From IMG/VR virus record IMGVR_UViG_3300032144_000002, positions 12,575 to 76,574 of that record: a DNA stretch of 64,000 nt; one strand, written 5' to 3'. The first letter of the stretch is position 1; every line of letters begins with the position of its first letter. This document shows, piece by piece, positions 1 to 64,000 of the stretch. Source of the stretch: a virus. Its lineage: Duplodnaviria; Heunggongvirae; Uroviricota; Caudoviricetes. Made by a program: the position numbers and the translations under genes. The notes beneath the pieces are model-generated. The model had not been told where the DNA came from. It worked only from the letters and a program-made list of their open reading frames with translations, and did no database searches.

Positions 1-88
1 TAAAGCGAATGCACCCACTCATACGCGATCTGAAACGTCGTGGCGTGACGCTCATCAACGCTACGCGCTCAACCATGATCCCAGAGAA

Positions 89-865
89 ATGGGTGCCAAG
101 AGTCACCGTGGAGAATATCGCATGGTAGGGTTCCAGAGAGGGCAGGCTGCGCGTGCTGTCAGCACGATTATACGCAACAGACTTCGCGCTGATCGCGAGT
201 CGATGAAAATGAAGGCTTTCGAGAAGTATCGCCCAGACTGGGACTGGAAAGGAATGGCCGGTAGCGCAGCGTGCATCAAGTGGTGCTTCAGGGATTTGGA
301 AAACCTTGATGCGGCGCTGCAATTGTTCAGTGGTCGTAACGTAGCTGTGCAAGCTGGCGGTAACATCGGGATCTTTGCCAAGCGCCTAGCTGAGGAATTC
401 GAGGCTGTCCACACCTTTGAGCCTGATGATCTGCTATTTGAGCAGATGCGACTCAACGTACCTGAGAAGAATGTCGCGATGTATAAAGCTGCGCTTGGCG
501 ATCGTAGGGACGGTGTTCAGATGCGCTGCACGCGCCGTGATAATTCCGGGCGCGCGGTGCATGAGGGTCTGACACATGTCGCTGGCCCCGGCAATACGCC
601 GCAGATGTTGATTGATGATCTCGGTCTTAGGGCGTGCAATCTGATATATCTGGATATCGAAGGTTACGAGCTTCGTGCCCTGCACGGCGCTGCCGAAACT
701 ATCGCCGCGTATCGGCCGGTGATCGCAGTAGAGATCAATGGCGCCAGCGCGCACTATGGTTCCAGTAGGGATCAGATACGAGACTTCTTCGCGCGCCATA
801 ACTACGTGATGCGACTGGCACAGCATAGCGACGAGGTGTACGTTCCATGGGGGCTCGGAAAATGA
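89..865 (+). CDS. FkbM-family SAM-dependent methyltransferase; reading frame is open to window start so it may be 5'-partial
   Basis: Motif VAVQAGGNIGIFAKRLAEEF resembles the glycine-rich SAM loop of FkbM/Methyltransf_21 proteins; 258 aa from first ATG; no stop codon upstream in frame. Confidence 0.55.
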   Translation: MGAKSHRGEYRMVGFQRGQAARAVSTIIRNRLRADRESMKMKAFEKYRPDWDWKGMAGSAACIKWCFRDLENLDAALQLFSGRNVAVQAGGNIGIFAKRLAEEFEAVHTFEPDDLLFEQMRLNVPEKNVAMYKAALGDRRDGVQMRCTRRDNSGRAVHEGLTHVAGPGNTPQMLIDDLGLRACNLIYLDIEGYELRALHGAAETIAAYRPVIAVEINGASAHYGSSRDQIRDFFARHNYVMRLAQHSDEVYVPWGLGK

Positions 866-1617
866 CCAGAGACCTCTACACTGAAGCACGCTATCGCGAA
901 CTGTTTGATTTCGCGCGCATGTTTGAGTATCCGGTTGTGGACGAGATAGAGCGACGCATCGGCTATTCTGTGAGCCGTGAGTGGCTGGACGAGGCAGCGC
1001 GCGTACTGAACTGTCCGGTTAAGGTCAACCCGCCTAACTGGCAGCATGGGCGTGTGATCTACGCCTACTTGCGCATGGTACTAGCCAATCGTGCGCCAGA
1101 TGACGGCGCTAACCCGGAAGTATTCTTGGACATCGGCACCGCAAAAGGATTTTCCGCGTGCGTGATGGCAAAGGCCATCGCTGACAGTGGCTCGGAGTGG
1201 GCTGATGTACCAGTGCACACAGTTGACGTGATCGACCCGAACGCAAGAGTTCGCCGTAATACCGTGGTCGAACTGTCAGGGTTGAAAACGCTGTATGAGA
1301 CAATGGAATCTTTCATGCCAGAAGGCATCAAGATCATCGCATCCGGTGCTGGGTCTGCGGAACTTCTTACCGGCCTGCGCAACATGCGCGTCCAAATTCC
1401 GTTTGCGTTTGTGGACGGTAAGCATGCGCGCGCAGTCGTGAAGATGGAAGGCGAGGCTATCTACGACATGCAGCGTCCGGGTGACGTAGTTCTTTTCGAC
1501 GACTGCCAGATAAGCGAAGTCATGGCTGGTGTTCGTGATCTGCAGAGGCGACACTACGAGGTAGAGTTCATCGATATCGGGCCGCGCACTTACGGCCTCG
1601 GCACGAGACTATCATGA
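847..1617 (+). CDS. Class I SAM-dependent O-methyltransferase (TylF/MycF/CmcI-like sugar O-methyltransferase family)
   Basis: FLDIGTAKGFSACVMAKAI SAM-binding segment and FAFVDGKHARAVV metal/substrate motif typical of macrocin-O-methyltransferase-like enzymes; overlaps the upstream gene by 19 nt. Confidence 0.55.
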   Translation: MGARKMTRDLYTEARYRELFDFARMFEYPVVDEIERRIGYSVSREWLDEAARVLNCPVKVNPPNWQHGRVIYAYLRMVLANRAPDDGANPEVFLDIGTAKGFSACVMAKAIADSGSEWADVPVHTVDVIDPNARVRRNTVVELSGLKTLYETMESFMPEGIKIIASGAGSAELLTGLRNMRVQIPFAFVDGKHARAVVKMEGEAIYDMQRPGDVVLFDDCQISEVMAGVRDLQRRHYEVEFIDIGPRTYGLGTRLS

Positions 1618-2279
1618 AACCTATTGTGTCATGCGTGCTGGTAAGAGGTAATGTGCCCTACTCGCCGCTCTACGTCCACAGATTGCGTTCGATGGCGGCG
1701 CGGCACATTGCCGGCGACTTCGATTTCCTGTGCCTAACCGACCAGCCGGAAGCATTCGACAACCTGAATATTCTGACGCATAGAATACCGACGCCGCTGC
1801 CGAGCGTGTTTGGCTGGTGGTCAAAGCTGTACCTGTTCTCGCCGGAGGTTCAGCAGCTGCAGATGAAGCGTCGCTGCTTGTATCTCGATCTCGACGTGAT
1901 AGTGATGCGCTCACTGATGCCAATCATTGACAGTACGGACAAGTTCTTGCTGGCGCCAGACGACGCGCCGAACTTTCTTGGTAAGGGCAAGCGCGTTACG
2001 GTCAAGCGATACAACTCATCCGTGATGGCGTGGAACGGCGGCGAGCAGAATGACTTGTTCACAGAGTTCAGATTCGCAGTTACGCATCGTCTGTGGGGAG
2101 ACCAAGACTGGATCGGGGAGCGGCGCACGGATGCAACGGTCATGCCGAAGGCGTGGTTTCCACGCTTGTCACAGTGCGGTAACGAACGACCAAACGAAGC
2201 GGTCGTGCTGCTGTGCAAGAAGCCAAAGCCGCACCTTGCAGTATCGGTGTATCCGTGGGTCAGGGAGGCATGGGTCTGA
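1614..2279 (+). CDS. DXD-motif glycosyltransferase-like protein (GT-A, OCH1/GT32-like), paralog A
   Basis: WWSKLYLFS...CLYLDLDVIVMRSLMPII; clear paralog of ORF 3031-3783 (shared FxCLTDxP, LDLDxV, YPWV motifs); ATGA overlap with upstream gene. Confidence 0.4.
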   Translation: MKPIVSCVLVRGNVPYSPLYVHRLRSMAARHIAGDFDFLCLTDQPEAFDNLNILTHRIPTPLPSVFGWWSKLYLFSPEVQQLQMKRRCLYLDLDVIVMRSLMPIIDSTDKFLLAPDDAPNFLGKGKRVTVKRYNSSVMAWNGGEQNDLFTEFRFAVTHRLWGDQDWIGERRTDATVMPKAWFPRLSQCGNERPNEAVVLLCKKPKPHLAVSVYPWVREAWV

Positions 2280-3034
2280 TGGGCGCTCCAGGTTTCGATG
2301 ACGCACCGATGTTTGAGAGCAGCGAAGCGTGTCTGCCCAGACCCATGACTCTCATTTATCCGTATTACGAGAACCCGAAGTTCCTTCGGCGTCAGATTGA
2401 CGGCTGGTCTTCGCTACCGTCCTACTGCCAGAAGTTGATCAGGGTGATCGTTGTTGATGATGGCTCACCGAAGAATCCAGCGTTGTCGGTTCTTGCTGAG
2501 CTGTCTGGGCTGGAGTTCAACCTGTCGCTGTACCGTATAGAGGTGGACGTGCGTTGGAACTGGCTGGCCGCGCGAAACATCGGAGCGCATCACGCGCCTA
2601 GTGGCTGGTGCGTGTTCACTGACATGGACCATGTTCTGCCAGAACGAACCATCGACGTGCTCGCAAACCGAGTCTACGACCCGAACGCCATCTATAGGTT
2701 CAGCAGAGAAGAGCATACTGGCGCGGTCATTCATCCGCACCCGAATTCCATGTTCATGACCAAGGACATGTTCTGGAAAGTTGGCGGGTACGATGAGGCG
2801 TTGTCTGGGCACTATGGCACCGACGGTGACTGGCGTCGACGCTGCGCCGCTACCGCCAAAGTCTTTACGCTGCGCCAGCCGCTAATCCGTCATGAGTATC
2901 AAGGCGATAGCTCGACCGTCGACTATCTTCGCAAGCAGCCGCAAGATGCCGCCAAGAAGGCAATCATCAAGACTCGTAAGCCCGGCTGGCGTCCGAAGAC
3001 GCTCAGCTTCCCATATCATCAGGTGGCGCTATGA
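2213..3034 (+). CDS. Family 2 glycosyltransferase (GT-A); true start probably internal (ATG near 2306 or 2342)
   Basis: IRVIVVDDGSPKNP ... NIGAHHA ... FTDMDH (DXD) is the classic GT2 signature. Confidence 0.7.
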   Translation: MQEAKAAPCSIGVSVGQGGMGLMGAPGFDDAPMFESSEACLPRPMTLIYPYYENPKFLRRQIDGWSSLPSYCQKLIRVIVVDDGSPKNPALSVLAELSGLEFNLSLYRIEVDVRWNWLAARNIGAHHAPSGWCVFTDMDHVLPERTIDVLANRVYDPNAIYRFSREEHTGAVIHPHPNSMFMTKDMFWKVGGYDEALSGHYGTDGDWRRRCAATAKVFTLRQPLIRHEYQGDSSTVDYLRKQPQDAAKKAIIKTRKPGWRPKTLSFPYHQVAL

Positions 3035-3783
3035 GTGAAGTGATAGACATCCTGTGGTGGAAGTGGAACAAGCCGGGGTATCGCTCGTCTTACGACGGTA
3101 ATACGGTCAACACCGCTATGAACATGATAGATCGGCACCTGTCGCTGCCGCATCGCTTCACATGCGTGACAGATGACCCGAGCGGCATCAGTGAGCGCGT
3201 GCGTGTCGTTGATATTCGGTCTCTGCCGTCGTACGCATGGATGAACGTGCCGAACCCGAGCAACGCTCGAAACCCGAGCTGTTACGTGCGTCTGTTCTTG
3301 TTCAGCGCTGCCGCGAAAGAGCTCTTTGGAGACCGCGTACTAAGCGTTGATCTTGATCTCGTCGTTACTGGTGACATGTCGCCGATAGTGTCGCGGGCCG
3401 AGGACTTCGTTATGTGGGGCGGTCAGGCGCTTGGTCCGGGGAAACTCGGCGCGTACAATTGGGTCAACGGTAGCGTGCAGCTTCTAAGAACTGGGACTCG
3501 CCAGAAAGTGTTCGACACGTTCAACCCGAGAGTATCGCCGCTAAAGGCGCACATGTCCGGCTGTCGCGGATCGGATCAGGGATGGATTGCGCATTGTCTG
3601 GGTAAGGAAGCGATCACCACGTTCGGCATGGAAGAAGGGATCCACTCGTTCAGAAATCATATCGTGCCTAACAAGGGACGGTTGTTTGAGAACACGAAGA
3701 TCGTGGCGTTCCATGGCAAGCATGACCCTTGGCACAGAGAAGTGCAGGTCGCTTATCCTTGGGTCAAGGAGCACTACCGATGA
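3031..3783 (+). CDS. DXD-motif glycosyltransferase-like protein, paralog B
   Basis: FTCVTDDP...VRLFLFS...VLSVDLDLVVTGDMSPIV aligns along the full length with ORF 1614-2279. Confidence 0.4.
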   Translation: MSEVIDILWWKWNKPGYRSSYDGNTVNTAMNMIDRHLSLPHRFTCVTDDPSGISERVRVVDIRSLPSYAWMNVPNPSNARNPSCYVRLFLFSAAAKELFGDRVLSVDLDLVVTGDMSPIVSRAEDFVMWGGQALGPGKLGAYNWVNGSVQLLRTGTRQKVFDTFNPRVSPLKAHMSGCRGSDQGWIAHCLGKEAITTFGMEEGIHSFRNHIVPNKGRLFENTKIVAFHGKHDPWHREVQVAYPWVKEHYR

Positions 3784-3805
3784 GCAAACCAAAGCCGTCA
3801 AAGCC

Positions 3806-4249
3806 ATGCGCTCTGTGCAAGAAAGCAAGGGCTATGTTCAACAGGATGATGCGCCCACGCAAGGAGAAGAAGTCGTGACTCAGGCTGGTGAGTTTCGCGA
3901 GGTCATCGACATCCAACTGCCTGTCGAAACACAGGACACCGCTGGACAGATGGATACTGCCTATGAGAATCTCTACACTGGCGTTCGCGCTGGCATAGTG
4001 GCGCTCAGTGGCAGAGAGTATCAAGCCGCGATGCAGATCAATGCGGAAATCACCACGCGAATAAAGATTCGCTACCGCCGAGGGATCGTCTCCAACTGTC
4101 GGATTCTCCACACGATTGAAGATGACTCACCGCCGACTATCGAAGTGTACGACGTGCTGGCGGTGCTTCCTGATCCAGTCAGTGGGCGTCGGTACTTGAA
4201 CCTGATGTGCGCGCGCAGATTTTCAGATGGGTGGCGACATGGCGAATGA
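3806..4249 (+). CDS. Phage head-tail adaptor / head closure protein; start chosen at internal ATG because the listed ORF 3587-4249 runs spuriously upstream through the preceding gene
   Basis: QDTAGQMDTAYENLYTGVRAGIVALSGREYQAAMQINAEITTRIKIRYRRGI...YDVLAV matches the HK97/SPP1-type head-tail joining family; about 147 aa. Confidence 0.65.
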   Translation: MRSVQESKGYVQQDDAPTQGEEVVTQAGEFREVIDIQLPVETQDTAGQMDTAYENLYTGVRAGIVALSGREYQAAMQINAEITTRIKIRYRRGIVSNCRILHTIEDDSPPTIEVYDVLAVLPDPVSGRRYLNLMCARRFSDGWRHGE

Positions 4250-4721
4250 GCACGTTGAAGGCGCAGAAGTCCTTAAACAGGCGCTAAAAGAACTCGGTGA
4301 TATGAAGTCCTCGGACTGGAAAAGCACGCTGCGTGCTGCGGTCCGAGTGCCAATGATGCGCGTGCGAAAGCAAGCGATAGCCAATCTTTCTGCCATTTCT
4401 CCCGGCAAGACTCCGATCCATAGAACGTACCTCGGCCGCGAGGTGACTGCCGGGTTTGCGGTGCGTAGCGTTGCGTTGGTGGTAAAGCTGTTTCCTGCAA
4501 AGGGAGTTGTTAGCGCGATTCTAGGCGTCAAGAAAGAAGCGTTCTACGCGCTGTCTTTCTTCGAGCTTGGTACGTCAACTATTCCGCGACATCCGTGGCT
4601 GGCGCCGGCGCTCGAAGCTAGCACTGACAGTTCTATCAAAGAAGTTGGCGAAGCGATGCGTCGAAGGATTAACCAGATCGCCAAGAAACGTAATGCGCAG
4701 ACAAAGGGAGCCAAGCGATGA
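4239..4721 (+). CDS. HK97 gp10-family phage protein (head-tail connector component)
   Basis: FYALSFFELGTSTIPRHPWL is the hallmark of HK97 gp10 family; ATG 4239 has GGTGG Shine-Dalgarno and overlaps adaptor stop (the listed ATG at 4227 is an alternative). Confidence 0.65.
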   Translation: MANEHVEGAEVLKQALKELGDMKSSDWKSTLRAAVRVPMMRVRKQAIANLSAISPGKTPIHRTYLGREVTAGFAVRSVALVVKLFPAKGVVSAILGVKKEAFYALSFFELGTSTIPRHPWLAPALEASTDSSIKEVGEAMRRRINQIAKKRNAQTKGAKR

Positions 4722-5125
4722 TCGAAGCGGCGCTTGCCAGTTTCTTGCGTGAGGATGCCGCTGTGGCAGCGTTGCTGACAGTTGGCGAACACTCGCGAAT
4801 CTTTCCGCTCGTCATACCACAGAAGATCGCCGGTCGTCCGCAGGTCCCGTGTCTTGTGTACGCTGTCACCGGGGAGAACAGGAATAAGACGTTCTGTGGA
4901 ACGATTGGGCTGTCTGAGATTATCGTTGCCTTAGATAGCTATGCCAGCACTGTACTGGCCGCGCGCAATCTTAGCAACGTCGTGCGCGCTGCGTTGCTGG
5001 ATTATCGCGGCGCGATGGGATCGTTCAATGTCAAGGATGTGTCTTTGATCAGTAGCATAGTGTTGCCGGACATGGACCCCGGCTTGTTCAGAGTTTCGGA
5101 TACCGTTTCAATCTGGTGCGAATAG
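4718..5125 (+). CDS. Tail completion / tail terminator protein (DUF3168-like)
   Basis: Size (135 aa), position between gp10-like and major tail protein, ATGA overlap; sequence resembles DUF3168 tail component. Confidence 0.5.
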   Translation: MIEAALASFLREDAAVAALLTVGEHSRIFPLVIPQKIAGRPQVPCLVYAVTGENRNKTFCGTIGLSEIIVALDSYASTVLAARNLSNVVRAALLDYRGAMGSFNVKDVSLISSIVLPDMDPGLFRVSDTVSIWCE

Positions 5126-5135
5126 GAGTAAAGCG

Positions 5136-5588
5136 ATGAATACGTTGATTGGTAATGACTGGAAGGTTCAGATCGGAAACGAGGATTCCCCGCCAGTGTT
5201 CTCGGACCTGTGCGCGGCGTTCGACTTCGGCTCGATCGGTGAAGAGAAGCCGCTCGTAGACGTCACCACTTACTGTGATGATGCTCGCTCCTACCGCAAT
5301 GGTCTGGCGGATGGCGTCGAGATTCCTCTGCAGCTCAACTATGTGGAAGGCGACGTACTGGCCAAGCAGCTCTACGACGCGTACTCCAACGACGAGCTGG
5401 TGCTCATCAGAATTCTGAAGAAGGCTGGCGCAGATGATTCGCCGGAAGAAGAGCCAGTGTACTTCGAGTTCGCTGCTACCGTGCGCGCGTGGAACGTTAC
5501 CGGTCCGATCGGCGAGAAGAGCGTGCTCACCTTCACGCTGAAGGTATCTGGTCGCGTCAATTGGGTCACGGCAACCGAGGAAGAGTGA
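5136..5588 (+). CDS. Major tail (tube) protein
   Basis: 150-aa acidic protein immediately upstream of chaperone G/T and tape measure; canonical position in HK97/GTA-type modules. Confidence 0.55.
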   Translation: MNTLIGNDWKVQIGNEDSPPVFSDLCAAFDFGSIGEEKPLVDVTTYCDDARSYRNGLADGVEIPLQLNYVEGDVLAKQLYDAYSNDELVLIRILKKAGADDSPEEEPVYFEFAATVRAWNVTGPIGEKSVLTFTLKVSGRVNWVTATEEE

Positions 5589-5589
5589 G

Positions 5590-5913
5590 ATGATCGACAA
5601 GAGCAAACTTCTGGCTGACGCTGCAGCACTCCGCACCGATACGGTCGTCATCGAGGGACAGACGTTGACCGTGCGCGAGTTCGCTGCGGATGCGTTCGCG
5701 GAGTATGGCGCGGCTGCCGATGCTGGCAAGAAAGCGCAGTTCGCTATCGCCATCAAGGCGTGCGTGATCGATGAGGAAGGGAACGAAGTGTTTACCGCAG
5801 AAGAGGCTGCGGTCATGGCGCGCACTACGCGTACTTCCATGAAGATCATCAACAAGGTCATGGAACTCAGCGGCTTCAAGGAGGATACCGAAAAACATTC
5901 TGACGCCGGCTGA
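5590..5913 (+). CDS. Tail assembly chaperone (gpG-like)
   Basis: 107-aa acidic protein between major tail protein and tape measure; followed by overlapping T-frame ORF. Confidence 0.6.
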   Translation: MIDKSKLLADAAALRTDTVVIEGQTLTVREFAADAFAEYGAAADAGKKAQFAIAIKACVIDEEGNEVFTAEEAAVMARTTRTSMKIINKVMELSGFKEDTEKHSDAG

Positions 5914-6286
5914 GCTCTTCGACCTTCGGCTGGCGTCTTTACATGGGTATCTGGACATCGACGTTATGAAGGCGTCGATGTCTCAGAGAATGTATGTTCT
6001 GTGGCAGCGGTACTACGAGCAGGAGCCTTGGGGGCCATGGAGAGACAACGTGCACACGGCGTTGATTGCAGCGGAAGTGCGTCGAGTCTGGCAGCGACCG
6101 CGCTCGCATCCGAAGCTGTCGGATTTTATGGTGCGAAGTCCGCTAGAGCGCACTGCCGACGTTGAGAAAGCTCTGTTCACAGTTCTTCGTAACATGGCTA
6201 CTACTGTCTCGCCGAAAGAGTCGCAGCGGTTGTTGAGCGCGCACATGAAGAAGCGGCGCATGCGTAAGAGGAGAAATGGAAAGTGA
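5894..6286 (+). CDS. T-extension of tail assembly chaperone, +1 (or -2) frame relative to G; expected to be expressed only as G-T fusion by programmed frameshift near GAAAAAC (about 5890-5896)
   Basis: +1 frame is open from about 5882 through 6286 (MKASMSQRMYVLW... track ORF 5966-6286) and ends in ATGA overlap with tape measure start; A-rich slippery run 18 nt before G stop. Confidence 0.4.
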   Translation, partial: NILTPAELFDLRLASLHGYLDIDVMKASMSQRMYVLWQRYYEQEPWGPWRDNVHTALIAAEVRRVWQRPRSHPKLSDFMVRSPLERTADVEKALFTVLRNMATTVSPKESQRLLSAHMKKRRMRKRRNGK

Positions 6287-8307
6287 CAGATCTTGCAAAG
6301 CTGGTCGTAAGACTAGAAGCTCAGACTGCACAGTACATGCAGCAGCTCGATGCCGCGACTAAGAAGCTGGACAAGTTTACCAAGCAGACCAATGTGTCAG
6401 CGAAGAATATCGCGGCTGGGGTGGCTGCGGCAGCAGTGGGGGCTGCTACCGCATTCGCAGCGATGGGTAAAGCTGCGATTGACAATGCTGACAAGCTCTA
6501 TAAGATGTCGCAGTCTACTGGCGTCAGTGTTGAGGCACTGTCTCAGCTAGAGTATGTTGCTGATCTGTCTGGGTCGTCAGCTGACGACTTGAGTAAGTCA
6601 CTTGCCAAACTGTCACGTAACGCAGTTGAAGCTGCGAAGGGGGCTGCCGCTCCCGCTGAGGCATTCGATCAGTTGGGTATCGCGGTTGAAGGCGCTGATG
6701 GCAAGATCCGGAACACGGAAGATCTGCTGCTTGATGTAGCGGACAAGTTCTCAAAGATGGAAGATGGGGCTGCCAAGTCTGCGCTGGCGATGGAGATATT
6801 CGGTAAGTCTGGCGTGCAGTTGATCCCATTTCTTAATCAGGGAAGAGCCGGTATCGAAGCACTCAAGAAAGAGGCAGACGCGTTCGGGCTTACGATCGGT
6901 ACTGATGCGGCGCAAGCTGCCGAAGTATTCAACGATAATCTTTCCCGTGTACAAGCGGCCGGCAAGGGTCTGGCTAACCAGTTCATCCAAGAGAATATCC
7001 CGATGTTGACGTCGCTGTCACAGCGACTCGTAGAATCTGCCAAGTCTGGCGGAGCGCTGCATGCGTCGGTGATGTTGCTGAGCGGCGTCTTTAAGACACT
7101 GGTATCTGCTGGTGCCATCGTCGGGGCTGTGTTTCAGAACCTCGGCCGTGTGATTTACGGCGTAGGCGCGGCCATCGTGCGCGTTGCCCAAGGCGAGTTC
7201 AAGCTGGCGATGGGCGAGCTCAAAGACGCTTTTGGTGACGTAGGAAACAACGTTGAGGAGACTGCATCATTCATAGCCGATGTGTGGGCTGAGAATGTGC
7301 AGACAGTGTCTACTGCCGCCAAGGCTGTTGACCAGGATTTGAAGGAGACCATTTTCTTCAACGACAAGAAAGCGGAAGATGCCGCCAAGAAAGCTGCTGA
7401 GGCAGCGTCGCGATCACTGACCGATATGATTGCTGACCTGACGCAGCAGATCGAAACATTTGGTATGGCTGAGGGCGCAATTATTCGCTATCGGTTAGCG
7501 CACGGCGACCTTGCAGAAGCAGTACGTCTTTCCGGCGAGGCTGGCGCGTACTACGCTCAGAATATTATCGCGCTGACAGATGCCACGGTCAGACAGACTG
7601 AAGCTGAAGAGGCTAACAAGAAGGCTCAGGAAGACATCAATGCGCTGATGTCAGAAGGCGCTTCTTTGACTGAGTCTCTGCGAACGCCGACTGAAGAATA
7701 CGCTGACACCATACAGAGGTTGAACGAGTTGCTCGATGCGGGCGCGATTAGTGCCGATACCTACTACAGGGCGCAAGGCGAGGCAAAGGAAGCTTTTGAC
7801 GATGCCTCTAAGGTACATAACAAGTTCCTTGAAGAGGCTAACAAGAATGCTGTATCAATACTCGGCGATGGTCTGTACACTGCCGTCAATGATGGGATGA
7901 AGCGCGGGGTCAAAGGAGCTGCGCAAGCATTCGCAGACATGCTCACCAGACTGGCCGCTGAAGCTGCCGCCGCTAGCTTGATGAAGAAGCTCTTCGGTAG
8001 TGAAGGTATCGGTAGTGGCGGTGGTCTGCTCGGCGCCGGCATTGATTTCGTCGGCGGCTTGTTCAGAGACACCGGCGGGCGCGGACAAAAGGGTCGCCCA
8101 TACATGATTGGAACTGGTGCTCAGCCAGAAATGTTTGTACCAGATACCGCTGGCGAGTTTTATCCGGCCGACCAGTGGATGGGTATGGGCGGCCGCGCGC
8201 TGACCCAGAATATCTACGTACCGGAGCGTCTCTCCAGCAGAAGCGCGCGGCAGCTAGCGCTGGATTCTTCACGCGGCCAGCGTATCGCCGCCAGACTTGG
8301 AGGCTAG
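6283..8307 (+). CDS. Tail tape measure protein (674 aa)
   Basis: Ala/Gly/Gln-rich alpha-helical protein with N-terminal coiled coil, TM-like central segment, directly downstream of G/T chaperone. Confidence 0.85.
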   Translation: MTDLAKLVVRLEAQTAQYMQQLDAATKKLDKFTKQTNVSAKNIAAGVAAAAVGAATAFAAMGKAAIDNADKLYKMSQSTGVSVEALSQLEYVADLSGSSADDLSKSLAKLSRNAVEAAKGAAAPAEAFDQLGIAVEGADGKIRNTEDLLLDVADKFSKMEDGAAKSALAMEIFGKSGVQLIPFLNQGRAGIEALKKEADAFGLTIGTDAAQAAEVFNDNLSRVQAAGKGLANQFIQENIPMLTSLSQRLVESAKSGGALHASVMLLSGVFKTLVSAGAIVGAVFQNLGRVIYGVGAAIVRVAQGEFKLAMGELKDAFGDVGNNVEETASFIADVWAENVQTVSTAAKAVDQDLKETIFFNDKKAEDAAKKAAEAASRSLTDMIADLTQQIETFGMAEGAIIRYRLAHGDLAEAVRLSGEAGAYYAQNIIALTDATVRQTEAEEANKKAQEDINALMSEGASLTESLRTPTEEYADTIQRLNELLDAGAISADTYYRAQGEAKEAFDDASKVHNKFLEEANKNAVSILGDGLYTAVNDGMKRGVKGAAQAFADMLTRLAAEAAAASLMKKLFGSEGIGSGGGLLGAGIDFVGGLFRDTGGRGQKGRPYMIGTGAQPEMFVPDTAGEFYPADQWMGMGGRALTQNIYVPERLSSRSARQLALDSSRGQRIAARLGG

Positions 8308-8309
8308 CC

Positions 8310-8912
8310 ATGAGCTTCTTGAACGCGCGTCTTCTTGAGTGCGTTACTTTCGGTACAAGCGGTGGACCAACATGGTTCACTAGGAAGGTATCGCTTCGGT
8401 CAGGGGTCACGCGCCGCAACGCCAATCGTGCGATGCCGTTGTATAGATATTCTGTCCTGTACAGGAACCTTCTTCCGGAATTCCATCAGGCTGTAATAGA
8501 CGCGTATAATGCTTGCCTCGGCGGTGTGCATTCTTTCAGATTCAAGGACTGGGCTGATTTCGAAGCCGATGAAGAAGTGCTACCAGACATCGGAACTGGC
8601 AGCGCGCAGGAAGTTCAGCTCTACAAAGCCTACACTTTTGGTGGCGAAACTTTGTATCGTAGAATACGGAAGCCGGTGCCCGGTACGGTCACGATGTATG
8701 CCGACGGAGTTGAAATACCGGCGACGGTGGATTACGATACTGGCGTCGTTACGCTCACAGCGACTATCGGCGACGTTCTGTCGTGGAGCGGTGAGTTCGA
8801 TGTTCCAGTCATGTTTGAGGACGACGAGCTGCAGTTCTCTGGCGATGACAAGGGAGTTGGCGGCCTGTTCCTGACAAGCAACGTTGCGCTTTGCGAGGAT
8901 ATCGCAGTATGA
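8310..8912 (+). CDS. Distal tail protein, DUF2460 (GTA ORFg12-like)
   Basis: MSFLNARLLECVTFGTSGGPTWFTRKV matches the conserved N-terminus of TIGR02217/DUF2460 phage proteins; start ATG 8310 two nt after tape measure stop (track ORF 8175 starts spuriously upstream). Confidence 0.7.
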   Translation: MSFLNARLLECVTFGTSGGPTWFTRKVSLRSGVTRRNANRAMPLYRYSVLYRNLLPEFHQAVIDAYNACLGGVHSFRFKDWADFEADEEVLPDIGTGSAQEVQLYKAYTFGGETLYRRIRKPVPGTVTMYADGVEIPATVDYDTGVVTLTATIGDVLSWSGEFDVPVMFEDDELQFSGDDKGVGGLFLTSNVALCEDIAV

Positions 8913-9808
8913 GCCGTTCAGTATCTAGCGAGCTGCAAGCGCATCTTGACAGCGGTATGACGACAACCTGCAGACTGCTGAAGGTTAAATCTGGTGGCGA
9001 TACGCCGGTAATCTTCGGGCTGACCTCACTCGATATCGATGTCGCCTATGACGACGGATCTGGCGACGGCGAGGTCGTGTACTCTGCAACTCGAGGATTC
9101 GATCCCACCGCCATGCGCTCTACTGTTGGGTACGGTATCGACAATGCCGAAGCTAAAGCTCTGTTGTCCGCGGATGTTGAAGGCGTCACCGCCGCTATGG
9201 TAGATGCGGGTGTCTTCGATGACGGCACATGGGTCTGCTATATGGTCAACTACAAAGACTTGACAATGGGGCACATTGAGCTTGGCGGCGGCGATATCGG
9301 TGACATACATACGCGCTACGGTATGGTTTGGATTCCCGAGTTACTAGACACGATGGTTCGATTGAAGCAGCCTGTCGGTGTAGTCACTTCTCGTAAATGT
9401 CGCGCGATCTTCGGTAATCCGGCTACCCAAGAATACCGACAGACTGGCTGCGGCGTCGACGTGTCGGCGATGTGGACCGCCGGAGTAGTTCAGTCCGTGG
9501 ATGGCGCTGAGTCGAACAGAATATTCACTGGCGACGCTCTGGCGACTCCTCATTCGTACCCGGGCCGAGTTCGGTTTACTACCGGTGACAACGTTGGGCG
9601 CGTCTTCGCTGTCGAGGTAGTCACGGGGTTTGAGATAGAGCTCGTTGAGACTACGCCGTATCCAATCCAGGCTGGCGATGAGTATGAGATAAGACCAGAC
9701 TGCGGTAAGCGTTATGAAGAGGACTGCATCGAAGTGTGGAATAATGGCCCGAACTTCAAGGGAGAGCCGTTGATGCCTGACGGAAGCGAAGTGGCGGCAC
9801 CACAATGA
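8891..9808 (+). CDS. DUF2163 / BR0599-family phage tail protein (GTA ORFg13-like); true start may be ATG 8909
   Basis: LQAHLDSGMTTTCRLLKVKSGGDTPVIFGLTSLDIDV resembles TIGR02218 conserved N-terminus; conserved gene order. Confidence 0.7.
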   Translation: MRGYRSMSRSVSSELQAHLDSGMTTTCRLLKVKSGGDTPVIFGLTSLDIDVAYDDGSGDGEVVYSATRGFDPTAMRSTVGYGIDNAEAKALLSADVEGVTAAMVDAGVFDDGTWVCYMVNYKDLTMGHIELGGGDIGDIHTRYGMVWIPELLDTMVRLKQPVGVVTSRKCRAIFGNPATQEYRQTGCGVDVSAMWTAGVVQSVDGAESNRIFTGDALATPHSYPGRVRFTTGDNVGRVFAVEVVTGFEIELVETTPYPIQAGDEYEIRPDCGKRYEEDCIEVWNNGPNFKGEPLMPDGSEVAAPQ

Positions 9809-10227
9809 TCGCAGAAGACTTCGCAATGGCGGCCAAGACTTTTGTTGGCGCAAGATGGCGACACCGTGGACGTCAGCCCGGCGCAATGGATTGTCTCGGG
9901 CTGCTGTATCTGTCATCGGTCGCCGCTGGTGCGCCGTTTGAAGATGTGCGTGGCTACGGCCGGGAACCTTGGGACAATCAATTAACCACGGAGCTTGAAC
10001 GGCGATTTGGACTGCCGCTGTCTCTCAAGGACGTCAGAGTCGGGGATATCGCTCTGATCCGATGGGGGCTTGCTGAGCCGTCACATGTCGGCATTGTCAG
10101 TCGCCATCCAGACGGCGGTCTCACGTTGGTTCATGTACACACACTACTCGGATGCGTAGAGCAATCTTTAGTCGAGCCGATCTCAAGAGCGGTAGTCGCG
10201 GTGTACCGCCCGTGGGGTGACGAATGA
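9805..10227 (+). CDS. NlpC/P60-family cell-wall peptidase (GTA ORFg14-like tail-associated lysin)
   Basis: Catalytic Cys in GAMDCLGLLY and downstream His (SHVGIV, HVHT); ATGA overlap; canonical position. Confidence 0.7.
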   Translation: MIAEDFAMAAKTFVGARWRHRGRQPGAMDCLGLLYLSSVAAGAPFEDVRGYGREPWDNQLTTELERRFGLPLSLKDVRVGDIALIRWGLAEPSHVGIVSRHPDGGLTLVHVHTLLGCVEQSLVEPISRAVVAVYRPWGDE

Positions 10228-12461
10228 GCACCAGAGTCGTAATAGGTGGTCTTGGCGCTGCCGTAGGATTTGTCGTAGGCGGTGGTCCACAAGGAGCCAT
10301 GTGGGGATGGCAGATTGGTTCGATGATCGGCAATGTCGTGGATCCACAGATTATCAAAGGACCTTCTGTCGGCGACGTCAGCCAGCAGACTAGCCAGGAA
10401 GGAATCCCGATTCCCATCACATACGGTCTGTCGCCGCCAATCGCAGGGAACATTTCCGCGGCCGCGCCGCCAAATATCGTGCGCTCGCGTGAGAGCGGTA
10501 AGGGCGGGCCGAAGTACGAAACCGAAACTATTTACCGGACCTACGCCATCAATTTCTGTGAAGGACCAATCGGTGGGTTCAGACGAGTCTGGCGAAACAA
10601 TGTCAAGGTATACGACATTGATGACCCTGTTTTCAACTTGGGTATAGACTTTTCTGACGTCATTGATGGCGCGGTCATTGAATCTAGAAATACGAAGTTT
10701 CTGCAGAAGGCGCGCTTCTTCCTCGGCACGTATTCTCAAGCTGCGTCAACTGATCTTGAGGCAGTGTTCGGGGTCGGGGCTACGCCGGCGCATCGCGGCA
10801 TCGCTTACATGGTCATCGTCGACGAGGATACGACGGCTGAGGGCGGGATCATCCCGTACTGGCAGGCGCAGGTAGACGCCACGGCGCCAGCAGTGCTTAC
10901 GAATCCAACGCCGCTCGGTGTGCAAGATGACATCACGCCGGTAGAAATCGGCGCGGTGACTTCGCAGGTATCTGGAACTTTCTACGTTGTTGTTGGTCTT
11001 GGCTCTGATCTCGTTGGAGTCACAGCCGCGCAGATCAAAGCTGGACAGAAAGCTAATGGCGCGGCAGCCATCGCCGCCGAAGATTCTTCGGTGGGCGACA
11101 GCACGCCGAGCGTTTCAATCTCTGGATTGTCAGCCGGGCTGTTGTACAAGTTCGCTGCCGTGCAGGAGAACGCCAACGGGTTCAGCAATCTTGTATACGG
11201 CAATTTCAAGGAATTGAACCTGCCGACATTGACATCTCCAGTGCCGTCTGGGGAACTTGAAGACATGACCGAGGCTACGGTCGGTGCTACTACCGATCAG
11301 GTTGCTGGTGGTATCTATATTGTCTTAGGAACCGGCTCGACGCTTACGGGGATCACTGCCGCGCAGATCCTTGACGGGCGACAGGCAAACGGAGCGCCAG
11401 CGCAGCATGCGGCAAACGATTTCGTAAGTAGCTCGACGCCAACTATCCATTTCGAGGGGTTGAACGTTGGTACGCTGTATCATTACGCGATAGTTCAGCA
11501 GACTACTGTAGGACTTAGTAACGTGGTGACCGGTGAATTTACGACGTGGGACGGTCTCGCGCCTCCTGGTGAGGTTGAATATACGGAGGACGGTACGTGG
11601 AATAAACCAGCGAACCTCGACTACATCATCGTTACGTTGATCGGTGCTGGTGGCGGCGGTGGCTCCGGCAACGTTACTAACAATATCAGTAACGGTAGTA
11701 TGACGCCGCGTAATGGCGGTGGAAGCGGCGCGTACAGAAGAGTCCAGATTTACGAAGCTTACCTGCCTTCCTCTATGCCGGTAATCGTCGGTGTTGGTGG
11801 TGCTGGAGCATCGGCCAATACTGCGTCCCCACCCGGCGGAGGTACACCGACCGTCGCTGGCTCGGATGGAACGAGAGGAACAGCGTCCATTTTTGGTGAC
11901 GTCGCCAGTGGCGCGGCTAACAAGTATTTTGCGGCGGGTGGGTATGACCCTAGCATCGGCATCAATACGCAAGGCGGCGCAGCGACGTCGTGGACGTTTG
12001 GGCAGTACGTAAACTTAGAGGTATATCAGGGCTCTCCGTCGTCAGGCAACCCCGGTCTCAAGGCGGCAGGTGGCGGGGGCGGGGGTGGCAACGTTTCCGT
12101 TAGCAGCGGTACGCCGATCCCTGTTGCGGGTGGAACTGGGGTTAACTGCGACAACCATGCTGTCAATGGTGGAACTGGAGGAACTGGAGGAACGTGGATG
12201 GGCGGTGACGGGTCAGTAGGCGGGTCGTCGTCTGACCCCGTAGCCGGTGGCGGCGGTGGCGGCGGTGGTGGCGCTGGCATCGTAGGATCAGGATCGGTCG
12301 CAGGCAACGGTGCCGACGGCGGAACTCCTGGTGGCGGCGGCGGTACAGGAGGCAATTGCCTGCTTAGTTCTAGCGGCGTCGGTAGTGGGTCAGGAACTGG
12401 CGGCGCCGGCGGTCGCGGTGGCGATGGTCGCGTTATCATCGAGCATTTTTACCTACCCTAG
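10224..12461 (+). CDS. Tail/baseplate hub-like protein: GTA-type N-terminal domain, two tandem ~100-aa FN3-like repeats, long C-terminal glycine-rich domain
   Basis: N-terminus IPIPITYG...IYRTYAINFCEGPI like GTA g15/lambda J N-region; repeats TPVEIGAVTSQVSGTFYVVVGLGS...LLYKFAAVQ and TEATVGATTDQVAGGIYIVLGTGS...LYHYAIVQ; residues about 470-740 are >40% Gly. Confidence 0.6.
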   Translation: MSTRVVIGGLGAAVGFVVGGGPQGAMWGWQIGSMIGNVVDPQIIKGPSVGDVSQQTSQEGIPIPITYGLSPPIAGNISAAAPPNIVRSRESGKGGPKYETETIYRTYAINFCEGPIGGFRRVWRNNVKVYDIDDPVFNLGIDFSDVIDGAVIESRNTKFLQKARFFLGTYSQAASTDLEAVFGVGATPAHRGIAYMVIVDEDTTAEGGIIPYWQAQVDATAPAVLTNPTPLGVQDDITPVEIGAVTSQVSGTFYVVVGLGSDLVGVTAAQIKAGQKANGAAAIAAEDSSVGDSTPSVSISGLSAGLLYKFAAVQENANGFSNLVYGNFKELNLPTLTSPVPSGELEDMTEATVGATTDQVAGGIYIVLGTGSTLTGITAAQILDGRQANGAPAQHAANDFVSSSTPTIHFEGLNVGTLYHYAIVQQTTVGLSNVVTGEFTTWDGLAPPGEVEYTEDGTWNKPANLDYIIVTLIGAGGGGGSGNVTNNISNGSMTPRNGGGSGAYRRVQIYEAYLPSSMPVIVGVGGAGASANTASPPGGGTPTVAGSDGTRGTASIFGDVASGAANKYFAAGGYDPSIGINTQGGAATSWTFGQYVNLEVYQGSPSSGNPGLKAAGGGGGGGNVSVSSGTPIPVAGGTGVNCDNHAVNGGTGGTGGTWMGGDGSVGGSSSDPVAGGGGGGGGGAGIVGSGSVAGNGADGGTPGGGGGTGGNCLLSSSGVGSGSGTGGAGGRGGDGRVIIEHFYLP

Positions 12462-12472
12462 GACACGGACAC

Positions 12473-14098
12473 ATGCCGACACTTCAGGAAATCTGCAGCG
12501 ATATCTGTACCCGCGCTGGTGTCACTTCAGATCTGGTCGACGTTACTGGCTTGCCGGATGTAGACGTAGACGGATTCGTAATGACCAATCAGTATCCGGC
12601 GTCACAGGCGTTGCAGGCGCTCGGGCAGATTTTTCTATTTGACGTCGCTAAGTACGACGGCAAGATTCGTTTCATACCACGCGGTGGTAACTCAGTCGCT
12701 ACTATCGCAGAATCGCAGCTCGTTGAAGATGAAGCGGAGATAGAAAGCCAGAAGCGCGGCGACTCTGTAGCCGTGCCGCGCACACTGCACTTGGCATACT
12801 ACGATACAGATAGTGACGCTCTGTCACCGCATAAACAAAGTAGCGATTTGACAGAGCACCGCAGATCTGTTGGTGAGATGGTCATCGACTCTGCTGTGGT
12901 GATGGACAAGGATCGCGCCGCTCGTACCGTGGTCATTGCGCACAAAGTAGCGCTAGAGGATAGAAAAGGGGAACTGAATTTTAGTCTGCCGGACAATTAC
13001 ATCTGGCTGACGCCTGCTGATATCGTTATCCTGCAGCACGATGGTAAGAGTGAGCGGATTCGGTTGCAGCAGGAAGATGTCATGGATGGATACCAGCAGT
13101 ACATAGCGCTACGCGACAGACAGAGCGCGGTGACTTCTGTTGTCGAAGGTATTCCGCCACCGATCATCGCACCGCCCCCATCCGAAGTCGTTGGTCCTAC
13201 ACTGGTACTGCCGATTGATATTCCGCTGCTTTCGGATACTGATGACGTGACTGGCTTGATGACCTACGCTGGCGTCACTGGGTTCACGGATGACTGGGCC
13301 GGAGCACTGGTTGAAATGTCACGTGACGGTGGATCGAATTACACTGAAAGCCGAAATGCGCCAGTAGCGGCTACTATCGGTGAGCTGACTAGCGTGCTGC
13401 CGAATCATCCTGCTGAGTATCCGGATGATACGCATGAATTCAGTGTCGAGCTCTACATGCCCGACGCAGAGCTGATTGAATCAACGTTCGAAGGGATGCT
13501 GAACGGTGAGAATCTCATAGCGATTGGCTCGCCGACGCTGGGCTGGGAACTATTGAACTTCTCTTCGGCCCAACAGAATGATACCAGCCCGCAGGTGTGG
13601 AACATATCCGGGCTATTGCGCGGGCGTAAGCATAGCGGTACTAGAGAGCACGCGGTTGGCGAATACTTTGTTGTTCTTGATCGTTCTAAGCTAGGTATCG
13701 TTCCGCTCGGTGTCGCGGATATCAGACGAGACCTGATGTTCAGAGCGACCAGCGCTGGCGAGGCGCTACCGACGTCGCCGGTGTCGATGGAATTCGTTGG
13801 TAAGACCCAAACCGAATATCCGGTAGGCTACCTGACTGCTGAGCGTGATGGGGCTGACATTCTTGTAGATTGGCAGGGAGCGCCGCGTCTCGGTTCTTGG
13901 ATGTCGGTGGCCAACGGAGTTAGCTTTGTAGGGTACAGAGTCACGGCTACGGACGGCGTCGATACGGTCACAGTTGATACACTGACGCCAGGAGCCACAG
14001 TCGATGCGTCTGGTCTCAGCGGCGAGGTTACGATTTCAGTTTCTGCGCGTAACAGTTTGACCGGGCTTGGCCCGGCTTCGGAGGTGATTGTTCCATGA
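12473..14098 (+). CDS. Host specificity / central tail fiber protein (Phage-tail_3, lambda J-like middle region)
   Basis: 541 aa directly after hub-like protein; conserved segments DVTGLPDVDVDGFVMTNQ, YIWLTPADIVILQHDG typical of GTA g15/J-like proteins. Confidence 0.55.
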   Translation: MPTLQEICSDICTRAGVTSDLVDVTGLPDVDVDGFVMTNQYPASQALQALGQIFLFDVAKYDGKIRFIPRGGNSVATIAESQLVEDEAEIESQKRGDSVAVPRTLHLAYYDTDSDALSPHKQSSDLTEHRRSVGEMVIDSAVVMDKDRAARTVVIAHKVALEDRKGELNFSLPDNYIWLTPADIVILQHDGKSERIRLQQEDVMDGYQQYIALRDRQSAVTSVVEGIPPPIIAPPPSEVVGPTLVLPIDIPLLSDTDDVTGLMTYAGVTGFTDDWAGALVEMSRDGGSNYTESRNAPVAATIGELTSVLPNHPAEYPDDTHEFSVELYMPDAELIESTFEGMLNGENLIAIGSPTLGWELLNFSSAQQNDTSPQVWNISGLLRGRKHSGTREHAVGEYFVVLDRSKLGIVPLGVADIRRDLMFRATSAGEALPTSPVSMEFVGKTQTEYPVGYLTAERDGADILVDWQGAPRLGSWMSVANGVSFVGYRVTATDGVDTVTVDTLTPGATVDASGLSGEVTISVSARNSLTGLGPASEVIVP

Positions 14099-14448
14099 GC
14101 ACGTACACAGAAATTCCATACATACCGGAGAACACGGATGATCCGGTCGCGGCGCTTAATCTAGCGCTTCGTGTAATCCGAGCGCTCACGCAAACATGCG
14201 TCATAAGCATGGCGTTGACTGCACCTCCTGGTAGCGTTAACGACGGCGACAAGTACATTGTGGGTAGCGGAGCTACCGGGGACTGGGCAGGCATGGACGG
14301 CTATCTCGCGGAATACGTCGCACTGAGCGATACGTGGGATTTCTTCGCGCCCGGTACGCTCGCTAATTTCGTCGTCAATCTTGCGGATGGTAAGGCGTAT
14401 TACCATGATGCTGATGGCTCGCCTTCGGAGTGGATAGAACTGACTTGA
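14095..14448 (+). CDS. Small conserved tail-associated protein (unknown function)
   Basis: 117 aa, ATGA overlap with host specificity gene; YIVGSGATGDWAGMDGY motif. Confidence 0.35.
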   Translation: MSTYTEIPYIPENTDDPVAALNLALRVIRALTQTCVISMALTAPPGSVNDGDKYIVGSGATGDWAGMDGYLAEYVALSDTWDFFAPGTLANFVVNLADGKAYYHDADGSPSEWIELT

Positions 14449-14463
14449 TTTGCGGAGAAGTCC

Positions 14464-14889
14464 ATGCCTGATAAGCTCGGTCTCTTGTCTGAAGGGTTTA
14501 AACTCAACACAGAGGAGCGCGGATTGATTATCCGCGTACTATGGGTGGTCATTGTGACTGTCAACATTTTCTGGTTCCATGGATGGCTGGCTTTCGCGGG
14601 GCTGGCGTCGCCATTCGCGACGGCCACTGACGTGAAGAAGGTCGAGGAAGCTGTAGTCGCCAGCACACAGCCGCTAGCTGCGGGATTCAAGGCGAACATA
14701 GAAGCCGCGATCATCGCTCTCGAAGAAGACATTGATGTCATGAGCGCACGGCAAGCAGCCGCGCCTTCTCAATGGACTGAACTCGACCAGCGAATACTCA
14801 GCAGAAAGAGACAGCAGTTGGCGAGCCAGAGAAGCGCGCTCGCTGCGATCGTAGAGTCTCAGGTAGAGTCGAAGAAGACTGCAAGATGA
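14464..14889 (+). CDS. Membrane protein (one or two N-terminal TM helices plus coiled-coil tail)
   Basis: IIRVLWVVIVTVNIFWFHGWLAFAGLAS hydrophobic segment; RBS GGAGAAG upstream. Confidence 0.35.
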   Translation: MPDKLGLLSEGFKLNTEERGLIIRVLWVVIVTVNIFWFHGWLAFAGLASPFATATDVKKVEEAVVASTQPLAAGFKANIEAAIIALEEDIDVMSARQAAAPSQWTELDQRILSRKRQQLASQRSALAAIVESQVESKKTAR

Positions 14890-15488
14890 CCGTCAAGTGC
14901 TTCTTGGTTAAGCCGGTAGGTCGCGTGCGTCTTTACGCGCGGCGCTACCGGCTCTCGTCAAAAGACGCGTGTCCCGGCAAGATGTCCTACCACGACGAAA
15001 GGGTCCTCATAGACACGGTGCCTGCATCCGTTGTCGACGGTGTACTGAAGTACGATGAGCCAGTACTCGCCGAGGATGATCAACGTTGGCCAGCCGCTTG
15101 CAACTGTGGCCGCGCGTTTACCGCCGATGACGAGCGCCAGATCTTTGCCGAAGAAATCTACGCCGACGAGAAGGGACGCGAGTACGTCCTGTCTGACAAC
15201 ATTCCAGGCATGATGTACGACGCTACGTGGATGCACGACCACAAAGCGTTCTGTGGACCGGATGGCAGATCTATCCATGTCGTTTGTCCAGATGGCCACG
15301 CATGGTGCATTGATTCGCGGTGTCGCAATTGTACGCTGCCGAATGACAACGAGCACAAGTGCTGGGTTCGGCACGGAGAGCCGCCGGTGATTACAGTCAA
15401 CAAGAAGGGCAAGACCTGTTCTGCTGGCGGCGGATCGATTGACACAGGAACCTACCACGGGTTTCTACAGGATGGAAAGTTCACATGA
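14886..15488 (+). CDS. Cysteine-rich hypothetical protein (putative metal-binding)
   Basis: About 14 Cys and several His in 200 aa (CNCGRAF, CGPDGRSIHVVCPDGHAWCIDSRCRNC); overlaps neighbours by 4 nt. Confidence 0.35.
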   Translation: MTVKCFLVKPVGRVRLYARRYRLSSKDACPGKMSYHDERVLIDTVPASVVDGVLKYDEPVLAEDDQRWPAACNCGRAFTADDERQIFAEEIYADEKGREYVLSDNIPGMMYDATWMHDHKAFCGPDGRSIHVVCPDGHAWCIDSRCRNCTLPNDNEHKCWVRHGEPPVITVNKKGKTCSAGGGSIDTGTYHGFLQDGKFT

Positions 15489-16093
15489 GTAAGGCGATGG
15501 TCGGACCGGTTCGCGGGTTTGAGTGGGAGCTATGGAAGCGGTGGCTTAAACCCGGCGCCTCAATTCTTGAGCTCGGCAACAAAAAGAACTCGGTAGGAGT
15601 CTACAAGCCGTTCCTAGAATCGCTAGGATATCGACATGTCAGCGTCGATATCAATGGGCTCGATGGCGCAATCCCACTTGATCTACGCGAGCCGGTCCGG
15701 CCAGAGCTTGCAGCGCTCGGGCTGCCAATTGAATACGATGTCTTGACGAACAGCGGCGTCATCGAACACGTCATCCCAAATCAAGCGGCAGCGTGGCGCA
15801 ACGCTTTCGAGCTTGTCAAAGTCGGCGGAGTACAGATCCACGTTACGCCGGCGGCTGGGCACTGGATCGCGCATGGTCTGTATCATCCCACCGAAGAATT
15901 CTTCAGGCAGATGGTCGCTCTCAACGGAATGAGCCTACTCTTCATGGATGAGTATCGCTGGACAAAGGGTAAGGTTCTCACTCGTGCCGTGCTTAGGAAG
16001 GAGCATGACAGCGCGTTCAATTACCCGGGTGACGAGCATCTTTTCAAGACGCCCGACTGCATAGAATTAGAAAGCAGAGGAGAAGGACAGTGA
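15485..16093 (+). CDS. Class I SAM-dependent methyltransferase
   Basis: ILELGNKKN glycine-rich SAM loop, VLTNSGVIEHV motif II-like segment, 202 aa. Confidence 0.5.
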   Translation: MSKAMVGPVRGFEWELWKRWLKPGASILELGNKKNSVGVYKPFLESLGYRHVSVDINGLDGAIPLDLREPVRPELAALGLPIEYDVLTNSGVIEHVIPNQAAAWRNAFELVKVGGVQIHVTPAAGHWIAHGLYHPTEEFFRQMVALNGMSLLFMDEYRWTKGKVLTRAVLRKEHDSAFNYPGDEHLFKTPDCIELESRGEGQ

Positions 16094-16674
16094 AGGGATT
16101 GACTTCTGATGACTTCAAGATCGCGGCCGGTATCCTAGGCACTAATGTCTACGCCGTCATGGCGGTGGCAGAAGTGGAGGCTGCTGGTAGCGGGTTCTTT
16201 CCGAACGGCCAGCCGAAGATTCTGTTTGAAGCGCATATTTTCAGTCGCCTCACGAATCACCGGTATGACCTCACTCATCCGAATATCTCGTCACCGAAGT
16301 GGAGCAAGGTGCTGTACCTCGGTGGTGCCCAAGAACACACGCGTCTGCAGGCAGCGGTAACGCTCGACCGCGACGCTGCTCTACAGTCTGCGTCGTGGGG
16401 GATGTTCCAGATCATGGGGTTCAATTACACACGATGTGGTATGCCTGATCTTCAGACATTCATCAACCGGATGTACGAATCCGAAGGGCAGCAGCTTCGG
16501 TTATTCTGTAATTTCGTCGTGTCGATGGGACTGGCTGACGAGCTTCAGCGGAATGACTGGGCTGGCTTCGCGCGCGTGTACAACGGGCCGAGCTACGCAG
16601 AGAACCAGTATGACACCAAACTGTCGCGCGCGTATACGCGGCTTACGAATGCTGAGACTGCGGTAGCCAGATGA
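16090..16674 (+). CDS. Endolysin, N-acetylmuramidase of the DUF3380 family
   Basis: SWGMFQIMGFNY and YNGPSYAENQYDTKL are signature segments of DUF3380 muramidases; followed by holin and spanins. Confidence 0.7.
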   Translation: MKGLTSDDFKIAAGILGTNVYAVMAVAEVEAAGSGFFPNGQPKILFEAHIFSRLTNHRYDLTHPNISSPKWSKVLYLGGAQEHTRLQAAVTLDRDAALQSASWGMFQIMGFNYTRCGMPDLQTFINRMYESEGQQLRLFCNFVVSMGLADELQRNDWAGFARVYNGPSYAENQYDTKLSRAYTRLTNAETAVAR

Positions 16675-16913
16675 TGAACAGCAACAGACTTGTAGCGGCA
16701 GCGCAGATCGCGCTGTCAATTGTCTACACGTGGGGATACTTTGATGTTCTGAAGATATTCCTCGAAGGGCGCGTGAAGACCCCGAGTGAATGGAAAGATG
16801 TTGTGACTGCGTTGATAACGCTGCTGACTGCCGGAGTCTTGATGATTCTGCAGTTCTGGTTCCTTCGCAGTCGCCAGCAGGAGGCGCCGCCGGCGCCGAA
16901 AGAATTGGGTTGA
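16671..16913 (+). CDS. Holin (class II, two TM helices)
   Basis: 80 aa with two hydrophobic helices and charged C-terminus; ATGA-coupled to endolysin. Confidence 0.55.
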   Translation: MMNSNRLVAAAQIALSIVYTWGYFDVLKIFLEGRVKTPSEWKDVVTALITLLTAGVLMILQFWFLRSRQQEAPPAPKELG

Positions 16914-16945
16914 GTAGTAAAGTGTGGAAGTAAAGGAGAGATGAC

Positions 16946-17782
16946 ATGTGGCTCATTTGGATGTTGATTGGTGCTGCTCTCGGTTTCGTGGGAGCGTTGG
17001 TCTGGGAACGTATCGCGCCGAACAAGGTCGACAAGTTCGTCGCGAAGCACGAGGCTGAGATCAAGGAATCACTGGTGAAGAAGGGAGTGCTGAAGGCTGT
17101 GGCCGTGTTCGGTGTCGCGTGCATGCTGGCCAGTCTGGCGGCGCAAGCTACCAATACGCCTCCGCCAGCGGAGAAGCCGGTGGCCAACGCGAATGCGAAC
17201 GCATACGCTGGCGCAAAGTCCCACGCCGACGCGGATGCAACCGCTACGCAGAGCCAGACTGTTACTGTCACGCCTACTGCGAATGGCGGTGCCGGTGGCG
17301 CTGGCGGTGCTGCGGACGCCAATGCATCGCAGGAGCAGAGCGCTTACTCCGGTGACGTCAGCAACGATATCTCGTACAGCAGTTCGTACACGGAGCGACG
17401 GCAGGCCCCGTCAATCAGTGCGCCGACTGTTTACGCGAGCGGCAGTTGCTCTTACGGATGGTCGGTCGGTCTGAGCCTTCCGGGCGGGGGTGCTTCTGGC
17501 GGCAAGTCGACGCCGGACAAGGACTGCAACCGCCGCGAGCTCGCACGCATGGTGGCGCCATTGAACCCGTGGCTAGCATTGAAGGTGCTGTGCGAGGACC
17601 CGATTATCGTAGAGATGCGTCTGCGCAATCTGTCGTCGGAGCTGGACTGCGAGTACGTTCCACCAAAGCCGACAGTAGCAGCGGCGACGCCCGTCGAACC
17701 ACCGAAGGCCGAGCGTGAGTACAAGGACTACGTGACGCGGCCTGAGATGGAAGAGGTCATAAGGCGGTCTCTGTCCAAGTGA
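16946..17782 (+). CDS. Membrane protein in lysis cassette (two N-terminal TM helices, low-complexity Ala/Asn/Gly-rich and Cys-containing C-terminal region); function unknown
   Basis: Strong RBS AAAGGAGAG; TM helices LIWMLIGAALGFVGALVW and VLKAVAVFGVACMLASLAAQA. Confidence 0.35.
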   Translation: MWLIWMLIGAALGFVGALVWERIAPNKVDKFVAKHEAEIKESLVKKGVLKAVAVFGVACMLASLAAQATNTPPPAEKPVANANANAYAGAKSHADADATATQSQTVTVTPTANGGAGGAGGAADANASQEQSAYSGDVSNDISYSSSYTERRQAPSISAPTVYASGSCSYGWSVGLSLPGGGASGGKSTPDKDCNRRELARMVAPLNPWLALKVLCEDPIIVEMRLRNLSSELDCEYVPPKPTVAAATPVEPPKAEREYKDYVTRPEMEEVIRRSLSK

Positions 17783-18258
17783 ACAGAGTCGCGCTGATCG
17801 TCGCTGCTGTCATCATTGCCGGACTGGCTATCGCGTGGCGCACTGATCGTGCCAAGTACGGAAGTCAACGGTTCGATGACGGCAAGGCGGAAGTTCAAGC
17901 GCAATGGGATGCGTCGGTGGTCAAGGCTACTGCCGATGCTCTCGTTGAAGAGGAACGAAGGAGACTATACAATGCGAGTGTTCTCGAGGAGCGCGATGCG
18001 AGGCTTGCTGCCGCTGCTGGTCGCGCCGATGATCTTGAGCGTCGGTTGCGGCGGGCACTTGCCCGCTCGTGTAGCAGCGGTGTGCCCCAAGCTGGAAGTC
18101 AGCCCGGAGCTTCTGTCGGAGTCGTCGATTCAGGAAGCGACGAGAGCGAGGGAGGAGCTTCTGAAATCGTTGCCCGAATGAAGCGGTATGACGCGGCGTG
18201 CTTGACGCTGATCGAGGATCACAGCGCCTTGATCAAGGAAGTCAAACCGCAAATGTGA
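17779..18258 (+). CDS. i-spanin (Rz-like), GTG start overlapping upstream stop
   Basis: N-terminal TM helix then highly charged coiled coil (EERRRLYNASVLEERDARLAAAAGRADDLERRLRR); contains embedded lipoprotein ORF in +1 frame. Confidence 0.6.
   Translation: MNRVALIVAAVIIAGLAIAWRTDRAKYGSQRFDDGKAEVQAQWDASVVKATADALVEEERRRLYNASVLEERDARLAAAAGRADDLERRLRRALARSCSSGVPQAGSQPGASVGVVDSGSDESEGGASEIVARMKRYDAACLTLIEDHSALIKEVKPQM
17972..18181 (+). CDS. o-spanin (Rz1-like outer-membrane lipoprotein) embedded in i-spanin gene
   Basis: MRVFSRSAMRGLLPLLVAPMILSVGCGG signal peptide with lipobox-like SVGC; GGAG RBS about 10 nt upstream of ATG 17972; entirely within 17779-18258 in another frame. Confidence 0.5.
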   Translation: MRVFSRSAMRGLLPLLVAPMILSVGCGGHLPARVAAVCPKLEVSPELLSESSIQEATRAREELLKSLPE

Positions 18259-18273
18259 GCGGGCAAAATCAAA

Positions 18274-18300
18274 GGCCCTCAGCCATGCGGGCTGAGGGCC
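18274..18300. terminator. Bidirectional intrinsic terminator between convergent arms
   Basis: Perfect 11-bp GC stem GGCCCTCAGCC-atgcg-GGCTGAGGGCC; on the minus strand it is followed by TTTGATTTTGCC (U-run), on the plus strand by TTGAT. Confidence 0.6.
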
Positions 18301-18640
18301 TTGATACGCAACAATAAGCATTGCAACGGTAACGCCCGCGCCTAGCATGCTGGCGGCCAGCATTGCAAGGGTTTATTTAACAATAATGGGCCGCGCCAGC
18401 CGGCCTAGGGGCCTCTAATGGCCGGAATGGGCGGCCCCGCCATACCGCTACGGCAGCCAGCCTAGGCAGCCTGCTAGGCCGGTGCCCGGGGCTGCTTAGG
18501 CGGGGCCTGTGCCCTACTGGCGGCCCGGTGCGGCCCCGCCAGCCGGTGCCTGCCCCGGTGCCCCGCCCCCGGGGGCGGCCCCTGTAGGTGCTAATAGGCC
18601 GGCTGGCGCGGCCCGGTTAAGGGCGCGGCAAACCGCCTGA
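18300..18640. repeat. GC-rich repeat island R1 (shares motifs with islands at about 48960-49280, 54780-55200, 63400-63550)
   Basis: Direct repeat AGCATTGCAA x2 flanking palindrome AGCATGCT; multiple CCTAGG sites; GGCCGGCTGGCGCGGCC element also present in island R2. Confidence 0.45.
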
Positions 18641-19260
18641 GCCATCTCAGCGTCGTCAGCGCGGCACACCCATGCGTTGAGCTTGTGGTCGCGCACTGAC
18701 AGGCCATCGGCTCCGATCAGGTAGCGGTCAATCGGCTCGACCGGAGGTTCGGCAGGATGCAGGTTCGAACCTTCATCGCGATGCGCGTCCCAGGTGTGTT
18801 CAAGCATCCGCCGGTTTAGCTCCGCTGCCTCGGCTTCGGGCATGACTTTGATGTCTTGCAGCCGGGTGGCGTCGATGTACCGGTCGATGACAAAGCTGGC
18901 TTCTTGCAGCTCTGCCTGATTGCCGGTGGCCTGCCACTTGAGAAGGAACCCAACGACCGTGCCTTGGTAGTAGTCGAGATCGAATAGCGCGATGATCTCG
19001 TCCAACGTGTACGCGCCATCCGGTGGCGCGTTGACGATGACAATGCGTGGGTCGCTGCAGAGCTCTACGTACTTGGCGAGGTAATGCTTGGACTTCTCCA
19101 AGTCTTGCAGACCGTTCTTGTCACGCCACCTGAACAGGTACTTGGTGATGTTGCCGACGTAGTAGCCCCATCCGTTCTTGGCCACCAGATCCCAGTGCTG
19201 CACGCTACCGCGCTTGCTGTAATGATTGCCGCCGATTTGAACCTTGTTTGCTTCGCTCAT
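18514..19260 (-). CDS. DUF3310-family phage protein (nucleotide-metabolism associated); start at internal ATG 19260 with GGAG RBS; C-terminal Gly/Ala/Pro tail runs into GC island and may be over-extended
   Basis: KVQIGGNHYSK (GGxHY-type motif) and conserved YLAKY region; track ORF extends to 19335. Confidence 0.45.
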   Translation of the reverse strand: MSEANKVQIGGNHYSKRGSVQHWDLVAKNGWGYYVGNITKYLFRWRDKNGLQDLEKSKHYLAKYVELCSDPRIVIVNAPPDGAYTLDEIIALFDLDYYQGTVVGFLLKWQATGNQAELQEASFVIDRYIDATRLQDIKVMPEAEAAELNRRMLEHTWDAHRDEGSNLHPAEPPVEPIDRYLIGADGLSVRDHKLNAWVCRADDAEMAQAVCRALNRAAPAGLLAPTGAAPGGGAPGQAPAGGAAPGRQ

Positions 19261-19574
19261 GCCAATCTCCAAACGAGCACCGCCACCAGCGCCCCTACTA
19301 TAAGACCCGCACTGACCTTCCCGATGAAGGCCCACGCACTCTCCGTCATCAGACCGACAACAGACTGTTGAACATCGGTCTCAGGTACTGAAGGCGCTGC
19401 GACTGCAGTGCCAATCTGAGCACCGCAGTCGCTGCAGCGATACATCACGCCGCCCGACAGTGTACTGATGTCAATCCACTTGCCACCGCACTTCGGTGTC
19501 TTGTGCATGTGCGCCAGATCGTCGCTGCTGAACCCGAGACGATCAAGGTCCATAGAGCGTACCATCGCGAACAC
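19257..19574 (-). CDS. Zinc-ribbon protein with C-terminal TM anchor
   Basis: CGGKW...CSDCG cysteine pairs; C-terminal AGLIVGALVAVLVW. Confidence 0.3.
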   Translation of the reverse strand: MFAMVRSMDLDRLGFSSDDLAHMHKTPKCGGKWIDISTLSGGVMYRCSDCGAQIGTAVAAPSVPETDVQQSVVGLMTESAWAFIGKVSAGLIVGALVAVLVWRLA

Positions 19575-20091
19575 GCTTGTACCGAGTAATGACCAGTTCG
19601 GTCAGCGACTGGATATTGTCCGTCAGCGGCGTCGGCTTGTCGAACTTCCATATACCGTATCGATGATCGAACATCGGATCAAGCGTGCTCAGCACGCGAT
19701 CCACCATCAACCGAGCCTGCTGATTGCCGCGTGCCCAGTCCTCAAGACAGAACATCGCCAGCTCAAGCCTGTCAGCCAGCTTGAGCAGCCACGCTTCGTC
19801 ATCCGGCAGCTTGACAGCCAAGTCGTACGTCTTGTTGACCTCTTCCTCAGCCGCCTTGTACGCTGTCCTGAACGCCGGCATGCGGTGCAGTATCGGCGAC
19901 GGTGTGTCCCCGACAATGGCCTCGGCCACGTCGTGAAAGAGCGCAGCCTGCAGCAACCGCGATGACACCTGCCCGTCGGTGAGTTCCACCAGAAGCATGC
20001 ACACCCCGAAGGTGTGCGCGCCCACGTTCTGCTGTTCGACCACCGGCATCGTGTGATATCGGATGATGCGCTGCGCGTCACGCCCGAGCAT
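19543..20091 (-). CDS. HD-domain phosphohydrolase (YfbR-like 5'-deoxynucleotidase/dNTPase family)
   Basis: RYHTMPV...NVGAHTFGV...LFHDVAEAIVGDTP: His...HD...D metal ligands of HD superfamily; start at internal ATG (track ORF start 20253 lies inside the upstream gene). Confidence 0.7.
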   Translation of the reverse strand: MLGRDAQRIIRYHTMPVVEQQNVGAHTFGVCMLLVELTDGQVSSRLLQAALFHDVAEAIVGDTPSPILHRMPAFRTAYKAAEEEVNKTYDLAVKLPDDEAWLLKLADRLELAMFCLEDWARGNQQARLMVDRVLSTLDPMFDHRYGIWKFDKPTPLTDNIQSLTELVITRYKRVRDGTLYGP

Positions 20092-20105
20092 CAGTCTCTG
20101 GCGGT

Positions 20106-21194
20106 TCACTCGACACCTCCACCACGGCGCGTCATCCACTGGATGCCAGCGAACTGCCAGTCGCAGTCTGGCATGGCGTTCTCCATGATTGCGATAGCGT
20201 TCATGGCGCGCCGGTGCTTCTCGGGCACCGAATCGTTCTTGTACACACGCCACGCCAGCCGCATCGGTTCGGCCACCTCTTTGAAGAAGCGGAAGCTGGT
20301 GCCGCGTCCTTCACAGAAGCTGACGCACTCCGCCAGCCACTTCTGCCAGTCGGCAGGCTGCAGCCCGGTGAACAGCGGGAACGTGCCGGTGCCGATATCC
20401 TGGTACGGATCGATCCGGTAGTCCGGGTTCTCGCACACATTCTTCCACGCTGGCTGATCCGTGTACACGTGGAAGCTGTCGCTCACCTGTCGGTAGATTC
20501 CGACCGGCACGCCGACGGCGCTGGCGATGAACTCCTGCAGCGTGCTGAACTGTACGATATTGGCACCATACGCGCCCCATATGATGTCGTTGCTGCGGCA
20601 GGCCACGGTCATGTCGAGCGCGCCGTCCCTGATCTTGAACATCAGCAGGTCATTGCACGGCATGTCCTTGGTCTTCCTGCCAAGATCAAGGTACGGGTTC
20701 CAGATCGACAACACCACCTGCCGCGTGCTGTGGTCCTTGCTCAGCAGGTCGATGGCCACGGCGATCTGGTCAAGCGTACCGGATTCGCTCATCGGGCCGA
20801 TGCCGGTGTCGTACTCGATGTCCGGTACATCCCAGTTCCGCAGCCGGTAGCCGTAAGGCGCATGGAACTCTTCGCCGTTGTCGCTGTACGCGGCGATGTT
20901 GGTGTTGAACTCCTTCAGGAAGGCCACGTCTTTGCGACCTGCCAGAATCCACAGACTCTCCATCAGATGGAAGAACGGGTTGGCGTCACGGTGTGGAGAC
21001 CAGAGGACACGTTCCACTGGCTCCTGGTATTCGGTGATGACAGGCCCTCGGTATTCGAGGGTCTGAAGTCCACGTGGTGAGATGTCGCGCCAGTAGTAGT
21101 CGCGGCGCGGGTCACGAAGCATCGAGCGTACCCTCGACAGGGCTTGGTTGACATTGCGAACGCGGATGATGGTCGCCTCATTCAAAGTGCTCAT
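20106..21194 (-). CDS. Thymidylate synthase (ThyA)-family pyrimidine C5 one-carbon transferase with about 90-aa N-terminal extension; substrate (dUMP/dCMP; methyl vs hydroxymethyl) not determinable by eye
   Basis: FHLMESLWILAG (folate-binding helix), VVLSIWNP, MPCNDLLMF (catalytic Cys in PCH-like motif), ACRSNDIIWG (RSCD-like) align to ThyA core. Confidence 0.8.
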   Translation of the reverse strand: MSTLNEATIIRVRNVNQALSRVRSMLRDPRRDYYWRDISPRGLQTLEYRGPVITEYQEPVERVLWSPHRDANPFFHLMESLWILAGRKDVAFLKEFNTNIAAYSDNGEEFHAPYGYRLRNWDVPDIEYDTGIGPMSESGTLDQIAVAIDLLSKDHSTRQVVLSIWNPYLDLGRKTKDMPCNDLLMFKIRDGALDMTVACRSNDIIWGAYGANIVQFSTLQEFIASAVGVPVGIYRQVSDSFHVYTDQPAWKNVCENPDYRIDPYQDIGTGTFPLFTGLQPADWQKWLAECVSFCEGRGTSFRFFKEVAEPMRLAWRVYKNDSVPEKHRRAMNAIAIMENAMPDCDWQFAGIQWMTRRGGGVE

Positions 21195-21946
21195 TAACGA
21201 ATCTCCAGCTTGGTCGGCGGTTCAATGAAAGTAACAGTCTTATCTTCCGCAATGGCCTGCGGTGTGCCCCATTCATGGAGCTGATTACGGTCGATCATGC
21301 TGGCAAGCTTCGGTCCTTCGATATACTTGAACAGCCCGGAAAGGTATGGCTCGTCATCCGGCTTTGAGTCACGACGCCACTCGGCCCACGCATCAAGAAG
21401 AATGCGTGCTGACCGAAAGAAGAATGCCCCGGCCAGCGCGTACCGAGATATCGGCTTCTTCTCAATGCCGAAGTTGAAGTCTGGGTACGCGTCGATGTAC
21501 CCGAAGCGATACTCATTGGCGTCAAACACGACAGCGCCGGCGCTGGCCTTTGAGTTCGCGTACCAGTTGTGAGCGAACGTAGTTAGCCGGTGCTCCTTGA
21601 CAGCGAATGCGTTGTCCGAGTTCACCACGAGTAGCTGGTCATAGGCGCCAATGTGCGGTGCGCATGCCAGTCGTGCGACTGTGTCAGCCTGTCCCATGCT
21701 TGCACCGACCGGAATCACAACGTAGTCGGCCGGCAGCGCCGCAGCGAACGCTTCCCAGTCCTGCGGTCTGCATCCGATCAGTGGTGCCAGTGAATCCGAC
21801 ACAGATTCAACGACGTGTTCGATCATAGTGCGCCGTTTACCACGCCAGCCCATTTTCAACAGGCCCTTCGGCTTTTGGTATCCAGCCTCGGCAAACCTCC
21901 GGCTCTCGCCGGCAGCAGGTATCAACAGTTGCAGCATATTGTCCAC
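21194..21946 (-). CDS. Sugar-1-phosphate nucleotidyltransferase (NTP_transferase family; MurU/RmlA/LicC-like)
   Basis: N-terminal LIPAAGESRRF signature (G-x-G-x-R NTP-binding loop); ATGA overlap with ThyA-like gene. Confidence 0.75.
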   Translation of the reverse strand: MDNMLQLLIPAAGESRRFAEAGYQKPKGLLKMGWRGKRRTMIEHVVESVSDSLAPLIGCRPQDWEAFAAALPADYVVIPVGASMGQADTVARLACAPHIGAYDQLLVVNSDNAFAVKEHRLTTFAHNWYANSKASAGAVVFDANEYRFGYIDAYPDFNFGIEKKPISRYALAGAFFFRSARILLDAWAEWRRDSKPDDEPYLSGLFKYIEGPKLASMIDRNQLHEWGTPQAIAEDKTVTFIEPPTKLEIR

Positions 21947-22398
21947 CCCGTAGCAGCGCGCAGATACTTCGATGATTCAACGTTGTCTTCGAACATGATG
22001 CCGGCAGTATCGTACTGATTGAGAAAGGAAGCCTTGTCCTTCACGCCACACCCGGCCAGTATGGTGCCAACCTGAAGGCGAAACTTCTCGGCCAGAAGAT
22101 AAACGGATTCATACGATGCGCCGGTCAGAATGATCGGCTGCCTGTCCGTGGCAGCAAGGTGCCTGTACAACGACAGCAACGGCAGTGCCGTGACCATGCC
22201 CTCATAGATCCTTGTCCTGTACGCGGCGGCCTTGGCCTTCCGCAACGCCTTGGCCTCTTCTTCGGTTCCCTTGAACCACTCAACGAATGGCTTGCCGAAG
22301 AAATCCAGTGGCGGTGAGACGCCAGCGTCCACATACGCTTGCCTGACAGCATCCTTGGTGTCAAGAAGAGTGCCGTCTAGGTCGAAAGCGTATCGCAC
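21922..22398 (-). CDS. HAD-superfamily phosphatase; start assigned to GTG 22398 (AGGAGG RBS), alternative in-frame ATG at 22545 lies inside upstream gene
   Basis: YAFDLDGTLLDT is HAD motif I (DxDGT); small cap-less HAD like sugar-phosphate phosphatases. Confidence 0.55.
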   Translation of the reverse strand: MRYAFDLDGTLLDTKDAVRQAYVDAGVSPPLDFFGKPFVEWFKGTEEEAKALRKAKAAAYRTRIYEGMVTALPLLSLYRHLAATDRQPIILTGASYESVYLLAEKFRLQVGTILAGCGVKDKASFLNQYDTAGIMFEDNVESSKYLRAATGWTICCNC

Positions 22399-23177
22399 AT
22401 CGCCTCCTTTGACTTGTACCTGCCATTGATGAGGACGTCGTAGATCATCGCCGCATTGCGACGGCCCCACGTATAAGCCTGTACGTCGCCGGCCTTCGTG
22501 GCGTATGGCATCAACCGCAGGCAATGCACCATGCACCAGAACCACGCACGCTCATGGTGCTCTTCAGGCAGCCGTTCGAGGATGATCGCCACGGCCGGAC
22601 GCATGTTGTACTGCCAGCCTAGACGCAGAGTTTCCCAGCCGATCGCCGACTGCAGCATCTTACCGAGATCGACCGTGGTGTCGTTTGTCACGCGGCACGA
22701 CCATATCGGATCGATGATGGCCATGCTGCCGTCTTCTCGGAACATCATGTTCGACAACGTCGGGTCGCCATGCACCATGCACCAGCTATCGAGATCGACG
22801 TGCAACCGGTTCACCAGCTGAATCGACTGGTCAAACGATTTCGGTGAGCGATCGTGCAGTTCAGCGATCAGATGCACCACGGCATCGTCCCAATCCACCG
22901 CCGGCACAGCCTTACGCCGCCACACGTTGAGATGCAGAATGTCGACGGCCAATGCGAGCATATCGCCGACGTTCTGGTCGTTCATTCGCCGGCCGAAGTG
23001 TTCGGTCGGCTCGATCAGCTTCTCCATCATGTAGCCGGTTCGCGATGCCGCTATCACACGAGGCGTAACGGGGTACATGATGCAGCAGAGCGCTGCTTGA
23101 GCACCGAGGTTGTCGCCTTCTTTCAACACGCTGCTTGCCAACGCCGTCACGTTGGCCCCACTAAAACCTTTCTTCAT
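22377..23177 (-). CDS. APH/choline-kinase-fold kinase, candidate anomeric sugar kinase (AmgK/NahK/LicA-like)
   Basis: Brenner motif HGDPTLSNMMF and IIDP (D of DFG-equivalent) typical of aminoglycoside phosphotransferase-like small-molecule kinases; start at internal ATG MKKGF (track ORF starts at 23273 inside upstream gene). Confidence 0.6.
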   Translation of the reverse strand: MKKGFSGANVTALASSVLKEGDNLGAQAALCCIMYPVTPRVIAASRTGYMMEKLIEPTEHFGRRMNDQNVGDMLALAVDILHLNVWRRKAVPAVDWDDAVVHLIAELHDRSPKSFDQSIQLVNRLHVDLDSWCMVHGDPTLSNMMFREDGSMAIIDPIWSCRVTNDTTVDLGKMLQSAIGWETLRLGWQYNMRPAVAIILERLPEEHHERAWFWCMVHCLRLMPYATKAGDVQAYTWGRRNAAMIYDVLINGRYKSKEAMCDTLST

Positions 23178-23842
23178 CGGTATGCCCACTCCGGAGGACT
23201 GTAGTCGTAACGCTTGGCCATCTTGGCGATCTTGCTGCACATGCCTGGGTCCATGTCGTACAGGTCGTTCCATGTAACCCGCTTGGCCTTGAAGATTCCG
23301 CGCGACGCGTTCTTGGCGGTCTTCGGCACCTTCGGAATACTGAATGGCGGAAGACCCAGATCATCCAGCATGTTCTCCCACACATGCTGATCTTTCATGT
23401 CTTCGAGACGATACCGATTCTTCGTCAAACGCTCGCATCGCTTGTTCACCTCGTACCACGCATGCATGGCCTTGCGCAGTTTCGGTTTGAGGTCTTTTGG
23501 AATGACGCCATGCTTCTCAAGCCACTTCTGATGCTCGGTGCCCATCGTCTTCCAGATGGAACCAATGGTCTTCAACGGATCACGCACAAGATGCAGCACA
23601 TGCTTGAATTCGTAATCGCGCATACGCTGCCCGACATGGGCTATCAGCCCCTTCGGTGGCGTCGATGGCGACAACGGGTACTTCGGCGTGTCCATGAAGA
23701 AGTAGCATGATACGGTGCCGTCTTCGAGGACGTACTCGTGACCTACCCGCAGACCGACCTCCTTCAACATCCGGCACACGTAGGTAGTGCCGCTGCGACT
23801 GTTGCCGACAATCAACACGCGCCTTTTACTTGGAGCTTTCAT
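23174..23842 (-). CDS. Sulfotransferase-family P-loop protein (Sulfotransfer_3-like); alternative: P-loop kinase
   Basis: VLIVGNSRSGTTYV (5'-PSB-like P-loop) and HLVRDPLKTIGS (RDP-x-D/x-x-S 3'-PB-like motif). Confidence 0.5.
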   Translation of the reverse strand: MKAPSKRRVLIVGNSRSGTTYVCRMLKEVGLRVGHEYVLEDGTVSCYFFMDTPKYPLSPSTPPKGLIAHVGQRMRDYEFKHVLHLVRDPLKTIGSIWKTMGTEHQKWLEKHGVIPKDLKPKLRKAMHAWYEVNKRCERLTKNRYRLEDMKDQHVWENMLDDLGLPPFSIPKVPKTAKNASRGIFKAKRVTWNDLYDMDPGMCSKIAKMAKRYDYSPPEWAYR

Positions 23843-24668
23843 ACGCTTTCTTCCACTGCACCACCACCTCTTTTCTCGGAACGGACTTCAAGTAGGCACG
23901 ATCAACGACCTTGACAAAGCCCTTGTGCAGCTTGGCCAACTTCTCGGCGTCGGCGTTGGATGCTTCCATGCTGCGTTCTTCGCTGGCACCGCCGCGCGAG
24001 TTGTAGACTTGGTCTACCGTGAGCTCAGCCAGCACGCGATTCTCCCACCCCTTGCGCAGCAGTTGCAGGCAGTAGTCCATGTCTTCACGATGCTCGATAC
24101 GCCCGAGCTTGCACTCTGCTTCCACGATAGCGCAGTCGTAGCCGAGTGCGTAGACCATGCGGTAGTTGCGCAGCCATCGCAACCTTCTGATGGTTTCGTC
24201 GACTTCAAGATCGCCGAACTTCTTACTCAGGTTACGACGCTGCAGCGCTTCAACGCGGTTATTACCTTGGCGAGTACTGATGCCGACATGGGCGTACTCT
24301 GTGAGAGCCTTACCTACTCGCCGAAGACCACGTCCCACGTCCTCAACCGTAGGCTTGACCAGCTTGGTCGGGGCTTGCGTATAGTCACGCACGCTAAACC
24401 GCAGATCATCGTCGAGCATGAGGATATAGCTGTCACGCTCGCGTGCCCACCGATCAATGATCCACGCCCGCTTGCTGGCGATGGTCGTGATCTTCTTCGG
24501 CACCACTACCATGTCGCACCCGGACTGCTTGGGTAGCCCAAGCCTTTCGAACTCGCGCGCGTCGCTGCTGTCGCAGACCAGCGTCGTCTTCTTGCGCCAC
24601 TCAGGAGGCAGCTCACGCAGCGTAATCTGTCTGGTAACGCGCCGGTATGTCGGTATGACGATTCTCAT
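23826..24668 (-). CDS. GT-A fold glycosyltransferase (DXD motif)
   Basis: SYILMLDDDLRF DXD motif preceded by hydrophobic beta-strand; N-terminal MRIVIPTYRR Rossmann start. Confidence 0.5.
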   Translation of the reverse strand: MRIVIPTYRRVTRQITLRELPPEWRKKTTLVCDSSDAREFERLGLPKQSGCDMVVVPKKITTIASKRAWIIDRWARERDSYILMLDDDLRFSVRDYTQAPTKLVKPTVEDVGRGLRRVGKALTEYAHVGISTRQGNNRVEALQRRNLSKKFGDLEVDETIRRLRWLRNYRMVYALGYDCAIVEAECKLGRIEHREDMDYCLQLLRKGWENRVLAELTVDQVYNSRGGASEERSMEASNADAEKLAKLHKGFVKVVDRAYLKSVPRKEVVVQWKKAYESSK

Positions 24669-25672
24669 TTCAATTTCCCCAATACCTTGGATATCACACT
24701 CGGGTGGTGATTGTCAAGCGTCTTCTCAACGGCACGTCGCATGTCGCGGTAGTCTGGCCAGCCGATGTTCTCCACCAGATTGACAAGCTCTTGCGCGTCG
24801 GTTACCACGTAGCAGTTCTTGTCGATCTCCATGTCGCCCTTCTCTTTGGCCCAGCGCTTGTGCAGGATGTTGATGCATCCGGCATCCATGGCCTCGAGGA
24901 ATGAGTACTGCGTACCACCACCATCGCCCGAGTAGACAGAAAGATCCACGTTGATGCGGAAGTCTTTGGCCAGTGCTACCGCCTGCGCAGATCCCACGAA
25001 ACCGATGCCCGGCTTGTAGTGCCTGTATCGGTCCATCAAGTTCATGCGCAAGAAGTGTGTAGTCTCCTTGCCAAGGAACACGATACGCTTGTCAGCCTTG
25101 AGAGCTTGATTCGCATCGCACAGCATGTACGGGTGCTTGTTCGTAGCGATCATCGCGATAGAGCATGCAGCCTTTCGACGTACCCACTGCTCCTGTGCCG
25201 CAGTGCCGAACCTGCTGCGCACATACGGATGCGGCACGTACTTCGAGCGCTTGAAGTAACCCTGCAATCGCTCGCGGATGACGAGCACGCGCTCACCAGC
25301 CTCGCGCAACTTCAGTTCTTCAAGATGCGGGAACTGCTTGAACTCCTGCGTCGACTGTACGAAGATGTAGGCGCCGGCACGGAACAGCTTCTTGACCGTG
25401 TCCTCGTCTGCGAGATCGTCCGGGCGTGCAACCGCCGTGATGAGCGTGAGATCCTTCTTTGCAGCGCGCACAGCCTGCGCCACCGTGACGTTCTGGTACA
25501 CGGTGCCGTGGTGCTTCATGGTGCGAGCGTGTCCTTCCTCGCGATCTTTGTTGCACCTCAGTACGTTCACGTCCCAGCCTTCGGCCTTCAAGCCGTGGTA
25601 CATGTGAGCAGTGAACGTGGCAAAGCCGCCAACGTTCCACGGGCTCAGGTAAATCAAATTGATCTTTGGCAT
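24665..25672 (-). CDS. GT-B fold glycosyltransferase (GT4/GT1-like)
   Basis: C-terminal FLEAMDAGCINILHK resembles the E-x7-E / EAMAAG donor-binding motif of GT4 enzymes; start at ATG MPKINLIY (track ORF starts further upstream at 25807). Confidence 0.6.
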   Translation of the reverse strand: MPKINLIYLSPWNVGGFATFTAHMYHGLKAEGWDVNVLRCNKDREEGHARTMKHHGTVYQNVTVAQAVRAAKKDLTLITAVARPDDLADEDTVKKLFRAGAYIFVQSTQEFKQFPHLEELKLREAGERVLVIRERLQGYFKRSKYVPHPYVRSRFGTAAQEQWVRRKAACSIAMIATNKHPYMLCDANQALKADKRIVFLGKETTHFLRMNLMDRYRHYKPGIGFVGSAQAVALAKDFRINVDLSVYSGDGGGTQYSFLEAMDAGCINILHKRWAKEKGDMEIDKNCYVVTDAQELVNLVENIGWPDYRDMRRAVEKTLDNHHPSVISKVLGKLK

Positions 25673-25674
25673 GG

Positions 25675-25965
25675 CTACCCTTTGTTCTTTCGATACTTCC
25701 ACATCAGGAAGAGCCAGACTGCGTTGACCGTAGTCATGGACACGCCGCCGGCAAACGACGCCCACTGGCCAAGCGACGGATAGTAGTAAAGATTCCACAC
25801 GCCCCACGCTACAAAGAACGTGGTGGCCACCTTGGAAACTCCATGAGACTTCTTGTCGATCAGCATGCGTCGAACGTTCAGCAGTGCGAACATGCTGGCC
25901 AACAGTTCGAAGCTGGCATTGATGAGGTCATTAACTTGCACGGTGCTGCACCTTCTTGAGAACAC
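25675..25965 (-). CDS. Small polytopic membrane protein (3 predicted TM helices)
   Basis: 96 aa, three hydrophobic helices, basic C-terminus; adjacent to glycosyltransferases. Confidence 0.4.
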   Translation of the reverse strand: MFSRRCSTVQVNDLINASFELLASMFALLNVRRMLIDKKSHGVSKVATTFFVAWGVWNLYYYPSLGQWASFAGGVSMTTVNAVWLFLMWKYRKNKG

Positions 25966-26236
25966 GCTTCAGCAGTCGCTTGAGCGACTCCGACTCGCCG
26001 GGCTCGAATGAACTGCCGTCATCAATCGGTTTCAACAGATGACGCGCCACTAGTAGCGTCACGCCGTCAGCGTCCGCGCGCACCGAATACATGTCCCACC
26101 TATATTTGTAGTCGCCGATTTTGCCGGGGCCGTGAAACGTGACGACTGTGCCGGTGTCACCGACGTACTTACGGCAGTCAGGATCTATATTCAAGCCGCC
26201 GATGATTCGAACACGCTGCATGGGCTTCAGCTGCAT
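25931..26236 (-). CDS. Hypothetical protein (KOW/SH3-like small beta domain?)
   Basis: Start at internal ATG MQLKPMQRVRIIGG just after upstream stop. Confidence 0.3.
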   Translation of the reverse strand: MQLKPMQRVRIIGGLNIDPDCRKYVGDTGTVVTFHGPGKIGDYKYRWDMYSVRADADGVTLLVARHLLKPIDDGSSFEPGESESLKRLLKRVLKKVQHRAS

Positions 26237-26238
26237 GA

Positions 26239-27330
26239 CTACTCCTCGTCGTCGTACACGACGCGCGGTTCGCGTGGCGGATGGTAACGGCTGCGCGGCC
26301 TGCCCTCGTCCATCTTGACCCGCATGTACTTGTCGAACTCGCATAGCGAATGCTCGATTTCACGCAGCTCAAGCGGGCAATCGACACCAGTGCGCAGGTG
26401 CTTGCGCAAATCCTCCGGCATCGCCGCTAATAGCATGCGCATCGCTTCGATGTAGTCGATGCCTCCTACCTTCGTATGCTTACCATACATCAGGCGACGG
26501 ATGCCGCGCATGGCACCGGGTCCCGGGTTGGCCCACGAAAGTACGTCCTTCGCGCGGTGCAGCACCTTGGTGAACCGCAGGTCGCAGGCCAGCTCGTAAC
26601 CGATGAATCCGCCGATGGTAGGTACACTCATCAGCACTTCAACGGCGTACTGCATTGAAGGTCCTTCGTATTGATTGGTGCCCGGTATCTTGCGGCCGCG
26701 CCGTATCTTGTTGGCCAGCTTGATCTTGCGCTTCCACACATAGTCGACTGCGTCGCAGATGACTTCGATCTTCGGGTCGTCGCGCCCGCCGTTCGGAATG
26801 ATGTACGCGCCGGTGAAGATCTGCTCGTGGTCTTCGTCCTTGCGCTTGGTGAGGATGCGTATCGCGTCCTTCTTGTCCCACTTCTTCATGCCGAAGTACA
26901 GCGCATCGTAGGTCTCTGGCAGATTGAACAGCCGGAACATCACGTTGTGAAAAAGGATGTCGCTGGCCAGAACCTTCTTGGTGCCATTAGCCGAATTGAT
27001 CAGGTTGATATAGCGGTCTTGCCAAGCTAGACTGACGCGGTCGAGCTGGCGGTACACGTTGGTGAACTTGAACTCGTTTAGGATTCGATCCTGCGTCCAT
27101 GGGTACGGCGCTTTGTCCTTGAAGCGCTTCAGGTAGATGGCGTGGCGCTCGCTCATCCAATACCAGAACAGCTTCAGCTGCGCTGCCAGAAACTTGATCT
27201 TGGGTTTCTTCTTCGGCTTCTCCACCGACTTCGGCGAGTGCTTGCTGGCTATGCCGACGCGCGTAGCCTTCAGTCTGATTACACCGCGCACCAGCTTAGC
27301 TTTCTTCTTTCGCTTCACTTGTGACCTCAC
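26239..27330 (-). CDS. Conserved hypothetical protein with Lys-rich N-terminal tail (possible nucleic-acid binding) located at the head of the modification cluster
   Basis: 363 aa; N-terminal KRKKKAKL...KPKKKPKIK; conserved-looking core WYWMSERHAIY...NVYRQLDRVS; no family recognised by eye. Confidence 0.4.
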   Translation of the reverse strand: MRSQVKRKKKAKLVRGVIRLKATRVGIASKHSPKSVEKPKKKPKIKFLAAQLKLFWYWMSERHAIYLKRFKDKAPYPWTQDRILNEFKFTNVYRQLDRVSLAWQDRYINLINSANGTKKVLASDILFHNVMFRLFNLPETYDALYFGMKKWDKKDAIRILTKRKDEDHEQIFTGAYIIPNGGRDDPKIEVICDAVDYVWKRKIKLANKIRRGRKIPGTNQYEGPSMQYAVEVLMSVPTIGGFIGYELACDLRFTKVLHRAKDVLSWANPGPGAMRGIRRLMYGKHTKVGGIDYIEAMRMLLAAMPEDLRKHLRTGVDCPLELREIEHSLCEFDKYMRVKMDEGRPRSRYHPPREPRVVYDDEE

Positions 27331-27541
27331 TTCGGAACACAGAAGGCTTTGACTCGCGTGCCGAACGGATTGTTCGCTTCGGCTGCGCGTGCGGCTACCT
27401 CGCAGGTAGTCTTGGTGGTGAACTCGGCGGTAGTAACAGCGCCGCCGCCCTCGGTCTTGATAGCGGCCAGCATGATAATCAGAACGTACATAGGTACTCC
27501 AGAAAATGGAGGGCGCCGTTGCCAGCGCCCTCCGCTGCCGA

Positions 27542-28939
27542 TTACTCGGCGACGATGAAGCCCTTCTTGATGAAGCGTGGAACCCACGTCTTCACCTTGG
27601 CCGGCGCGATGCCTTCTTCCTTGGCAGCCGCCAGCAGCTTCTTGAACGTGATGCCCGACTTGGGGATCAGTTCGTTGGCCAGCTTGGACTTCGGCCCACC
27701 GCCGGGGCGCTTCTTGCCGCGCTTCAGCTTGGTGGAATCCTCCAGCTTGAACTTGGCCGGCTTCTCAGCCTTCTCGGCCTTCGCCTTCTTGGCCGGTTTC
27801 TCGGCCTTCGCCTTCTTGCCCTTCTTCGCTCTCACTTCCTTCTCCTCGTCGTCTTCGTCGTCCTCGTCGTCCTCGCCGTCTTCCGAGTCATCGTCCTCGT
27901 CGTCGGCGTCCTTGGCCTTCTTGCCCTTGGCTTTCTTGCCCTTGGCGAAGCCCTTGGCCTTGGGCTTCTTCTTGCCCTTCTTGGGCTCTTCGTCATCCTC
28001 GTCTTCCGAGTCCTCGTCTTCCGAGTCCTCGTCTTCCGAGTCTTCGTCTTCGTCGTCCGACTCATCGTCCTCGTCGTCCGACTCGTCATCCTTGGCCTTC
28101 TTGCCACCCTTCGCCTTCTTGCCCTTCTTGCCCTTGGGCTTCTCGTCTTCGTCCTCGTCTTCCGACTCGTCGCCACCTTCGACGGTTTCTTCGTCCTCGT
28201 CTTCGTCGTCGGCCGCCTCGGCCTCCATCGCCTTCATGGATGCCTTGCGCAACTCTTCATCACTCATCTTGTCCTCCTTCGAGGGACGTTTCTTGGATTC
28301 GACGGGCCACTCATCAAGCACAGTGCGGTCCGTCAGCCGCAGCGTGCCTTTCTTCTCCACGACCTTGAATGCTTGCAGCATCAAGTGTCTGGCGAAATTG
28401 AATGCTTCAGACCATGTCTTCGTGTTCAGACCAATGGGCGCTTCATCAGCGGTCAGCGCCGTGCGTATCAGAATCGAGAGTTCGGTCCACGACAGCGCGC
28501 TCAATATCGAGATAATCTCGTACATGAACTCGCCGTCGGCCTTCTTCTCTTCCAGATACTCGCGGTACTTCGGGGGCTTGCGCTCCTTCCGCTTGCACGC
28601 ATCAATGAACTCATCAAACAAGTTGCTGGTGTAGACCGGGATCTTTTCCTCGTTGATCAACGCCAGCCGTAGGTCCTCGCCACGCAGACTGGTGCCGTGT
28701 CGCTTCTTGCTCTTGCGTCCCTGCTTGGCTTCGGCGCTGGCTTCTTGTCGGCGCTTTCCGGCTTTGCTGTACTGCTTGAGCTCTTCGCGCGTACTCGGCA
28801 CAAAGCCTTTGGTCACGGTAGAGCGCTGTTCCACTTCCAAGGTCATGCGCTCTTTGCCCTTGCGGCGTTTCTTCTTGCGAGGGCGCTCTTCTTGATCTTC
28901 TGCTTCGTCGTCCTCGTTACGCTGCTTCCCGAAACCCAT
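27542..28939 (-). CDS. Polyampholyte protein 1: folded N-terminal domain followed by about 200 aa of poly-Asp/Glu tracts alternating with Lys-rich KKGKKAK blocks
   Basis: Runs of (E/D)10-30 separated by KGKKAKGGKKAK; consistent minus-strand codon usage; mirror-strand ORFs are Ser-rich artefacts. Confidence 0.55.
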   Translation of the reverse strand: MGFGKQRNEDDEAEDQEERPRKKKRRKGKERMTLEVEQRSTVTKGFVPSTREELKQYSKAGKRRQEASAEAKQGRKSKKRHGTSLRGEDLRLALINEEKIPVYTSNLFDEFIDACKRKERKPPKYREYLEEKKADGEFMYEIISILSALSWTELSILIRTALTADEAPIGLNTKTWSEAFNFARHLMLQAFKVVEKKGTLRLTDRTVLDEWPVESKKRPSKEDKMSDEELRKASMKAMEAEAADDEDEDEETVEGGDESEDEDEDEKPKGKKGKKAKGGKKAKDDESDDEDDESDDEDEDSEDEDSEDEDSEDEDDEEPKKGKKKPKAKGFAKGKKAKGKKAKDADDEDDDSEDGEDDEDDEDDEEKEVRAKKGKKAKAEKPAKKAKAEKAEKPAKFKLEDSTKLKRGKKRPGGGPKSKLANELIPKSGITFKKLLAAAKEEGIAPAKVKTWVPRFIKKGFIVAE

Positions 28940-30401
28940 ACGTTTTCTCCATTGCTTTCAGAATGCTTCGCTGCGTCTTGTCCTTCATCTTGATGGACAA
29001 CCGCATAACTTCATCAACCGTGTTGCGTGCCAGAATCCTGTACAACAGCACGCGCCGTCGCTGGCCTTGCCGCCACACTCGCTGGTAGAACTGTTCGTAG
29101 TTCTCCAAGTTCCATGTCATGGCGTAATAGACAACTATACCACCCTTACCTTGAAGGTTCAAACCGTGCGCTATCGACTCTGGGTTGCCGAACACTACCG
29201 GGTGCTCGCCTTCTTCCCACTCGTCGATGATACGGTTGACTACCTCGTCCTTCGTACCGCCGTCTATCAGCGGCGCGTTCCAGAACTCTTTCGGCGCACC
29301 TTCCTTTTTGAAGTGCGATTGAATACGTTGATAGTCGTGCTTGAACTCGACCGCTACCAGCGCTGGCTCGCCGCTCAGCTCTTCGAGCAGGTCAAGAAGA
29401 TTTGCCTCCTTCTCATCATGTACCGTCAAGAACTTTCGCTTCTTGAGCTTGCGGTCTTTCTCCCAGTCGCCATCCATGTACCGACCGCGCTGGTCCACGA
29501 AGATACCACCGTTGGCGATCTGACGTAGCTTGCCGCTAGCGACCGCAGCATTGGCCGCCACGATCTCCCTGCTTTGCCACTGCACCACGAACTCTTCTTC
29601 AAGCTCATCGTACATCTTGCGCGCTTTGGGCGGTAGCTCAACCCATCGGTTGATCACCTTGAGTGGTGGCAGGTCAAGCTGGTCATGCCCGTAGCGAATG
29701 ACCATCGGCTTGATGCGCTTGAAGATGCGCTTCTCGCCACCGTCCTGTATCACCCACTCGCGGCCCATGTACCCAGACGGCATGAAGTAGTTGTTTCGGT
29801 ACTCCGTGATCCACTTGCCAAGCGCCGCGCCCATGTCGAGAATGAACACCTGACTGAACAGGTTCATCAGACCACGCGGAGCTGGCGAGCCGGTGCCTAT
29901 GTACCGTCTGACGAATATCGGCAGTATCTTCTTCAGCGCTCTGAATCGCTGCGTGTTGTGATTGCGCAGCCTCGATGACTCGTCTATGTGCAGCATCACC
30001 TTGCCCTTCGACTTGAGCAAGCGCTTCTGCTTCTTCAGCCACGGCAGTCCTTCGAAGTTCATCAGGTAGATGTCGGCCGGGGCCTGCAGCGCCTCCTTGC
30101 GCTTGCCATGTACGATGCTGACCTTGATGTTCTCAAGGCCCTTCCACTTCTTCACCTCACGTGGCCACACGTTCTGGATGATCTTCTTCTTTGAGATGAC
30201 GAAGAGCCGGTCAACCAGCCCTAGGTCGCGCAGTATCTTGAAGATGAACAGGATGATCGCAGTCTTGCCCAAGCCCGGCGCGAGAAAGAACCCGGCTGCC
30301 GGTCGGCTAATGCCGAACTTGATTGACTCCTTTTGGAAAGGTTTTGGTACGAAGGATTTTCTTGCAGATACTGAGCGCTTCTTTTGCCGTGTAGACCACA
30401 T
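28917..30401 (-). CDS. SNF2-family (SF2) DNA-dependent ATPase/helicase
   Basis: Walker A APGLGKT, DExH-like HIDESSRLRN, motif III GTGSPAP, C-terminal helicase domain. Confidence 0.8.
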   Translation of the reverse strand: MWSTRQKKRSVSARKSFVPKPFQKESIKFGISRPAAGFFLAPGLGKTAIILFIFKILRDLGLVDRLFVISKKKIIQNVWPREVKKWKGLENIKVSIVHGKRKEALQAPADIYLMNFEGLPWLKKQKRLLKSKGKVMLHIDESSRLRNHNTQRFRALKKILPIFVRRYIGTGSPAPRGLMNLFSQVFILDMGAALGKWITEYRNNYFMPSGYMGREWVIQDGGEKRIFKRIKPMVIRYGHDQLDLPPLKVINRWVELPPKARKMYDELEEEFVVQWQSREIVAANAAVASGKLRQIANGGIFVDQRGRYMDGDWEKDRKLKKRKFLTVHDEKEANLLDLLEELSGEPALVAVEFKHDYQRIQSHFKKEGAPKEFWNAPLIDGGTKDEVVNRIIDEWEEGEHPVVFGNPESIAHGLNLQGKGGIVVYYAMTWNLENYEQFYQRVWRQGQRRRVLLYRILARNTVDEVMRLSIKMKDKTQRSILKAMEKTYGFREAA

Positions 30402-30651
30402 ACGTCGGAATCCCCATACTCTTGAATCGTCGCCGGTAGTATTCTTGTATCTTGGTCGGCTGCTTGCCGTCCTGCTTGAACTCGAACGCTACCGGAATGG
30501 CGAAGGGCTTGCACGGCAGAAGCACCAGCTTGTCACTGCGCCCTACTCTGCCGTACCTACCTACCATCATCAGCTTGATGACTTCGGCGTCCCATCGCTC
30601 TTCTACCTTCTTCTTGAACTTGCGCTCTTCGACTGCTTCGCGCTTGCTCAT
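30307..30651 (-). CDS. VRR-NUC domain nuclease
   Basis: PVAFEFKQDGKQPTKIQEYY...GIPTYVV fits VRR-NUC (PD-(D/E)xK variant: E-x-K...Q) and is typically paired with SNF2 helicases; overlaps SNF2 ORF in another frame. Confidence 0.55.
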   Translation of the reverse strand: MSKREAVEERKFKKKVEERWDAEVIKLMMVGRYGRVGRSDKLVLLPCKPFAIPVAFEFKQDGKQPTKIQEYYRRRFKSMGIPTYVVYTAKEALSICKKILRTKTFPKGVNQVRH

Positions 30652-30893
30652 CGCCGCTTGCCACGGTCACGATAGTCAACGTATCTGCTGACGCCGCTGG
30701 CCGGAGCTATGGCTGTCAGCATCTTGCCTTTGGCCGGTATGTCGTACCTGATCGGGCAGTACGGCCCGGTCTTGACGTAGCGGCCATCTTCGATAATACC
30801 GTTCAGCACGACGTTGCGCATTGGCCAATCGCGGACACGCGTGGTCTCAACGACGCGCGTGTTGCTCTTGTGGAGCACACTAGTATAGATCAT
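30648..30893 (-). CDS. Hypothetical protein
   Basis: 81 aa ORF, ATGA overlap with neighbours. Confidence 0.3.
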   Translation of the reverse strand: MIYTSVLHKSNTRVVETTRVRDWPMRNVVLNGIIEDGRYVKTGPYCPIRYDIPAKGKMLTAIAPASGVSRYVDYRDRGKRR

Positions 30894-31141
30894 TCGATGA
30901 CGTCACCGCACATCGGCAGCCCGTCCTTCCCCAAACGTGGCGTCAGGCCAGAGATACCACCGCCCTTCACGTACTGACAGCCGGTCTCGGCGTCTACCAT
31001 GAAGTAAAGCTTCTGTTCACTTGGGGCCGCTACTTTCAACGCGGTGTCGGGCCGCTCTTTGCACCCGATCAGCACGACGCCCACCAGCACCGCGATACAC
31101 AGCCCACCAGCGAAACTATTCACGTCTCTACGTTCGCTCAT
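30890..31141 (-). CDS. Small putative lipoprotein
   Basis: Signal peptide with lipobox-like LIGC. Confidence 0.35.
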   Translation of the reverse strand: MSERRDVNSFAGGLCIAVLVGVVLIGCKERPDTALKVAAPSEQKLYFMVDAETGCQYVKGGGISGLTPRLGKDGLPMCGDVIE

Positions 31142-31413
31142 CAGTTACCTCGGCTAAGTCTGTCGATTATCTTCGGCCAGTACCACTCGAAGAAGCTGAG
31201 GTTCATCGGTGCGTCCAGCAACTCTGGCACTACCATGCGCGCCTCACGCTTCGCCCTCACAATGCGCCGTACCATTGATTCGCGGGCATGGTACTCAGCC
31301 ATGAACCGCGAATCAGGGAATGCTAGCTCGATCACGCTGCGAGCATCCACCTCGCCGTCACCGGTGACTTCCATGTCCTGCTCAAGCAGGGTTATCAACT
31401 CGCTGCGTTTCAT
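31141..31413 (-). CDS. Hypothetical protein
   Basis: 90 aa ORF in co-directional tightly packed operon. Confidence 0.3.
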   Translation of the reverse strand: MKRSELITLLEQDMEVTGDGEVDARSVIELAFPDSRFMAEYHARESMVRRIVRAKREARMVVPELLDAPMNLSFFEWYWPKIIDRLSRGN

Positions 31414-31415
31414 TG

Positions 31416-32168
31416 CTAGCTTCCCCTATGGTAGTTCTGACATGGACCGCCCTTGTCTGCGCGCAAGAAGCACCACTTGCAGTTGCCTTCCGATGGCGAG
31501 GCTGGCCACGTCTTGCGCTTCGAGAGCAGCTCCTTGCCTCGTTCTTCCCACTTGCGCATCGCCGCCTTCAGGTGGCTGCGATCGAACTCATGGTGGATGA
31601 TGTAGCCTTGATCGGCATACCAGAATTCCGCCTCAACGCCGTCCGCTTTCGGAAACAGCGACAGCCCGATGCAGCCGTACACTTCGCCTTGTTCAATGTG
31701 CGTCTTGTACTCGCGGCCGGTCTTCAGGTCGTATATGAACAAGCGATTGTCAGTTATGCGGCTAGGCGCCACCGCACCGTCCATCTTCATCACAAGCCAC
31801 GATCCGTAGCTCGTAGGTTCCCACCGCTGGTTCACTCCCCAGAACTGCTCAACGATCGGCGACGCTGCCTTGAGTCCGCGGTACTCCGACTTGAAAGAGT
31901 CCAGCGGCTTCGGCAGACCCTGCACGTTGCCCTTCAGGTACTGCTCGGCTACCTTGTGCAAAGCATTGCCGCGCTCAAGGAACTGATTGGTGCCTTCCGA
32001 GAACCCAAGGATCTTGCAGCAGTAGTACATGAACATGCACTTGTTGAACAAGCCCCACGCCGAGTAGGACCATCCAGTAGGCCAGCGCTCTTCACGACCT
32101 TTTAGCGGGTCGCTTTCTCTTTTTGGTTTCGACTTTACTTTCAGCTTGAACTTCTTCGACGACTTCAT
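31416..32168 (-). CDS. PD-(D/E)xK exonuclease, Cas4/RecB-like with C-terminal Fe-S cysteine cluster
   Basis: IYDLKTG (D-x-K catalytic motif), C-terminal CKWCFLRADKGGPC plus N-terminal Cys residues. Confidence 0.7.
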   Translation of the reverse strand: MKSSKKFKLKVKSKPKRESDPLKGREERWPTGWSYSAWGLFNKCMFMYYCCKILGFSEGTNQFLERGNALHKVAEQYLKGNVQGLPKPLDSFKSEYRGLKAASPIVEQFWGVNQRWEPTSYGSWLVMKMDGAVAPSRITDNRLFIYDLKTGREYKTHIEQGEVYGCIGLSLFPKADGVEAEFWYADQGYIIHHEFDRSHLKAAMRKWEERGKELLSKRKTWPASPSEGNCKWCFLRADKGGPCQNYHRGS

Positions 32169-32370
32169 CAGTGGGCGCCTCCACGATTACCAGACCATCA
32201 ACTTCGAGCGACTCTTTGTAGAGTTCCATGAACCGATCAAACGTCACCTCGTGTGAACCCTCTATCAGGGATCTTAGCGACGCTTGGTCTCCATCGCGAA
32301 GAAGCTTCGGGCGGTACTCTTGCACATACCCATCCTTGCCCTCAGCACGAACAATCAACTGTATCTTCAT
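32092..32370 (-). CDS. Hypothetical acidic protein
   Basis: 92 aa. Confidence 0.3.
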   Translation of the reverse strand: MKIQLIVRAEGKDGYVQEYRPKLLRDGDQASLRSLIEGSHEVTFDRFMELYKESLEVDGLVIVEAPTDEVVEEVQAESKVETKKRKRPAKRS

Positions 32371-32732
32371 CCGATCTGTCTGAGCCTCATTTCGATTTCA
32401 AGTGATGGGCGGCCGTACACACTGCGATAGTGCATGTCGTCGTATCGTGCGACAGACACTTCGCTCATGTGCATAGAGTGCATCAGTTCGACGACTGCGT
32501 AAGTGCCGGCCACGCTGCCGTCATCGTTCAGCAGAGTGAGGCTGGCATTGCAATCGCGAAGATCGCTCAAGTACATCACCGCGCCATGACGTTGCGGTGT
32601 CAGCAGCTTGAGCGTCTCGCCTGTCTTCGGTGGCTCAGGTGCCGGCAGCGCCAACTGCGCCGCCAGCTCCTTTGAGATCGCCACGCCAGCCGGCGCGAAT
32701 GCGGCGCCGATCAGAAAGCCTCGGCGGTTCAT
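32367..32732 (-). CDS. Putative secreted protein with twin-arginine (Tat)-like signal
   Basis: MNRRGFLIGAAFAPAGVA resembles S/T-RR-x-FLK Tat motif plus hydrophobic h-region. Confidence 0.35.
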   Translation of the reverse strand: MNRRGFLIGAAFAPAGVAISKELAAQLALPAPEPPKTGETLKLLTPQRHGAVMYLSDLRDCNASLTLLNDDGSVAGTYAVVELMHSMHMSEVSVARYDDMHYRSVYGRPSLEIEMRLRQIG

Positions 32733-33055
32733 TTCTTGAATGCCTCTTTGACTAATCCGGTCCAGTACCCGAGCTTGCTCTTGCCCCGGCCGCGCGGTGG
32801 CAGACGCTCAGTAGGAGGTTCTGGCGGTGCAGGCCGAGAGGCCGGTGCCGAAGCACCGACCTCCACGGACACGGTCCGCGTATCAACCACGCTGCTGCCG
32901 CTGACGTTGCCGCAGTACGGACAGACGCCACCAGAATCAAAGCGTTCGCGGTGATTGATCACGTGATCGCACCGCCGGCAAAGAACCCTCGCCTCGAAGC
33001 GTTTGGGCGCGTGGGTGTTGTTGGCCATGTCGATGAACCTACTTGGTTGGAACAT
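32729..33055 (-). CDS. Zinc-ribbon protein
   Basis: CRRC...CPYC. Confidence 0.3.
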   Translation of the reverse strand: MFQPSRFIDMANNTHAPKRFEARVLCRRCDHVINHRERFDSGGVCPYCGNVSGSSVVDTRTVSVEVGASAPASRPAPPEPPTERLPPRGRGKSKLGYWTGLVKEAFKK

Positions 33056-33917
33056 TCACGAACGGCACAGCGCCACCACCGAACATGTACGTCGGCAGCA
33101 CGCCGTTCCATTTCTGGACCGCTTCCCATTCCACGAGCTTGGCGTTCTGTTCGAGCGCTCTTGCACGGATGGAAATGGATTCAGCCTCGGCCTTCGCGTT
33201 CAGGATGGTGGCTTCGGCGTTGCCTCGCGCGGTTTCGATCTGCTGCGTTGCCTGCTCCTTGATCTGAACAGTTCGGTTCTGTTCTTCGATGGCCTTCTGC
33301 TCGGCGACTACCTTCGCCTCAACCGCGTTCTCGAACGCCGAAGTGTAGACGATGTCGGTCAGCTGAAAGCCGGCAACGATCACACGCCGCTTGGCCAGCG
33401 AAGCTGTGATGTTGGTCTCCATCAGACGTGTCGCAGCGTTGCGATTCTCGATCAGTGGCACCGCGTTGTGCTGCCCGACCTCACGCTTGATCTCCTCGAC
33501 CACGACCTGCCCGACCAGCTTGGCGGCCCAGTCCTCGCCGACTTCACGGTACACGAGGTGCGCGTCGGATGGCGACAGCGAGTACGTGAGCGTGAAGTTG
33601 ATGTTGGCCTGCTGCACGTCCTTGGTGTACGAGGACGTCTTGCCCTCCCACTTGAACTGGCGGATATCCATTTTCACCATGCGCTGCGTGAAGGGCATCA
33701 GGAAGTACAGGCCCTCGGGCAGCGACTGGTCACCGGGCTTGCCGAGCGTGACCTTCACGCCGCGATGGCCGGCTTCGACTGTGGTCATCGAGCATGACGC
33801 CATGATAAAGAAGAACAGAAGGCCGAGACCCAAGGCAACCCATTGCATCACGCGCCGCACGGTCTGCACCGTCTTGGCCCGCTCGATTGCCTGCATCTCT
33901 TCGTAACTGCGACTCAT
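33039..33917 (-). CDS. SPFH/band-7 (prohibitin/HflC-like) membrane protein
   Basis: N-terminal TM then HRGVKVTLGKPGDQSLPEGLYFLMPFTQRMVKMDIRQ... and C-terminal coiled coil, typical of the stomatin/prohibitin fold. Confidence 0.7.
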   Translation of the reverse strand: MSRSYEEMQAIERAKTVQTVRRVMQWVALGLGLLFFFIMASCSMTTVEAGHRGVKVTLGKPGDQSLPEGLYFLMPFTQRMVKMDIRQFKWEGKTSSYTKDVQQANINFTLTYSLSPSDAHLVYREVGEDWAAKLVGQVVVEEIKREVGQHNAVPLIENRNAATRLMETNITASLAKRRVIVAGFQLTDIVYTSAFENAVEAKVVAEQKAIEEQNRTVQIKEQATQQIETARGNAEATILNAKAEAESISIRARALEQNAKLVEWEAVQKWNGVLPTYMFGGGAVPFVNVPTK

Positions 33918-34105
33918 TTAGACTCTCCATAGTTGAACAACACACGACGACCGCTGGCGGTAAGGATTGCCAGCGGCCAGATCACGGCGAGCAGAAGCCG
34001 GCGCACGAAGATGCGCCAGCCGCTGCCGCCGAATACGAGATCAGACAGCGACCACATGATGAACATGAAAGTCACGCCGATCAAAAGGAGTATCGGGTAC
34101 CTCAC
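33914..34105 (-). CDS. Small two-TM membrane protein (possible SPFH partner)
   Basis: 63 aa, two hydrophobic helices; ATGA overlap with SPFH gene. Confidence 0.35.
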   Translation of the reverse strand: MRYPILLLIGVTFMFIMWSLSDLVFGGSGWRIFVRRLLLAVIWPLAILTASGRRVLFNYGESK

Positions 34106-34428
34106 GCCGGCGCCGCCTCTTGCACGGAAGCAACGGCGGCCTTGGCCCGCAATGCGGCGAGCTCATTGTTGAGATCGTGCATCTTCTTGTTCAGGTCGGC
34201 GATCGTGCCGTCGCGCTTGGCAATGGTGGCCTGTTGCTCGCCCATCGTCTTGTTGTTGAGAGCCAGCTTTGCCTGCAGCTGACCGATCTGGTTCTTGAGC
34301 GTCTGAATCGTTCCCATGTTTGCCTCAGCGGTTGTAGATGTGATTGAGAATGGCGCTGGCGTGGCGTCCCTGATGTGCGGCATCGGCGACAGCGTTGTGC
34401 TTCTCGCCCTTGAAGTCGCCGGCTTCAA
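34102..34428 (-). CDS. Coiled-coil hypothetical protein
   Basis: Heptad-like LKNQIGQLQAKLALNNK...LNNELAALRAK. Confidence 0.3.
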   Translation of the reverse strand: MKPATSRARSTTLSPMPHIRDATPAPFSITSTTAEANMGTIQTLKNQIGQLQAKLALNNKTMGEQQATIAKRDGTIADLNKKMHDLNNELAALRAKAAVASVQEAAPA

Positions 34429-34975
34429 TACCGCGGAAAAGGTTCTTCAGCGTTCGGTAGCAGCGCACGTTGTACCACTTCCACGGCGCGGGTATCTGCT
34501 GCCGACGGTAAGCGTTGCCCAAGATGACCGGGTCGAAGTCTGCGCCGTTGCCCCACACCCACAGTTCGACTGTCTTGAAGCTCTTCTCGTAATGCGCTAC
34601 CTCGGCACTGCACCATGCCGCGAATGATTCGAGCACGTTGTCGAGTGTCAAGCCACGAGTATTAGTGAGCGCAGCTTTGGCGGCTTCCGTTTGATCGGCC
34701 CACCACTTCTTGGTGGCTTCTTCGGTGACCGAGCCCGGCTGGTCAGACCCATCACATGTGGCATAGAACCGATTGCCAACTTCTCGCTCGTCGAAGAACA
34801 CCGCGCCGACGGAACGAATGTAGGCATTGTTATCGAGGGCGAATGTTTCCAGGTCCAGCATGCAGTGCACCACCTTGCGCGTCGGCTTATACTTACTGGC
34901 CGTATGAGACGAGATCACGAACGCGATGATCACAGCAATCACCGCCACGAACCCAACTACTGCAATGAAATTCAT
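34325..34975 (-). CDS. DnaQ-like DEDD 3'-5' exonuclease with predicted N-terminal TM anchor (or soluble form from internal ATG near 34861 with AAGGTGGTG RBS)
   Basis: Exo I MLDLETFAL, Exo II WVWGNGADFD, Exo III HNAVADAAH; N-terminal IAVVGFVAVIAVIIAFVI; ATGA coupling to upstream gene supports the long form. Confidence 0.6.
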   Translation of the reverse strand: MNFIAVVGFVAVIAVIIAFVISSHTASKYKPTRKVVHCMLDLETFALDNNAYIRSVGAVFFDEREVGNRFYATCDGSDQPGSVTEEATKKWWADQTEAAKAALTNTRGLTLDNVLESFAAWCSAEVAHYEKSFKTVELWVWGNGADFDPVILGNAYRRQQIPAPWKWYNVRCYRTLKNLFRGIEAGDFKGEKHNAVADAAHQGRHASAILNHIYNR

Positions 34976-35235
34976 TTCTTCTTCCTGTAACGTTTGATCA
35001 GTATACGTACGATCTCTCGGCTGTCGACTTCTTTGGCGCCGTACTTGACCGCGAGCTTTCGCTTGCTACGGCATATGTCATAGTGCGGCATGTCTAGCCG
35101 TTTTAGCTGGAACCACTCGCGCTTCACGCCGATCTTGTCGGCCATAGCGTGCAGTTCTTCCAGCGTGTCGGCAATCATGTGGCACATGATCATGTAGCCG
35201 TAGCGATGCGTGGCGTTGTCTACGTAGACCGCCAT
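34972..35235 (-). CDS. DUF4031-like phage protein
   Basis: MAVYVDNATHRYGYMIMCHMIAD N-terminus typical of DUF4031. Confidence 0.4.
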   Translation of the reverse strand: MAVYVDNATHRYGYMIMCHMIADTLEELHAMADKIGVKREWFQLKRLDMPHYDICRSKRKLAVKYGAKEVDSREIVRILIKRYRKKK

Positions 35236-35280
35236 TGGCCCTCCTTGCTATGGAGCCTCTACTACCTCCGGCTCTGTCTG

Positions 35281-35496
35281 CTATGGACCGGCCGGCGCGT
35301 CGATGTAACCGAAGTCTCCGAACCTGCAACGCACTCGTGTGATCTGCTGATCGAGGTTCGTGCCATTGACCGGCGCACCGCCGCGAGCGACGCACTCATC
35401 AGCTAGCTGCTTCCACTGTTCGACAGTGAGTACGTCATTGCCGCCCTTCACGCAGGACGTCGCGGCCAGTGCCGCCAGTAAGAATGCGCGCCTCAC
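35281..35496 (-). CDS. Small putative lipoprotein
   Basis: LAALAATSC lipobox. Confidence 0.35.
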   Translation of the reverse strand: MRRAFLLAALAATSCVKGGNDVLTVEQWKQLADECVARGGAPVNGTNLDQQITRVRCRFGDFGYIDAPAGP

Positions 35497-36032
35497 GGCC
35501 GGATTGCCGAGCCGTCGTCGATGGACGACTCGAACTTCTGCAGCTCGGCGCGCGACTCGCGGTCATACTTGAGAACGGTGGCGATGTCGGGTGGCGTGTA
35601 GTTTGGTCCCTTCATCACCTTGCCGTCTTCGCGGTAGATCGGCTTGCCGTCGGCACCGAGCTTGCTCATGTTGGCGCGCTGGATTTCGTTGATGACCTTC
35701 TCGGCCGGAAAGCCGTGGATCAGGTTGGCGCCCTGCACCACGTAGTCGAGGTCACCGAGGGCGTCGGCGGCTTCGACGAGATCAACACGGTCGTCGTCCA
35801 CCACCGGCTGCACCACTACCGATGCATCATCGGACGTACCGTGAACCGTCGGGTCGTAGTGTACGTCGAGCCGGACGCCCAACGCTGCGGCGTACTCCAC
35901 GAGTTCTTCAGCGATGAGCTGAACGCGCAGCTTGCGCAGCGCCTTGGTCGCTGGCGTGTGCTCATCGGCGATCGGGTGGCCGAACGCTTCATGGAACTTG
36001 CGGACCAAGTTGATCGAATGCGGTTGATTCAT
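35493..36032 (-). CDS. MazG-family nucleoside triphosphate pyrophosphohydrolase
   Basis: VRKFHEAFG...LIAEELVEYAAAL and downstream acidic EAADALGDLDYVV, all-alpha NTP-PPase pattern. Confidence 0.6.
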   Translation of the reverse strand: MNQPHSINLVRKFHEAFGHPIADEHTPATKALRKLRVQLIAEELVEYAAALGVRLDVHYDPTVHGTSDDASVVVQPVVDDDRVDLVEAADALGDLDYVVQGANLIHGFPAEKVINEIQRANMSKLGADGKPIYREDGKVMKGPNYTPPDIATVLKYDRESRAELQKFESSIDDGSAIRP

Positions 36033-36063
36033 TATCTCGAGCTCCTGTTGGTGTTAATCATCT

Positions 36064-36285
36064 TCATGACATCGTTTCCGAATCCATGGCCCACAGATCC
36101 TGCTGGCGCTTTGGGTAGCCAGCGTCGCGCTCCTTCAGCCACTTGCATACACTCTGAGCGGCATCGGCAAAGCGGTAGACCATTGATACCCGTTTCATTG
36201 CGTTACTGCCTTTGGTCAGGCGCTTGAACACGGCAAAGCCGCCAGTCGGAACCGGCTGTACGCCGATCTGCTGATTGTAGTTCAT
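36064..36285 (-). CDS. Hypothetical protein
   Basis: 73 aa. Confidence 0.3.
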   Translation of the reverse strand: MNYNQQIGVQPVPTGGFAVFKRLTKGSNAMKRVSMVYRFADAAQSVCKWLKERDAGYPKRQQDLWAMDSETMS

Positions 36286-36288
36286 TTG

Positions 36289-36483
36289 TCACCCGGTGCA
36301 AAGATCGGTCTTTACGACGACGTACGAGTCTTTGTCAGTGGCTATTCGCTGTACGCTTTCGGCGTCTTCGACTGCTGCTTCTGACGAGTACAGGCCGGTC
36401 ACCACTACGCGGTCATCCCCACCATGAAGGCGTTCTATCTCTTGCAGTCGTCTGATGAAGTCTCTGAGATTCAGTGTCATCAT
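36289..36483 (-). CDS. Small hypothetical protein (MMTLNLRDFIRRLQEIERLHGG...), ATGA-coupled to polymerase stop
   Basis: Track ORF 36289-36798 extends spuriously upstream over polymerase 3' end. Confidence 0.3.
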   Translation of the reverse strand: MMTLNLRDFIRRLQEIERLHGGDDRVVVTGLYSSEAAVEDAESVQRIATDKDSYVVVKTDLCTG

Positions 36484-38444
36484 GCGGCCCTCGCCCAGGA
36501 TGTCCTGGAAGTTTTGGCGGTTGCAGTCATCGGCACGTTGAACTTCATGTCGCACATGGCCCGAGCAATACGCTTGCCGTACTTCTCGTGCGGTGCCATT
36601 GCCACGAGCTCGTCGTGCACCTGCACAGCGATGCGGGCTTCCGGTACTTGCTCTTTCACGTTGATCATACCCTGCTTGGTCACGTCGGCCGCGCTTGGCT
36701 GAATCTTGTAGTTGAGCATCTTGTACTCGAAGGTCATCCACCGTTTGAACTTCTCGCTGTACTTCGGCTCTTCGCAGTAGTACTCGCGGCCGCCCCATGT
36801 GCGCAGTGGCTTGTCGTGGTTGGCCAGACGCTTGAGGTCCTTCATGAGCCGGCGGATTCCGGGCACCGCGTCGAGGATGCCATCACGCACCAGCTTGGCA
36901 GTCTTCCTGTCGCTGTCCATGCCGATGGCCAGCTTGTCGACACCCATGCCGTAGATCAGACCGAACACCACGGTCTTGATCGCCTTGCGTGGAAAGTCGA
37001 GGCCCGTCAGATCCTTCACCAGCCCACGGCAGAACTCGTGCACGTCGAGGCTCGGGTTCTCAAGGTACGCGCGCATGAGCACGCCTTCCTCGAAGTGGGC
37101 AAGGATGCGCAGCTCTTGCTGGTCATAGTCGACGCAGATCATCACCGTGTTTTCATCCGGTATGATGAAGTCGCGTAGCCCGATGAACTGGTAGTCGTAC
37201 TCTTCCTTGAGGAAGGCTTGCATCTTCAGCAGCACTTCCTTGTTCTTCGACTCGTCGACGTTAGCGCTGATGTTCTGCAGGTTCGGGTCGCTGCTACTGT
37301 ATCGGCCCGACCGAGCACCACCGCCGCCCTCATCGTAGCCACGCACCTGATTGAACTTGGGCAGTAGCCGGTCGCCGGTGATCTCGCACTGCTCAAGCCA
37401 CGGGTGCATGAATGAGTTCAGATTCTTGTTCGCGACTGAACGCATCGCCAGCAGGTCGAGCAGCAGCGGGTCGTTGCATCCGTCGCGCAGGTTGGCGATC
37501 TTGGTGCTGACCTTGCCGGTAGGCGTGCGTGCTATGCGATCCAGCTTGCCAGCACGCATCATAGCGTCGGCCAGTTGTGCGCCGCTGTTGAGATTGAAGC
37601 CCTTCGGGTTGGCGTCGCTCTTCATGGCCTTCGGGTCGAGCCGCAGCTTCTTGGCTATGCGCCGAAGGATATCGCGGTCGAGTTCCTCGAAGACGCTGGT
37701 GGCCTTCTTCAGACGCTTGACGTCTATGCGGACACCGCTACGCTCCATCTCCAGCGTGATGGGCACGCACTTGAGCTCGCGCTCGTAGGCCTCGGTCATC
37801 CCGCGACGTTCGACCTCGGGCCGCATCTTCTTGTCCAGACGATAGGTCCGGTCCACGTCACCGAGCGCGTAAGGTTTAACGATATGCGCCGGCGCTTTGT
37901 CGATGTGCTCGCCCCATTTCGTGGGTTTCGCGCCCTTGACATTCTCAAGTATCCAGTCACGCAGGTTGTCCTGTTCTTCTGGTGGCAGGTCTAGTTCTTT
38001 CGCAGCCAAGCCTTTCAAGTCGAGTTCTGGTGCATGCGGGTCCAGAAGGAACGCTTGAAAGAGCGTGTCATCGTACCGCTTCGGCGGCTTCAGGCCGAGG
38101 TGGCACTCGGCAACGTCCATGTCGAATGCGCCGTGATGAAAGAGCACGCGATCCGCTTGGTAGGCATCCTTGATCTTTGAGCGTGCCGTTGCGATGTCAC
38201 AGTTGTTGCCTTCAGGGTGGCCCCACGCAAGGAACTCTTTCTCACCTGAAGGCCACCTAATCGCGGCGCTTACCGGCTTCGGCGGATACTGCGGACGGTT
38301 GTCGATCCTGCCCGTTTCAAAGTCGATAGTCGATGTTTCCATTTGGTCTCCGAGTACGAGCATGATCGCGAAGGTTGTGAGTGAACTTTCTTGTGCGCGG
38401 GTTGTATAGACAATCCGTCCATCCGATTCCAATAGCCCCGTCAA
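36480..38444 (-). CDS. Family A (PolA-type) DNA polymerase with N-terminal 3'-5' exonuclease domain; true start probably internal ATG near 38342 (METSTIDFETG)
   Basis: Motif A DYDQQELRILAHF, motif B RKAIKTVVFGLIYGMG, motif C VQVHDELV; exo I DFETG. Confidence 0.8.
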   Translation of the reverse strand: MTGLLESDGRIVYTTRAQESSLTTFAIMLVLGDQMETSTIDFETGRIDNRPQYPPKPVSAAIRWPSGEKEFLAWGHPEGNNCDIATARSKIKDAYQADRVLFHHGAFDMDVAECHLGLKPPKRYDDTLFQAFLLDPHAPELDLKGLAAKELDLPPEEQDNLRDWILENVKGAKPTKWGEHIDKAPAHIVKPYALGDVDRTYRLDKKMRPEVERRGMTEAYERELKCVPITLEMERSGVRIDVKRLKKATSVFEELDRDILRRIAKKLRLDPKAMKSDANPKGFNLNSGAQLADAMMRAGKLDRIARTPTGKVSTKIANLRDGCNDPLLLDLLAMRSVANKNLNSFMHPWLEQCEITGDRLLPKFNQVRGYDEGGGGARSGRYSSSDPNLQNISANVDESKNKEVLLKMQAFLKEEYDYQFIGLRDFIIPDENTVMICVDYDQQELRILAHFEEGVLMRAYLENPSLDVHEFCRGLVKDLTGLDFPRKAIKTVVFGLIYGMGVDKLAIGMDSDRKTAKLVRDGILDAVPGIRRLMKDLKRLANHDKPLRTWGGREYYCEEPKYSEKFKRWMTFEYKMLNYKIQPSAADVTKQGMINVKEQVPEARIAVQVHDELVAMAPHEKYGKRIARAMCDMKFNVPMTATAKTSRTSWARAA

Positions 38445-38661
38445 CGTCCCGTATCTCGTAGGTGCGCGACTGGAGTTCTACCAGTGGTATGTACCTGAAG
38501 TGACCGTAATGTATACCGTCAGTCCCGCGCGTACTCTGGTAGGCCCACATGCGATCTTTCGGCTGAAGCCAGTATCTCACCTGCTTGTCGATGCATCGTT
38601 CAAGCCACGCCTTGTCGCTTCCTTTGTATCTGCTGTGCAGCACTGACGGTATGTCTTCCAT
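38317..38661 (-). CDS. Hypothetical protein
   Basis: 114 aa, ATGA overlap with upstream NAMPT-like gene stop. Confidence 0.3.
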   Translation of the reverse strand: MEDIPSVLHSRYKGSDKAWLERCIDKQVRYWLQPKDRMWAYQSTRGTDGIHYGHFRYIPLVELQSRTYEIRDVDGAIGIGWTDCLYNPRTRKFTHNLRDHARTRRPNGNIDYRL

Positions 38662-40136
38662 CAGCGCGCCAGATCGGCCTCGGCCCTAGCCCTGATGTCC
38701 GCCAGCGTCTGGCACTTGGCAATGAAGTGACCATCAGCCCAGACCGGCGTCAGAAGTGACGGCTCGCTCATCACATTGCCTCTGCTGTTGATGCCGTCGA
38801 TCAGAGTGAGCTCGCCGGTATCCTTGCGGCGCACAACATGCAACCGCCCGATCGCCGACTTCTTGCCGGAGCCGGTGACAGGATCCTTCTGCATCATGTA
38901 GCCGCAGCCATCACGCATCGTCCATGTCGCCTTGATGGCGAATGAATGTACGTCACGCGTCGTGTACTGGTAGGTGTAGGAGCCGATACCGAACACCACG
39001 TTCGTGGAAGCGAAGCCCATGTACTCCAGCCGTTCACAGATGTCCTGCGCTCTGGCCTCGGTGATCGAGTCGCCATAGATGGCGCCGATGTGCGGATCGA
39101 GCACTTTGTAACCCTGCTCGTTTGTCGTACCACCGAACAGATCCCACAACGTCTGAATGACGCCGTAGTAGGCCGGCGATCCAGCTTCAGCTGTCGGGTC
39201 ACCGCAAAGGATGTCTGCAGGGTCACCGCTGTCTGGTCGGATCACCACCTTGCCATTGCGGGCCATGATCTTGTCCTTGAGCGTCGGCAGGATGTTCGTG
39301 AGAACATGCCAGAGATCCCAGGTATCCGACACGATCGACACGATGCCGACCGGGTACAGATCGATGATGCGCCGGTAGGTTTCGAGCTCATCGTCCTGTC
39401 CGCCGGCGCACATGACCGAGTGCTCCGTTGCAGGCACGCTGCCGCCGATCAAGCCGGTGGCGTCGTAGCTGGCCCGCAGCAGATCGATTGCCGGCAGACA
39501 GTCGGTGCCGGTGAAGAACAGGAGGTGGGCCATGCCTGACAATCCAGCGGCGTGGGCTCCTGGCATCCCGCGGAAGCTGAAGTCATGGCCTTGCCATTGA
39601 ACGCCGGCGTTGCTGCCGGTCGTCTTGATCGCCCACTTGTCGAGGATCTTGCGGTAGCGCGCGGCAGTAGTTGCCGACGTGCATGGCATCCACAGCTCCG
39701 ACGAGATCAGCGTCTCGAAGTAGTTGGTCAGCCAGAAGAACTCCGGCAGCGTGTTCTCGATTGTGAACATGGGCACGCCGAGCGGAACAGCGGTGCCTTC
39801 CGGCAGAGCACATATGCGCAGCGGCAGGTAGCCGAGGTCATGTAGCGCGCCGATGTGGGCCACACCAATGTCGTTCGGACCGAAGTATCCGTCCAGCAAT
39901 TCCTGGTATCGCTGCAGCACGACCATCTTCGGCTTCAGGAAGAACTCCTGTCGCGCCTTCTCCATGAAGTACTCCTGCAGGAAGTGCTGCAGGCCGAAGA
40001 AGGTGACGTGCGTCTGGCCGTTGATGCGCGAGCTGCGCGCGGTGTAGTTCGAGTACACGAACTGCGTGCCGGCCGGGTATTGGCGCCGATGGTCGAGCTT
40101 GTAACCATCGGTCAGGTGAATGAACTCAGGGGACAT
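38661..40136 (-). CDS. Nicotinamide phosphoribosyltransferase-family protein (NadV/NAMPT-like; may be NARP1 'Namat' nicotinamide ADP-ribose transferase)
   Basis: N-terminus MSPEFIHLTDGYKLDHRRQYPAGT and overall 491-aa length match NAMPT family. Confidence 0.8.
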   Translation of the reverse strand: MSPEFIHLTDGYKLDHRRQYPAGTQFVYSNYTARSSRINGQTHVTFFGLQHFLQEYFMEKARQEFFLKPKMVVLQRYQELLDGYFGPNDIGVAHIGALHDLGYLPLRICALPEGTAVPLGVPMFTIENTLPEFFWLTNYFETLISSELWMPCTSATTAARYRKILDKWAIKTTGSNAGVQWQGHDFSFRGMPGAHAAGLSGMAHLLFFTGTDCLPAIDLLRASYDATGLIGGSVPATEHSVMCAGGQDDELETYRRIIDLYPVGIVSIVSDTWDLWHVLTNILPTLKDKIMARNGKVVIRPDSGDPADILCGDPTAEAGSPAYYGVIQTLWDLFGGTTNEQGYKVLDPHIGAIYGDSITEARAQDICERLEYMGFASTNVVFGIGSYTYQYTTRDVHSFAIKATWTMRDGCGYMMQKDPVTGSGKKSAIGRLHVVRRKDTGELTLIDGINSRGNVMSEPSLLTPVWADGHFIAKCQTLADIRARAEADLAR

Positions 40137-40998
40137 TGTGAATCATCTCCAGGATCGGGTTGAGTGAATAGGTCGTGACGTTGTTCTGCTCGACGCTGAC
40201 GACCGGATGGTCGGCCACGGCCGGCATGCGATAGAAGCTGTCGGTCGTGTAGATATGCTTGTAATACTCCAGCAGCGACGACACGCCCTTGCTGAAGATA
40301 CCATGGCTGACGAAGAGCTCCAGCTCGGCGCCATGCTCCGCCACTTCTTCGCAGTGGAAGGCGTAAGCCAGCAGATTGAACGTACCGCCACCGTCGCAGA
40401 TGTCGTCGACGACTAGATACTTACCGACCTTGTTCAGTGTCGGTAGCACGTAGTTCGACAGCTTGCCGTCGCTCGGGTTGCGCTCTTTGGTAGCTTCGAT
40501 CAGCTTGGCGTTTGGGCAGTACGCTTCCATGAAATCGTGCGCCCTTGACAACGCGCCGTGGTCTGGCGCGATGACGAAGTCAACGTCTGGCCGCATCGGT
40601 AGCTTGAGGTCGGCCGGCATCCAGTTTGTGGGCCGCCAGTTGTACCCGTGCAGCGGCGAATGGATGTCGAAGACATGCACGTTGCGGCCCGAGTTGAACA
40701 GCCGTGTCATCATGCCCTTGGTAATCGGCGCGGTGCCGTCACTCTTGTCTTGACGAGCTGCCGGGCTGTACGGCATGAACAGCACTGGCTCGTAGCGCGA
40801 GCCTAGCAGTTCTCGTCTGCGATGCAACGCATCCCACACGCACGCACCAAGCCCAACGTCGTTCCATGTTCGGGCTTTCAGATGCAGAACCACTCGCTCA
40901 TCGAGCGGGATGTCAGGCAGCTTCGCGTGAGGCTCGCCGCCGGGAAAGAACAAGGTCTCCACACCGGAGGCCCCGTAGTCGTCACTGTCAATGATCAT
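40126..40998 (-). CDS. Ribose-phosphate pyrophosphokinase (PRPS)-like protein (may be NARP1 'Adps' ADP-ribose pyrophosphate synthetase)
   Basis: PRTase fold motif YLVVDDICDGGGTF and PRPS-like N-terminal half; overlaps NAMPT-like gene by 11 nt. Confidence 0.7.
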   Translation of the reverse strand: MIIDSDDYGASGVETLFFPGGEPHAKLPDIPLDERVVLHLKARTWNDVGLGACVWDALHRRRELLGSRYEPVLFMPYSPAARQDKSDGTAPITKGMMTRLFNSGRNVHVFDIHSPLHGYNWRPTNWMPADLKLPMRPDVDFVIAPDHGALSRAHDFMEAYCPNAKLIEATKERNPSDGKLSNYVLPTLNKVGKYLVVDDICDGGGTFNLLAYAFHCEEVAEHGAELELFVSHGIFSKGVSSLLEYYKHIYTTDSFYRMPAVADHPVVSVEQNNVTTYSLNPILEMIHNVP

Positions 40999-41437
40999 CC
41001 TTAACTCCGTCGGCTCTTACGCCGGTATTGAACAACACTCTTACAGCTCGATCGTCCCAAAGCTGGTGCATGTACTGGTCTTTGATATTCGTGATGGGTA
41101 GCTCGCGGCCGATGTGCTCTACGCACCACTTGGCAATGGCCGCCCGATTGATCTCCACGTTCATGGATCGGTTCAGCTTGTCAGCATGGCTTGACTTGGC
41201 ATCGAATGCCAGCGCGACGCGAGCCGTGAAGATGCGAACCTCGATGCCAAGTTCTAGCCATCGCTTGACGCGCGCCACCATTAGCGGTATCGGCCTACCG
41301 ATCTGTCCAGCCTTGTAGTCGCCAGACTCGTACTCGGCCAGCGTGCCATCAAGGTCAACGCCGATCCAGTCGCCCGGCTGCATGGTCCGCATCGAATCAA
41401 GTGTTCCGCGCACTGCCTCGTCGACTGATGTGCTCAT
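40988..41437 (-). CDS. HAD-like small phosphatase/nucleotidase (start at internal ATG MSTSVDEA)
   Basis: WIGVDLDGTLAEY resembles HAD motif I; track ORF start 41587 is upstream in GC-rich reading. Confidence 0.4.
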   Translation of the reverse strand: MSTSVDEAVRGTLDSMRTMQPGDWIGVDLDGTLAEYESGDYKAGQIGRPIPLMVARVKRWLELGIEVRIFTARVALAFDAKSSHADKLNRSMNVEINRAAIAKWCVEHIGRELPITNIKDQYMHQLWDDRAVRVLFNTGVRADGVKDDH

Positions 41438-41634
41438 ATGCCCCTGGCCTTCTCTTCTTTTATGACCTTCACAAAGTATTCGGTTGCCGCAGCGATACGG
41501 CGCAGCAGTCCGTTCTGCGCGGCAAGGCGCACGTCCATGGCTTTCAGCAGGCGCAGCGTTTCTGCCCGATGCGTGCAGTGGGGACACGGCCTTACGCCTT
41601 CAGGCTTCACCTGCGCGCACTCGTTGCAAATCAT
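41434..41634 (-). CDS. Small zinc-finger protein
   Basis: CNEC...CPHC. Confidence 0.3.
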   Translation of the reverse strand: MICNECAQVKPEGVRPCPHCTHRAETLRLLKAMDVRLAAQNGLLRRIAAATEYFVKVIKEEKARGI

Positions 41635-41948
41635 TTGGCCTCCTTGAAGCCGGGTATCTTTCGCCAGAATTCTATCGGGTGGTCATCAGAGTAAACCGCC
41701 AGCGCACGATTGTACCCCATGGCCTCACTGTCCCACTCTTGGAACCTGCGTATGTCGATGACGACAGAAGTGTACGGTATCTTTTGCGGCGACTTTTCCA
41801 ATTCAGCGAGCACTTCTTTGAGCGTTGGCAGCGGGCCGTACAGCTTGAGTGGCCATCTACCCGGCCTGACAGCCCAGTCGCTTGGTACTTCAAGAGTGCC
41901 AAGTATCTTCTTCGGCGCGCAGCAACATCTGACGTTGAGCGTAGTCAA
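41631..41948 (-). CDS. Hypothetical protein
   Basis: 105 aa. Confidence 0.3.
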   Translation of the reverse strand: MTTLNVRCCCAPKKILGTLEVPSDWAVRPGRWPLKLYGPLPTLKEVLAELEKSPQKIPYTSVVIDIRRFQEWDSEAMGYNRALAVYSDDHPIEFWRKIPGFKEAK

Positions 41949-42151
41949 CTGAGCACCACTGCGCCGGTCTTCGGCAAACCCTCCGGTCCGTGCCCGCCGT
42001 AGGTTGCCTGTGACTTGATCTCTGCGAAATCAACCGTGATGAAATCCGTGCCGTTTTCTGCGCACTCATTTAGGTAACCGACAGGCATGTCCTGCGGTAG
42101 TGTGCCCAGAAGCGCTATCAGCTCTGCGACGTTCATCGGATTGCCTTCCAC
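41945..42151 (-). CDS. Hypothetical small acidic protein
   Basis: 68 aa. Confidence 0.25.
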   Translation of the reverse strand: MEGNPMNVAELIALLGTLPQDMPVGYLNECAENGTDFITVDFAEIKSQATYGGHGPEGLPKTGAVVLS

Positions 42152-42354
42152 GTTCGCCGATCGGTCGGCAGCTTGGCCACCTCGGCCAGCAGCTCATCGA
42201 AGGTGTCGCCCTCGGCGTAGATCGCGTACCCGACTGGTGCGTCGGTCCACGAGTACAAGATATACTTGCCGCTGTCCTCGCGACTGATCGATGGCCCGCC
42301 GTACGGACCGCCGAGCGCCTTGTTAAGCAGATGTGTTTCGATCATCCCTGCCAT
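42133..42354 (-). CDS. Hypothetical protein
   Basis: 73 aa. Confidence 0.25.
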   Translation of the reverse strand: MAGMIETHLLNKALGGPYGGPSISREDSGKYILYSWTDAPVGYAIYAEGDTFDELLAEVAKLPTDRRTWKAIR

Positions 42355-42733
42355 TGCTGTTCTCCAGAAGCCCGAGCTCGTCTTCGATGCGGCTGTCGAC
42401 CACGGTGTCTTCGACTTTGTATCGCCGCACTACAAAGCCATGCTCACTCAGAGCGCGAACGCATGCTCTTGTGCGTTCGAGAATCGCCGCCAGCTCCGAG
42501 CCGTGAGCGGTGGCGAAGGTGTCATCCTGATGCGGTTGCTCACCGTCAGCCTCGCGTTTCCGCATGATCAGGTTCGCAAGCTTGAACCCGAAAGGCTTGA
42601 CGATCGCCGCTAACTTGTCACGGTCGGCGTCGAACACCGGATCCATCGTGACATGTGATTCGAAGTACAAACGCGCCTGATTCCCAGGTGCGAACCGACG
42701 GGTCTGTACCAGCTCTTGTACTGTCTTCTTCAT
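42323..42733 (-). CDS. Hypothetical protein
   Basis: 136 aa. Confidence 0.3.
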   Translation of the reverse strand: MKKTVQELVQTRRFAPGNQARLYFESHVTMDPVFDADRDKLAAIVKPFGFKLANLIMRKREADGEQPHQDDTFATAHGSELAAILERTRACVRALSEHGFVVRRYKVEDTVVDSRIEDELGLLENSNGRDDRNTSA

Positions 42734-42918
42734 CGCTTACTCCTTGTTGGTCTGCAGCGTCCTGCCAACGGACGCCACTTGCGACCGATGATTCGCATCC
42801 ATGCGTACTCAAGTTCAAGCGTCTGGGTCACGCCGCAGTTCTTGCAGGTTCGTTTCTCAGCCTCGATCAATGCCGAGGCCTTGCCAGAACTACTCGGCGT
42901 TTCCCATTCGTGCTTCAT
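42730..42918 (-). CDS. Small zinc-ribbon protein
   Basis: CKNCG...C. Confidence 0.3.
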   Translation of the reverse strand: MKHEWETPSSSGKASALIEAEKRTCKNCGVTQTLELEYAWMRIIGRKWRPLAGRCRPTRSKR

Positions 42919-43145
42919 GGCATGTACTCTGCCAGCTCACGCTCCGCGCGCAGGCGATTGTACCGGGTGTACAGACGCTTGATGAAGTCGCCGCGTCGTT
43001 CCGGCTTGTGCCTTCCGACTTCCGTTGCGAGCGCTGCCTTGAGCTCTTCCTCGTTCATGTTTGGCAGCGCCTGCAGTAGTTCGCGCCAGTTCGCCAGAAC
43101 CACGAGCGGCGCGTACTGCTCGCGGATCCTCACTTTCTTGGTCAT
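42915..43145 (-). CDS. Hypothetical protein
   Basis: 76 aa. Confidence 0.25.
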   Translation of the reverse strand: MTKKVRIREQYAPLVVLANWRELLQALPNMNEEELKAALATEVGRHKPERRGDFIKRLYTRYNRLRAERELAEYMP

Positions 43146-43191
43146 CTTGTCCTCCAGAGAAAGGCCCGGCTGTTACACCGGGCCGCCTTGC

Positions 43192-43413
43192 CTACTTCCC
43201 GTCTGTTCCGAGAGGCGTCAGCTCAGTGGTGAGCCGCGCCCTCATGAAGCAGTCCTTTGCTTCAAGGAGCTTCTGCATGCCGAGCGCCCTTTGCGGGTTG
43301 TCGGGCAGCAACTTCTCCATCTTGTGTGCCAGTTCGGATATCGGTGCGGTGATGTCCACCATCTTTTCTGGCACATGGTCGTAGCCGATGAAGAGACGTG
43401 TGCGCTCAATCAT
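43192..43413 (-). CDS. Hypothetical protein
   Basis: 73 aa. Confidence 0.25.
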   Translation of the reverse strand: MIERTRLFIGYDHVPEKMVDITAPISELAHKMEKLLPDNPQRALGMQKLLEAKDCFMRARLTTELTPLGTDGK

Positions 43414-43419
43414 AGCGCG

Positions 43420-44724
43420 TCACTTCTTGCTGAAGCGTGAGCCCTTGCGGGACTTCACTTTACCCTTGCGGGCAGACTTGCCTTTCGGCTCTTCGTCTTC
43501 TTCGTCTTCTTCGTCTTCGTCTTCGTCTTCGTCGTCAGACTCGTCATCGTCGCGAGAAGATTCGCCGCGGCGTTTTCCACCATCCTTGCCACCGCCTCGA
43601 CCTGACTTGCGACTCCGCGAGGAAGTTTCTTCGTCATCCTCGTCATCTTCTTCGTCGTCTTCGTCATCATCTTCGTCATCTTCTTCATCGTCCTCATCGT
43701 CTTCTTCGTCTTCTTCGTCACGACGGGACTTGCGCTTTCCTTTGCCGCGCTTGGGCTTTTCGTCTTCGTCTTCGTCTTCATCCTCATCCTCCTCGTCGTC
43801 TTCATCGTCCTCGTCCTCGTCTTCGTCTTCATCCTTGCGCGACTTGGACTTCTTGCCCTTGGCCGGCTTGGCCTTCTTGTCCTTGGACTTCTTGCCCTTG
43901 CGCGGCTTGTCGTCATCGTCCTCGTCCTCGTCTTCTTCCGCCGTGTCATCGAACGGCGTCAGGAGCTCGTCGCGAACTTCTTCGCGCTTCTCCTTGATGG
44001 CGGATACCACTTCCTTGTCGCTGATCTTCTCGTCGATGTCGAACAGGACCACCGGGTAGTCCTCCTCCGAGTCGAACGACAGCTCGACGACCACCGTGTA
44101 ATACGGGCGGTTGAGCTTGTCACTGCACTCCTTCACGAACTTCGACCAGTGCTTGACGCTGGTCGGGGCGAGTTCCAGGAATGCGACGTTGGCGTTCTCG
44201 ATGTCCTCGAGGTCATCCTCATGGATGAGCGCCAGACGCCGGCGCTGCTGGCACGCCTTGGCACGACCACGCCCACTGCCCCACTCGTTCATCGGGCAGC
44301 CGTCGCAGGCATCGGCCTTCGGCGTCTTGACGTTCTCGTGCGGAGCGATCTCGTCTTCCTCGGCGTCGATCGCGAAGCACACCGGGATGTTCGGCTTGTC
44401 CTCGTCGAACTTCTTGCCGTAGTACGTGTTCAGGTACGCGAAGTCGATGATCACGGCCTTGATGGTCTTGCCGAGGTTCTCGCCATCGAACGTGAAGCGG
44501 CGGGCTTTTGTCGAGAGCCGGTTGCCCAGCCCTCCGCCACCGCCGCCCTTCTCGCGAGCGCGCTCATCGCTGGCTTCCTTGGCCAGATCCTTTTCCCAGT
44601 CAAAGCTCTTACCGCCCTTTTCTTTCTTGCCCTTGACCTTCTCTTTCGCCATCTTATCCTCTCTTGCGGATTGACACAGACACCTTCTTGAAAATCTCGA
44701 TACCCGGCACAGCTTCGCCGTCAT
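43420..44724 (-). CDS. Polyampholyte protein 2: Cys-containing N-terminal domain (CDGCPMNEWG...KACQQRRRLAL) then about 170 aa poly-Asp/Glu with Lys/Arg-rich spacers
   Basis: Composition and architecture parallel ORF 27542-28939; antisense ORFs are Ser-rich artefacts. Confidence 0.55.
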   Translation of the reverse strand: MTAKLCRVSRFSRRCLCQSAREDKMAKEKVKGKKEKGGKSFDWEKDLAKEASDERAREKGGGGGGLGNRLSTKARRFTFDGENLGKTIKAVIIDFAYLNTYYGKKFDEDKPNIPVCFAIDAEEDEIAPHENVKTPKADACDGCPMNEWGSGRGRAKACQQRRRLALIHEDDLEDIENANVAFLELAPTSVKHWSKFVKECSDKLNRPYYTVVVELSFDSEEDYPVVLFDIDEKISDKEVVSAIKEKREEVRDELLTPFDDTAEEDEDEDDDDKPRKGKKSKDKKAKPAKGKKSKSRKDEDEDEDEDDEDDEEDEDEDEDEDEKPKRGKGKRKSRRDEEDEEDDEDDEEDDEDDDEDDEEDDEDDEETSSRSRKSGRGGGKDGGKRRGESSRDDDESDDEDEDEDEEDEEDEEPKGKSARKGKVKSRKGSRFSKK

Positions 44725-45055
44725 CGAGCCGAGCCTTCCACGCTTTGGTGGCCACTCTGTTCTGGTACAGATCGAACGCTCCGTGCTTCTTCACGTACTT
44801 CTGGAACGCTCTCTGATCCTTGATTGTCGGGATTTCGCGCTTGCTGATGAAGGCCAGCGCTCTACTGCCGGCGGCCTTCTTCAGCTTACCATCCTGCATC
44901 TGCCCGAGCAGAGTCATCTCCATTGTGAAGCGCTTGCTCTTAAGCTTCTTCAAAGATGCTTCGATGGTTCGGATGTTCTCGTCAAATCTGTGTAACGAGT
45001 CGATCATGTCACCGAGCTTCTTGCTCGGCTTCTCTTCCTTGACCTTCTTTTTCAT
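44654..45055 (-). CDS. Hypothetical basic protein
   Basis: 133 aa. Confidence 0.3.
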   Translation of the reverse strand: MKKKVKEEKPSKKLGDMIDSLHRFDENIRTIEASLKKLKSKRFTMEMTLLGQMQDGKLKKAAGSRALAFISKREIPTIKDQRAFQKYVKKHGAFDLYQNRVATKAWKARLDDGEAVPGIEIFKKVSVSIRKRG

Positions 45056-45056
45056 G

Positions 45057-45275
45057 TCAGCAACACCCCGCGTCTCGCATGATCCACACCTTTGGCTCAG
45101 GCGAGCCTCTTAACATGTAGGACTCTGGTTTCTCGTTGGGCGCAATGGAGCAGTCCTTCACTCCGTTGGCCAATTCTCGCGCAGCCGCTTCATCCTTGGC
45201 CACGACTACCACACCTCCTTCGGAATGGTAATTGTCAGTGGCCCGCTTGATGCGCGGCCAGATGAACACCATCAT
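45057..45275 (-). CDS. Hypothetical protein
   Basis: 72 aa. Confidence 0.25.
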   Translation of the reverse strand: MMVFIWPRIKRATDNYHSEGGVVVVAKDEAAARELANGVKDCSIAPNEKPESYMLRGSPEPKVWIMRDAGCC

Positions 45276-45544
45276 GATCTCTGCTCCAGTATCAGCCCGA
45301 GCAGGAACTGCTTGTTCAATCTCGGCAGCTTCCTTTCCTGCTCGACGATGGTCTGCATGAGCACGTCATTGGTCACGTCCAGCTGCGACCATCGCTCGAC
45401 CACGATGAACTGAACGCCGGCGTAGACAAGCCCACGGATGTGGTCGAAGGTGACGTACCGACTTTCGGCTGTGTCGTACAGCCGACGGTTCGGGTACTTC
45501 TTGATGACGCGTACCGCGCCAGTGCCGCTAGTGGCAGTGTTCAC
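45272..45544 (-). CDS. PhaR/PhaF-like DNA-binding domain protein (PHB_acc_N-like)
   Basis: IKKYPNRRLYDTAESRYVTFDHIRGLV...MQTIVEQE closely follows the conserved N-terminal DNA-binding domain of polyhydroxyalkanoate regulators. Confidence 0.5.
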   Translation of the reverse strand: MNTATSGTGAVRVIKKYPNRRLYDTAESRYVTFDHIRGLVYAGVQFIVVERWSQLDVTNDVLMQTIVEQERKLPRLNKQFLLGLILEQRS

Positions 45545-46118
45545 GGCTCGGCCTCTCTGGCGGATTGCCGCCGTTCATCATCGTCTCGACTTGATCGGAG
45601 ATCACCTTGCGAGCGCTGATCTCAACATTGGCCAGCATCTCAATGACGCTGCACTTGGTACGGCTGCGCTCACGCTTGGCGATGGCCTCAGCCAGTTCGA
45701 TCAGCACGACGTTCAAGACACCGAACAACGCTTCGCCGTTCATTTCGTTTCCCGGCATCTCACCACGCTCGATCATCAGTCCAGCATGGTAGGACGACGT
45801 GACCACTCGGCGTGTCGCGCTCACGTGCAGATCGACAACGTGCGTGAGCAGATTGACCACCGCCGTCATGTCATTCTCATGCGCCGGCACGATCCGATGC
45901 GCCGCGTGGTCGCACGGGTTCGTGTTGAGGTGCTTGAACACTTCATCGACGCAGGTCGGCGCGGTCTTGGCGACGTTCTCGCGGTAGCGAGTGAGCGCAT
46001 CTTGCTGCTGCTTGACACGTGCCCGCATGACGCCGAACCTGCCGGCATCTTCGTTACCCATGTCGAGTTCCGTGAAACCGAGCGCTTCAAGAACGCCCGC
46101 AATACCCTTTCGGCTCAC
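45528..46118 (-). CDS. Hypothetical protein
   Basis: 196 aa. Confidence 0.3.
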   Translation of the reverse strand: MSRKGIAGVLEALGFTELDMGNEDAGRFGVMRARVKQQQDALTRYRENVAKTAPTCVDEVFKHLNTNPCDHAAHRIVPAHENDMTAVVNLLTHVVDLHVSATRRVVTSSYHAGLMIERGEMPGNEMNGEALFGVLNVVLIELAEAIAKRERSRTKCSVIEMLANVEISARKVISDQVETMMNGGNPPERPSREHCH

Positions 46119-47041
46119 TTGAGCTTCTCCTTGTCTTTTCTGATCTTGAGGAATCTTGGGTGGCGCAATGAGCCGCCCTTGGTGACGTATTGAAATTCAA
46201 CTTCAGCAACCATCCTGCCCGACTCGAGCTTCTTGCGCATCTTGAATAACGCGTTACGCTCGTTGTCTGTCATGCCAGACAATCTGACAGGCTTGCCCTT
46301 GCGGTCGACGATGATCGCGCCGAGTGTGCCCTTGTACTTGCCCTTACCCGGTTTCCATCCGATGATGGGCAAGTCCTCGGACTGCACCTGCTTGATCTTG
46401 AGCCAAGCGTTCGTGCGCTTGGCAACCCAGTGAGCTGACATGTCCTTGAGCATGGCGCCTTCGTACCCGAGCTTCAGCAGTCGCTCGTAGATCTTTGGCA
46501 CCTCGCTGTCACCAGCGATTGCGAACTGACGGACGATGCAAACGCGCTTGTCTTTTGGAAAACCGATTTCCCTCAGGCCAAGCGCCATCACCAGTTCTTC
46601 GCGGCGCATGCGCTGTGGCAGATCGTCCTGCCCTTCCTTGAATGGACGAATCGTCATGGCATGAAAGATGTGAAAGACGGCGCTGTCTTCCGTATGATTC
46701 TTACGGTGAATAGCGCCGCCAATCTCGTTGAACGTGCTCCCGCACATTTCACCGTCGAGCATCGCTCCGTGTCTGTACTCTCTGTTAACCAGACACAGAT
46801 TTCTGTAGAGAAACTTCACAGACTTGTTCAGATGCCCGAACATGTCAAGCTGCCGCCCGTTGCGGCTGTAGAAGGTCGGCTCACCGGCCATGTCAACGAT
46901 GCAGATGACGCGCACGCCATCGAGCTTCGGTTCGACGCGCCAGTGTTCCCAGTTCGCGATCTGCGCTTTCTTGGGCTTCTTGCCCGGCTTCGGTTTCTTC
47001 GGCGGCTTGTACACATGCGCAGCCATGACTTCAAATTCCAT
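46115..47041 (-). CDS. ATP-dependent DNA ligase
   Basis: Adenylation motif I EPKLDGVR (KxDG), motif IV-like EGAMLK, motif V WLKIK, OB-fold LRHPRF. Confidence 0.8.
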   Translation of the reverse strand: MEFEVMAAHVYKPPKKPKPGKKPKKAQIANWEHWRVEPKLDGVRVICIVDMAGEPTFYSRNGRQLDMFGHLNKSVKFLYRNLCLVNREYRHGAMLDGEMCGSTFNEIGGAIHRKNHTEDSAVFHIFHAMTIRPFKEGQDDLPQRMRREELVMALGLREIGFPKDKRVCIVRQFAIAGDSEVPKIYERLLKLGYEGAMLKDMSAHWVAKRTNAWLKIKQVQSEDLPIIGWKPGKGKYKGTLGAIIVDRKGKPVRLSGMTDNERNALFKMRKKLESGRMVAEVEFQYVTKGGSLRHPRFLKIRKDKEKLK

Positions 47042-47384
47042 TGGTCTGCTCCTTCATCTTGACCTGATGCGCCACGTCTGCGAACTGCGTCAACAGCTCC
47101 TTGGCCTGCGGATCGGTGCGCGTGTCTGGGTCGACCATCGTCCACAGATTCACAGTGAGGTGGCGGTACTGCCCGTGCTCACCGCAGAAGCCAGCCTGCC
47201 CCATCCATGAGATGTGTGCGCAGTTGATCAGAGCATCCCACCTCTGCGCGCTCGTCACTAGTTCGGCGATGGCTGTATCAATGGTCACGAGATCATCATA
47301 GCTGATGCGCGCCGATCCGTCATTGGCCGCGACCAATCGCTTCCTTGTGATGGTCGCCAGTGCCTGCCGTAGTGTGTCATTCAT
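47031..47384 (-). CDS. Hypothetical protein (start at internal ATG MNDTLRQ)
   Basis: Track ORF 47031-47510. Confidence 0.3.
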   Translation of the reverse strand: MNDTLRQALATITRKRLVAANDGSARISYDDLVTIDTAIAELVTSAQRWDALINCAHISWMGQAGFCGEHGQYRHLTVNLWTMVDPDTRTDPQAKELLTQFADVAHQVKMKEQTNGI

Positions 47385-47754
47385 ACCGGCGCCTCCTCCT
47401 AGTTGGGCTCGCTGGTCTTGCTGCCTTGATGATCGGTCCGTGTCCGACGACAGTGCACGCGCCACTGATCGCCGGCAGTTGCGTATTGTGATGCATCCGC
47501 AGTGCATCACGAACTGCCTTCATTGCGCAGGCTCTCTGGTCAGGCGTCAGATAGCCACTAACGTCGACTTCAGTCTCTGGCGCGATGACTTCCATGTTGT
47601 AGGTCAGCCCGAACTCGTTCATCTGTTCTTCGGTAAAGGCGCGCCTTCTCCGCAAAACCGCCTCACGAAAGACTTCGTCTATGGACGAGTGTACCCTGTA
47701 CTCGTGCCAGCCGTAGTCGAAACGACCTCCGCGCTTACCCACGGATCGCACCAC
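47377..47754 (-). CDS. Hypothetical protein
   Basis: 125 aa. Confidence 0.25.
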   Translation of the reverse strand: MVRSVGKRGGRFDYGWHEYRVHSSIDEVFREAVLRRRRAFTEEQMNEFGLTYNMEVIAPETEVDVSGYLTPDQRACAMKAVRDALRMHHNTQLPAISGACTVVGHGPIIKAARPASPTRRRRRYE

Positions 47755-48292
47755 TCAGGTCGCGCCGTTGAAGCTCGTGGCTCAGCTGCATGTCCTTCCA
47801 CCACTGAGGCGTTCGGGCCGGCATCGTCCACGTTGCCAGATGCGCCTTCTCTTCGAAGTAGTAGCGCCGATGGGCAGCCACCGGATCGGCATTCACGAAT
47901 CGGCCAGCCAACGTGTCTTGCGGAAACTCGGTCAGTTCGCCCATCGGTATCTGCAAAGGCCGGCGCTTCAGCAGATCAACGAGGCACTCGTACAGATGCG
48001 CCTTGTGATTGCGCAAGTTGAACTCGAGGATCAGTTGGGCGAACAACTGCGCCGTCCAGTCGTAATTGGCGCTGGACTTGCGCACCCATCGCACGACCGG
48101 GTGGTTCATGTATCCATGCGCCACCGGAATGATCGTGTTGCCCAGACGGGCGACCGCAGTGGGCCGCCCGTCCGTCATGATGTGCGCCGACTGCAGGATC
48201 TGCGCGGTCTCACGTATCTGGCCAGCAACGTGGCGGTCAACGTGAAACCGAACAGCCCATGCAGGGTCCTTGTCGAGGAAGAAGATGTTCAT
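47735..48292 (-). CDS. Conserved hypothetical protein
   Basis: MNIFFLDKDPAWAVRFHVDRHV N-terminus looks like a conserved phage family; not assignable by eye. Confidence 0.35.
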   Translation of the reverse strand: MNIFFLDKDPAWAVRFHVDRHVAGQIRETAQILQSAHIMTDGRPTAVARLGNTIIPVAHGYMNHPVVRWVRKSSANYDWTAQLFAQLILEFNLRNHKAHLYECLVDLLKRRPLQIPMGELTEFPQDTLAGRFVNADPVAAHRRYYFEEKAHLATWTMPARTPQWWKDMQLSHELQRRDLSGAIRG

Positions 48293-48558
48293 GATTCGCC
48301 CTTCAGCGCCTTGAGCGCGAGCAGTGCGTATGTGTCGGACTTGGTGAACGCCTTCTTGTTGCCCTTGTGAACCTGCTCGATGATTGCTTTCTCGGCATGC
48401 TCCAAGAACACGATGGCATCCATTACTCCCGATGGTGTCTTAGCTTTTGCCTCCTGGCGCAGCTTGATGTTGGCGAGCCTCTTGGCGCGGGCCTCCGGTG
48501 TCCATGCCGGATGGGGCTTCTTGGTCTTCCGCTTGGCGGGTTTTACGGCCGAGCTCAC
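48289..48558 (-). CDS. Hypothetical basic protein (GTG start overlapping upstream stop)
   Basis: VSSAVKPAKRKTKK...; track ORF 48289-48762 extends into neighbour. Confidence 0.3.
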   Translation of the reverse strand: MSSAVKPAKRKTKKPHPAWTPEARAKRLANIKLRQEAKAKTPSGVMDAIVFLEHAEKAIIEQVHKGNKKAFTKSDTYALLALKALKGES

Positions 48559-48791
48559 TTGGCCACCTTCTTGGCGCGGCCGATGGTGCGCTTGGCGATC
48601 TTGCTGGTTTCGAGCACCTCGACCATCCTGCAGTCGTAGCGCTTGAGGTTGGCACGGCGAGTGAGCACGGCCGGAACTCCGCGGCGTCTCCACATGCCCA
48701 TGCTGGCGCGACAGTTGGTGCATGCATCCAACTTTGAGTTGGGTGACAGCGCACGGTCGCACTCGGGGATAACACAGAACTTCGTAGTCAT
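48555..48791 (-). CDS. Zinc-finger protein
   Basis: CVIPECD...CTNC. Confidence 0.35.
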   Translation of the reverse strand: MTTKFCVIPECDRALSPNSKLDACTNCRASMGMWRRRGVPAVLTRRANLKRYDCRMVEVLETSKIAKRTIGRAKKVAK

Positions 48792-48852
48792 GATGATTCC
48801 TTGTCGATGTTTATATGAATGGAGCTATTGCTCGTTGCTCAACTGGCTATCG

Positions 48853-49554
48853 TCAGGCGTCAACTTCCTCCATGTTAGACTGCGTTGAGGTGAACCTTCC
48901 GGTGTGGGTCCCTTCAGCAACTGAGCGGCTGTTCAGTACGCGCATGATCTCCTGATCGAGCGCGGCACCACTGAGCACCGTGACCTGAATGGGCTGTGCC
49001 CTACGCTGCTCGGCCCGGCTGGCGTACTGCCGGCCCGGCTGCTGGCGGGCCACTACTGCCGGCGGGGCAGCGGCAGGCCCCTTATAAGGTGTGCCCCGGC
49101 CTACGCTGGCGGGCTGTGGGCGGCCTTGCGCCCCGGGGCCTGCCTGCCCTAGCGGCCCCGCTTGCCGGCCCGCCGTGGGGCCTTGCTGTGCGCCCCTACG
49201 CTGGCCGCCGGGGCCTGCCTTTGGGGCCGGCTGGCGCGGCGGGGCAAACCCGGGCCGCATGCACTGGCCGCCAGCGTATACAGGCACCGGCTTCAGGCCC
49301 GGCTCCAGCGCATACACGTATGCCCTGACCGGCGCGTTGTCTTCATCGTACTCTTTCTGAAGCCTGTCAGCTTCAATGCAGTGCGCGATCAGATCGCCGT
49401 TGATCGAGTATGAACGCTGAAGCCGTTCAAACAGAATGATGCACCGGCTGCCACGGTACATCTCAACCTCCACGTTCGAGTCATTGACTACCTTGTTCTC
49501 GTCGCTCTTGGTCCTGCAGACGTGTGCCCACACCGAAAAGATCACGTATTTCAT
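48853..49554 (-). CDS. Hypothetical protein; only the N-terminal about 95 aa look protein-like, the remainder is Pro/Gly/Gln-rich read-through of GC island R2 and may be noncoding
   Basis: Central region coincides with GC-rich repeat island containing TATAAGGTGTG motif. Confidence 0.3.
   Translation of the reverse strand: MKYVIFSVWAHVCRTKSDENKVVNDSNVEVEMYRGSRCIILFERLQRSYSINGDLIAHCIEADRLQKEYDEDNAPVRAYVYALEPGLKPVPVYAGGQCMRPGFAPPRQPAPKAGPGGQRRGAQQGPTAGRQAGPLGQAGPGAQGRPQPASVGRGTPYKGPAAAPPAVVARQQPGRQYASRAEQRRAQPIQVTVLSGAALDQEIMRVLNSRSVAEGTHTGRFTSTQSNMEEVDA
48960..49280. repeat. GC-rich repeat island R2
   Basis: GGCCGGCTGGCGCGGC (as in R1), CTTATAAGGTGTGC (as in R3 and reverse in R4). Confidence 0.4.
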
Positions 49555-49766
49555 TATTCTTCGACCCCTAACTTCTTGGCCAATGACAGCAGCGCTGTCC
49601 GGTTCTTCGCGTCAAGGAACCTTCTGATTGATGCCGCAGCATCGGCCCCTTCGCTGACAAGGATACCTTCGATCTCCACCACGCCCATCTCACGCGGTGC
49701 CACCGTGTCCAACGGTGGAGGTTTGGGCGGTCGGGCGTTGTAGTCAACGTAATCTCGGACGCTCAT
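49554..49766 (-). CDS. Hypothetical protein (start MSVRDYVDY)
   Basis: Track ORF 49554-49820. Confidence 0.3.
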   Translation of the reverse strand: MSVRDYVDYNARPPKPPPLDTVAPREMGVVEIEGILVSEGADAAASIRRFLDAKNRTALLSLAKKLGVEE

Positions 49767-50062
49767 GTAAGTGCCTCCTTTGGCAGCTTGAGTTCGCGCG
49801 CGATGCCCGCATGCCAGCACGGAGGCTTGCCCGGATGCTTCGCGTCTTCAAGGTACGGCCCGTCCTTGTGCAGCACCATGCCGAGGACCTTCCGTAGCCA
49901 CATGATCAGGTCACCGCGCGCCCTGAAGGCGTTACCGTCCTGCAGCCACTCTTGATCGTGGCTTCGAACTTCAAGGCAGTGCCATCCCTTGGCGTTGATG
50001 CCCGTACGAAACGATGAGAAAGTGATCTCGCGGGCCTTGACTGGCTTCTTGCTGGTCTTCAT
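49763..50062 (-). CDS. Hypothetical protein (start MKTSKKPVKAR)
   Basis: Track ORF 49763-50137. Confidence 0.3.
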   Translation of the reverse strand: MKTSKKPVKAREITFSSFRTGINAKGWHCLEVRSHDQEWLQDGNAFRARGDLIMWLRKVLGMVLHKDGPYLEDAKHPGKPPCWHAGIARELKLPKEALT

Positions 50063-50352
50063 GCGGCGCTCCTTGCTGGCTTCTTCCGATGCGAAGACTG
50101 GTAGTGGTAGTCGAACCTGTACCATGCATCCATGCACATGGCATAGAGTTCGCCACCAGTCAGGCCGAACCGCGCGCCGACCACCTCGGCTACACGCATG
50201 GCCTCATCTTCAGCGATCCTACCATGCGCGGCGTCAGAGAACTCACCGCCGTCAAAGTGACGATCGCAAGCGTGGGCCTCGCTGAGACCGTCTTGTATCG
50301 GGGTCATCACCCGACTGAAGGCGCGCACTGCTACCATGTTAACGCTTTGCAT
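50059..50352 (-). CDS. Hypothetical protein (start MQSVNMV)
   Basis: Track ORF 50059-50502. Confidence 0.3.
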   Translation of the reverse strand: MQSVNMVAVRAFSRVMTPIQDGLSEAHACDRHFDGGEFSDAAHGRIAEDEAMRVAEVVGARFGLTGGELYAMCMDAWYRFDYHYQSSHRKKPARSAA

Positions 50353-50623
50353 GGCGGGTCTCCTCGGCGCGGATCTGGAAGTTATCGATGATATCCTCGA
50401 TACCATCATCACCCTCGAACTCGCCGGCCTCGAAGTCGATGCCAGCTTCATCAGCCACGAATGAGATGATATCGAGGCAGCACTGTACGAGCGCCTTGGC
50501 ATGGGTCAGCTCATCGTCCGACAGCGGCTGGCTGTTACTAGCCGCCATGTTCTCGAGCTTCTCTTGGCAGAGCCCAAGATCGCGCAGCGTGTTGTAGAAC
50601 AGATTCGAGTTGTCAGTAACCAT
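50339..50623 (-). CDS. Hypothetical acidic protein with conserved 5' leader element
   Basis: Start MVTDNSNLFYN preceded by CCATCAACTGCCAAGGAGCACTCAAT. Confidence 0.35.
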   Translation of the reverse strand: MVTDNSNLFYNTLRDLGLCQEKLENMAASNSQPLSDDELTHAKALVQCCLDIISFVADEAGIDFEAGEFEGDDGIEDIIDNFQIRAEETRHAKR

Positions 50624-50657
50624 ATTGAGTGCTCCTTGGCAGTTGATGGTATTGATG

Positions 50658-50852
50658 TCAGTGTTGCGGTTCAGACAGCTTGATTGCGCGCTCGTACTCC
50701 GCCAGCCATGCCTGCTCATTCGCAAGCAGCTTTTGAAGTTGCCGGATTTGGGATTCCGTGCTGCGCTTTTGATTGAGCAGCGACGAGAGCGAGAAACATC
50801 GTACCAGTGTACGCACCCTTCGATCGGATGCCGTGCCGTTCGTCCTAGACAT
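50658..50852 (-). CDS. Hypothetical small protein (start MSRTNGT, GGAAGGAG RBS)
   Basis: Track ORF 50658-50912. Confidence 0.3.
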   Translation of the reverse strand: MSRTNGTASDRRVRTLVRCFSLSSLLNQKRSTESQIRQLQKLLANEQAWLAEYERAIKLSEPQH

Positions 50853-50886
50853 GATGGTCTCCTTCCTGGAGTTGCGACGTTGATGT

Positions 50887-51213
50887 TCAGTAACAGGACT
50901 CAAGCAAGTCAAACGCGATCAGCTTGTGCTGATCATCGTTGCCAGAGCCGGCAGGCAGATCCTGCATAGTCTGGCCATGGACGGTGTAGCCGCTGTCGGC
51001 TGCACCGCCAAGAAAGTACGCCAAGAGCTCCATACCCTTGCGCTTGCTGGTGTTGTGGAAGTGAGACAGGTACGCTTCGAGTTCCTTCTCGGCGCGCTCC
51101 ATGTCTTGCGGCTTGAAGCCCGCGAAGTCTTCTTCCTTGAACCGTCCGCCGCTGTTGGTGGCGAACGCTCCGTCAAAGAACTTCACGAGCAGTGGGTAGG
51201 TATCTTTCATCAT
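50887..51213 (-). CDS. Hypothetical protein (start MMKDTYPLL)
   Basis: Track ORF 50887-51354. Confidence 0.3.
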   Translation of the reverse strand: MMKDTYPLLVKFFDGAFATNSGGRFKEEDFAGFKPQDMERAEKELEAYLSHFHNTSKRKGMELLAYFLGGAADSGYTVHGQTMQDLPAGSGNDDQHKLIAFDLLESCY

Positions 51214-51223
51214 GGCTGATACC

Positions 51224-51391
51224 TCAGTGCAGACGCGACGACCAGAACGCCGTGTACTTGGCGATATAGTCGTCGAAGAGCGCCTGAATTTCCTTGGCGC
51301 TGGTGGACGAGATGAGCGCTGCCTTGTAGGCATCGTTCGCCTGCTTGACGTCAACCGCTGTGACGCGGTTCGGATCGTTCTCCCTGATCAT
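51224..51391 (-). CDS. Small hypothetical protein (55 aa, MIRENDPNRVTAVDVKQANDAYKAALISS...), below ORF-track length cutoff
   Basis: ATGA overlap with upstream stop; GGAGG RBS. Confidence 0.3.
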   Translation of the reverse strand: MIRENDPNRVTAVDVKQANDAYKAALISSTSAKEIQALFDDYIAKYTAFWSSRLH

Positions 51392-51606
51392 GTGCGCCTC
51401 CTTGAGTCCAGTTCGGCTGTCAGCAGTTGCTTGCTGTTGAAGATTGAATCAGCGGTTTCGCGCCACTGAGTTCGCAGCAGTTTGGTCTCAGCAATGAGTG
51501 ACCACGCCTTGCAGTGCGTGATCAACATTTCACAGTGCGTGATCATCACCCGTAGCGTCTTCACCGTGAGCTTCTTGCGATTGCGCGTTGCGATTTCAAT
51601 GTTCAT
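51388..51606 (-). CDS. Small hypothetical protein (start MNIEIATRNRKK)
   Basis: Contains internal 13-bp direct DNA repeat CAGTGCGTGATCA x2. Confidence 0.3.
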   Translation of the reverse strand: MNIEIATRNRKKLTVKTLRVMITHCEMLITHCKAWSLIAETKLLRTQWRETADSIFNSKQLLTAELDSRRRT

Positions 51607-52523
51607 GCGGCCTCCTTGCTGGCGGCTTCGACTTCTTCCCACGCACTGCGGTACTCATCGATGACCTGCTTGCGGCTGTAGCACTGCCCGATGCGCAGCA
51701 CCACCTCCTTCGCCTTCACACGCTCGCGCAGCGTGTACGGAAGACCCGTACCGAGCGCGCCACCGAAGCCCGAGCTTGCAGTCCACGGACCGCAGCCCAT
51801 CGCAGCGAACCCGGCTGAACGCATGAACCCGACACTGACCATTGCGCACAGCCTGTCAAGCACGACCGGATCATTGGTCTTCTTGACGCACCACGCAGAC
51901 CACAAACGGGGCGGAGCCTTCTGACCCCACTGGAACGGATTGCTCGTGCTGTCGATGACCCAGATTTCCATGATGCGGCCTGCACGAGCCAAGCTGTCAA
52001 CGAGCAGAGTGCAAAGCGCCGCACGCCACATGGCCATGTCATTGGTGACGTTGGCGTTAGCCGTCACGTCGAACGCAAGCGTGATGCGCTTGGTATTCGG
52101 CGCTTGCCGTTCAACGCGCACCGGCCTCGCCCATGCCGTATCAACCTGACCGTTCCAAACGCGGGTCATGTCGATTGAATCGCCGTGGTCATCGTGCCGA
52201 GTCTTGCGCCGGCGCACAGTGGCGTGCGTCGGGAAGATCGGCAGCTCAAGGTCGATACCCTTCAGCATCTTCAGAACCTGCTCACGCAGCTCAGGCCAGC
52301 CGTTCTGAACGCGGCGCTGCACTCCGTGGAAGCCGTCGCTGCATCCCCACCAGCGGTCACCGCTCATGCTGGTGATGCTGTTCATGAAGTGCGGCTTCTT
52401 CTCCTGTATCTGCTTCAGATCAGGCAGGAATTCTTCATACGAATCCCACTCATACGAGACGCCAGCGAGCTCGCCGTTCTTGCCGGTCATCTCAACGATG
52501 CGAACGTTGTCAGTCTTGTTCAT
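51603..52523 (-). CDS. Putative partner of AAA+ ATPase (CobT/VWA-like?)
   Basis: Start MNKTDNVRIVEM overlapping ATPase stop; ITLAFDVTANANV weakly resembles VWA MIDAS region. Confidence 0.3.
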   Translation of the reverse strand: MNKTDNVRIVEMTGKNGELAGVSYEWDSYEEFLPDLKQIQEKKPHFMNSITSMSGDRWWGCSDGFHGVQRRVQNGWPELREQVLKMLKGIDLELPIFPTHATVRRRKTRHDDHGDSIDMTRVWNGQVDTAWARPVRVERQAPNTKRITLAFDVTANANVTNDMAMWRAALCTLLVDSLARAGRIMEIWVIDSTSNPFQWGQKAPPRLWSAWCVKKTNDPVVLDRLCAMVSVGFMRSAGFAAMGCGPWTASSGFGGALGTGLPYTLRERVKAKEVVLRIGQCYSRKQVIDEYRSAWEEVEAASKEAA

Positions 52524-53704
52524 CAGATCGTCACGAGCGTGCGCTCGGCCTCCGTCCAACCGGTGAAGTATGCCTTGGCCCACTGCTCAGGACCCCACTT
52601 GTGCATGGAGGTCATGGTGGCAAGGTGCTCGATTACTCGCGTTGACATGATGCGGCGCAAGGCGTTCTTGCGGATGTTGGCGCGAATCTTCCATGCCCAC
52701 TCGCACAGCTCGGTTGAAGCAATGCTGGCTTCAACGTCGCGGCTGTAGTCCATGGTAATCATGCCAATCTTGAAGCGGTCAAGCGTGGCAGCATCGAGCT
52801 GATTGCGGCCGACATACATTGCGTCGGCGCCGCTGCCGTAGGTATTGGCAGCAGCGGCCAGCACAAAGTTCGGCGACTTCTTCACGACCGGATTCTTGTA
52901 CCGCTGCTCTGCGGTATAGCTCTTGTTCGCGATGGCCTTATTGATGTAGGTGAACAGGTTAGGGTCACCGGCATCAATCTCGTCAAGGAGCATCACGCCG
53001 CCCTTCTCGTAGCGGCGCATGAAAGGCGATTCAACATGCTCGAACGCACCGTTCTTGCCGACGGGCAGAAGCTTGCCGTTGAACACCGATTCGCTCATGC
53101 CCTCGCTGCACGACTGATCGCTGAACTCCATGTTCAGCGCTTCAGCCAGCTTCTCGCACAAGTAGGTCTTGCCGCAACCTGCAGGGCCTACCAGCATGAT
53201 TGGCACGCGCGCCGTGGCCAGTTCAAGCATCATCTTGAACTCGGGCGGCAGCACGCCCTTGACGGTGCGCGTCTTGCCGGCTTCCTTGATGACAAACGGC
53301 GCAACCTTTTCGGCGGCGGTGGCCAGTGCCTTCTTGGCCGCTGCCTCGAAGCCGGCAGTGGCCTGATTGGCCGCTTTGACCACGAACTCTTCGGCCCGTT
53401 TCTCAACATCACCAACCGTGGCCATCGCGACGCTGGTGGTGATTTCAAGGAATCGCTTTTCAGAATCAGTGGTCGGCTTGATGCCACCCGGCTGCTGCAG
53501 CAGCACGATGGCCTCATACGCTGCTTGAGCGCGTTGCGGCTGTGCCTTGATGGCCTCGACCAGTATGGTGTCGGCGTCAGCGCGCTTCTTGGCTGCCTCG
53601 ACGCGGTTGCGAACAGCCAGCCAGTCCGCCATGATGCGGACCTGAGCCATGTGCAAGCGACCGACCGGGCAGGATTCTACGTTGTTAGGAAACTTGAAAG
53701 CCAT
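52523..53704 (-). CDS. AAA+ ATPase, AAA_5 (MoxR/CbbQ/CobS-like) family
   Basis: Walker A IMLVGPAGCGKTYL, Walker B VMLLDEIDAG; N-terminal coiled-coil extension. Confidence 0.7.
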   Translation of the reverse strand: MAFKFPNNVESCPVGRLHMAQVRIMADWLAVRNRVEAAKKRADADTILVEAIKAQPQRAQAAYEAIVLLQQPGGIKPTTDSEKRFLEITTSVAMATVGDVEKRAEEFVVKAANQATAGFEAAAKKALATAAEKVAPFVIKEAGKTRTVKGVLPPEFKMMLELATARVPIMLVGPAGCGKTYLCEKLAEALNMEFSDQSCSEGMSESVFNGKLLPVGKNGAFEHVESPFMRRYEKGGVMLLDEIDAGDPNLFTYINKAIANKSYTAEQRYKNPVVKKSPNFVLAAAANTYGSGADAMYVGRNQLDAATLDRFKIGMITMDYSRDVEASIASTELCEWAWKIRANIRKNALRRIMSTRVIEHLATMTSMHKWGPEQWAKAYFTGWTEAERTLVTI

Positions 53705-53738
53705 GTTAAGTGCTCCTTAGCAGTTGATGGCGTGGATG

Positions 53739-53942
53739 TTACTGTTGATTGTAATCAGGATAAACCCAGCCGCCGACCTCTGGGTCGTAGCGACCACCGC
53801 GCTCCTTGCGGTAGATGTACTCGCCGAGTTCATCGGCTTCAGCGTCGAGCTCAGCTGCCTTCTCGATGTCGCCACGAGCGCGGGCCTCCGCCTCGTCTTC
53901 CTGCAGCTTGATCCAGCGTTGCTTCAGTTCGGCGATTGTCAT
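53739..53942 (-). CDS. Hypothetical small acidic protein
   Basis: 67 aa. Confidence 0.3.
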   Translation of the reverse strand: MTIAELKQRWIKLQEDEAEARARGDIEKAAELDAEADELGEYIYRKERGGRYDPEVGGWVYPDYNQQ

Positions 53943-54193
53943 GCGTTCACCCAGTTGATTACAGCGCCGTATGTTTCGTTGGTGCTGAAGTGCACCTGCG
54001 TCTTGTGCACGCTCTCAGGCACGGCCTGTACGATGAATTCCTTCGCGGCGATCACTTCGCCAAACTGCACGTCGTGTTCTTTGCACGTAGCGGTGAGGAT
54101 GTTACCGACGTATGAAACGCGCCAGCCGATGCCGTCGTACTTCATGCCTTTGAGGTGCTTGCGCAAAAGCTTATTCAGTTCGTTGATTTCCAT
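53939..54193 (-). CDS. Hypothetical protein (start MEINELNK) with conserved 5' leader element
   Basis: Track ORF 53939-54412 starts at an upstream TTG. Confidence 0.35.
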   Translation of the reverse strand: MEINELNKLLRKHLKGMKYDGIGWRVSYVGNILTATCKEHDVQFGEVIAAKEFIVQAVPESVHKTQVHFSTNETYGAVINWVNA

Positions 54194-54227
54194 GTTGAGT
54201 CTCCTTTGAGAGTTGATGGCGTAGATG

Positions 54228-54434
54228 CTACAGGTCACCAAGACCGAGCTTGTCGGCTGCTGCGCACAGCGCGGCATCGACGCCCTCTTCGAGGTTGAAG
54301 CTGTCGAGTTCAACAGCGCCCTCATTAACCAGCTCAATGGCCAGGACGATCTCTTCGTCCGAAACCAGCTCTTGCTCGCCGTCCTTGGCAAACATTGCGC
54401 GCAGAGATTCAAGTACCTGATGCTTAGTTACCAT
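54228..54434 (-). CDS. Hypothetical small acidic protein with conserved 5' leader element
   Basis: 68 aa, pI acidic. Confidence 0.35.
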   Translation of the reverse strand: MVTKHQVLESLRAMFAKDGEQELVSDEEIVLAIELVNEGAVELDSFNLEEGVDAALCAAADKLGLGDL

Positions 54435-54467
54435 GTTGAGTCTCCTTTGAGAGTTGATGGCATTGAT

Positions 54468-54545
54468 TGAGCGTTCCGTTCAACAGGCTGAATTTCAACC
54501 CGCTGAAAGGAACGCTCGGTGCTTTGTTCTTTCACCGAGCGTTAC
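54468..54545 (-). promoter_or_regulatory. Leader RNA element with two mutually exclusive hairpins (terminator/antiterminator-like) upstream of gene 54228-54434
   Basis: On the mRNA: AACGCUCGGUG-loop-CACCGAGCGUU (11-bp stem, then CCUUUC) competes with GAGCGUUCC-31 nt-GGAACGCUC (9-bp stem) through shared GAGCGUU. Confidence 0.4.
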
Positions 54546-54779
54546 CGTTGCTTCCGTACCAAACACAAACTAGTTACCCGTACTGTCCTGCATTGCGCTG
54601 CTGCGATGAGAGGGCCTTGCGACCGGAGCCACGCATAAGCGTGTAGACAACCGGCAAGCGCCACACTGGCAATGCACCGTCGTTGATGCTGAGTAGGCAT
54701 TTGGATTTTCAAAGCGGGCCGCTGTACTTGCGCCGCTGACCAAGATGCTTCATGGGCCTCTTGGTGCCTGACCACTCGC

Positions 54780-55200
54780 TTATACCGCTCGGAGCGGACC
54801 GGCCGGTGCGCCGGAGTACCGTGCTAGGGTTAGGGTTCAGGTGGCTGGCGTTGCCGCTCAACCGTTTCTAGCAACCGGCGCATAACGCCTGACGCTGCCC
54901 CTGTACCGCCCTTCGGCTGGCGCTTGCCCGTTGCGCCGGTACGTTTGGGGCCTAGGCCCCGGGCCACCCGCTAGCTAGGCGGGCACCTTATTATAAGGTG
55001 TGCAACAGGGGTTGTTGCAACGGTACTGGCGCACAAAATGGGCACAACAAAAACCGTTGCAAAACAAGCAGTTGCGGACGCCACTACCGGCTGGGAGCGC
55101 CCCTAGGCGGCCTCCCGGCCCGTTTGGGGCGGTTTTGGGCCTGCCAGCCGGTGCCAGCGCAACCGCCTAGGCACCGGGCCGCCAGCTCATCTCCCAGGTA
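54780..55200. repeat. GC-rich repeat island R3 within a 760-nt noncoding region (54435-55200)
   Basis: CCTTATTATAAGGTGTGC; inverted repeat TTGCAACGGT...ACCGTTGCAA; several CCTAGG; GGCTGGCG elements; possible TTGCAA-N19-TATAAT promoter reading toward lower coordinates. Confidence 0.45.
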
Positions 55201-55617
55201 TCAGCCCTCAGGCTGTACCCTCATACCCTCTTGCGCTGTTTCAGGCGCACCGAGACCCATGCTGACTCCAGCCTGTTGTTTCAGCAGATGCTTGGCTCTG
55301 ATCTGTGACGTCTTGCTCATGCACCGCACCAGCTCATCTCTGGCGAGGTTCTCCATCTTGAGCCCATGCGCTGAACAGAACGCGGCAAGTGTTACCAGCG
55401 TGCCGCCGACTTCTTGCGGCAACTCACCGACCGGTCGGTTGTAGACGTACTCGACAAGCTGCAGCACCCGCTCTTTGGACACGCCAGCCGCCTGCATCAG
55501 TTCGAGCGTTTCTTCGAGCACACGATCTGCGCGCTCTTCCTTGCTCTCCACCACTACCTTGCCAAAGCACAGCAGCGCCCATCCGGTGGCGGTGCGTTGG
55601 AACTCTGCTATTCTCAT
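55201..55617 (-). CDS. Second MazG-like / all-alpha NTP pyrophosphohydrolase-family protein
   Basis: EETLELMQAAGVSKERVLQLVEYV...ELPQEVGG resembles MazG/HisE-fold NTP-PPase motif (EExxE ... metal-binding acidic helix). Confidence 0.4.
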   Translation of the reverse strand: MRIAEFQRTATGWALLCFGKVVVESKEERADRVLEETLELMQAAGVSKERVLQLVEYVYNRPVGELPQEVGGTLVTLAAFCSAHGLKMENLARDELVRCMSKTSQIRAKHLLKQQAGVSMGLGAPETAQEGMRVQPEG

Positions 55618-55955
55618 GCGAACTCCTTCACCATGAGCAGCAAGGCGCAGTACGCTTCGAGCTCGGTCTCACCGCTGGCCCTGTATCTCGTCGGCGTCAC
55701 GTCATCACCGGATGAGTCTTCGGCGCATACTTCGATGAGGTCATTAGTTGCCCAATGCGTCGCATGAACGTTGAACCCCGCTTTCTTGAGCGCGGCTCGA
55801 ACGTGAGAGCACGTCTGCAGCGGCCATGCTTTGACAGCCTGCGCTGAGTAGGTGAAGCCGAGGCGAGCTTGGATGATCTGCGATACTCGTTCATTGTCAA
55901 TGTCGGCCATGTAGTCCTCTGCTGAATACGGTTTCTTGTCAAGTACCTGAAACAC
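55614..55955 (-). CDS. Hypothetical protein
   Basis: 113 aa. Confidence 0.3.
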   Translation of the reverse strand: MFQVLDKKPYSAEDYMADIDNERVSQIIQARLGFTYSAQAVKAWPLQTCSHVRAALKKAGFNVHATHWATNDLIEVCAEDSSGDDVTPTRYRASGETELEAYCALLLMVKEFA

Positions 55956-55965
55956 TGTCGTTACC

Positions 55966-56337
55966 CTAGCGGATGCCGTGCTCTTTCTCCCTCTTTGGCA
56001 CCAACGGCTGGTTGAACACTCGTTCGAGCCATCCGAAGAAACCCGCGAACAGCTTTGGTGAGACGTCGAAGATCGCGGCCAGTAGATTTCCTACGGGCAT
56101 GATAGTGACAATAGCGCGACCGATCAACGAGCCAACTGTATCAGTGGGGTTGTACAAGTTGTTCTCGCCGTTGGCCGCGCGTGCCTCGCCTTCCGCACGC
56201 TTCTTGGTGTCGATCTGGTAGTTCGCATGTGTCCTCATCAGATAGCCGATGGCGCAGGTCACCAGCGGAATCCAGTAGAGCACCAGCGCGATCCACGGCG
56301 TGGTAGCGGCGTTCTTGATCCAGTCAATCATGTTCAA
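55966..56337 (-). CDS. Two-TM membrane protein (possible partner of second SPFH protein)
   Basis: Hydrophobic helices WIALVLYWIPLVTCAIGYLM and GRAIVTIMPVGNLLAAIF. Confidence 0.35.
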   Translation of the reverse strand: MNMIDWIKNAATTPWIALVLYWIPLVTCAIGYLMRTHANYQIDTKKRAEGEARAANGENNLYNPTDTVGSLIGRAIVTIMPVGNLLAAIFDVSPKLFAGFFGWLERVFNQPLVPKREKEHGIR

Positions 56338-56343
56338 TCTCCT

Positions 56344-56922
56344 TTACAGTCTCTTGGTATCACCATCGGCCGAACGAGTGTCCATGCGACTGTTGTAGTC
56401 GCTGTACATCCCCAGTCCGGTGTTCAGAAAGCGGTACGTTCGACAGACAGCAAAGTCTGTCACGTTGAATGAGTAGAGCTGCAGTCCGTAGTTATCCAGC
56501 TCATGCGCCAGACTCTCGGCCACGAACTTTTCGAGCTCAGTTGCCGTGATCTGCGACAGTGATCTTTCACGCATGAACGATGCGATGGCGCCTTGGGCTT
56601 TCTGCGTGATCGTGTCGTGCGCGTTGTGAAGCTTCGTGTAGAGCTTCAGTATGTCGTGCACCTCATACCGCATTGAGCTGGCGATGCTGATTGGCTTGCC
56701 ATCGGCAGTCGTGATGATCTGACCTTCCACAAAGTGAGCCCTCAGTCTGGTTGGCTGCACGAATGTCTGGTGGATCAACGGTATGCGCAAGTGAACACCC
56801 GGTTGCAGAAGCGTGACGTGCTTACCAAGCTTCACACGTAGCCCTTGCTCCCATGGGGATATGGTGATCCACCATTGGAACAGCTCTTTCAAGCCTTCCT
56901 TGATCTGTTGGACGATGTTCAC
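56344..56922 (-). CDS. Second SPFH/band-7-like domain protein
   Basis: WITISPWEQGLRVKLGKHVTLLQPGVHLRIPLIHQTFV...YEVHDILKLY follows the N-terminal beta-rich pattern of SPFH domains. Confidence 0.5.
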   Translation of the reverse strand: MNIVQQIKEGLKELFQWWITISPWEQGLRVKLGKHVTLLQPGVHLRIPLIHQTFVQPTRLRAHFVEGQIITTADGKPISIASSMRYEVHDILKLYTKLHNAHDTITQKAQGAIASFMRERSLSQITATELEKFVAESLAHELDNYGLQLYSFNVTDFAVCRTYRFLNTGLGMYSDYNSRMDTRSADGDTKRL

Positions 56923-57470
56923 TCGGCGCTCCTGTGCTCGGCGGTCGGCAATTCAACAGTCAGGTCGATGCCCATGCTCTGTAGCTGATCATGCAGCGTG
57001 GCCAGCTTCTCTCGCGCCGAGTCACGCGACACACGAGCCTGCGCCAGCTCCACGTCGGAGTGTTCAAGTCTGGTCTGTGTCTGTGACAACCTCTGGTTCA
57101 GCACGGCGATGAACTCGTTGGCCGTGGCCAGCTGATGCTGCAGCTCCTTGGCGTCCTCGCTCATCGTCTCCTTGCGCGCCATGAACCCGAGGTCCACGAA
57201 CACGTCGCCGAACTTGAAGGCCAGCGTATATACAAGCCGGCCATGCGGCTTCATCTCGGTCGGTTCCACGACCTTGATGGCGAACTCCTTCAGCAACTCG
57301 TCGACCACTGTCTGTGGCGCAGCGGCTTCTTCGACCCACGGGATGCAGATGCAATCGAAGTCACGCGCTAGTGATCCATGCACCGTCAGCGCATACCCGT
57401 GCTTTCGAACGATCTCGGCCATGTCGGCGTAGACGCACGCATAGATCGGTGCGTTGTTTGCTGGCTTCAT
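56919..57470 (-). CDS. Minimal nucleotidyltransferase (pol-beta/MNT-like fold) with C-terminal coiled coil
   Basis: HGSLARDFDCICIPW contains GS...D-x-D nucleotidyltransferase signature. Confidence 0.45.
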   Translation of the reverse strand: MKPANNAPIYACVYADMAEIVRKHGYALTVHGSLARDFDCICIPWVEEAAAPQTVVDELLKEFAIKVVEPTEMKPHGRLVYTLAFKFGDVFVDLGFMARKETMSEDAKELQHQLATANEFIAVLNQRLSQTQTRLEHSDVELAQARVSRDSAREKLATLHDQLQSMGIDLTVELPTAEHRSAE

Positions 57471-57643
57471 AGATTCTGGTACTTGCTCGTTGAAATGATG
57501 GCGCGCACTACAGCGCGGATCTTTGGATTGGGAGCTTCGGCATTCAGCTTTGCGAGCTTGCCGACGTCGCTCTGGTATTGCTGATACTCGGCTTCAGCTC
57601 GCTTCAGCTGCTCCGGTGATATCTTGATTATTGGATCTTTCAC
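57467..57643 (-). CDS. Small hypothetical protein (about 58 aa, GTG start, GGGAGA RBS), below ORF-track cutoff
   Basis: VKDPIIKISPEQLKRAEAEYQQYQ...; ATGA overlap with downstream gene start. Confidence 0.25.
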   Translation of the reverse strand: MKDPIIKISPEQLKRAEAEYQQYQSDVGKLAKLNAEAPNPKIRAVVRAIISTSKYQNL

Positions 57644-58242
57644 AGCCCCGGTCTCCCTGTCTTGCAGAGCCAGTGCGTCGGCTCCCTGTTGCCTTCAAGT
57701 TGAATCTGAGTGAACGAGTTCTCGTAATACCACCAGCCGACGTCTGCCGGGTTGCGGTCATCCATCTGCATGGCTTCTTCAAGCGTGCGATACCACGCGC
57801 TCCATGTAACCCACACGGTAGCCATGTTTCTACCGACGATCACCTCATCGCCATCCTTCGGCGCAGTCTCAATCGGCTTCCATCGCATCTCAGGCGTCTG
57901 GTAGAGCCCTTCTGGCTGAAACGAGAATTCCATGATCTCGGCCTGCTTGATCTTGTCACCGTCATAGATCGACGGCATGAAACCAGGATTGCCAAGTATG
58001 GCGCACAGATCATCTCTGCTGACGCCTTCTTGAAAGGTCACCACGATTCTTCCGTTGGCGTTGCTCGTGACGAATCCGAGCGGCGGCTTCGTGTGATCAT
58101 GCTGCATGAGGATTGGCACGTTCGGGTGATCGCCGATTCTACGGAATCCCTGCATCGGCGCCGTCCTTCCACACTCGCCGCAGACAGTGACTTGGATGTT
58201 TCGCCGTCCGCACTTGCAGGTCCAGTTAGAAAGCAGGCTCAT
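57640..58242 (-). CDS. DUF551-domain protein with N-terminal zinc ribbon
   Basis: WTCKCGRRNIQVTVCGECG; WKPIETAPKDGDEVIVGRNMATVWVTWSAWY matches DUF551 tryptophan-rich motif. Confidence 0.45.
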   Translation of the reverse strand: MSLLSNWTCKCGRRNIQVTVCGECGRTAPMQGFRRIGDHPNVPILMQHDHTKPPLGFVTSNANGRIVVTFQEGVSRDDLCAILGNPGFMPSIYDGDKIKQAEIMEFSFQPEGLYQTPEMRWKPIETAPKDGDEVIVGRNMATVWVTWSAWYRTLEEAMQMDDRNPADVGWWYYENSFTQIQLEGNREPTHWLCKTGRPGL

Positions 58243-58862
58243 CGTGACCTCAGCGCGGCGCGCACTTCCATCCACAGACCACCGAGCACGTTCCTTCCGT
58301 TGCGCTTCTCGCCCCAACCCCAGAAGTCGTCACGCCACGAGTTCTCGATCAACACTCGCTCACCGGTCTCCATCAGCTTGCGAGTGACGTACTCATGTTG
58401 ATCGGCCTTGGCCATGATCATCTGCCCCATGATCCCGACCTTCACTCGGTCCCATTCCTTGCGCCGCTGTTCCTTGTAGTGCTGCGCCAGTTGGAACGCG
58501 TCGTGCGCTGAGCGGGCGACAGTGATCAGGTCGCGTATCGTCTGCGACGTCCCTCGGAACTTCTCGGCATGGTAAGCATGCTCGACAGTCGGATAGAGTT
58601 GGCCGTGCCACTCCAATGCGAACGCGCTGAAGTTGGACAGGACATAGAACTCCTGCTCATAGAAGAACACGGCGTTGTCAGTATCGAGTCCGTGGCATTC
58701 AGGGCTCTGTGCCGCCTTGCCGATACCGATGCCGTGCATGTCGAAGATGCCGGTGTCCTTGTCAACGGCATGCTCGTAACCGGCCTCATGCAACTTCGCG
58801 CCGACTTCATAGTAGGCTTGTGGTGACAGTTCCATCACCGCATAGGTATGTGTCGTTCTCAT
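58239..58862 (-). CDS. NADAR (YbiA/DUF1768) domain protein
   Basis: AVFFYEQEFYVLSNFSAFALEWHGQLYPTVEHAYHAEKF...WGWG are the NADAR family signatures. Confidence 0.7.
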   Translation of the reverse strand: MRTTHTYAVMELSPQAYYEVGAKLHEAGYEHAVDKDTGIFDMHGIGIGKAAQSPECHGLDTDNAVFFYEQEFYVLSNFSAFALEWHGQLYPTVEHAYHAEKFRGTSQTIRDLITVARSAHDAFQLAQHYKEQRRKEWDRVKVGIMGQMIMAKADQHEYVTRKLMETGERVLIENSWRDDFWGWGEKRNGRNVLGGLWMEVRAALRSR

Positions 58863-59293
58863 GACTTCGGCGCCTCCTTGAACGTCCGTGCTTCATCGCT
58901 CATGTTGGTTACGTCGATCAATCCCTCGTTAACGTACTGCGGGCTATATGCTGAGTCACACGCGACGCAGCGATACCATCCCGGGAAATCACTTCGGTTC
59001 AGCGGCTTGAACACGTTGGAGTTGCAGCGGCATCTCACCTTTGCAACAGTGACGTCATCCTTGACCACCGGCTTGAAGCCATCGGGCTCAAGGCGAACGT
59101 CCAAGTTCTGCTCACCGACGACTTCAATGTCGACCTCGCAGTGACAGTAGATCTTGGCACGCCATGACCCGCAGACGCTGGCCGTCAGTTCAAGCCCGAA
59201 CACTCCGGGCATTTCGGATCCATCGGGCATGAGGACCTTGGTGCCCTGTGCGGAGCCTTCCGGCCCTGAGATCACTCTGATACGATTGGTCAT
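58859..59293 (-). CDS. Hypothetical Cys-rich protein (start MTNRIRVISG)
   Basis: Track ORF 58859-59344. Confidence 0.3.
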   Translation of the reverse strand: MTNRIRVISGPEGSAQGTKVLMPDGSEMPGVFGLELTASVCGSWRAKIYCHCEVDIEVVGEQNLDVRLEPDGFKPVVKDDVTVAKVRCRCNSNVFKPLNRSDFPGWYRCVACDSAYSPQYVNEGLIDVTNMSDEARTFKEAPKS

Positions 59294-59508
59294 GGGTAGT
59301 TCCTCATCATCTCGTCGATAGCTTCTCTGCTGTTGTAGGCCCAACGTCGTGCCGGGTATTTCATCACGTACTCAAGACGAGCTGTGTCATCACTGACGGC
59401 GTCGATATGATTGATCAGCGGGCGCACCGGGTAGGTGTCACGGTATACGTCACGTATCACTGCCAGCTCGTCAGGAGGCATGGCCTTCGGTGTCTTTTCA
59501 ACAGTCAC
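59290..59508 (-). CDS. Hypothetical protein
   Basis: 72 aa. Confidence 0.3.
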   Translation of the reverse strand: MTVEKTPKAMPPDELAVIRDVYRDTYPVRPLINHIDAVSDDTARLEYVMKYPARRWAYNSREAIDEMMRNYP

Positions 59509-59771
59509 ACGTCACCTCCGTCACCGATCGTTCGGTACGGATACTTCCTGTCAATCAGCAGACGACGAATCTTGATCTGCCAGCCGAACTCATTCTCGTG
59601 AGTATAGCTACCACGCCCTGCGAGCTTGTTCATCCACGACAGGTAGACGCATCTGTCGTAATGACGCTGTATCTTACCGGCCTTGGTCCGCGACTCCCAG
59701 TACTTGCCCCACCCGATCTCAATCAGGTGCAAATCGTCGTTCGGCTGACGCTGAAGGAATATGATTCTCAT
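59505..59771 (-). CDS. Hypothetical protein
   Basis: 88 aa. Confidence 0.3.
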   Translation of the reverse strand: MRIIFLQRQPNDDLHLIEIGWGKYWESRTKAGKIQRHYDRCVYLSWMNKLAGRGSYTHENEFGWQIKIRRLLIDRKYPYRTIGDGGDV

Positions 59772-59783
59772 GTTTATTCCTTG

Positions 59784-60194
59784 TCACTCTTCCTGAAGAT
59801 CGTCAACGCCGGCGCGTCGCAATTCATAGCGCAGCTTGCGGTGGCTGTACTTTAGCAGCCCGGGATTATCCGCCATGAATCGTCTGATGTCCGAAGTGCT
59901 CAACTGCAGGGACGTCTGGAACGCCGCCATGATGTCTGCACGATTGATCGTACCGTGCTCGGTGACATGCTTCATGATGAATTCCTGCCGCTGCTGCATG
60001 GCCCACGTTATCCGACCCTTGCCGCGATCGCGTTTGAACGCCACGACCTTCTCAATGGCCTCAAGTGCCGTCCTTGAGCACTCAGTACAGTCGCTCGGAT
60101 GAAGTGGCACGCCACCGATTGCACCTTCAATGGTGACGCTGCATCCTTTCCGCCATTCAGCAATGATCTCTCTGACTCTCTTTAGCTGCTGCAT
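59784..60194 (-). CDS. Hypothetical protein (possible wHTH regulator)
   Basis: 136 aa; helical C-terminal half. Confidence 0.3.
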   Translation of the reverse strand: MQQLKRVREIIAEWRKGCSVTIEGAIGGVPLHPSDCTECSRTALEAIEKVVAFKRDRGKGRITWAMQQRQEFIMKHVTEHGTINRADIMAAFQTSLQLSTSDIRRFMADNPGLLKYSHRKLRYELRRAGVDDLQEE

Positions 60195-60423
60195 GATTAC
60201 TATCCTTTGAAACGGAGCCTTGATCCGTCTCTACTGTTTTCCGCTATGAGCACACGAACATGGTGCCTAAGACTCCGTAGCGTACCGGCAATCCTAGCCC
60301 TCGATGAATCTGCTGGTATAGACGCAGCGCTTGCTGCCTTGCGTCCATCCGGCGCTCTTGCAGTAACCCTTACCATCAACGTTTCGATGCCGTCATCGTC
60401 GGTCACTACTGTCCTCAAGTGTT

Positions 60424-60651
60424 TCACTTCCCGTGCTCCCTAAGAGTGTAGTCACCGTGATAGCTGGGATATAGGTGAACGTCAGTAGGCGCAGGCCTGA
60501 CACCACGCATGCCTAGTCCGCTCTCGTCGTCTATGACGCAGTTGCGCATATCAACTCCGTATAGACGCGACAACTCTGCAGCACCTATGAAATGACGCTG
60601 CCCGTCATTCTTGCTTTCGACGTATCCAGGATGGAGTATGTAGCGCTTCAT
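60424..60651 (-). CDS. Hypothetical protein
   Basis: 75 aa, ATGA overlap with primase gene stop. Confidence 0.3.
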   Translation of the reverse strand: MKRYILHPGYVESKNDGQRHFIGAAELSRLYGVDMRNCVIDDESGLGMRGVRPAPTDVHLYPSYHGDYTLREHGK

Positions 60652-62825
60652 GCCTTGTTCTCCTTATAGTGACGCGCCCACTCAACCTTCCTGCGATCAG
60701 CCCACTTGTCTGGGTCGATGACAGCGAACAATGAATACTTGGGGCTGCCCGCCTTGATCTGCGCCTTCTTGAATGGGAAGCCGGCCTTCTCCAAGGCATG
60801 GGATATCTTCTTCTCGGTGATGAAGGCCCACCGCCCTTCCGAATGATGATGCAGGAACAGACGGTGGACATCCTCCGCTCGCATCAACTCAAGCGACGTG
60901 CTCACTCCGGACTTGGCGGTCAGCAGGCTCATCGGATCGGACTTGAGGCGATCGATGAACTCCTCGAACTGCGACTTGGCCAGCCCGATCACTTCGGTCT
61001 TGTACACTGTCCAAAGAGCGTCGCCGTTCGGGTCGAAGTCGGAGCAGTCGACGTCGTTCAGCAGATAATGGAGTATCTCGGCTGGCCCATCGCCCTTCTT
61101 TATGTACTCATCGAGCTCTCTGAAGAACTCCATGGGAAGCTTTGATGGAGCTTCAATGACAAAGAACCGACGGTCATTCGGTTCCAATGGCAGCGCATCG
61201 GCGTAGTTGCTGGTCAAGTAGTAGTTGCAGAAGTCGTCGAGCACGATCTCCGATCTAAATTTCCGGTTGACTGTGACTGTATTGCGAGTCACCACGTCTT
61301 TCAACTCACCCATCAGCTCCCTTCTATCCCTGATCGACGACAGATAGACTTCGTCGAACGCCGCGAACTGAGTGTTGCCATCGAATGAGTTGAACTTGCC
61401 GCCAATGTTGCCGGACTTGAACTTCTTGAAGTTCGTGTGCCCGTATATGAACTTGAACAGCGGATCAACTAGAATAGTCTTGCCAGTGCCGTGCATGGCG
61501 CTGTAGATGAAGCATGCCTGCAATAGCTTCGTGCCCGGGTGCTGCAATGGATACGCCAGCCACTGCAGGAACCATTTGACATAGTCCGGATGGCGAATGT
61601 TCCCTTCATCGTCCTTCCCTCCGCCGATCACATGCTCAACGAGCTTCAACCACAGCTTGGGATTTCCCTTCTTTGGTTGAAGCTCGCTCGGCTTCCATGT
61701 ATTCAAGTCACCTTCATCCGTGATCGAGGGTGCTCCCGGCAAGTAGGCCAGTGATCTCACTTGGCGACGGGACGGCCACCTGTACCAGTGCTCCACGGCA
61801 AGGACCGGCTTGCCATCGGAGCCCGTCATCACGCCGGCGGTGGCATAGGCATCCTTCAACTGCCAGAACCCGCTATACTCAGTGTCATGCTCCACTGAAT
61901 AGAATTTCCCGATCTTGTTCACGAAGCAAATCTTCTCGTTCAACTGATGGAGCATGGCTGTTGGACGGAATGACTCCCGATCAAGCTCCTGGAAGGCTCC
62001 CTTCCCATGGGCCAATAGGTAGTCATCGAGCCCAGCCTTGTCGCCGGCGTTCTCACTGGTCAGATGAACGAATGATATTTCAGCCGGAGCGAACTCATGG
62101 GTCAGCACGCTCGCTAACCCATACATGGCATCCCTCACCTCACTCTTCCGAGCGACGTCAGTGTCATAGCAGATTTCTACTTCACGGCCTGCCCACTCAA
62201 TCTGCGTCAGTTCAGGTATGACGTCCCACAGTCGCTTCTTCGCCTTGTATCCGTACACGCCACCGAGGGCTATGCAGTTCAATCCCTTCTTGCAGGCCAG
62301 CGCCGCTTTCTTCTCACCCTCGGTGATCAGGATCTTGGCTGAAGGATCCTTTGCGATCTTCGCCCAGTCCCTGAAGGGTGGCAGATACAGATGGGGTACG
62401 GAGTTTTCCGGTTGAGTGTATTTGTTGCTCGCGCTCTTCTTGTTGAACCCGCCCTTCCGGCTCACCTTTAGTAGACGGACACGGGAGTATTGAATCAGGT
62501 TCCCTTTCAAGTCAAAGTACGGGATCCTGTACCCCGAACGTTGAGTCTTGAACTCCTTGTCCACCTGATCAGGTGTCAAAGGCTCGATCTTCAGGGCCTT
62601 GAAGTCTTTCTTGTCGAGGCCGGATCTTTTCAAATCAGCTAGGGTAACGGAAAGCAGGGAACCGGAGGGTTCCGCTTCCTCATGATCGTGACCGTTGGAT
62701 TTAGAGGTCCTCTCGGTACGGAGCTTCTTGTTCCCCTGTGAACCCCGTGTGGAGGGTTCCGGGTTCCGCTTTGACTTCGAGGACCCGCCGCTACCGTCGC
62801 GGCTGTTGTTCTTTGCGAATGACAT
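60648..62825 (-). CDS. Primase-helicase: N-terminal TOPRIM primase domain fused to SF3/D5-like P-loop helicase
   Basis: TOPRIM ITEGEKKAALACKKGLNCIALGGVYG and ICYDTD; Walker A MHGTGKTIL; ATG at 62825 (track start 62828 is an upstream TTG). Confidence 0.8.
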   Translation of the reverse strand: MSFAKNNSRDGSGGSSKSKRNPEPSTRGSQGNKKLRTERTSKSNGHDHEEAEPSGSLLSVTLADLKRSGLDKKDFKALKIEPLTPDQVDKEFKTQRSGYRIPYFDLKGNLIQYSRVRLLKVSRKGGFNKKSASNKYTQPENSVPHLYLPPFRDWAKIAKDPSAKILITEGEKKAALACKKGLNCIALGGVYGYKAKKRLWDVIPELTQIEWAGREVEICYDTDVARKSEVRDAMYGLASVLTHEFAPAEISFVHLTSENAGDKAGLDDYLLAHGKGAFQELDRESFRPTAMLHQLNEKICFVNKIGKFYSVEHDTEYSGFWQLKDAYATAGVMTGSDGKPVLAVEHWYRWPSRRQVRSLAYLPGAPSITDEGDLNTWKPSELQPKKGNPKLWLKLVEHVIGGGKDDEGNIRHPDYVKWFLQWLAYPLQHPGTKLLQACFIYSAMHGTGKTILVDPLFKFIYGHTNFKKFKSGNIGGKFNSFDGNTQFAAFDEVYLSSIRDRRELMGELKDVVTRNTVTVNRKFRSEIVLDDFCNYYLTSNYADALPLEPNDRRFFVIEAPSKLPMEFFRELDEYIKKGDGPAEILHYLLNDVDCSDFDPNGDALWTVYKTEVIGLAKSQFEEFIDRLKSDPMSLLTAKSGVSTSLELMRAEDVHRLFLHHHSEGRWAFITEKKISHALEKAGFPFKKAQIKAGSPKYSLFAVIDPDKWADRRKVEWARHYKENKA

Positions 62826-62828
62826 CAA

Positions 62829-63552
62829 ACCTCCATCAGGAACACGTCGGGCCAGATGTTGGGTCTGGGCGCGAGCCGAGTAGAACGCAGTAGCGAGGCA
62901 CGGTAGGTGGCCGTGACGCGTGATGCGACTGCCCGACGTGTTCCTGATGGAGGCTATTTCACTGAAGCCTTCACCGAGCCGAGTCCACTGACGTCAATGC
63001 CGCATCGCTGCGGCATCACTGAACCATCACTGAACCATCAACACATCACTGACTCATCGACGCAGACACTGAACACACTAGCCATGCACTGCTGCGACCA
63101 CCACTGGCCGCACCTAACCCAACGGCAAACATTATGCCATCAACGCTTTGACTGTGCAACTCGCGGAATACTGCGGCCCCCTTATCAACCCCTTCCGTAC
63201 TTAGCTATATATAGATTCAACTATTGTACGAGCGCGCCGGTGTGATCGTGGGCGCGTTACGAGCGCTCGCGTTATAAATGTAAAAGTAAGAGGGTATGAG
63301 GGTATGAGGGTATTCACTGATATTTGCCTAGACGTCAAAGAAGCCTCAATCAGCGAAAATACCCTCCATACCCTCAACGGGCCATTGCCGGCCTCGGGTG
63401 GCGGAATTGCTGCCTAGGCCATACAATGCGCGCATCGGGGTATTTGGGGCTGGCAGCGCGTTCGGGGTATTCCTAGGGTATTGCGCTTCACACCTTATAT
63501 ATCCCCGCGCGAGTCAGCTCCATTCAGTGTCATGACGTCAGGACTGAAGTAG
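62829..63552. promoter_or_regulatory. Repeat-rich noncoding region between primase gene and HNH gene: probable packaging (cos/pac) and/or origin/promoter region
   Basis: 23-bp perfect inverted repeat (about 62830-62852 / 62931-62953); CATCACTGAAC x2 direct repeats (about 63020-63050); GAGGGTATGAGGGTATGAGGGTATT vs inverted AATACCCTCCATACCCTC (about 63289-63385); GGGGTATT iterons; GC island R4 with CACACCTTATATAT. Confidence 0.5.
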
Positions 63553-64000
63553 ATGCGAGGCAGAAGGCCAGCACCGACGCTAACATCAAAACGTCTGCCT
63601 CGCTTTGTCCCTCGCGTCACTCAACTGCTCCTGAACAATACTCCACAGCGACGTCTTGCCCCAGACATCGTTGAGCACTCACATTCAGTTCAGCGTCTGC
63701 GTGGACGTCCGCTTCAGGACATGCGCGACCGAGTCATGCGTGAAGCTCCCCTCTGTGTTCATTGTCAGAGGAGTGGAGTGATCCGTCAGTGGGATGAGCT
63801 CGATCATGTGATCCCTCTGCATCAAGGCGGAACGAATGAGCGATCAAACTTCCAAGGACTCTGCTTTGAATGTCATCGGATCAAGAGCGCTGCTGAGCTG
63901 AAAGAGCGTTCCGTTGAAAGAGCTGACCCGGGGGGAGTCAAGAATCCGGGACCGACTCCCTTGGAAAACGCCCCTTTCCGCCCACGGAGGGAAAATTTAA
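63553..64000 (+). CDS. HNH endonuclease (3'-partial, continues past window end); likely the cos-associated HNH that precedes terminase genes
   Basis: CVHCQRSGVIRQWDELDHVIPLHQGGTNERSNFQGLCFECHRIK is a canonical HNH motif; ORF absent from track because no stop in window. Confidence 0.7.
   Translation, partial: MRGRRPAPTLTSKRLPRFVPRVTQLLLNNTPQRRLAPDIVEHSHSVQRLRGRPLQDMRDRVMREAPLCVHCQRSGVIRQWDELDHVIPLHQGGTNERSNFQGLCFECHRIKSAAELKERSVERADPGGVKNPGPTPLENAPFRPRRENL

Follow-up and report, generated by a model that had tools for sequence, protein, structure and literature searches.

Phage DNA glycosylation by a kinase, a phosphatase, a nucleotidyltransferase and a glycosyltransferase is already known. 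The enzyme logic has been demonstrated for two such routes, one leading to UDP-arabinose, with AfhE/AfhF of phage HY126 and gp51-53 of RB69 (PMC13326640), the other putting heptose on 5hmC, encoded by a cluster of contig 53 (bioRxiv 10.1101/2023.12.21.572611). In phage PaMx11 the DNA modification derives from 5-hydroxymethyl-2'-deoxyuridine (5-hmdU) (PMC8989533). Proteins of the aGPT-Pplase1 family (hereafter Pplase1), a hallmark and conserved core partner of 5-hmdU hypermodification cassettes, are components of the M6-type thymidine modification cassette (PMC9476957), and the M6 member, gp55, is dispensable in vitro (PMC8989533). Here we describe an operon in a 64-kb window (the whole stretch of phage DNA analysed) that shares kinase, phosphatase, nucleotidyltransferase and glycosyltransferase with the arabinose and 5hmC-heptose systems. 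Its new element is a sulfotransferase, a feature without experimental precedent in phage DNA glycosylation. We consider it probable, from sequence comparison, that the operon serves phage DNA hypermodification and yields a glycosylated, probably sulfated, 5-hmdU derivative.

Organization of the operon

Ten co-directional genes are densely packed at 20106-27330 on the minus strand, according both to ORF calls and to the gene calls of an independent pipeline on the same contig, with neighbours either overlapping by 1-22 nt or lying 2 nt apart (Table 1). The first-pass annotation had recognized the common direction of these genes and counted nine, overlooking the ORF for a basic 101-aa protein. 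The block belongs to a 13-gene unit within the replication module, running from Pplase1 to a DUF3310 gene and flanked at either end by a strong terminator-like hairpin on the minus strand (27533-27508 and 18302-18272). Several of the pipeline starts lie downstream of the longest-ORF starts, and Table 1 gives the pipeline coordinates for the nucleotidyltransferase, HAD, kinase, GT-B, 88-aa and Pplase1 genes.

Table 1. Genes of the operon and their predicted products.
Predicted product	Length (aa)	Coordinates	Strand	Basis or remark
aGPT-Pplase1 / HMUDK_hel	359	26239..27318	-	PF18723, phrog_2396; first gene of the unit
Basic protein	101	25931..26236	-	ORF and pipeline gene call
Probably small membrane protein	88	25675..25941	-	Three hydrophobic segments (hydropathy)
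GT-B-type glycosyltransferase	335	24665..25672	-	Weak Pfam matches and motif
GT-A glycosyltransferase, TAGT family	280	23826..24668	-	PF20691, phrog_842
PAPS-type sulfotransferase	222	23174..23842	-	Fold and PAPS-binding motifs
APH-fold small-molecule kinase, predicted sugar/sugar-phosphate anomeric kinase	266	22377..23177	-	
HAD-superfamily phosphatase or phosphomutase, C1-type cap	158	21922..22398	-	Motifs
Sugar-1-phosphate nucleotidyltransferase	247	21194..21937	-	Profile matches and motif
ThyA-family enzyme, predicted dUMP hydroxymethylase	362	20106..21194	-	PF00303, phrog_5131, signature residues
HD-domain YfbR-like 5'-deoxynucleotidase	188	19543..20109	-	PF12917 (4.5e-15)
DUF3310 protein	248	18514..19260	-	PF11753 (5e-9); last gene of the unit, followed by terminator 18302-18272

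Profile matches and motifs agree with the families initially proposed for the ThyA homolog, the nucleotidyltransferase, the HAD enzyme and the GT-A. The 101-aa protein had no Pfam or PHROG match and no detectable conservation in sister cassettes; the 88-aa protein had no significant match to a Pfam or PHROG family, and tblastn did not find it conserved in sister cassettes. The isoelectric points of the enzymes split cleanly into an acidic group (ThyA, nucleotidyltransferase, HAD, kinase and HD, pI 5.5-6.6) and a basic one (sulfotransferase, TAGT, GT-B and Pplase1, pI 9.4-9.9).

A predicted uracil-derived base and its conserved partners

The ThyA homolog matched PF00303 (1.4e-21) and phrog_5131 (9e-104), and aligns end to end with PaMx11 gp51 and PhiJL001 gp24 at 38-40% identity. 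In the thymidylate synthase family, N177 separates uracil from cytosine specificity, L143D/E hydroxymethyl from methyl transfer, and D169N is the determinant of 5-hydroxylation (PMC13326640). The phage protein carries C180 at the position of Cys146 and an aspartate (D177) in place of L143, and keeps D169 (D203) and N177 (N212), whereas the CMP hydroxymethylase MilA aligns an aspartate with N177. We therefore predict from these residues a dUMP hydroxymethylase that would make 5-hmdUMP, so that the hydroxymethylated pyrimidine proposed earlier can be kept and narrowed to a uracil-derived base, not a cytosine-derived one.

The HD gene is syntenic with PaMx11 gp52 and follows the ThyA gene in every sister cassette that reaches that far; its product is predicted to clear competing dNMPs. 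PaMx11 (gp53) and PhiJL001 (gp26) have homologs of the DUF3310 gene at the corresponding place. A MazG-like enzyme is encoded elsewhere in the window. The examined 64 kb of the 76.5-kb contig hold no proven thymidylate-depleting enzyme.

The first gene of the unit, described initially as an unknown protein with a lysine tail, turned out to encode a PF18723 protein (HMUDK_hel, formerly aGPT-Pplase1; 4.8e-53; phrog_2396, 1e-53), homologous to PaMx11 gp50 and PhiJL001 gp19, and its Lys-rich part is an N-terminal extension of about 45 residues (protein pI 9.9). As Pplase1 is also found in glycosyltransferase-only cassettes lacking kinase and sulfotransferase (PhiJL001, L037 and L038), it does without an activating enzyme in cis.

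Predicted sugar activation and transfer

The nucleotidyltransferase fell just under the Pfam gathering threshold for NTP_transf_3 (6e-6; 26.9 vs 27), and matched phrog_3980 (3e-19) and, by profile, the NDP-sugar pyrophosphorylase 4evw over its full length (1.9e-8) and RmlA (2e-3); its PAAGxSxRF...PK motif is invariant. In the HAD protein all four motifs (DxDGT, T/S, K, ED) are present and invariant across four aligned homologues, with Pfam HAD matches that are weak (21.7 vs a threshold of 26.4), a profile with weak resemblance to beta-phosphoglucomutase (E = 0.007) and a hint of TIGR02009. The kinase is modelled with an APH fold (Pfam APH, 22.6 vs 23.2) and its profile matches the arabinose-5-phosphate 1-kinase domain of RB69 gp52 at 95.8%. 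The MupP-AmgK-MurU logic invoked in the first-pass annotation is serviceable for this trio, although the phage route from sugar phosphate through an APH-fold 1-kinase, a HAD phosphatase and a nucleotidyltransferase is the closer precedent.

TAGT is a family of DNA-base glycosyltransferases, and the GT-A belongs to it (PF20691, 1.2e-17, 65 bits vs a cutoff of 27.5; phrog_842, 3.5e-41). It has a DXD motif (LMLDDDL) at residue 86, a pI of 9.7 and 34% identity to PhiJL001 gp22, and is predicted to glycosylate 5-hmdU in DNA. The original assignment of the second glycosyltransferase to GT-B is supported by weak Pfam matches (Glyco_trans_1_2 and Glyco_trans_4_4) and an invariant GGGTQYxxLEAxDxG motif; no PDB entry matched its sequence. 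This protein (pI 9.4) has 75 homologs in metagenomes, and in L038 its family is represented beside Pplase1 and ThyA genes with no other glycosyltransferase; its predicted substrate is DNA or a DNA-linked sugar.

The P-loop protein encoded between the kinase and the GT-A is a true sulfotransferase by fold and carries PAPS-binding motifs (Sulfotransfer_3, 26.4 vs 27), in line with its initial description as sulfotransferase-like. It is not a 5-hmdU DNA kinase. The sulfotransferase reading is further supported by an APS kinase gene adjoining a clade member in L009 and by more distant viral homologs located amid GT2 and sugar-nucleotide enzymes.

A conserved cassette in metagenomic phages

At least seven more metagenomic phage loci carry the enzyme set, at 30-60% amino acid identity, with its genes rearranged but always linked to a ThyA homolog, and its conservation in independent contigs (L003/L008, L004/L005, L006, L034, L035 and L036) indicates that the arrangement is not due to chance. 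The sulfotransferase, the kinase and the GT-B had no match in 50,697 deposited phage records. Wherever a sulfotransferase at least 46% identical was found (seven loci: the window, L003, L004, L006, L034, L035 and L036), it was accompanied by TAGT and the kinase-HAD-nucleotidyltransferase trio, and GT-B cassettes without a sulfotransferase also lack the trio.

Proposed pathway

The dUMP-hydroxymethylase signature, TAGT, Pplase1, the sulfotransferase fold and the conserved cassette favour DNA hypermodification, as was originally preferred. As its signature residues and orthology suggest, the ThyA homolog would turn dUMP into 5-hmdUMP, while the HD 5'-deoxynucleotidase, perhaps together with the MazG-like enzyme, would skew the nucleotide pool and the phage PolA would put 5-hmdU into DNA in place of T. 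Folds, motifs and phage precedent suggest that the kinase phosphorylates C1 of a host sugar or sugar phosphate, that the HAD enzyme trims or isomerises the product to a sugar-1-phosphate, and that the nucleotidyltransferase activates the latter to an NDP-sugar. After replication, we infer, the TAGT GT-A and the GT-B may assemble a glycan of one or two sugars at the 5-hydroxymethyl group that 5-hmdU presents in double-stranded DNA. In the least certain step, the sulfotransferase may use host PAPS to sulfate this DNA-linked glycan. The product would protect phage DNA against restriction and other DNA-targeting defences. With its sulfate, it would be the first base modification of this kind to be predicted for DNA.

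The alternative that survives best, fairly unlikely in our estimate, is that the sulfotransferase takes 5-hmdU in DNA as its direct acceptor, giving 5-sulfooxymethyl-dU either as the final mark or as an activated leaving group that replaces the 5-HMUDK phosphate; in the latter case the Cys/Glu-bearing Pplase1 would displace the sulfate with a nucleophile, and the glycosyltransferases would modify the remaining 5-hmdU sites. The 64-kb window keeps Pplase1 while neither a P-loop 5-HMUDK nor an AADT/aGPT-Pplase2 was found in it, and the invariant E-x-E-H-x-L-C-E motif of Pplase1 lines up with the catalytic Cys247 segment of the AADT PaMx11 gp46, in an alignment that is statistically weak (E = 0.034). 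The sulfotransferase is strongly basic, as are DNA-acting enzymes, and its family is not confined to sugar contexts, since a homolog with 27% identity lies in a classical thymidine hypermodification cluster (kinase, AADT, rSAM and PLP) without glycosyltransferases (L023). Moreover, in L009 an APS kinase gene adjoins a member of the sulfotransferase clade in the order Pplase1 - APS kinase - sulfotransferase - ThyA, with no glycosyltransferase visible and no trio; however, this contig is cut within an upstream gene and bears a PIG-L-like sugar deacetylase. Against direct sulfation also stand the dispensability of M6 gp55, the occurrence of Pplase1 in the glycosyltransferase-only cassettes, and the fact that in the seven loci the sulfotransferase tracks the trio and TAGT, not Pplase1 alone.

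That same strict co-occurrence with the trio would also suit an earlier sulfation, of the sugar while it is still free, phosphorylated or NDP-linked, so that it reaches the DNA already sulfated, as would the position of the sulfotransferase gene beside the kinase or nucleotidyltransferase gene in several lineages (the window, L003, L034 and L036). This order of events is nevertheless unlikely: with a pI of 9.8 (family median 9.7) the sulfotransferase resembles the DNA-acting glycosyltransferases and not the metabolite enzymes, and L009 has it without the trio. Furthermore, known glycan O-sulfation, as in heparan sulfate, Nod factor and mycobacterial sulfolipid, uses a sugar already transferred or a free disaccharide as acceptor rather than an NDP-sugar.

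It is very improbable that the glycosyltransferases, the trio and the sulfotransferase instead modify virion proteins or the host envelope/LPS, merely sharing an operon with nucleotide-metabolism genes. More distant viral sulfotransferase homologs do neighbour capsid genes, in the company of genes for GT2, methyltransferases and GDP-mannose dehydratase/epimerase, the operon encodes a small membrane protein, and the GT-B motifs are only generic GT4-like. Yet the cassette genes lie between Pplase1 and ThyA in every related lineage, or directly beside ThyA where the contig is cut (L034 and L036), in the replication and not the structural module; TAGT is a DNA-base family, both glycosyltransferases and the sulfotransferase are strongly basic, and the simpler cassettes (PhiJL001, L037 and L038) retain a core of glycosyltransferase, Pplase1 and ThyA.

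Least probable of all is a route in which the kinase and nucleotidyltransferase supply a CDP-alcohol (CDP-choline or CDP-ethanolamine, by LicA/LicC logic) for a phospho-alcohol decoration in place of a second sugar: although the Z-scores of the kinase model are about as high for choline/ethanolamine kinases (3dxq 15.2, LicA 14.5) as for sugar kinases and the nucleotidyltransferase fold is common to LicC-type cytidylyltransferases, no LicD-type phosphotransferase was found, the best solved relatives of the nucleotidyltransferase are 4evw and RmlA, not LicC, the kinase profile points to RB69 gp52, the HAD enzyme is of the sugar-phosphate (beta-phosphoglucomutase-like) subfamily, and the operon encodes two glycosyltransferases.

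Layout of the operon

The interval 20106-27330 (minus strand) belongs to the phage replication module. SNF2 helicase, PD-(D/E)XK nuclease, PolA, ATP ligase and primase-helicase are among the genes found on the same strand beyond 27330, and the opposite side of the operon is occupied by the tail and lysis module, on the other strand. ORF boundaries were refined with independent gene calls for the identical sequence on the public contig L007. The operon forms a unit of 13 genes with junctions that are overlaps of 1-22 nt or gaps of 2 nt, and is flanked by strong minus-strand terminator-like hairpins at 27533-27508 and 18302-18272. The first-pass annotation had counted nine genes in 20106-27330, which actually holds ten; its small 3-TM protein corresponds to the 88-aa ORF, with three hydrophobic segments.

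Genes of the 13-gene unit, in transcription order
Product	Coordinates	Strand	Remarks
Pplase1 (aGPT-Pplase1/HMUDK_hel)	27318-26239	-	first in transcription order
101-aa protein	26236-25931	-	
88-aa hydrophobic protein	25941-25675	-	three hydrophobic segments
GT-B	25672-24665	-	
TAGT GT-A	24668-23826	-	
Sulfotransferase (predicted)	23842-23174	-	
Kinase	23177-22377	-	
HAD	22398-21922	-	
Nucleotidyltransferase	21937-21194	-	
ThyA homolog	21194-20106	-	
HD nucleotidase	20109-19543	-	
98-aa protein		-	between HD nucleotidase and DUF3310 gene
DUF3310	19260-18514	-	13th, last in unit

The position of the 88-aa ORF is taken by unrelated small ORFs in the cassettes of other lineages. Immediately upstream of the operon, with a terminator between, 27542-28939 (-) encodes a 465-aa protein of extreme Lys/Glu/Asp low-complexity charge, whose N-terminal ~180 aa and C-terminal ~40 aa are kept at the equivalent position in two metagenomic phage contigs (L003, L004). 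A poly-Ser ORF at 27321-28634 (+) is spurious, being the antisense of this gene.

A ThyA homolog with a dUMP hydroxymethylase signature

The enzyme annotated earlier as ThyA-like was confirmed as such by its matches to PF00303 (1.4e-21; 77 bits, cutoff 24.3) and phrog_5131 (9e-104). Its residues were placed by aligning it, with HMMER, to thymidylate synthase and MilA, a CMP hydroxymethylase. In this alignment C180 (in MPCN) falls on the catalytic Cys of thymidylate synthase (PPCH; E. coli C146), and N212 (YGANIV) takes the position of E. coli N177, matching the Asn of thymidylate synthase PFNI, where MilA has Asp. D203 (CRSND) stands at the D169 position and D177, three residues N-terminal of C180, at the L143 position. 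According to a 2026 study, N versus D at N177 distinguishes uracil from cytosine, L versus D/E at L143 distinguishes methyl from hydroxymethyl (water access), and D169N goes with flavin-dependent 5-hydroxylation (PMC13326640). The combination of N at N177, D at D169 and D at L143 is therefore the signature of a dUMP hydroxymethylase, and from these residues the protein reads as a predicted enzyme of this kind, making 5-hmdUMP. On the same residues, readings as dCMP hydroxymethylase and as 5-hydroxy-dCMP synthase were rejected. PaMx11 gp51 and PhiJL001 gp24, which are 38-40% identical to the window protein over the full length, have the same signature residues, and PaMx11 DNA contains a base derived from 5-hmdU (PMC8989533).

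Sugar activation and glycosyltransferases

The structure model of the kinase (pLDDT 91.6) resembles APH-fold small-molecule kinases, with fold matches (Z) to 3csv (15.9), MTR kinase (15.8), choline kinases (14-15), fructosamine-3-kinases (14), maltokinase (12.7) and NahK (12.6). Its HGDPTxxN catalytic loop (HxDxxxxN type) and Mg-binding Asp are invariant, and its profile matches the kinase domain of RB69 gp52 (hhalign 95.8%, E 7.4e-9) over a 63-column catalytic core only. Against the PDB the profile gave only weak Bud32-type matches, and the single sequence had no useful match among PDB sequences. From fold and motifs we predict a putative sugar or sugar-phosphate 1-kinase, whose fold neighbours include choline and fructosamine kinases.

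The nucleotidyltransferase profile matches the NDP-sugar pyrophosphorylase 4evw over its full length (1.9e-8) and RmlA (2e-3); its PAAGxSxRF...PK motif is invariant, and it scores 26.9 against a cutoff of 27 for Pfam NTP_transf_3. All four catalytic motifs of the HAD protein (D6, D8, T10, T92/S95, K122, D138) are invariant in four aligned homologues, its Pfam scores lie under the cutoffs and its beta-phosphoglucomutase-type cap signal is weak. No significant similarity was found between the nucleotidyltransferase and RB69 gp53 or between the HAD protein and RB69 gp51. These data agree with the first-pass assignment of the three genes to an APH-fold kinase, a sugar-1-P nucleotidyltransferase and a HAD phosphatase.

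Two glycosyltransferases had also been proposed, of which the GT-A enzyme is firmly established as a family member: TAGT matches PF20691 (65 bits against a cutoff of 27.5, residues 1-227) and phrog_842 (3.5e-41), and carries a GT-A DXD motif, LMLDDDL, at residue 86. The company of the ThyA homolog and of Pplase1 in the operon, together with a pI of 9.7, makes it a predicted, putative glycosyltransferase for hydroxymethylpyrimidine in DNA. The GT-B assignment stands less well, with Pfam matches all below threshold (16 and 15.5 bits), a conserved GGGTQYxxLEAxDxG motif and no useful match of its profile to PDB sequences. We regard this protein as a putative GT4-like glycosyltransferase, with the least secure family assignment in the operon.

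A predicted PAPS-dependent sulfotransferase

The structure model of the sulfotransferase-like P-loop protein (pLDDT 90) has a sulfotransferase fold. Its loop, G13-N-S-R16-S-G18-T19-T20, follows a GNxRSGTT pattern conserved in 16 homologs, in which the R87...S95 motif (HLVRDPLKTIGS) and the pair H35-E36 are invariant. The loop and the R87...S95 motif, likened to TPST residues, are what we take to be hallmarks of PAPS binding (5'-phosphosulfate, 3'-phosphate). The score against Pfam Sulfotransfer_3 was 26.4 against a cutoff of 27, over the P-loop stretch only (residues 9-28), and the profile had no match among PDB sequences; membership of the family therefore rests on fold and motifs, which uphold the earlier naming and lead us to predict a PAPS-dependent sulfotransferase. 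The protein was also considered as a split 5-hmdU DNA kinase (5-HMUDK) and rejected as such: it showed no resemblance to PaMx11 gp49, the 5-HMUDK of that phage, and its fold is that of a sulfotransferase, not a kinase. Compared with TPST1/2, StaL, Stf0/Stf9, heparan-sulfate NST and 3-OST, it is minimal (~215 aa) and sits in a DNA-modification operon.

The genomic company of the family is informative. In the seven loci whose sulfotransferase is at least 46% identical, the window among them, it accompanies TAGT and the trio of kinase, HAD and nucleotidyltransferase, and distant viral homologs have GT2 and sugar-nucleotide enzymes as neighbours. On the metagenomic contig L009, an APS kinase (PF01583, 2.7e-12) lies directly upstream of a clade member 38% identical to the window protein, which lends indirect support to PAPS as the donor. 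The proteins of the operon also separate by charge: ThyA homolog, nucleotidyltransferase, HAD, kinase and HD have pI values of 5.5-6.6, and sulfotransferase, TAGT, GT-B and Pplase1 of 9.4-9.9. This split suggests a polymer as the substrate of the sulfotransferase and a metabolite as that of the kinase, an argument that is soft because the entire sulfotransferase family is basic.

L009 (IMGVR_UViG_3300033143_001775) encodes, in order, a PIG-L-like de-N-acetylase (596-1147, +; upstream of Pplase1), Pplase1, the APS kinase (2031-2414, +), the sulfotransferase, a ThyA homolog and HD. It has no glycosyltransferase between Pplase1 and ThyA and does have the PIG-L-like sugar deacetylase; its use as proof of glycosyltransferase-independent sulfation was dropped because the contig is cut within an upstream ORF. 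On another metagenomic contig, L023, a 27%-identical sulfotransferase homolog lies inside a classical, glycosyltransferase-free thymidine hypermodification cluster, suggesting that sulfotransferases may be a wider, unrecognised tailoring module of thymidine hypermodification. The L023 cluster (IMGVR_UViG_3300025267_001247, 501-6415, +) encodes a P-loop kinase, an N6/N4 DNA methylase, a radical-SAM enzyme, an amino acid:DNA transferase (AADT, aGPT-Pplase2), a PLP enzyme, the sulfotransferase and an amidoligase.

Conservation and modularity of the cassette

The families of the sulfotransferase (17 proteins) and the kinase (23) are small and metagenomic only; that of GT-B is bigger (75). In contig look-ups and tblastn searches, GT-B, TAGT, sulfotransferase, kinase, HAD and nucleotidyltransferase were found together in L003/L008, L004/L005, L006, L034 and L035, at 30-60% identity and with shuffled gene order. 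The set on L036, a short contig, comprises TAGT, kinase, HAD, nucleotidyltransferase and sulfotransferase, and L004 has an extra second TAGT. Wherever a contig reaches both ends, the gene set sits between Pplase1 and the ThyA homolog. Homologs of the sulfotransferase, kinase and GT-B were not detectable by tblastn in 50,697 deposited phage records, and the nucleotidyltransferase had weak cyanophage matches only among deposited phages.

Two further contigs, L037 and L038, combine the GT-B family, Pplase1 and a ThyA homolog with a radical-SAM/SPASM enzyme that replaces the sulfotransferase and the trio; profile searches did not find the trio in either, and no hidden kinase or sulfotransferase was detected in the glycosyltransferase-only cassettes of PhiJL001, L037 and L038. 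Such GT-B cassettes with swapped tailoring enzymes therefore define a general architecture: Pplase1, glycosyltransferase(s), tailoring enzymes, dUMP hydroxymethylase and HD. The window operon is the variant of it with an NDP-sugar trio and a sulfotransferase. The cassettes at L037 6383-13578 and L038 7132-13198, with Pplase1 and the GT-B family and with or without TAGT, point to another predicted 5-hmdU modification.

Pplase1 and a possible role of the predicted sulfate

The first gene product, previously listed as a Lys-tailed unknown, is not an unknown but a member of PF18723 (HMUDK_hel; 4.8e-53, 180.8 bits against a cutoff of 25 over positions 4-278/281). An aGPT-Pplase1 gene is listed in the thymidine-modification cassette of the M6-like phage SN1 (PMC9476957), and PaMx11 gp50 and, probably, M6 gp55 are its counterparts, judging from their place beside the 5-HMUDK gene. 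In ten aligned homologs a Cys-Glu pair is invariant and lies in a conserved E-x-E-H-x-L-C-E motif (E-x-E-H-x-L-C-E-x-x-K-Y in its fuller form; residues ~319-331 of the window protein). In hhalign this motif falls on QEVETILC of PaMx11 gp46, the AADT, and the correspondence rests solely on this weak alignment (E 0.034); the QEVETILC segment contains the published catalytic Cys247 of gp46 (PMC11472151). This hints that clade-1 Pplases may be enzymes with AADT-like C6-thiolate chemistry and not passive helical domains.

Such chemistry would leave room for a bolder, less probable scheme, in which the sulfotransferase may sulfate 5-hmdU itself, the sulfate would be a leaving group in place of the phosphate added by 5-HMUDK, and Pplase1 would be the transferase. 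The alignment of its Cys-Glu motif to the Cys247 segment favours this possibility, whereas Pplase1 is also present in glycosyltransferase-only cassettes without kinase or sulfotransferase, and M6 gp55 is not needed in vitro (PMC8989533).

Comparison with known systems

In phages RB69, DLP3 and HY126, the systems for arabinosyl-5-hydroxycytosine (Afh cluster; PMC13326640) follow a similar logic: before replication, the acceptor base is produced by a ThyA homolog; the phage's own APH-fold 1-kinase, HAD phosphatase and nucleotidyltransferase provide a custom NDP-sugar; and GT-B enzymes glycosylate DNA after replication. In HY126, AfhE/AfhF make UDP-arabinofuranose, and homologs exist in RB69 and DLP3 (PMC13326640). 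The systems differ in the base, which is predicted to be 5-hmdU in the window (N177 and D169 kept, L143D) and is 5-hydroxycytosine in the RB69 type (N177D, D169N). Kinase and nucleotidyltransferase are separate genes in the window and fused in Afh-type systems; unlike these, the window has no arabinose-5-P isomerase, and it adds the TAGT GT-A, Pplase1 and the sulfotransferase. The 5hmC gene clusters of Pyle et al. also share the APH kinase, HAD, nucleotidyltransferase and GT-B logic and a TAGT-like GT-A family; on their contig 53, a HAD-APH fusion, a cytidylyltransferase and a GT-B place heptose and di-heptose on 5hmC, and GT-B pathways often accompany thymidylate-synthase homologs (bioRxiv 10.1101/2023.12.21.572611). 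Their acceptor is made post-replicatively by methyltransferase and TET, whereas that of the window would be uracil-based and pre-replicative, and the term sulfotransferase has no occurrence in that paper.

With the M6, PaMx11, ViI and PhiW-14 cassettes (PMC8989533, PMC5889632) the window would share post-replicative modification of 5-hmdU, and it is syntenic with PaMx11 gp50-gp53 through its Pplase1, dUMP hydroxymethylase homolog, HD and DUF3310 genes. Where these classical cassettes have 5-HMUDK and AADT, the window has glycosyltransferases, predicted NDP-sugar genes and a sulfotransferase. A tblastn search of the 64-kb window with PaMx11 gp49 gave no match, the only P-loop protein of the operon being the sulfotransferase, and one with PaMx11 gp46 (AADT, PF18724) gave no significant match. 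Nmad5 and dCMP deaminase are likewise absent from the 64-kb window, which therefore stands outside the classical amino-acid transfer pathway.

Among deposited phages, the nearest cluster is gp19-gp26 of the Alphaproteobacteria phage PhiJL001 (AY576273). It shares the order Pplase1, TAGT, ThyA homolog, HD and DUF3310 at 32-43% identity, has Nmad5 between TAGT and ThyA, and lacks GT-B, kinase, HAD, nucleotidyltransferase and sulfotransferase. We know of no report on the chemistry of PhiJL001 DNA. Outside phages, base J of kinetoplastids is beta-D-glucosyl-hydroxymethyluracil, carrying one glucose from UDP-Glc and no sulfate. The predicted core product of the window is alike in being a sugar O-linked to DNA 5-hmU by a GT-A-type enzyme; 5-hmU for base J is made on DNA by JBP dioxygenases, whereas the ThyA homolog would act on dUMP.

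Predicted pathway and significance

Taking HY126 and contig 53 as experimental precedents for the order kinase, HAD, nucleotidyltransferase and glycosyltransferase, with a sugar phosphate as the starting point, we infer a sequence of five steps. The ThyA homolog would make 5-hmdUMP, the polymerase would install 5-hmdU, and the trio would produce an NDP-sugar; TAGT and GT-B would then glycosylate 5-hmdU in DNA, and the sulfotransferase would sulfate the glycan with host PAPS. That this is a 5-hmdU DNA glycosylation operon we consider very probable, and the chances that the DNA-linked glycan is sulfated in phage DNA are about even. We are evenly divided on the wider proposal that phage DNA bears a sulfated nucleobase, be it 5-hydroxymethyluracil with an O-sulfated sugar or 5-sulfooxymethyluracil, made by a DNA-acting clade of mini-sulfotransferases.

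Glycosylated phage pyrimidines, acceptors made by ThyA homologs, custom NDP-sugar pathways of phages and 5-hmdU hypermodification are already known. What is new is that they come together on 5-hmdU with no kinase/AADT branch and, chiefly, that a modification cassette includes a conserved sulfotransferase. Such an enzyme had been called unusual in the first-pass annotation. Full-text searches found no paper that ties sulfotransferases to phage DNA hypermodification, and literature searches no report of DNA-borne sulfate or of DNA-modification clusters with a sulfotransferase; the two most relevant papers do not contain the word. To the groups known to date in phage DNA hypermodification (sugars, amino acids, polyamines, phosphate and acetyl), this reading would, if true, add PAPS-dependent sulfation. 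It would also mean a base-J-like direct route of sugar onto 5-hmU in phages, using a pre-replicative ThyA homolog, and would make aGPT-Pplase1 a general core of 5-hmdU modification, independent of the group attached. Whether a given restriction, CRISPR or type IV system can cut a phage depends on the hypermodifications of its DNA, and this field has yielded useful enzymes for epigenomic mapping, such as glucosyltransferases and 5-hmU kinases; the cassette, kept in several uncultured phage lineages, is a concrete, clonable enzyme set.

Other genes in the window

The phage is far from cultured phages (its PolA shares 37% identity with the Stenotrophomonas phage AXL3 enzyme), and no near-identical DNA was found among deposited phages. 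A scan of genome contigs for host assignment gave no relative, and no tRNAs were found in the window. A NAMPT gene at 38661-40136 (-) (PF04095, 5e-36) is followed by one for a weak phosphoribosyltransferase-domain protein at 40126-40998 (-), and a NADAR-domain protein is encoded at 58239-58862 (-) (7e-28). Together these look like an NAD-salvage/ADP-ribose-processing set that may act as a counter-defence against NAD-depleting systems. The window also has two genes for SPFH/Band-7 domain proteins, at 33039-33917 (-) and 56344-56922 (-); in L004 such a protein adjoins the Pplase1 gene, and a CsrA homolog is also present. The replication module further includes a T4 endonuclease V-like pyrimidine-dimer glycosylase (47735-48292, -), an ATP-dependent DNA ligase (46115-47041, -), an Rv2179c-like 3'-5' exoribonuclease (34325-34975, -) and a PRA-PH/MazG-like pyrophosphohydrolase (35493-36032, -), which may help bias the dNTP pool.

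Follow-up and report, generated by a model that had tools for sequence, protein, structure and literature searches.

A 64-kb window of viral DNA (64,000 nucleotides, the whole stretch analysed here) places a PRPS-like gene next to a NAMPT-like gene among the early/replication genes of an uncultivated tailed phage. This arrangement raises the question of whether the pair rebuilds NAD+ that host immunity has destroyed, as the phage system NARP1 (Adps + Namat) does, or serves classic NAD+ salvage. We estimate a probability of about 0.86 that the two genes are a NARP1 cassette, and the predicted signature residues described below strongly favour NARP1 over salvage by Prs + NadV. The pair is accordingly regarded as a divergent but ordinary member of an already-described anti-defence system, with an architecture that is not unusual.

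Gene pair and predicted reactions

The two genes and their junction are located as follows:

40126..40998, minus strand: adps, encoding a PRPS-like protein (predicted ADP-ribose pyrophosphokinase), 290 aa, ATG start
38661..40136, minus strand: namat, encoding a NAMPT-like protein (predicted nicotinamide ADP-ribose transferase), 491 aa, ATG start
40126..40136, minus strand: overlap of the adps stop with the namat start, 11 nt, sequence ATGTCCCCTGA

Both ORFs are listed exactly as the sequence-only reading had described them, adjoining on the minus strand and sharing 11 nt. The PRPS-like ORF includes YLVVDDICDGGGTF, the NAMPT-like ORF has the N-terminus MSPEFIHLTDGYKLDHRRQYPAGT, and a GGAG stands 11-14 nt 5' of the Namat ATG; the overlap suggests that translation of the two genes is coupled. 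Independent gene calling on L004, a metagenome contig with the identical protein, gives the same two genes, and third-position GC is high in both (0.77 and 0.80), as in the adjacent polA. The pair belongs to a series of overlapping genes on the minus strand, immediately upstream of DNA polymerase A, suggesting that it is probably made with the replication proteins. A promoter and terminator scan gave counts no higher than chance. The PRPS-like and NAMPT-like homology claimed earlier holds in profile searches (PRPS-like protein: phrog_619, E = 1e-44; NAMPT-like protein: phrog_448, E = 2.6e-191, and NF006629, E = 1.4e-159), and judged by these profiles the homology of both proteins is far above chance level.

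[quoted passage not shown] Next, Adps, a putative remodelled PRPP synthetase, would transfer the beta,gamma-pyrophosphate of ATP to the 1'' hydroxyl of ADP-ribose (predicted reaction: ADPR + ATP -> ADPR-PP + AMP). Finally, Namat, a putative remodelled Nampt, would allow nicotinamide to displace pyrophosphate, such that NAD+ is regenerated directly (predicted reaction: ADPR-PP + nicotinamide -> NAD+ + PPi). We infer these two reactions, their order and the anti-defence role from characterised homologues. The NARP1 enzymes of DyoEdafos, from a related actinophage clade, yield NAD+ from ADPR in vitro (bioRxiv 10.64898/2026.05.28.727677), and NARP1 is present in ~4.3% of sequenced phages (bioRxiv 10.1101/2024.02.11.579819). 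The order and strand of the window genes fit NARP1, as Adps is followed by an adjoining Namat on the same strand.

In the alternative, the PRPS-like gene would encode a genuine PRPP synthetase (290 aa) and its neighbour a NadV/Nampt (491 aa) making NMN, from which host NadR/NadD-type adenylyltransferases would produce NAD+; the pair would then be an auxiliary metabolic module that raises NAD+ during replication. Both proteins do fall in the Prs and Nampt superfamilies, and their folds and catalytic cores are those of cellular Prs (class I; His/Asp/Lys/DD) and Nampt/NadV (Phe/Arg/Asp/His/Arg). That the 290-aa protein retains the Prs catalytic residues (His, Asp, Lys, DD) reflects their ancestral origin. 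The salvage reading is nevertheless very improbable in light of the scores, loops and clamp residues set out in the following section.

Signature residues of Adps and Namat

The window PRPS-like protein fails every curated Prs model by a wide margin, in opposition to its being a true PRPP synthetase. With TIGR01251 it scores 49.3 bits against a cut-off of 113 (validated Adps, 96-106 bits; E. coli Prs, 422.7 bits), and with NF002320 it scores 33.1 bits against a cut-off of 297 (E. coli Prs, 532.6 bits). BLASTP scores are 102 bits to DyoEdafos Adps (35% identity), 71 bits to ICP1 Adps and 33 bits to E. coli Prs. The protein is divergent, its identity being 24-35% with validated Adps and 21-27% with E. 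coli Prs. The phage family phrog_619 was rejected as proof of Adps identity because E. coli Prs (193 bits) outscores the window protein (154 bits); validated Adps score 243-285 bits. Subtracting the TIGR01251 score from the phrog_619 score gives +105 for the window protein, against -230 for E. coli Prs and ~+140 to +187 for validated Adps. In an NJ tree with a single Prs outgroup and saturated distances, the window protein groups with DyoEdafos and BrutonGaster in the Adps set. However, Adps-Adps distances (0.79-0.87) equal Adps-Prs distances (0.85-0.89), and this tree was set aside as an uninformative test of clade. Consequently, membership in the Adps clade rests on signatures and synteny. 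A remote possibility is that so divergent an Adps subfamily (49 bits with the Prs model and a phrog_619 score below that of validated Adps) may have a shifted acceptor range.

The donor-site ('PP') loop of window Adps is VDDICDGGGTFN, which is present in 102 of its 120 nearest homologues. The corresponding loops are VDDICDGGGTFA in DyoEdafos, VDDICDGAASFK in ICP1 and VDDMIDTGGTLC in E. coli Prs; by this alignment the window loop is of the Adps type, matching the active DyoEdafos and ICP1 enzymes and not Prs. The lid residue (ICP1 F221, window F207) is a Phe throughout Adps, whereas Prs has Leu. The basic regulatory (RF) loop of Prs (DRRVRSARVP) is swapped for a short, acidic and clearly Adps-like loop (DKS--DGTAP), and the Thr of the Prs DTGGT motif is Gly203 in the window protein; both changes argue against a PRPP synthetase. 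This Thr lies in the Prs ribose-5-phosphate loop, where we take it, from Prs structures, to contact the 5'-phosphate of R5P. At the C-terminus, window Adps falls short of E. coli Prs by 25 aa and has no counterparts of Arg301, Arg302, Asn305 and Glu307, although a short stretch there (NPILEMIHNVP) can still be aligned with the beginning of the Prs alpha11 region.

The activity of ICP1 Adps is reduced or abolished by mutation of H121, D161, D212, D213 or K185 (PMC13586617). All five of these catalytic residues are present in the window protein (H113, D146, K171, D198 and D199), and the ICP1 adenine contacts F18 and R87 correspond to F18 and R82. These seven side chains are invariant across the 120 nearest homologues, and C201-D202-G203 and F207 are also among the conserved ICP1 functional residues. 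As the ICP1-defined residues are kept in Prs as well, they point to a predicted active enzyme and not to its specificity. ICP1 F92, another adenine contact, has no counterpart in window Adps and is likewise missing in the SPbetaL1, FADO and DyoEdafos enzymes.

Against the crystal structures of SPbetaL1 Namat (9W5X/9W5W) the NAMPT-like protein reaches 516 bits, versus ~245 bits against mammalian and Xanthomonas Nampt, and it is 50-52% identical to SPbetaL1 and DyoEdafos Namat. All 25 mapped NAD+-contact positions are either conserved or substituted as in other validated Namat. The Nampt-type catalytic core is whole (F186, R189, D212, H239 in PATEHS, R300 and D302; reference positions F189, R192, D215, the catalytic His, R306 and D308). 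The adenine 'selectivity clamp' is present as Arg37 and GSYTYQYTTRD (residues 385-395), in which Y387 corresponds to F392 and Y391 to Y396; the published Namat-specific signature is GS-X-Phi-X-Phi-X-Phi-TRD with aromatic X (PMC12774641). Mammalian NAMPT reads GSGGGLLQKLTRD at this position, the comparison being based on mammalian NAMPT and the published analysis. The SCL loop was judged by an Arg, Lys or Tyr stacking residue (R40 in SPbetaL1); the window segment ...TARSSR(37)INGQ... aligns with ...TPRTSR(40)VEDI... of SPbetaL1, and the stacking Arg is kept as R37. PDB entries 9KE8/9KEO are also matched by Namat (409 bits; motif GAQTYQRNTRD); for these entries no match was found among the phages of the searched collection, and none in the searched literature.

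The clamp argues against salvage, as it would be required only for ADPR-PP, and human Nampt is without it. No Nmnat was found in the 64-kb window: the six-frame translation contains no Nmnat or Nudix sequence motifs (the genome is at least ~76 kb), and CTP_transf_like and Nudix are absent among the Pfam families listed for 86 predicted window proteins, a listing that covers all but six of the weaker families in the distal half. The NARP2 system (NadV/Nampt + NatV/Nmnat of Vibrio phage KVP40) likewise rebuilds NAD+ with a Nampt-family enzyme and counters NAD+-depleting defence. In contrast to the window pair, with its Adps, its ADPR-PP clamp on the transferase and no Nmnat/Nudix signature in the window, NARP2 has no Adps, needs Nmnat and uses a Nampt that prefers PRPP. 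Moreover, such salvage-type phage Nampt is found in phages without an Adps homologue (bioRxiv 10.1101/2024.02.11.579819). Some ordinary salvage may still occur alongside NARP1, since Namat keeps PRPP -> NMN activity in vitro (PMC12774641).

Comparison with characterised Adps and Namat, on one side, and genuine Prs and Nampt, on the other, comes out for NARP1. The sequence-only reading had recognised a NARP1 architecture in the pair, and this is supported by the adenine clamp of Namat, the Adps loop, the catalytic Lys and the lost Prs hallmarks. Retention of all canonical PRPP-synthetase features had been named as the outcome that would speak against it; instead, the DTGGT Thr, the basic RF loop and the Prs HMM score have been lost. 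The option raised at the same time, NadV-type salvage with its own PRPP supply, is disfavoured by the clamp and by these same losses.

Genes flanking the pair

Two further genes overlap the pair:

40988-41437: HAD-type phosphatase, directly upstream of adps and overlapping it by 11 nt
38317-38661: 114-aa protein (orf114), directly downstream and overlapping the namat stop by 1 nt

It is conceivable, though improbable, that the HAD phosphatase and/or orf114 are accessories that feed modified ADPR (ADPR-1''-phosphate, cyclic ADPR isomers) into the pathway, acting in the manner of the Macro-domain phosphatase Adpp (NARP1-AP) or RyDEP. The HAD (non-Macro) phosphatase, possibly with orf114, would then convert phosphorylated or cyclised ADPR, as produced by defence systems such as aRES or Thoeris, into ADPR for NARP1, and such an arrangement would be an analogue of NARP1-AP/RyDEP that evolved independently. 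Translational coupling links both genes to the pair, the upstream protein carries all HAD phosphatase motifs, and accessory genes inside NARP1 operons have precedent. Homologues of HAD and orf114 (61% and 39% identity) also lie at most ~1.4 kb upstream of Adps in the metagenomic relative L014. However, the order in L014 is different (HAD ... orf114 ... Adps-Namat), which fits a common backbone that received the cassette at different places. The phiRSL1 homologue of the HAD gene is directly upstream of DNA polymerase I with no Adps/Namat within 5 kb, and such a homologue is placed in the same way, without NARP1, in Rhizobium phage RHph_X66 and in Tunturi_5. Conversely, the relatives L010 and L012 have the pair without the HAD gene and without orf114. 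The HAD phosphatase was rejected as a NARP1 accessory on the synteny in these five genomes and contigs, and orf114 on three family members in unrelated phage contigs that have no NARP1 genes nearby. Both genes are therefore assigned to the phage backbone and not to NARP1.

NARP1-AP (Adps - Macro-domain phosphatase Adpp - Namat; Vibrio phage Gary) has the same NARP1 core, and a phosphatase gene abuts both operons. Its phosphatase is a Macro-domain protein encoded between the two genes, whereas that of the window is HAD-type, lies upstream of the pair and has homologues elsewhere that are linked to polA, not NARP1. Among the Pfam families listed for proteins predicted in the window, none is a Macro or RyR (PF02026) family, and DyoEdafos RyDEP found nothing better than E = 0.4 among all window ORFs and the six-frame translation.

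The orf114 protein itself has no similarity to RyDEP. A word-based search for relatives returned only the protein itself, and an exhaustive HMMER search returned ~30 small phage proteins. Pfam searches were negative for orf114 and for those small members of its family that were scanned. Larger proteins with the orf114 domain that were scanned gave GNAT, Ig-like and FGE-sulfatase matches, which are uninformative on the function of the orf114 domain. AF2 modelling of orf114 gave a poor pLDDT of 41.6 from the single sequence and a good one of 78.6 from the alignment. The alignment-based model had no fold match to any solved structure (best E = 0.09) and in BFVD matched only uncharacterised phage proteins.

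Relatives and mobility of the cassette

The pair is conserved as a mobile cassette. In the three metagenomic relatives (L010, L012 and L014), Adps is 56-62% identical to the window protein and is followed by a Namat gene whose product has the same clamp motif; the genes overlap by 8 nt in L010 and L012 and by 11 nt in L014. The flanking genes differ completely among these contigs, and this overlapping pair amid unrelated flanks suggests that the two genes move together. Adps/Namat overlaps are found elsewhere as well (BrutonGaster, 4 nt; SPbetaL1, 1 nt). A scan of IMG/VR with the Adps protein gave no relatives, and the best near-identical DNA among GenBank phages was only a 126-bp, 78% match. 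The phage is an uncultured siphophage without a close cultured relative. Its host is probably a proteobacterium, based on GTA-like tail genes and on polA, which has its best matches in Stenotrophomonas and Pseudoxanthomonas phages.

The closest characterised relatives of the pair are those of DyoEdafos (Mycobacterium phage; gp77 Adps, gp79 Namat) and related actinophages (Gordonia phage BrutonGaster), to which Adps is 35-38% and Namat 52-54% identical. These share with the window a near-identical Adps loop (VDDICDGGGTF), a short RF loop without the ICP1 Phe92, a Namat clamp of the same type (GS[FY]TYQ[HY]NTRD in these phages) and adjoining or overlapping genes on one strand. They differ in host, an actinobacterium as opposed to the probable proteobacterium here. 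In DyoEdafos the RyR-domain glycosidase RyDEP also lies between the two genes, whereas the window genes overlap directly and the window has no RyDEP homologue.

The founding and structurally characterised NARP1 systems are those of Bacillus phages SPbetaL1 and FADO, Escherichia phage Bas63 and Vibrio phage ICP1. The window pair has in common with them the Adps -> Namat order, the mutationally defined Adps residues, the Namat NAD+ contacts, and the clamp Arg and aromatic residues. Namat is 46-50% identical to these founders, but Adps only 24-28% (MAFFT alignment; 31.6% over 190 aa to ICP1 by BLASTP). The Bacillus Adps loop reads DDLSS[FY]GGTF rather than the DDICDGGGTF of the window, and in ICP1 the RF loop is longer and contains Phe92, and 180 nt separate the two genes instead of the 11-nt overlap.

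With the window pair, NARP1 gains a divergent member, carried by an uncultured siphophage of a probably proteobacterial host. Two published signatures, the donor loop of Adps and the clamp motif of Namat, suffice to separate NARP1 from Prs/Nampt salvage in raw metagenomic sequence. The locus also provides a clean example of a mobile two-gene cassette at different points of a replication-module backbone shared by related phages. It leaves the picture of NAD+-centred conflict between phage and host unchanged, and implies that the hosts of this phage carry NAD+-depleting immunity.

The overlapping gene pair

NAD+ reconstitution pathway 1 (NARP1) is built from two phage enzymes. Adps, which resembles PRPP synthetase (Prs), pyrophosphorylates ADP-ribose (ADPR) to ADPR-PP, and the Nampt-like enzyme Namat combines ADPR-PP with nicotinamide to give NAD+ (Osterman et al., bioRxiv 10.1101/2024.02.11.579819). 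Adps forms a phage clade that Namat adjoins almost always, NARP1 occurs in 859 of ~20,000 phages (4.3%), and NARP2, which consists of a PRPP-preferring Nampt and Nmnat, is confined to phages without Adps (bioRxiv 10.1101/2024.02.11.579819). The sequence-only reading placed overlapping PRPS- and NAMPT-like genes in the window, and the ORF listing of the window contains both, with an 11-nt overlap:

40126..40998, minus strand: adps, PRPS-like, 290 aa, containing YLVVDDICDGGGTF
38661..40136, minus strand: namat, NAMPT-like, 491 aa, beginning MSPEFIHLTDGYKLDHRRQYPAGT

The junction reads ...GGAGATGATTCACA-ATGTCCCCTGA, and a Shine-Dalgarno-like GGAG lies upstream of the namat start. An independent gene call on the metagenome contig L004 (Logan SRR9694932) agrees, giving the same two genes and an identical 491-aa protein. 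The proposed homologies were likewise borne out by unambiguous matches, the 290-aa protein being a ribose-phosphate pyrophosphokinase homologue (phrog_619, 1e-44) and the 491-aa protein a nicotinamide phosphoribosyltransferase homologue (phrog_448, 2.6e-191; PF04095/PF18127; NF006629, 1.4e-159).

Signatures of Namat and Adps

Sequence rules for both enzymes are available from two 2026 structural papers (PMC12774641, PMC13586617). Namat possesses an adenine 'selectivity clamp' with two elements: the variable loop SCL, to which Arg40 belongs in SPbetaL1, and a helix motif, GS-X-Phi-X-Phi-X-Phi-TRD (X aromatic), which is absent from Nampt (PMC12774641). In a search of all PDB sequences, the top matches of the 491-aa protein are the SPbetaL1 Namat structures 9W5X and 9W5W (516 bits). 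The Nampt proteins of human, rodents and Xanthomonas reach 229-248 bits, and the PDB entries 9KE8/9KEO, with the motif GAQTYQRNTRD, 409 bits. Alignment with the SPbetaL1, FADO, ICP1 and BrutonGaster Namat proteins allowed 25 SPbetaL1 ligand-contact positions to be mapped, and at all 25 the window protein has either the SPbetaL1 residue or a substitution that occurs in another validated Namat. Equivalent positions (SPbetaL1 to window) include D13 to D10, Y15 to Y12, R40 to R37, F189 to F186, R192 to R189, D215 to D212, R306 to R300, D308 to D302, G390-S391 to G385-S386, F392 to Y387, Y396 to Y391 and T398-R399-D400 to T393-R394-D395; the catalytic His is H239, within PATEHS. The clamp motif reads GSYTYQYTTRD, where mammalian NAMPT has GSGGGLLQKLTRD. 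Because the contact positions and the clamp motif are conserved, the Namat-specific features are present in this protein.

Adps retains the Prs acceptor surface and the catalytic Lys185, while its 'PP loop' (Cys215-Ser220) and hairpin are remodelled into an ATP donor site, the RF/allosteric loop is degenerate and the C-terminal alpha11-alpha12 module is missing (PMC13586617). The 290-aa protein falls short of all curated Prs models, scoring 49.3 bits against TIGR01251 (cut-off 113). The validated Adps of ICP1, SPbetaL1 and FADO also fall below this cut-off (98, 106 and 96.5 bits), while E. coli Prs reaches 422.7 bits. The phrog_619 score was rejected as a discriminator on its own, as E. coli Prs (193 bits) outscores the window protein (154 bits; validated Adps, 243-285). 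The informative measure is solely the difference between phrog_619 and TIGR01251 scores, which is +105 for the window protein; validated Adps lie at approximately +140 to +187 and Prs at -230. By BLASTP, the protein is closest to the biochemically active DyoEdafos Adps (35% identity, 102 bits), followed by ICP1 Adps (71 bits) and E. coli Prs (33 bits). A distance tree puts it with the DyoEdafos/BrutonGaster group, but with a single Prs outgroup and saturated distances this is not taken as a test of clade membership.

Residues of ICP1 Adps found in the window protein are F18 (F18), R87 (R82), H121 (H113), D161 (D146), K185 (K171), D212/D213 (D198/D199), C215-D216-G217 (C201-D202-G203) and F221 (F207). 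Catalytic residues are ancestral, occurring in Prs as well, and Adps is told from Prs by the donor loop, the lid Phe, the hairpin pattern and the RF loop. Of the 120 nearest homologues, 102 share the loop VDDICDGGGTFN unchanged; its equivalents are VDDICDGGGTFA in DyoEdafos, VDDICDGAASFK in ICP1 and VDDMIDTGGTLC in E. coli Prs. The lid residue is Phe rather than the Leu of Prs, the hairpin fits K-x-R-[ND]-x-x-x-G-x-[IL], and a short acidic RF loop (DKS--DGTAP) takes the place of the Prs sequence DRRVRSARVP. ICP1 Phe92 has no equivalent here, nor does it in the Adps of SPbetaL1, FADO and DyoEdafos. Relative to E. coli Prs the protein is shortened by 25 residues and the filament-interface residues are gone, yet a short segment at its C-terminus can be aligned with the beginning of the Prs alpha11-alpha12 region.

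With Namat-specific features present, Prs models missed and Adps-type loops found, the proposal of NARP1 as the leading interpretation is supported. The genes probably (approximately 0.86) encode an Adps that would convert ADPR and ATP to ADPR-PP and AMP, and a Namat that would convert ADPR-PP and nicotinamide to NAD+. Ordinary salvage by a Prs and a NadV-type phosphoribosyltransferase is unlikely here, though it keeps a small probability because Namat can still make NMN from PRPP in vitro (PMC12774641).

Cassette and flanking genes

In a collection of 5.8 billion proteins, 1,855 are homologous to the 290-aa protein, the best 120 all having lengths of 270-308 aa. Of the relatives with genomic context, the three nearest (metagenomic contigs L010, L012 and L014) have an Adps 59%, 56% and 62% identical to that of the window, followed in each case by a Nampt-family gene that overlaps it by 8-11 nt. 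The complete Nampt-family relatives carry the clamp motif as GSYTYNYTTRD (L010) and GSYTYQLVTRD (L012). The flanks are unrelated, with RecT/SSB/metallophosphatase genes in one relative and RtcB/RlaP in another. As the overlapping pair is kept while its flanks are not, it moves as a cassette, as does NARP1 as published. What is shown directly for this pair is its gene structure, its signatures and its movement as a cassette.

Accessory genes are known within NARP1 operons, and the genes flanking the pair were therefore considered:

40988-41437 (to 41587 with a GTG start), minus strand: HAD-type phosphatase, 149 aa as called on L004; motifs GVDLDGT, IFTAR, IKD...WDDRA
38317-38661, minus strand: orf114, 114 aa
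36480-38444, minus strand: DNA polymerase A (polA, Pfam), directly downstream of the pair

HAD and adps share 11 nt where the first stops and the second starts, and namat and orf114 share 1 nt in the same way, so that HAD, adps, namat and orf114 form one overlapping run before polA. A word-based search with orf114 returned only itself, while an exhaustive HMMER search identified a family of ~30 small phage proteins with the core W.S..G.DG.RYGSY...R.Y.IE..D....I.WTD.LYDPRT. Alignment-based AlphaFold modelling gave a confident structure (pLDDT 78.6), which matches only uncharacterised phage proteins and no solved structure. Neither Pfam nor PHROG assigns orf114 to a family. A functional link of either gene to NARP1 is quite improbable. 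Phage homologues of the HAD protein are few (19 records) and do not adjoin NARP1, that of Ralstonia phage phiRSL1 lying directly upstream of DNA polymerase I, and the 5 kb around three unrelated orf114-family members contain no NARP1 genes. Furthermore, the window order HAD-Adps-Namat-orf114-polA differs from that of L014 (HAD ... orf114 ... Adps-Namat), where homologues of both genes lie upstream of Adps, which fits separate insertions. The simplest reading of these arrangements would be that HAD and orf114 belong to a replication-module backbone into which the cassette was inserted at different points in two lineages. In Tunturi_5, the HAD homologue is the N-terminal part of a 1489-aa protein that carries a Nudix annotation.

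Nmnat, Nudix, Macro and RyR are absent from the Pfam listing for the predicted proteins of the window, which covers all families but six weak ones of the distal half; a six-frame translation of the window contains no NMNAT or Nudix motif, and the DyoEdafos RyDEP (an RyR-domain glycosidase) found nothing in the window as query. NARP2, NARP1-AP (NARP1 with the Macro-domain protein Adpp) and a RyDEP extension are thus unsupported.

Phage context and biological meaning

On a GC3-based gene map, tail and structural genes occupy the plus strand over 1-18 kb, and a long minus-strand block runs from 18 to 64 kb. Among 86 predicted proteins, Pfam scans identified GTA-like tail proteins, a muramidase, an ATP-dependent ligase, an SNF2 helicase, a 5-hmdU DNA kinase/thymidylate-synthase/glycosyltransferase cluster and a NADAR protein. 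This map and content identify a tailed phage. Its polA is at most 37% identical to GenBank phage counterparts, the best being from Stenotrophomonas and Pseudoxanthomonas phages, and no close DNA match to the window was found among GenBank phages; by these comparisons the phage has no close cultured relative. The tail module (1-18200, plus strand) contains GTA-like Rcc01698_C, Phage_BR0599, DUF2793 and the phiJL001 Gp84 N-terminal domain, families typical of Alphaproteobacteria phages and at odds with the polA matches, themselves at only 37% identity. Further genes are:

20106-21194, minus strand: thymidylate-synthase homologue
21194-21946, minus strand: MobA-like nucleotidyltransferase
22377-23273, minus strand: APH-like kinase
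23826-24668, minus strand: TET-associated glycosyltransferase family
26239-27330, minus strand: 5-hmdU DNA kinase
33039-33917 and 56344-56922, minus strand: two separate SPFH/Band-7 domain proteins
43420-44724, minus strand: 434-aa protein, N-terminal part matching phrog_27714 (function not assigned)
58239-58862, minus strand: NADAR-domain protein (PF08719, 6.8e-28)

The minus-strand cluster at 20106-27330 resembles a thymidine-hypermodification pathway, which suggests modified thymine in the phage DNA. The C-terminal half of the 434-aa protein is of extreme low complexity, with alternating Asp/Glu runs and Lys/Arg-rich patches, and the opposite strand translates as long Ser runs. The NADAR protein, from a family linked to ADP-ribose and NAD metabolism, gives the phage another gene related to ADP-ribose, ~17 kb away from the NARP1 pair. 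NADAR enzymes are reported to undo ADP-ribosylation of DNA bases, an activity that, if it applies here, would point to a counter-defence role.

The NARP1 architecture in the window is nothing novel; the pair is a divergent addition to a known, common system, in a phage without a cultured relative. By analogy with the characterised homologues in Bas63, SPbetaL1, FADO, ICP1 and DyoEdafos, from which its chemistry and phenotype are drawn, the pair would let this phage replicate in hosts with NAD+-cleaving Thoeris, DSR, SIR2-HerA or SEFIR-type systems.
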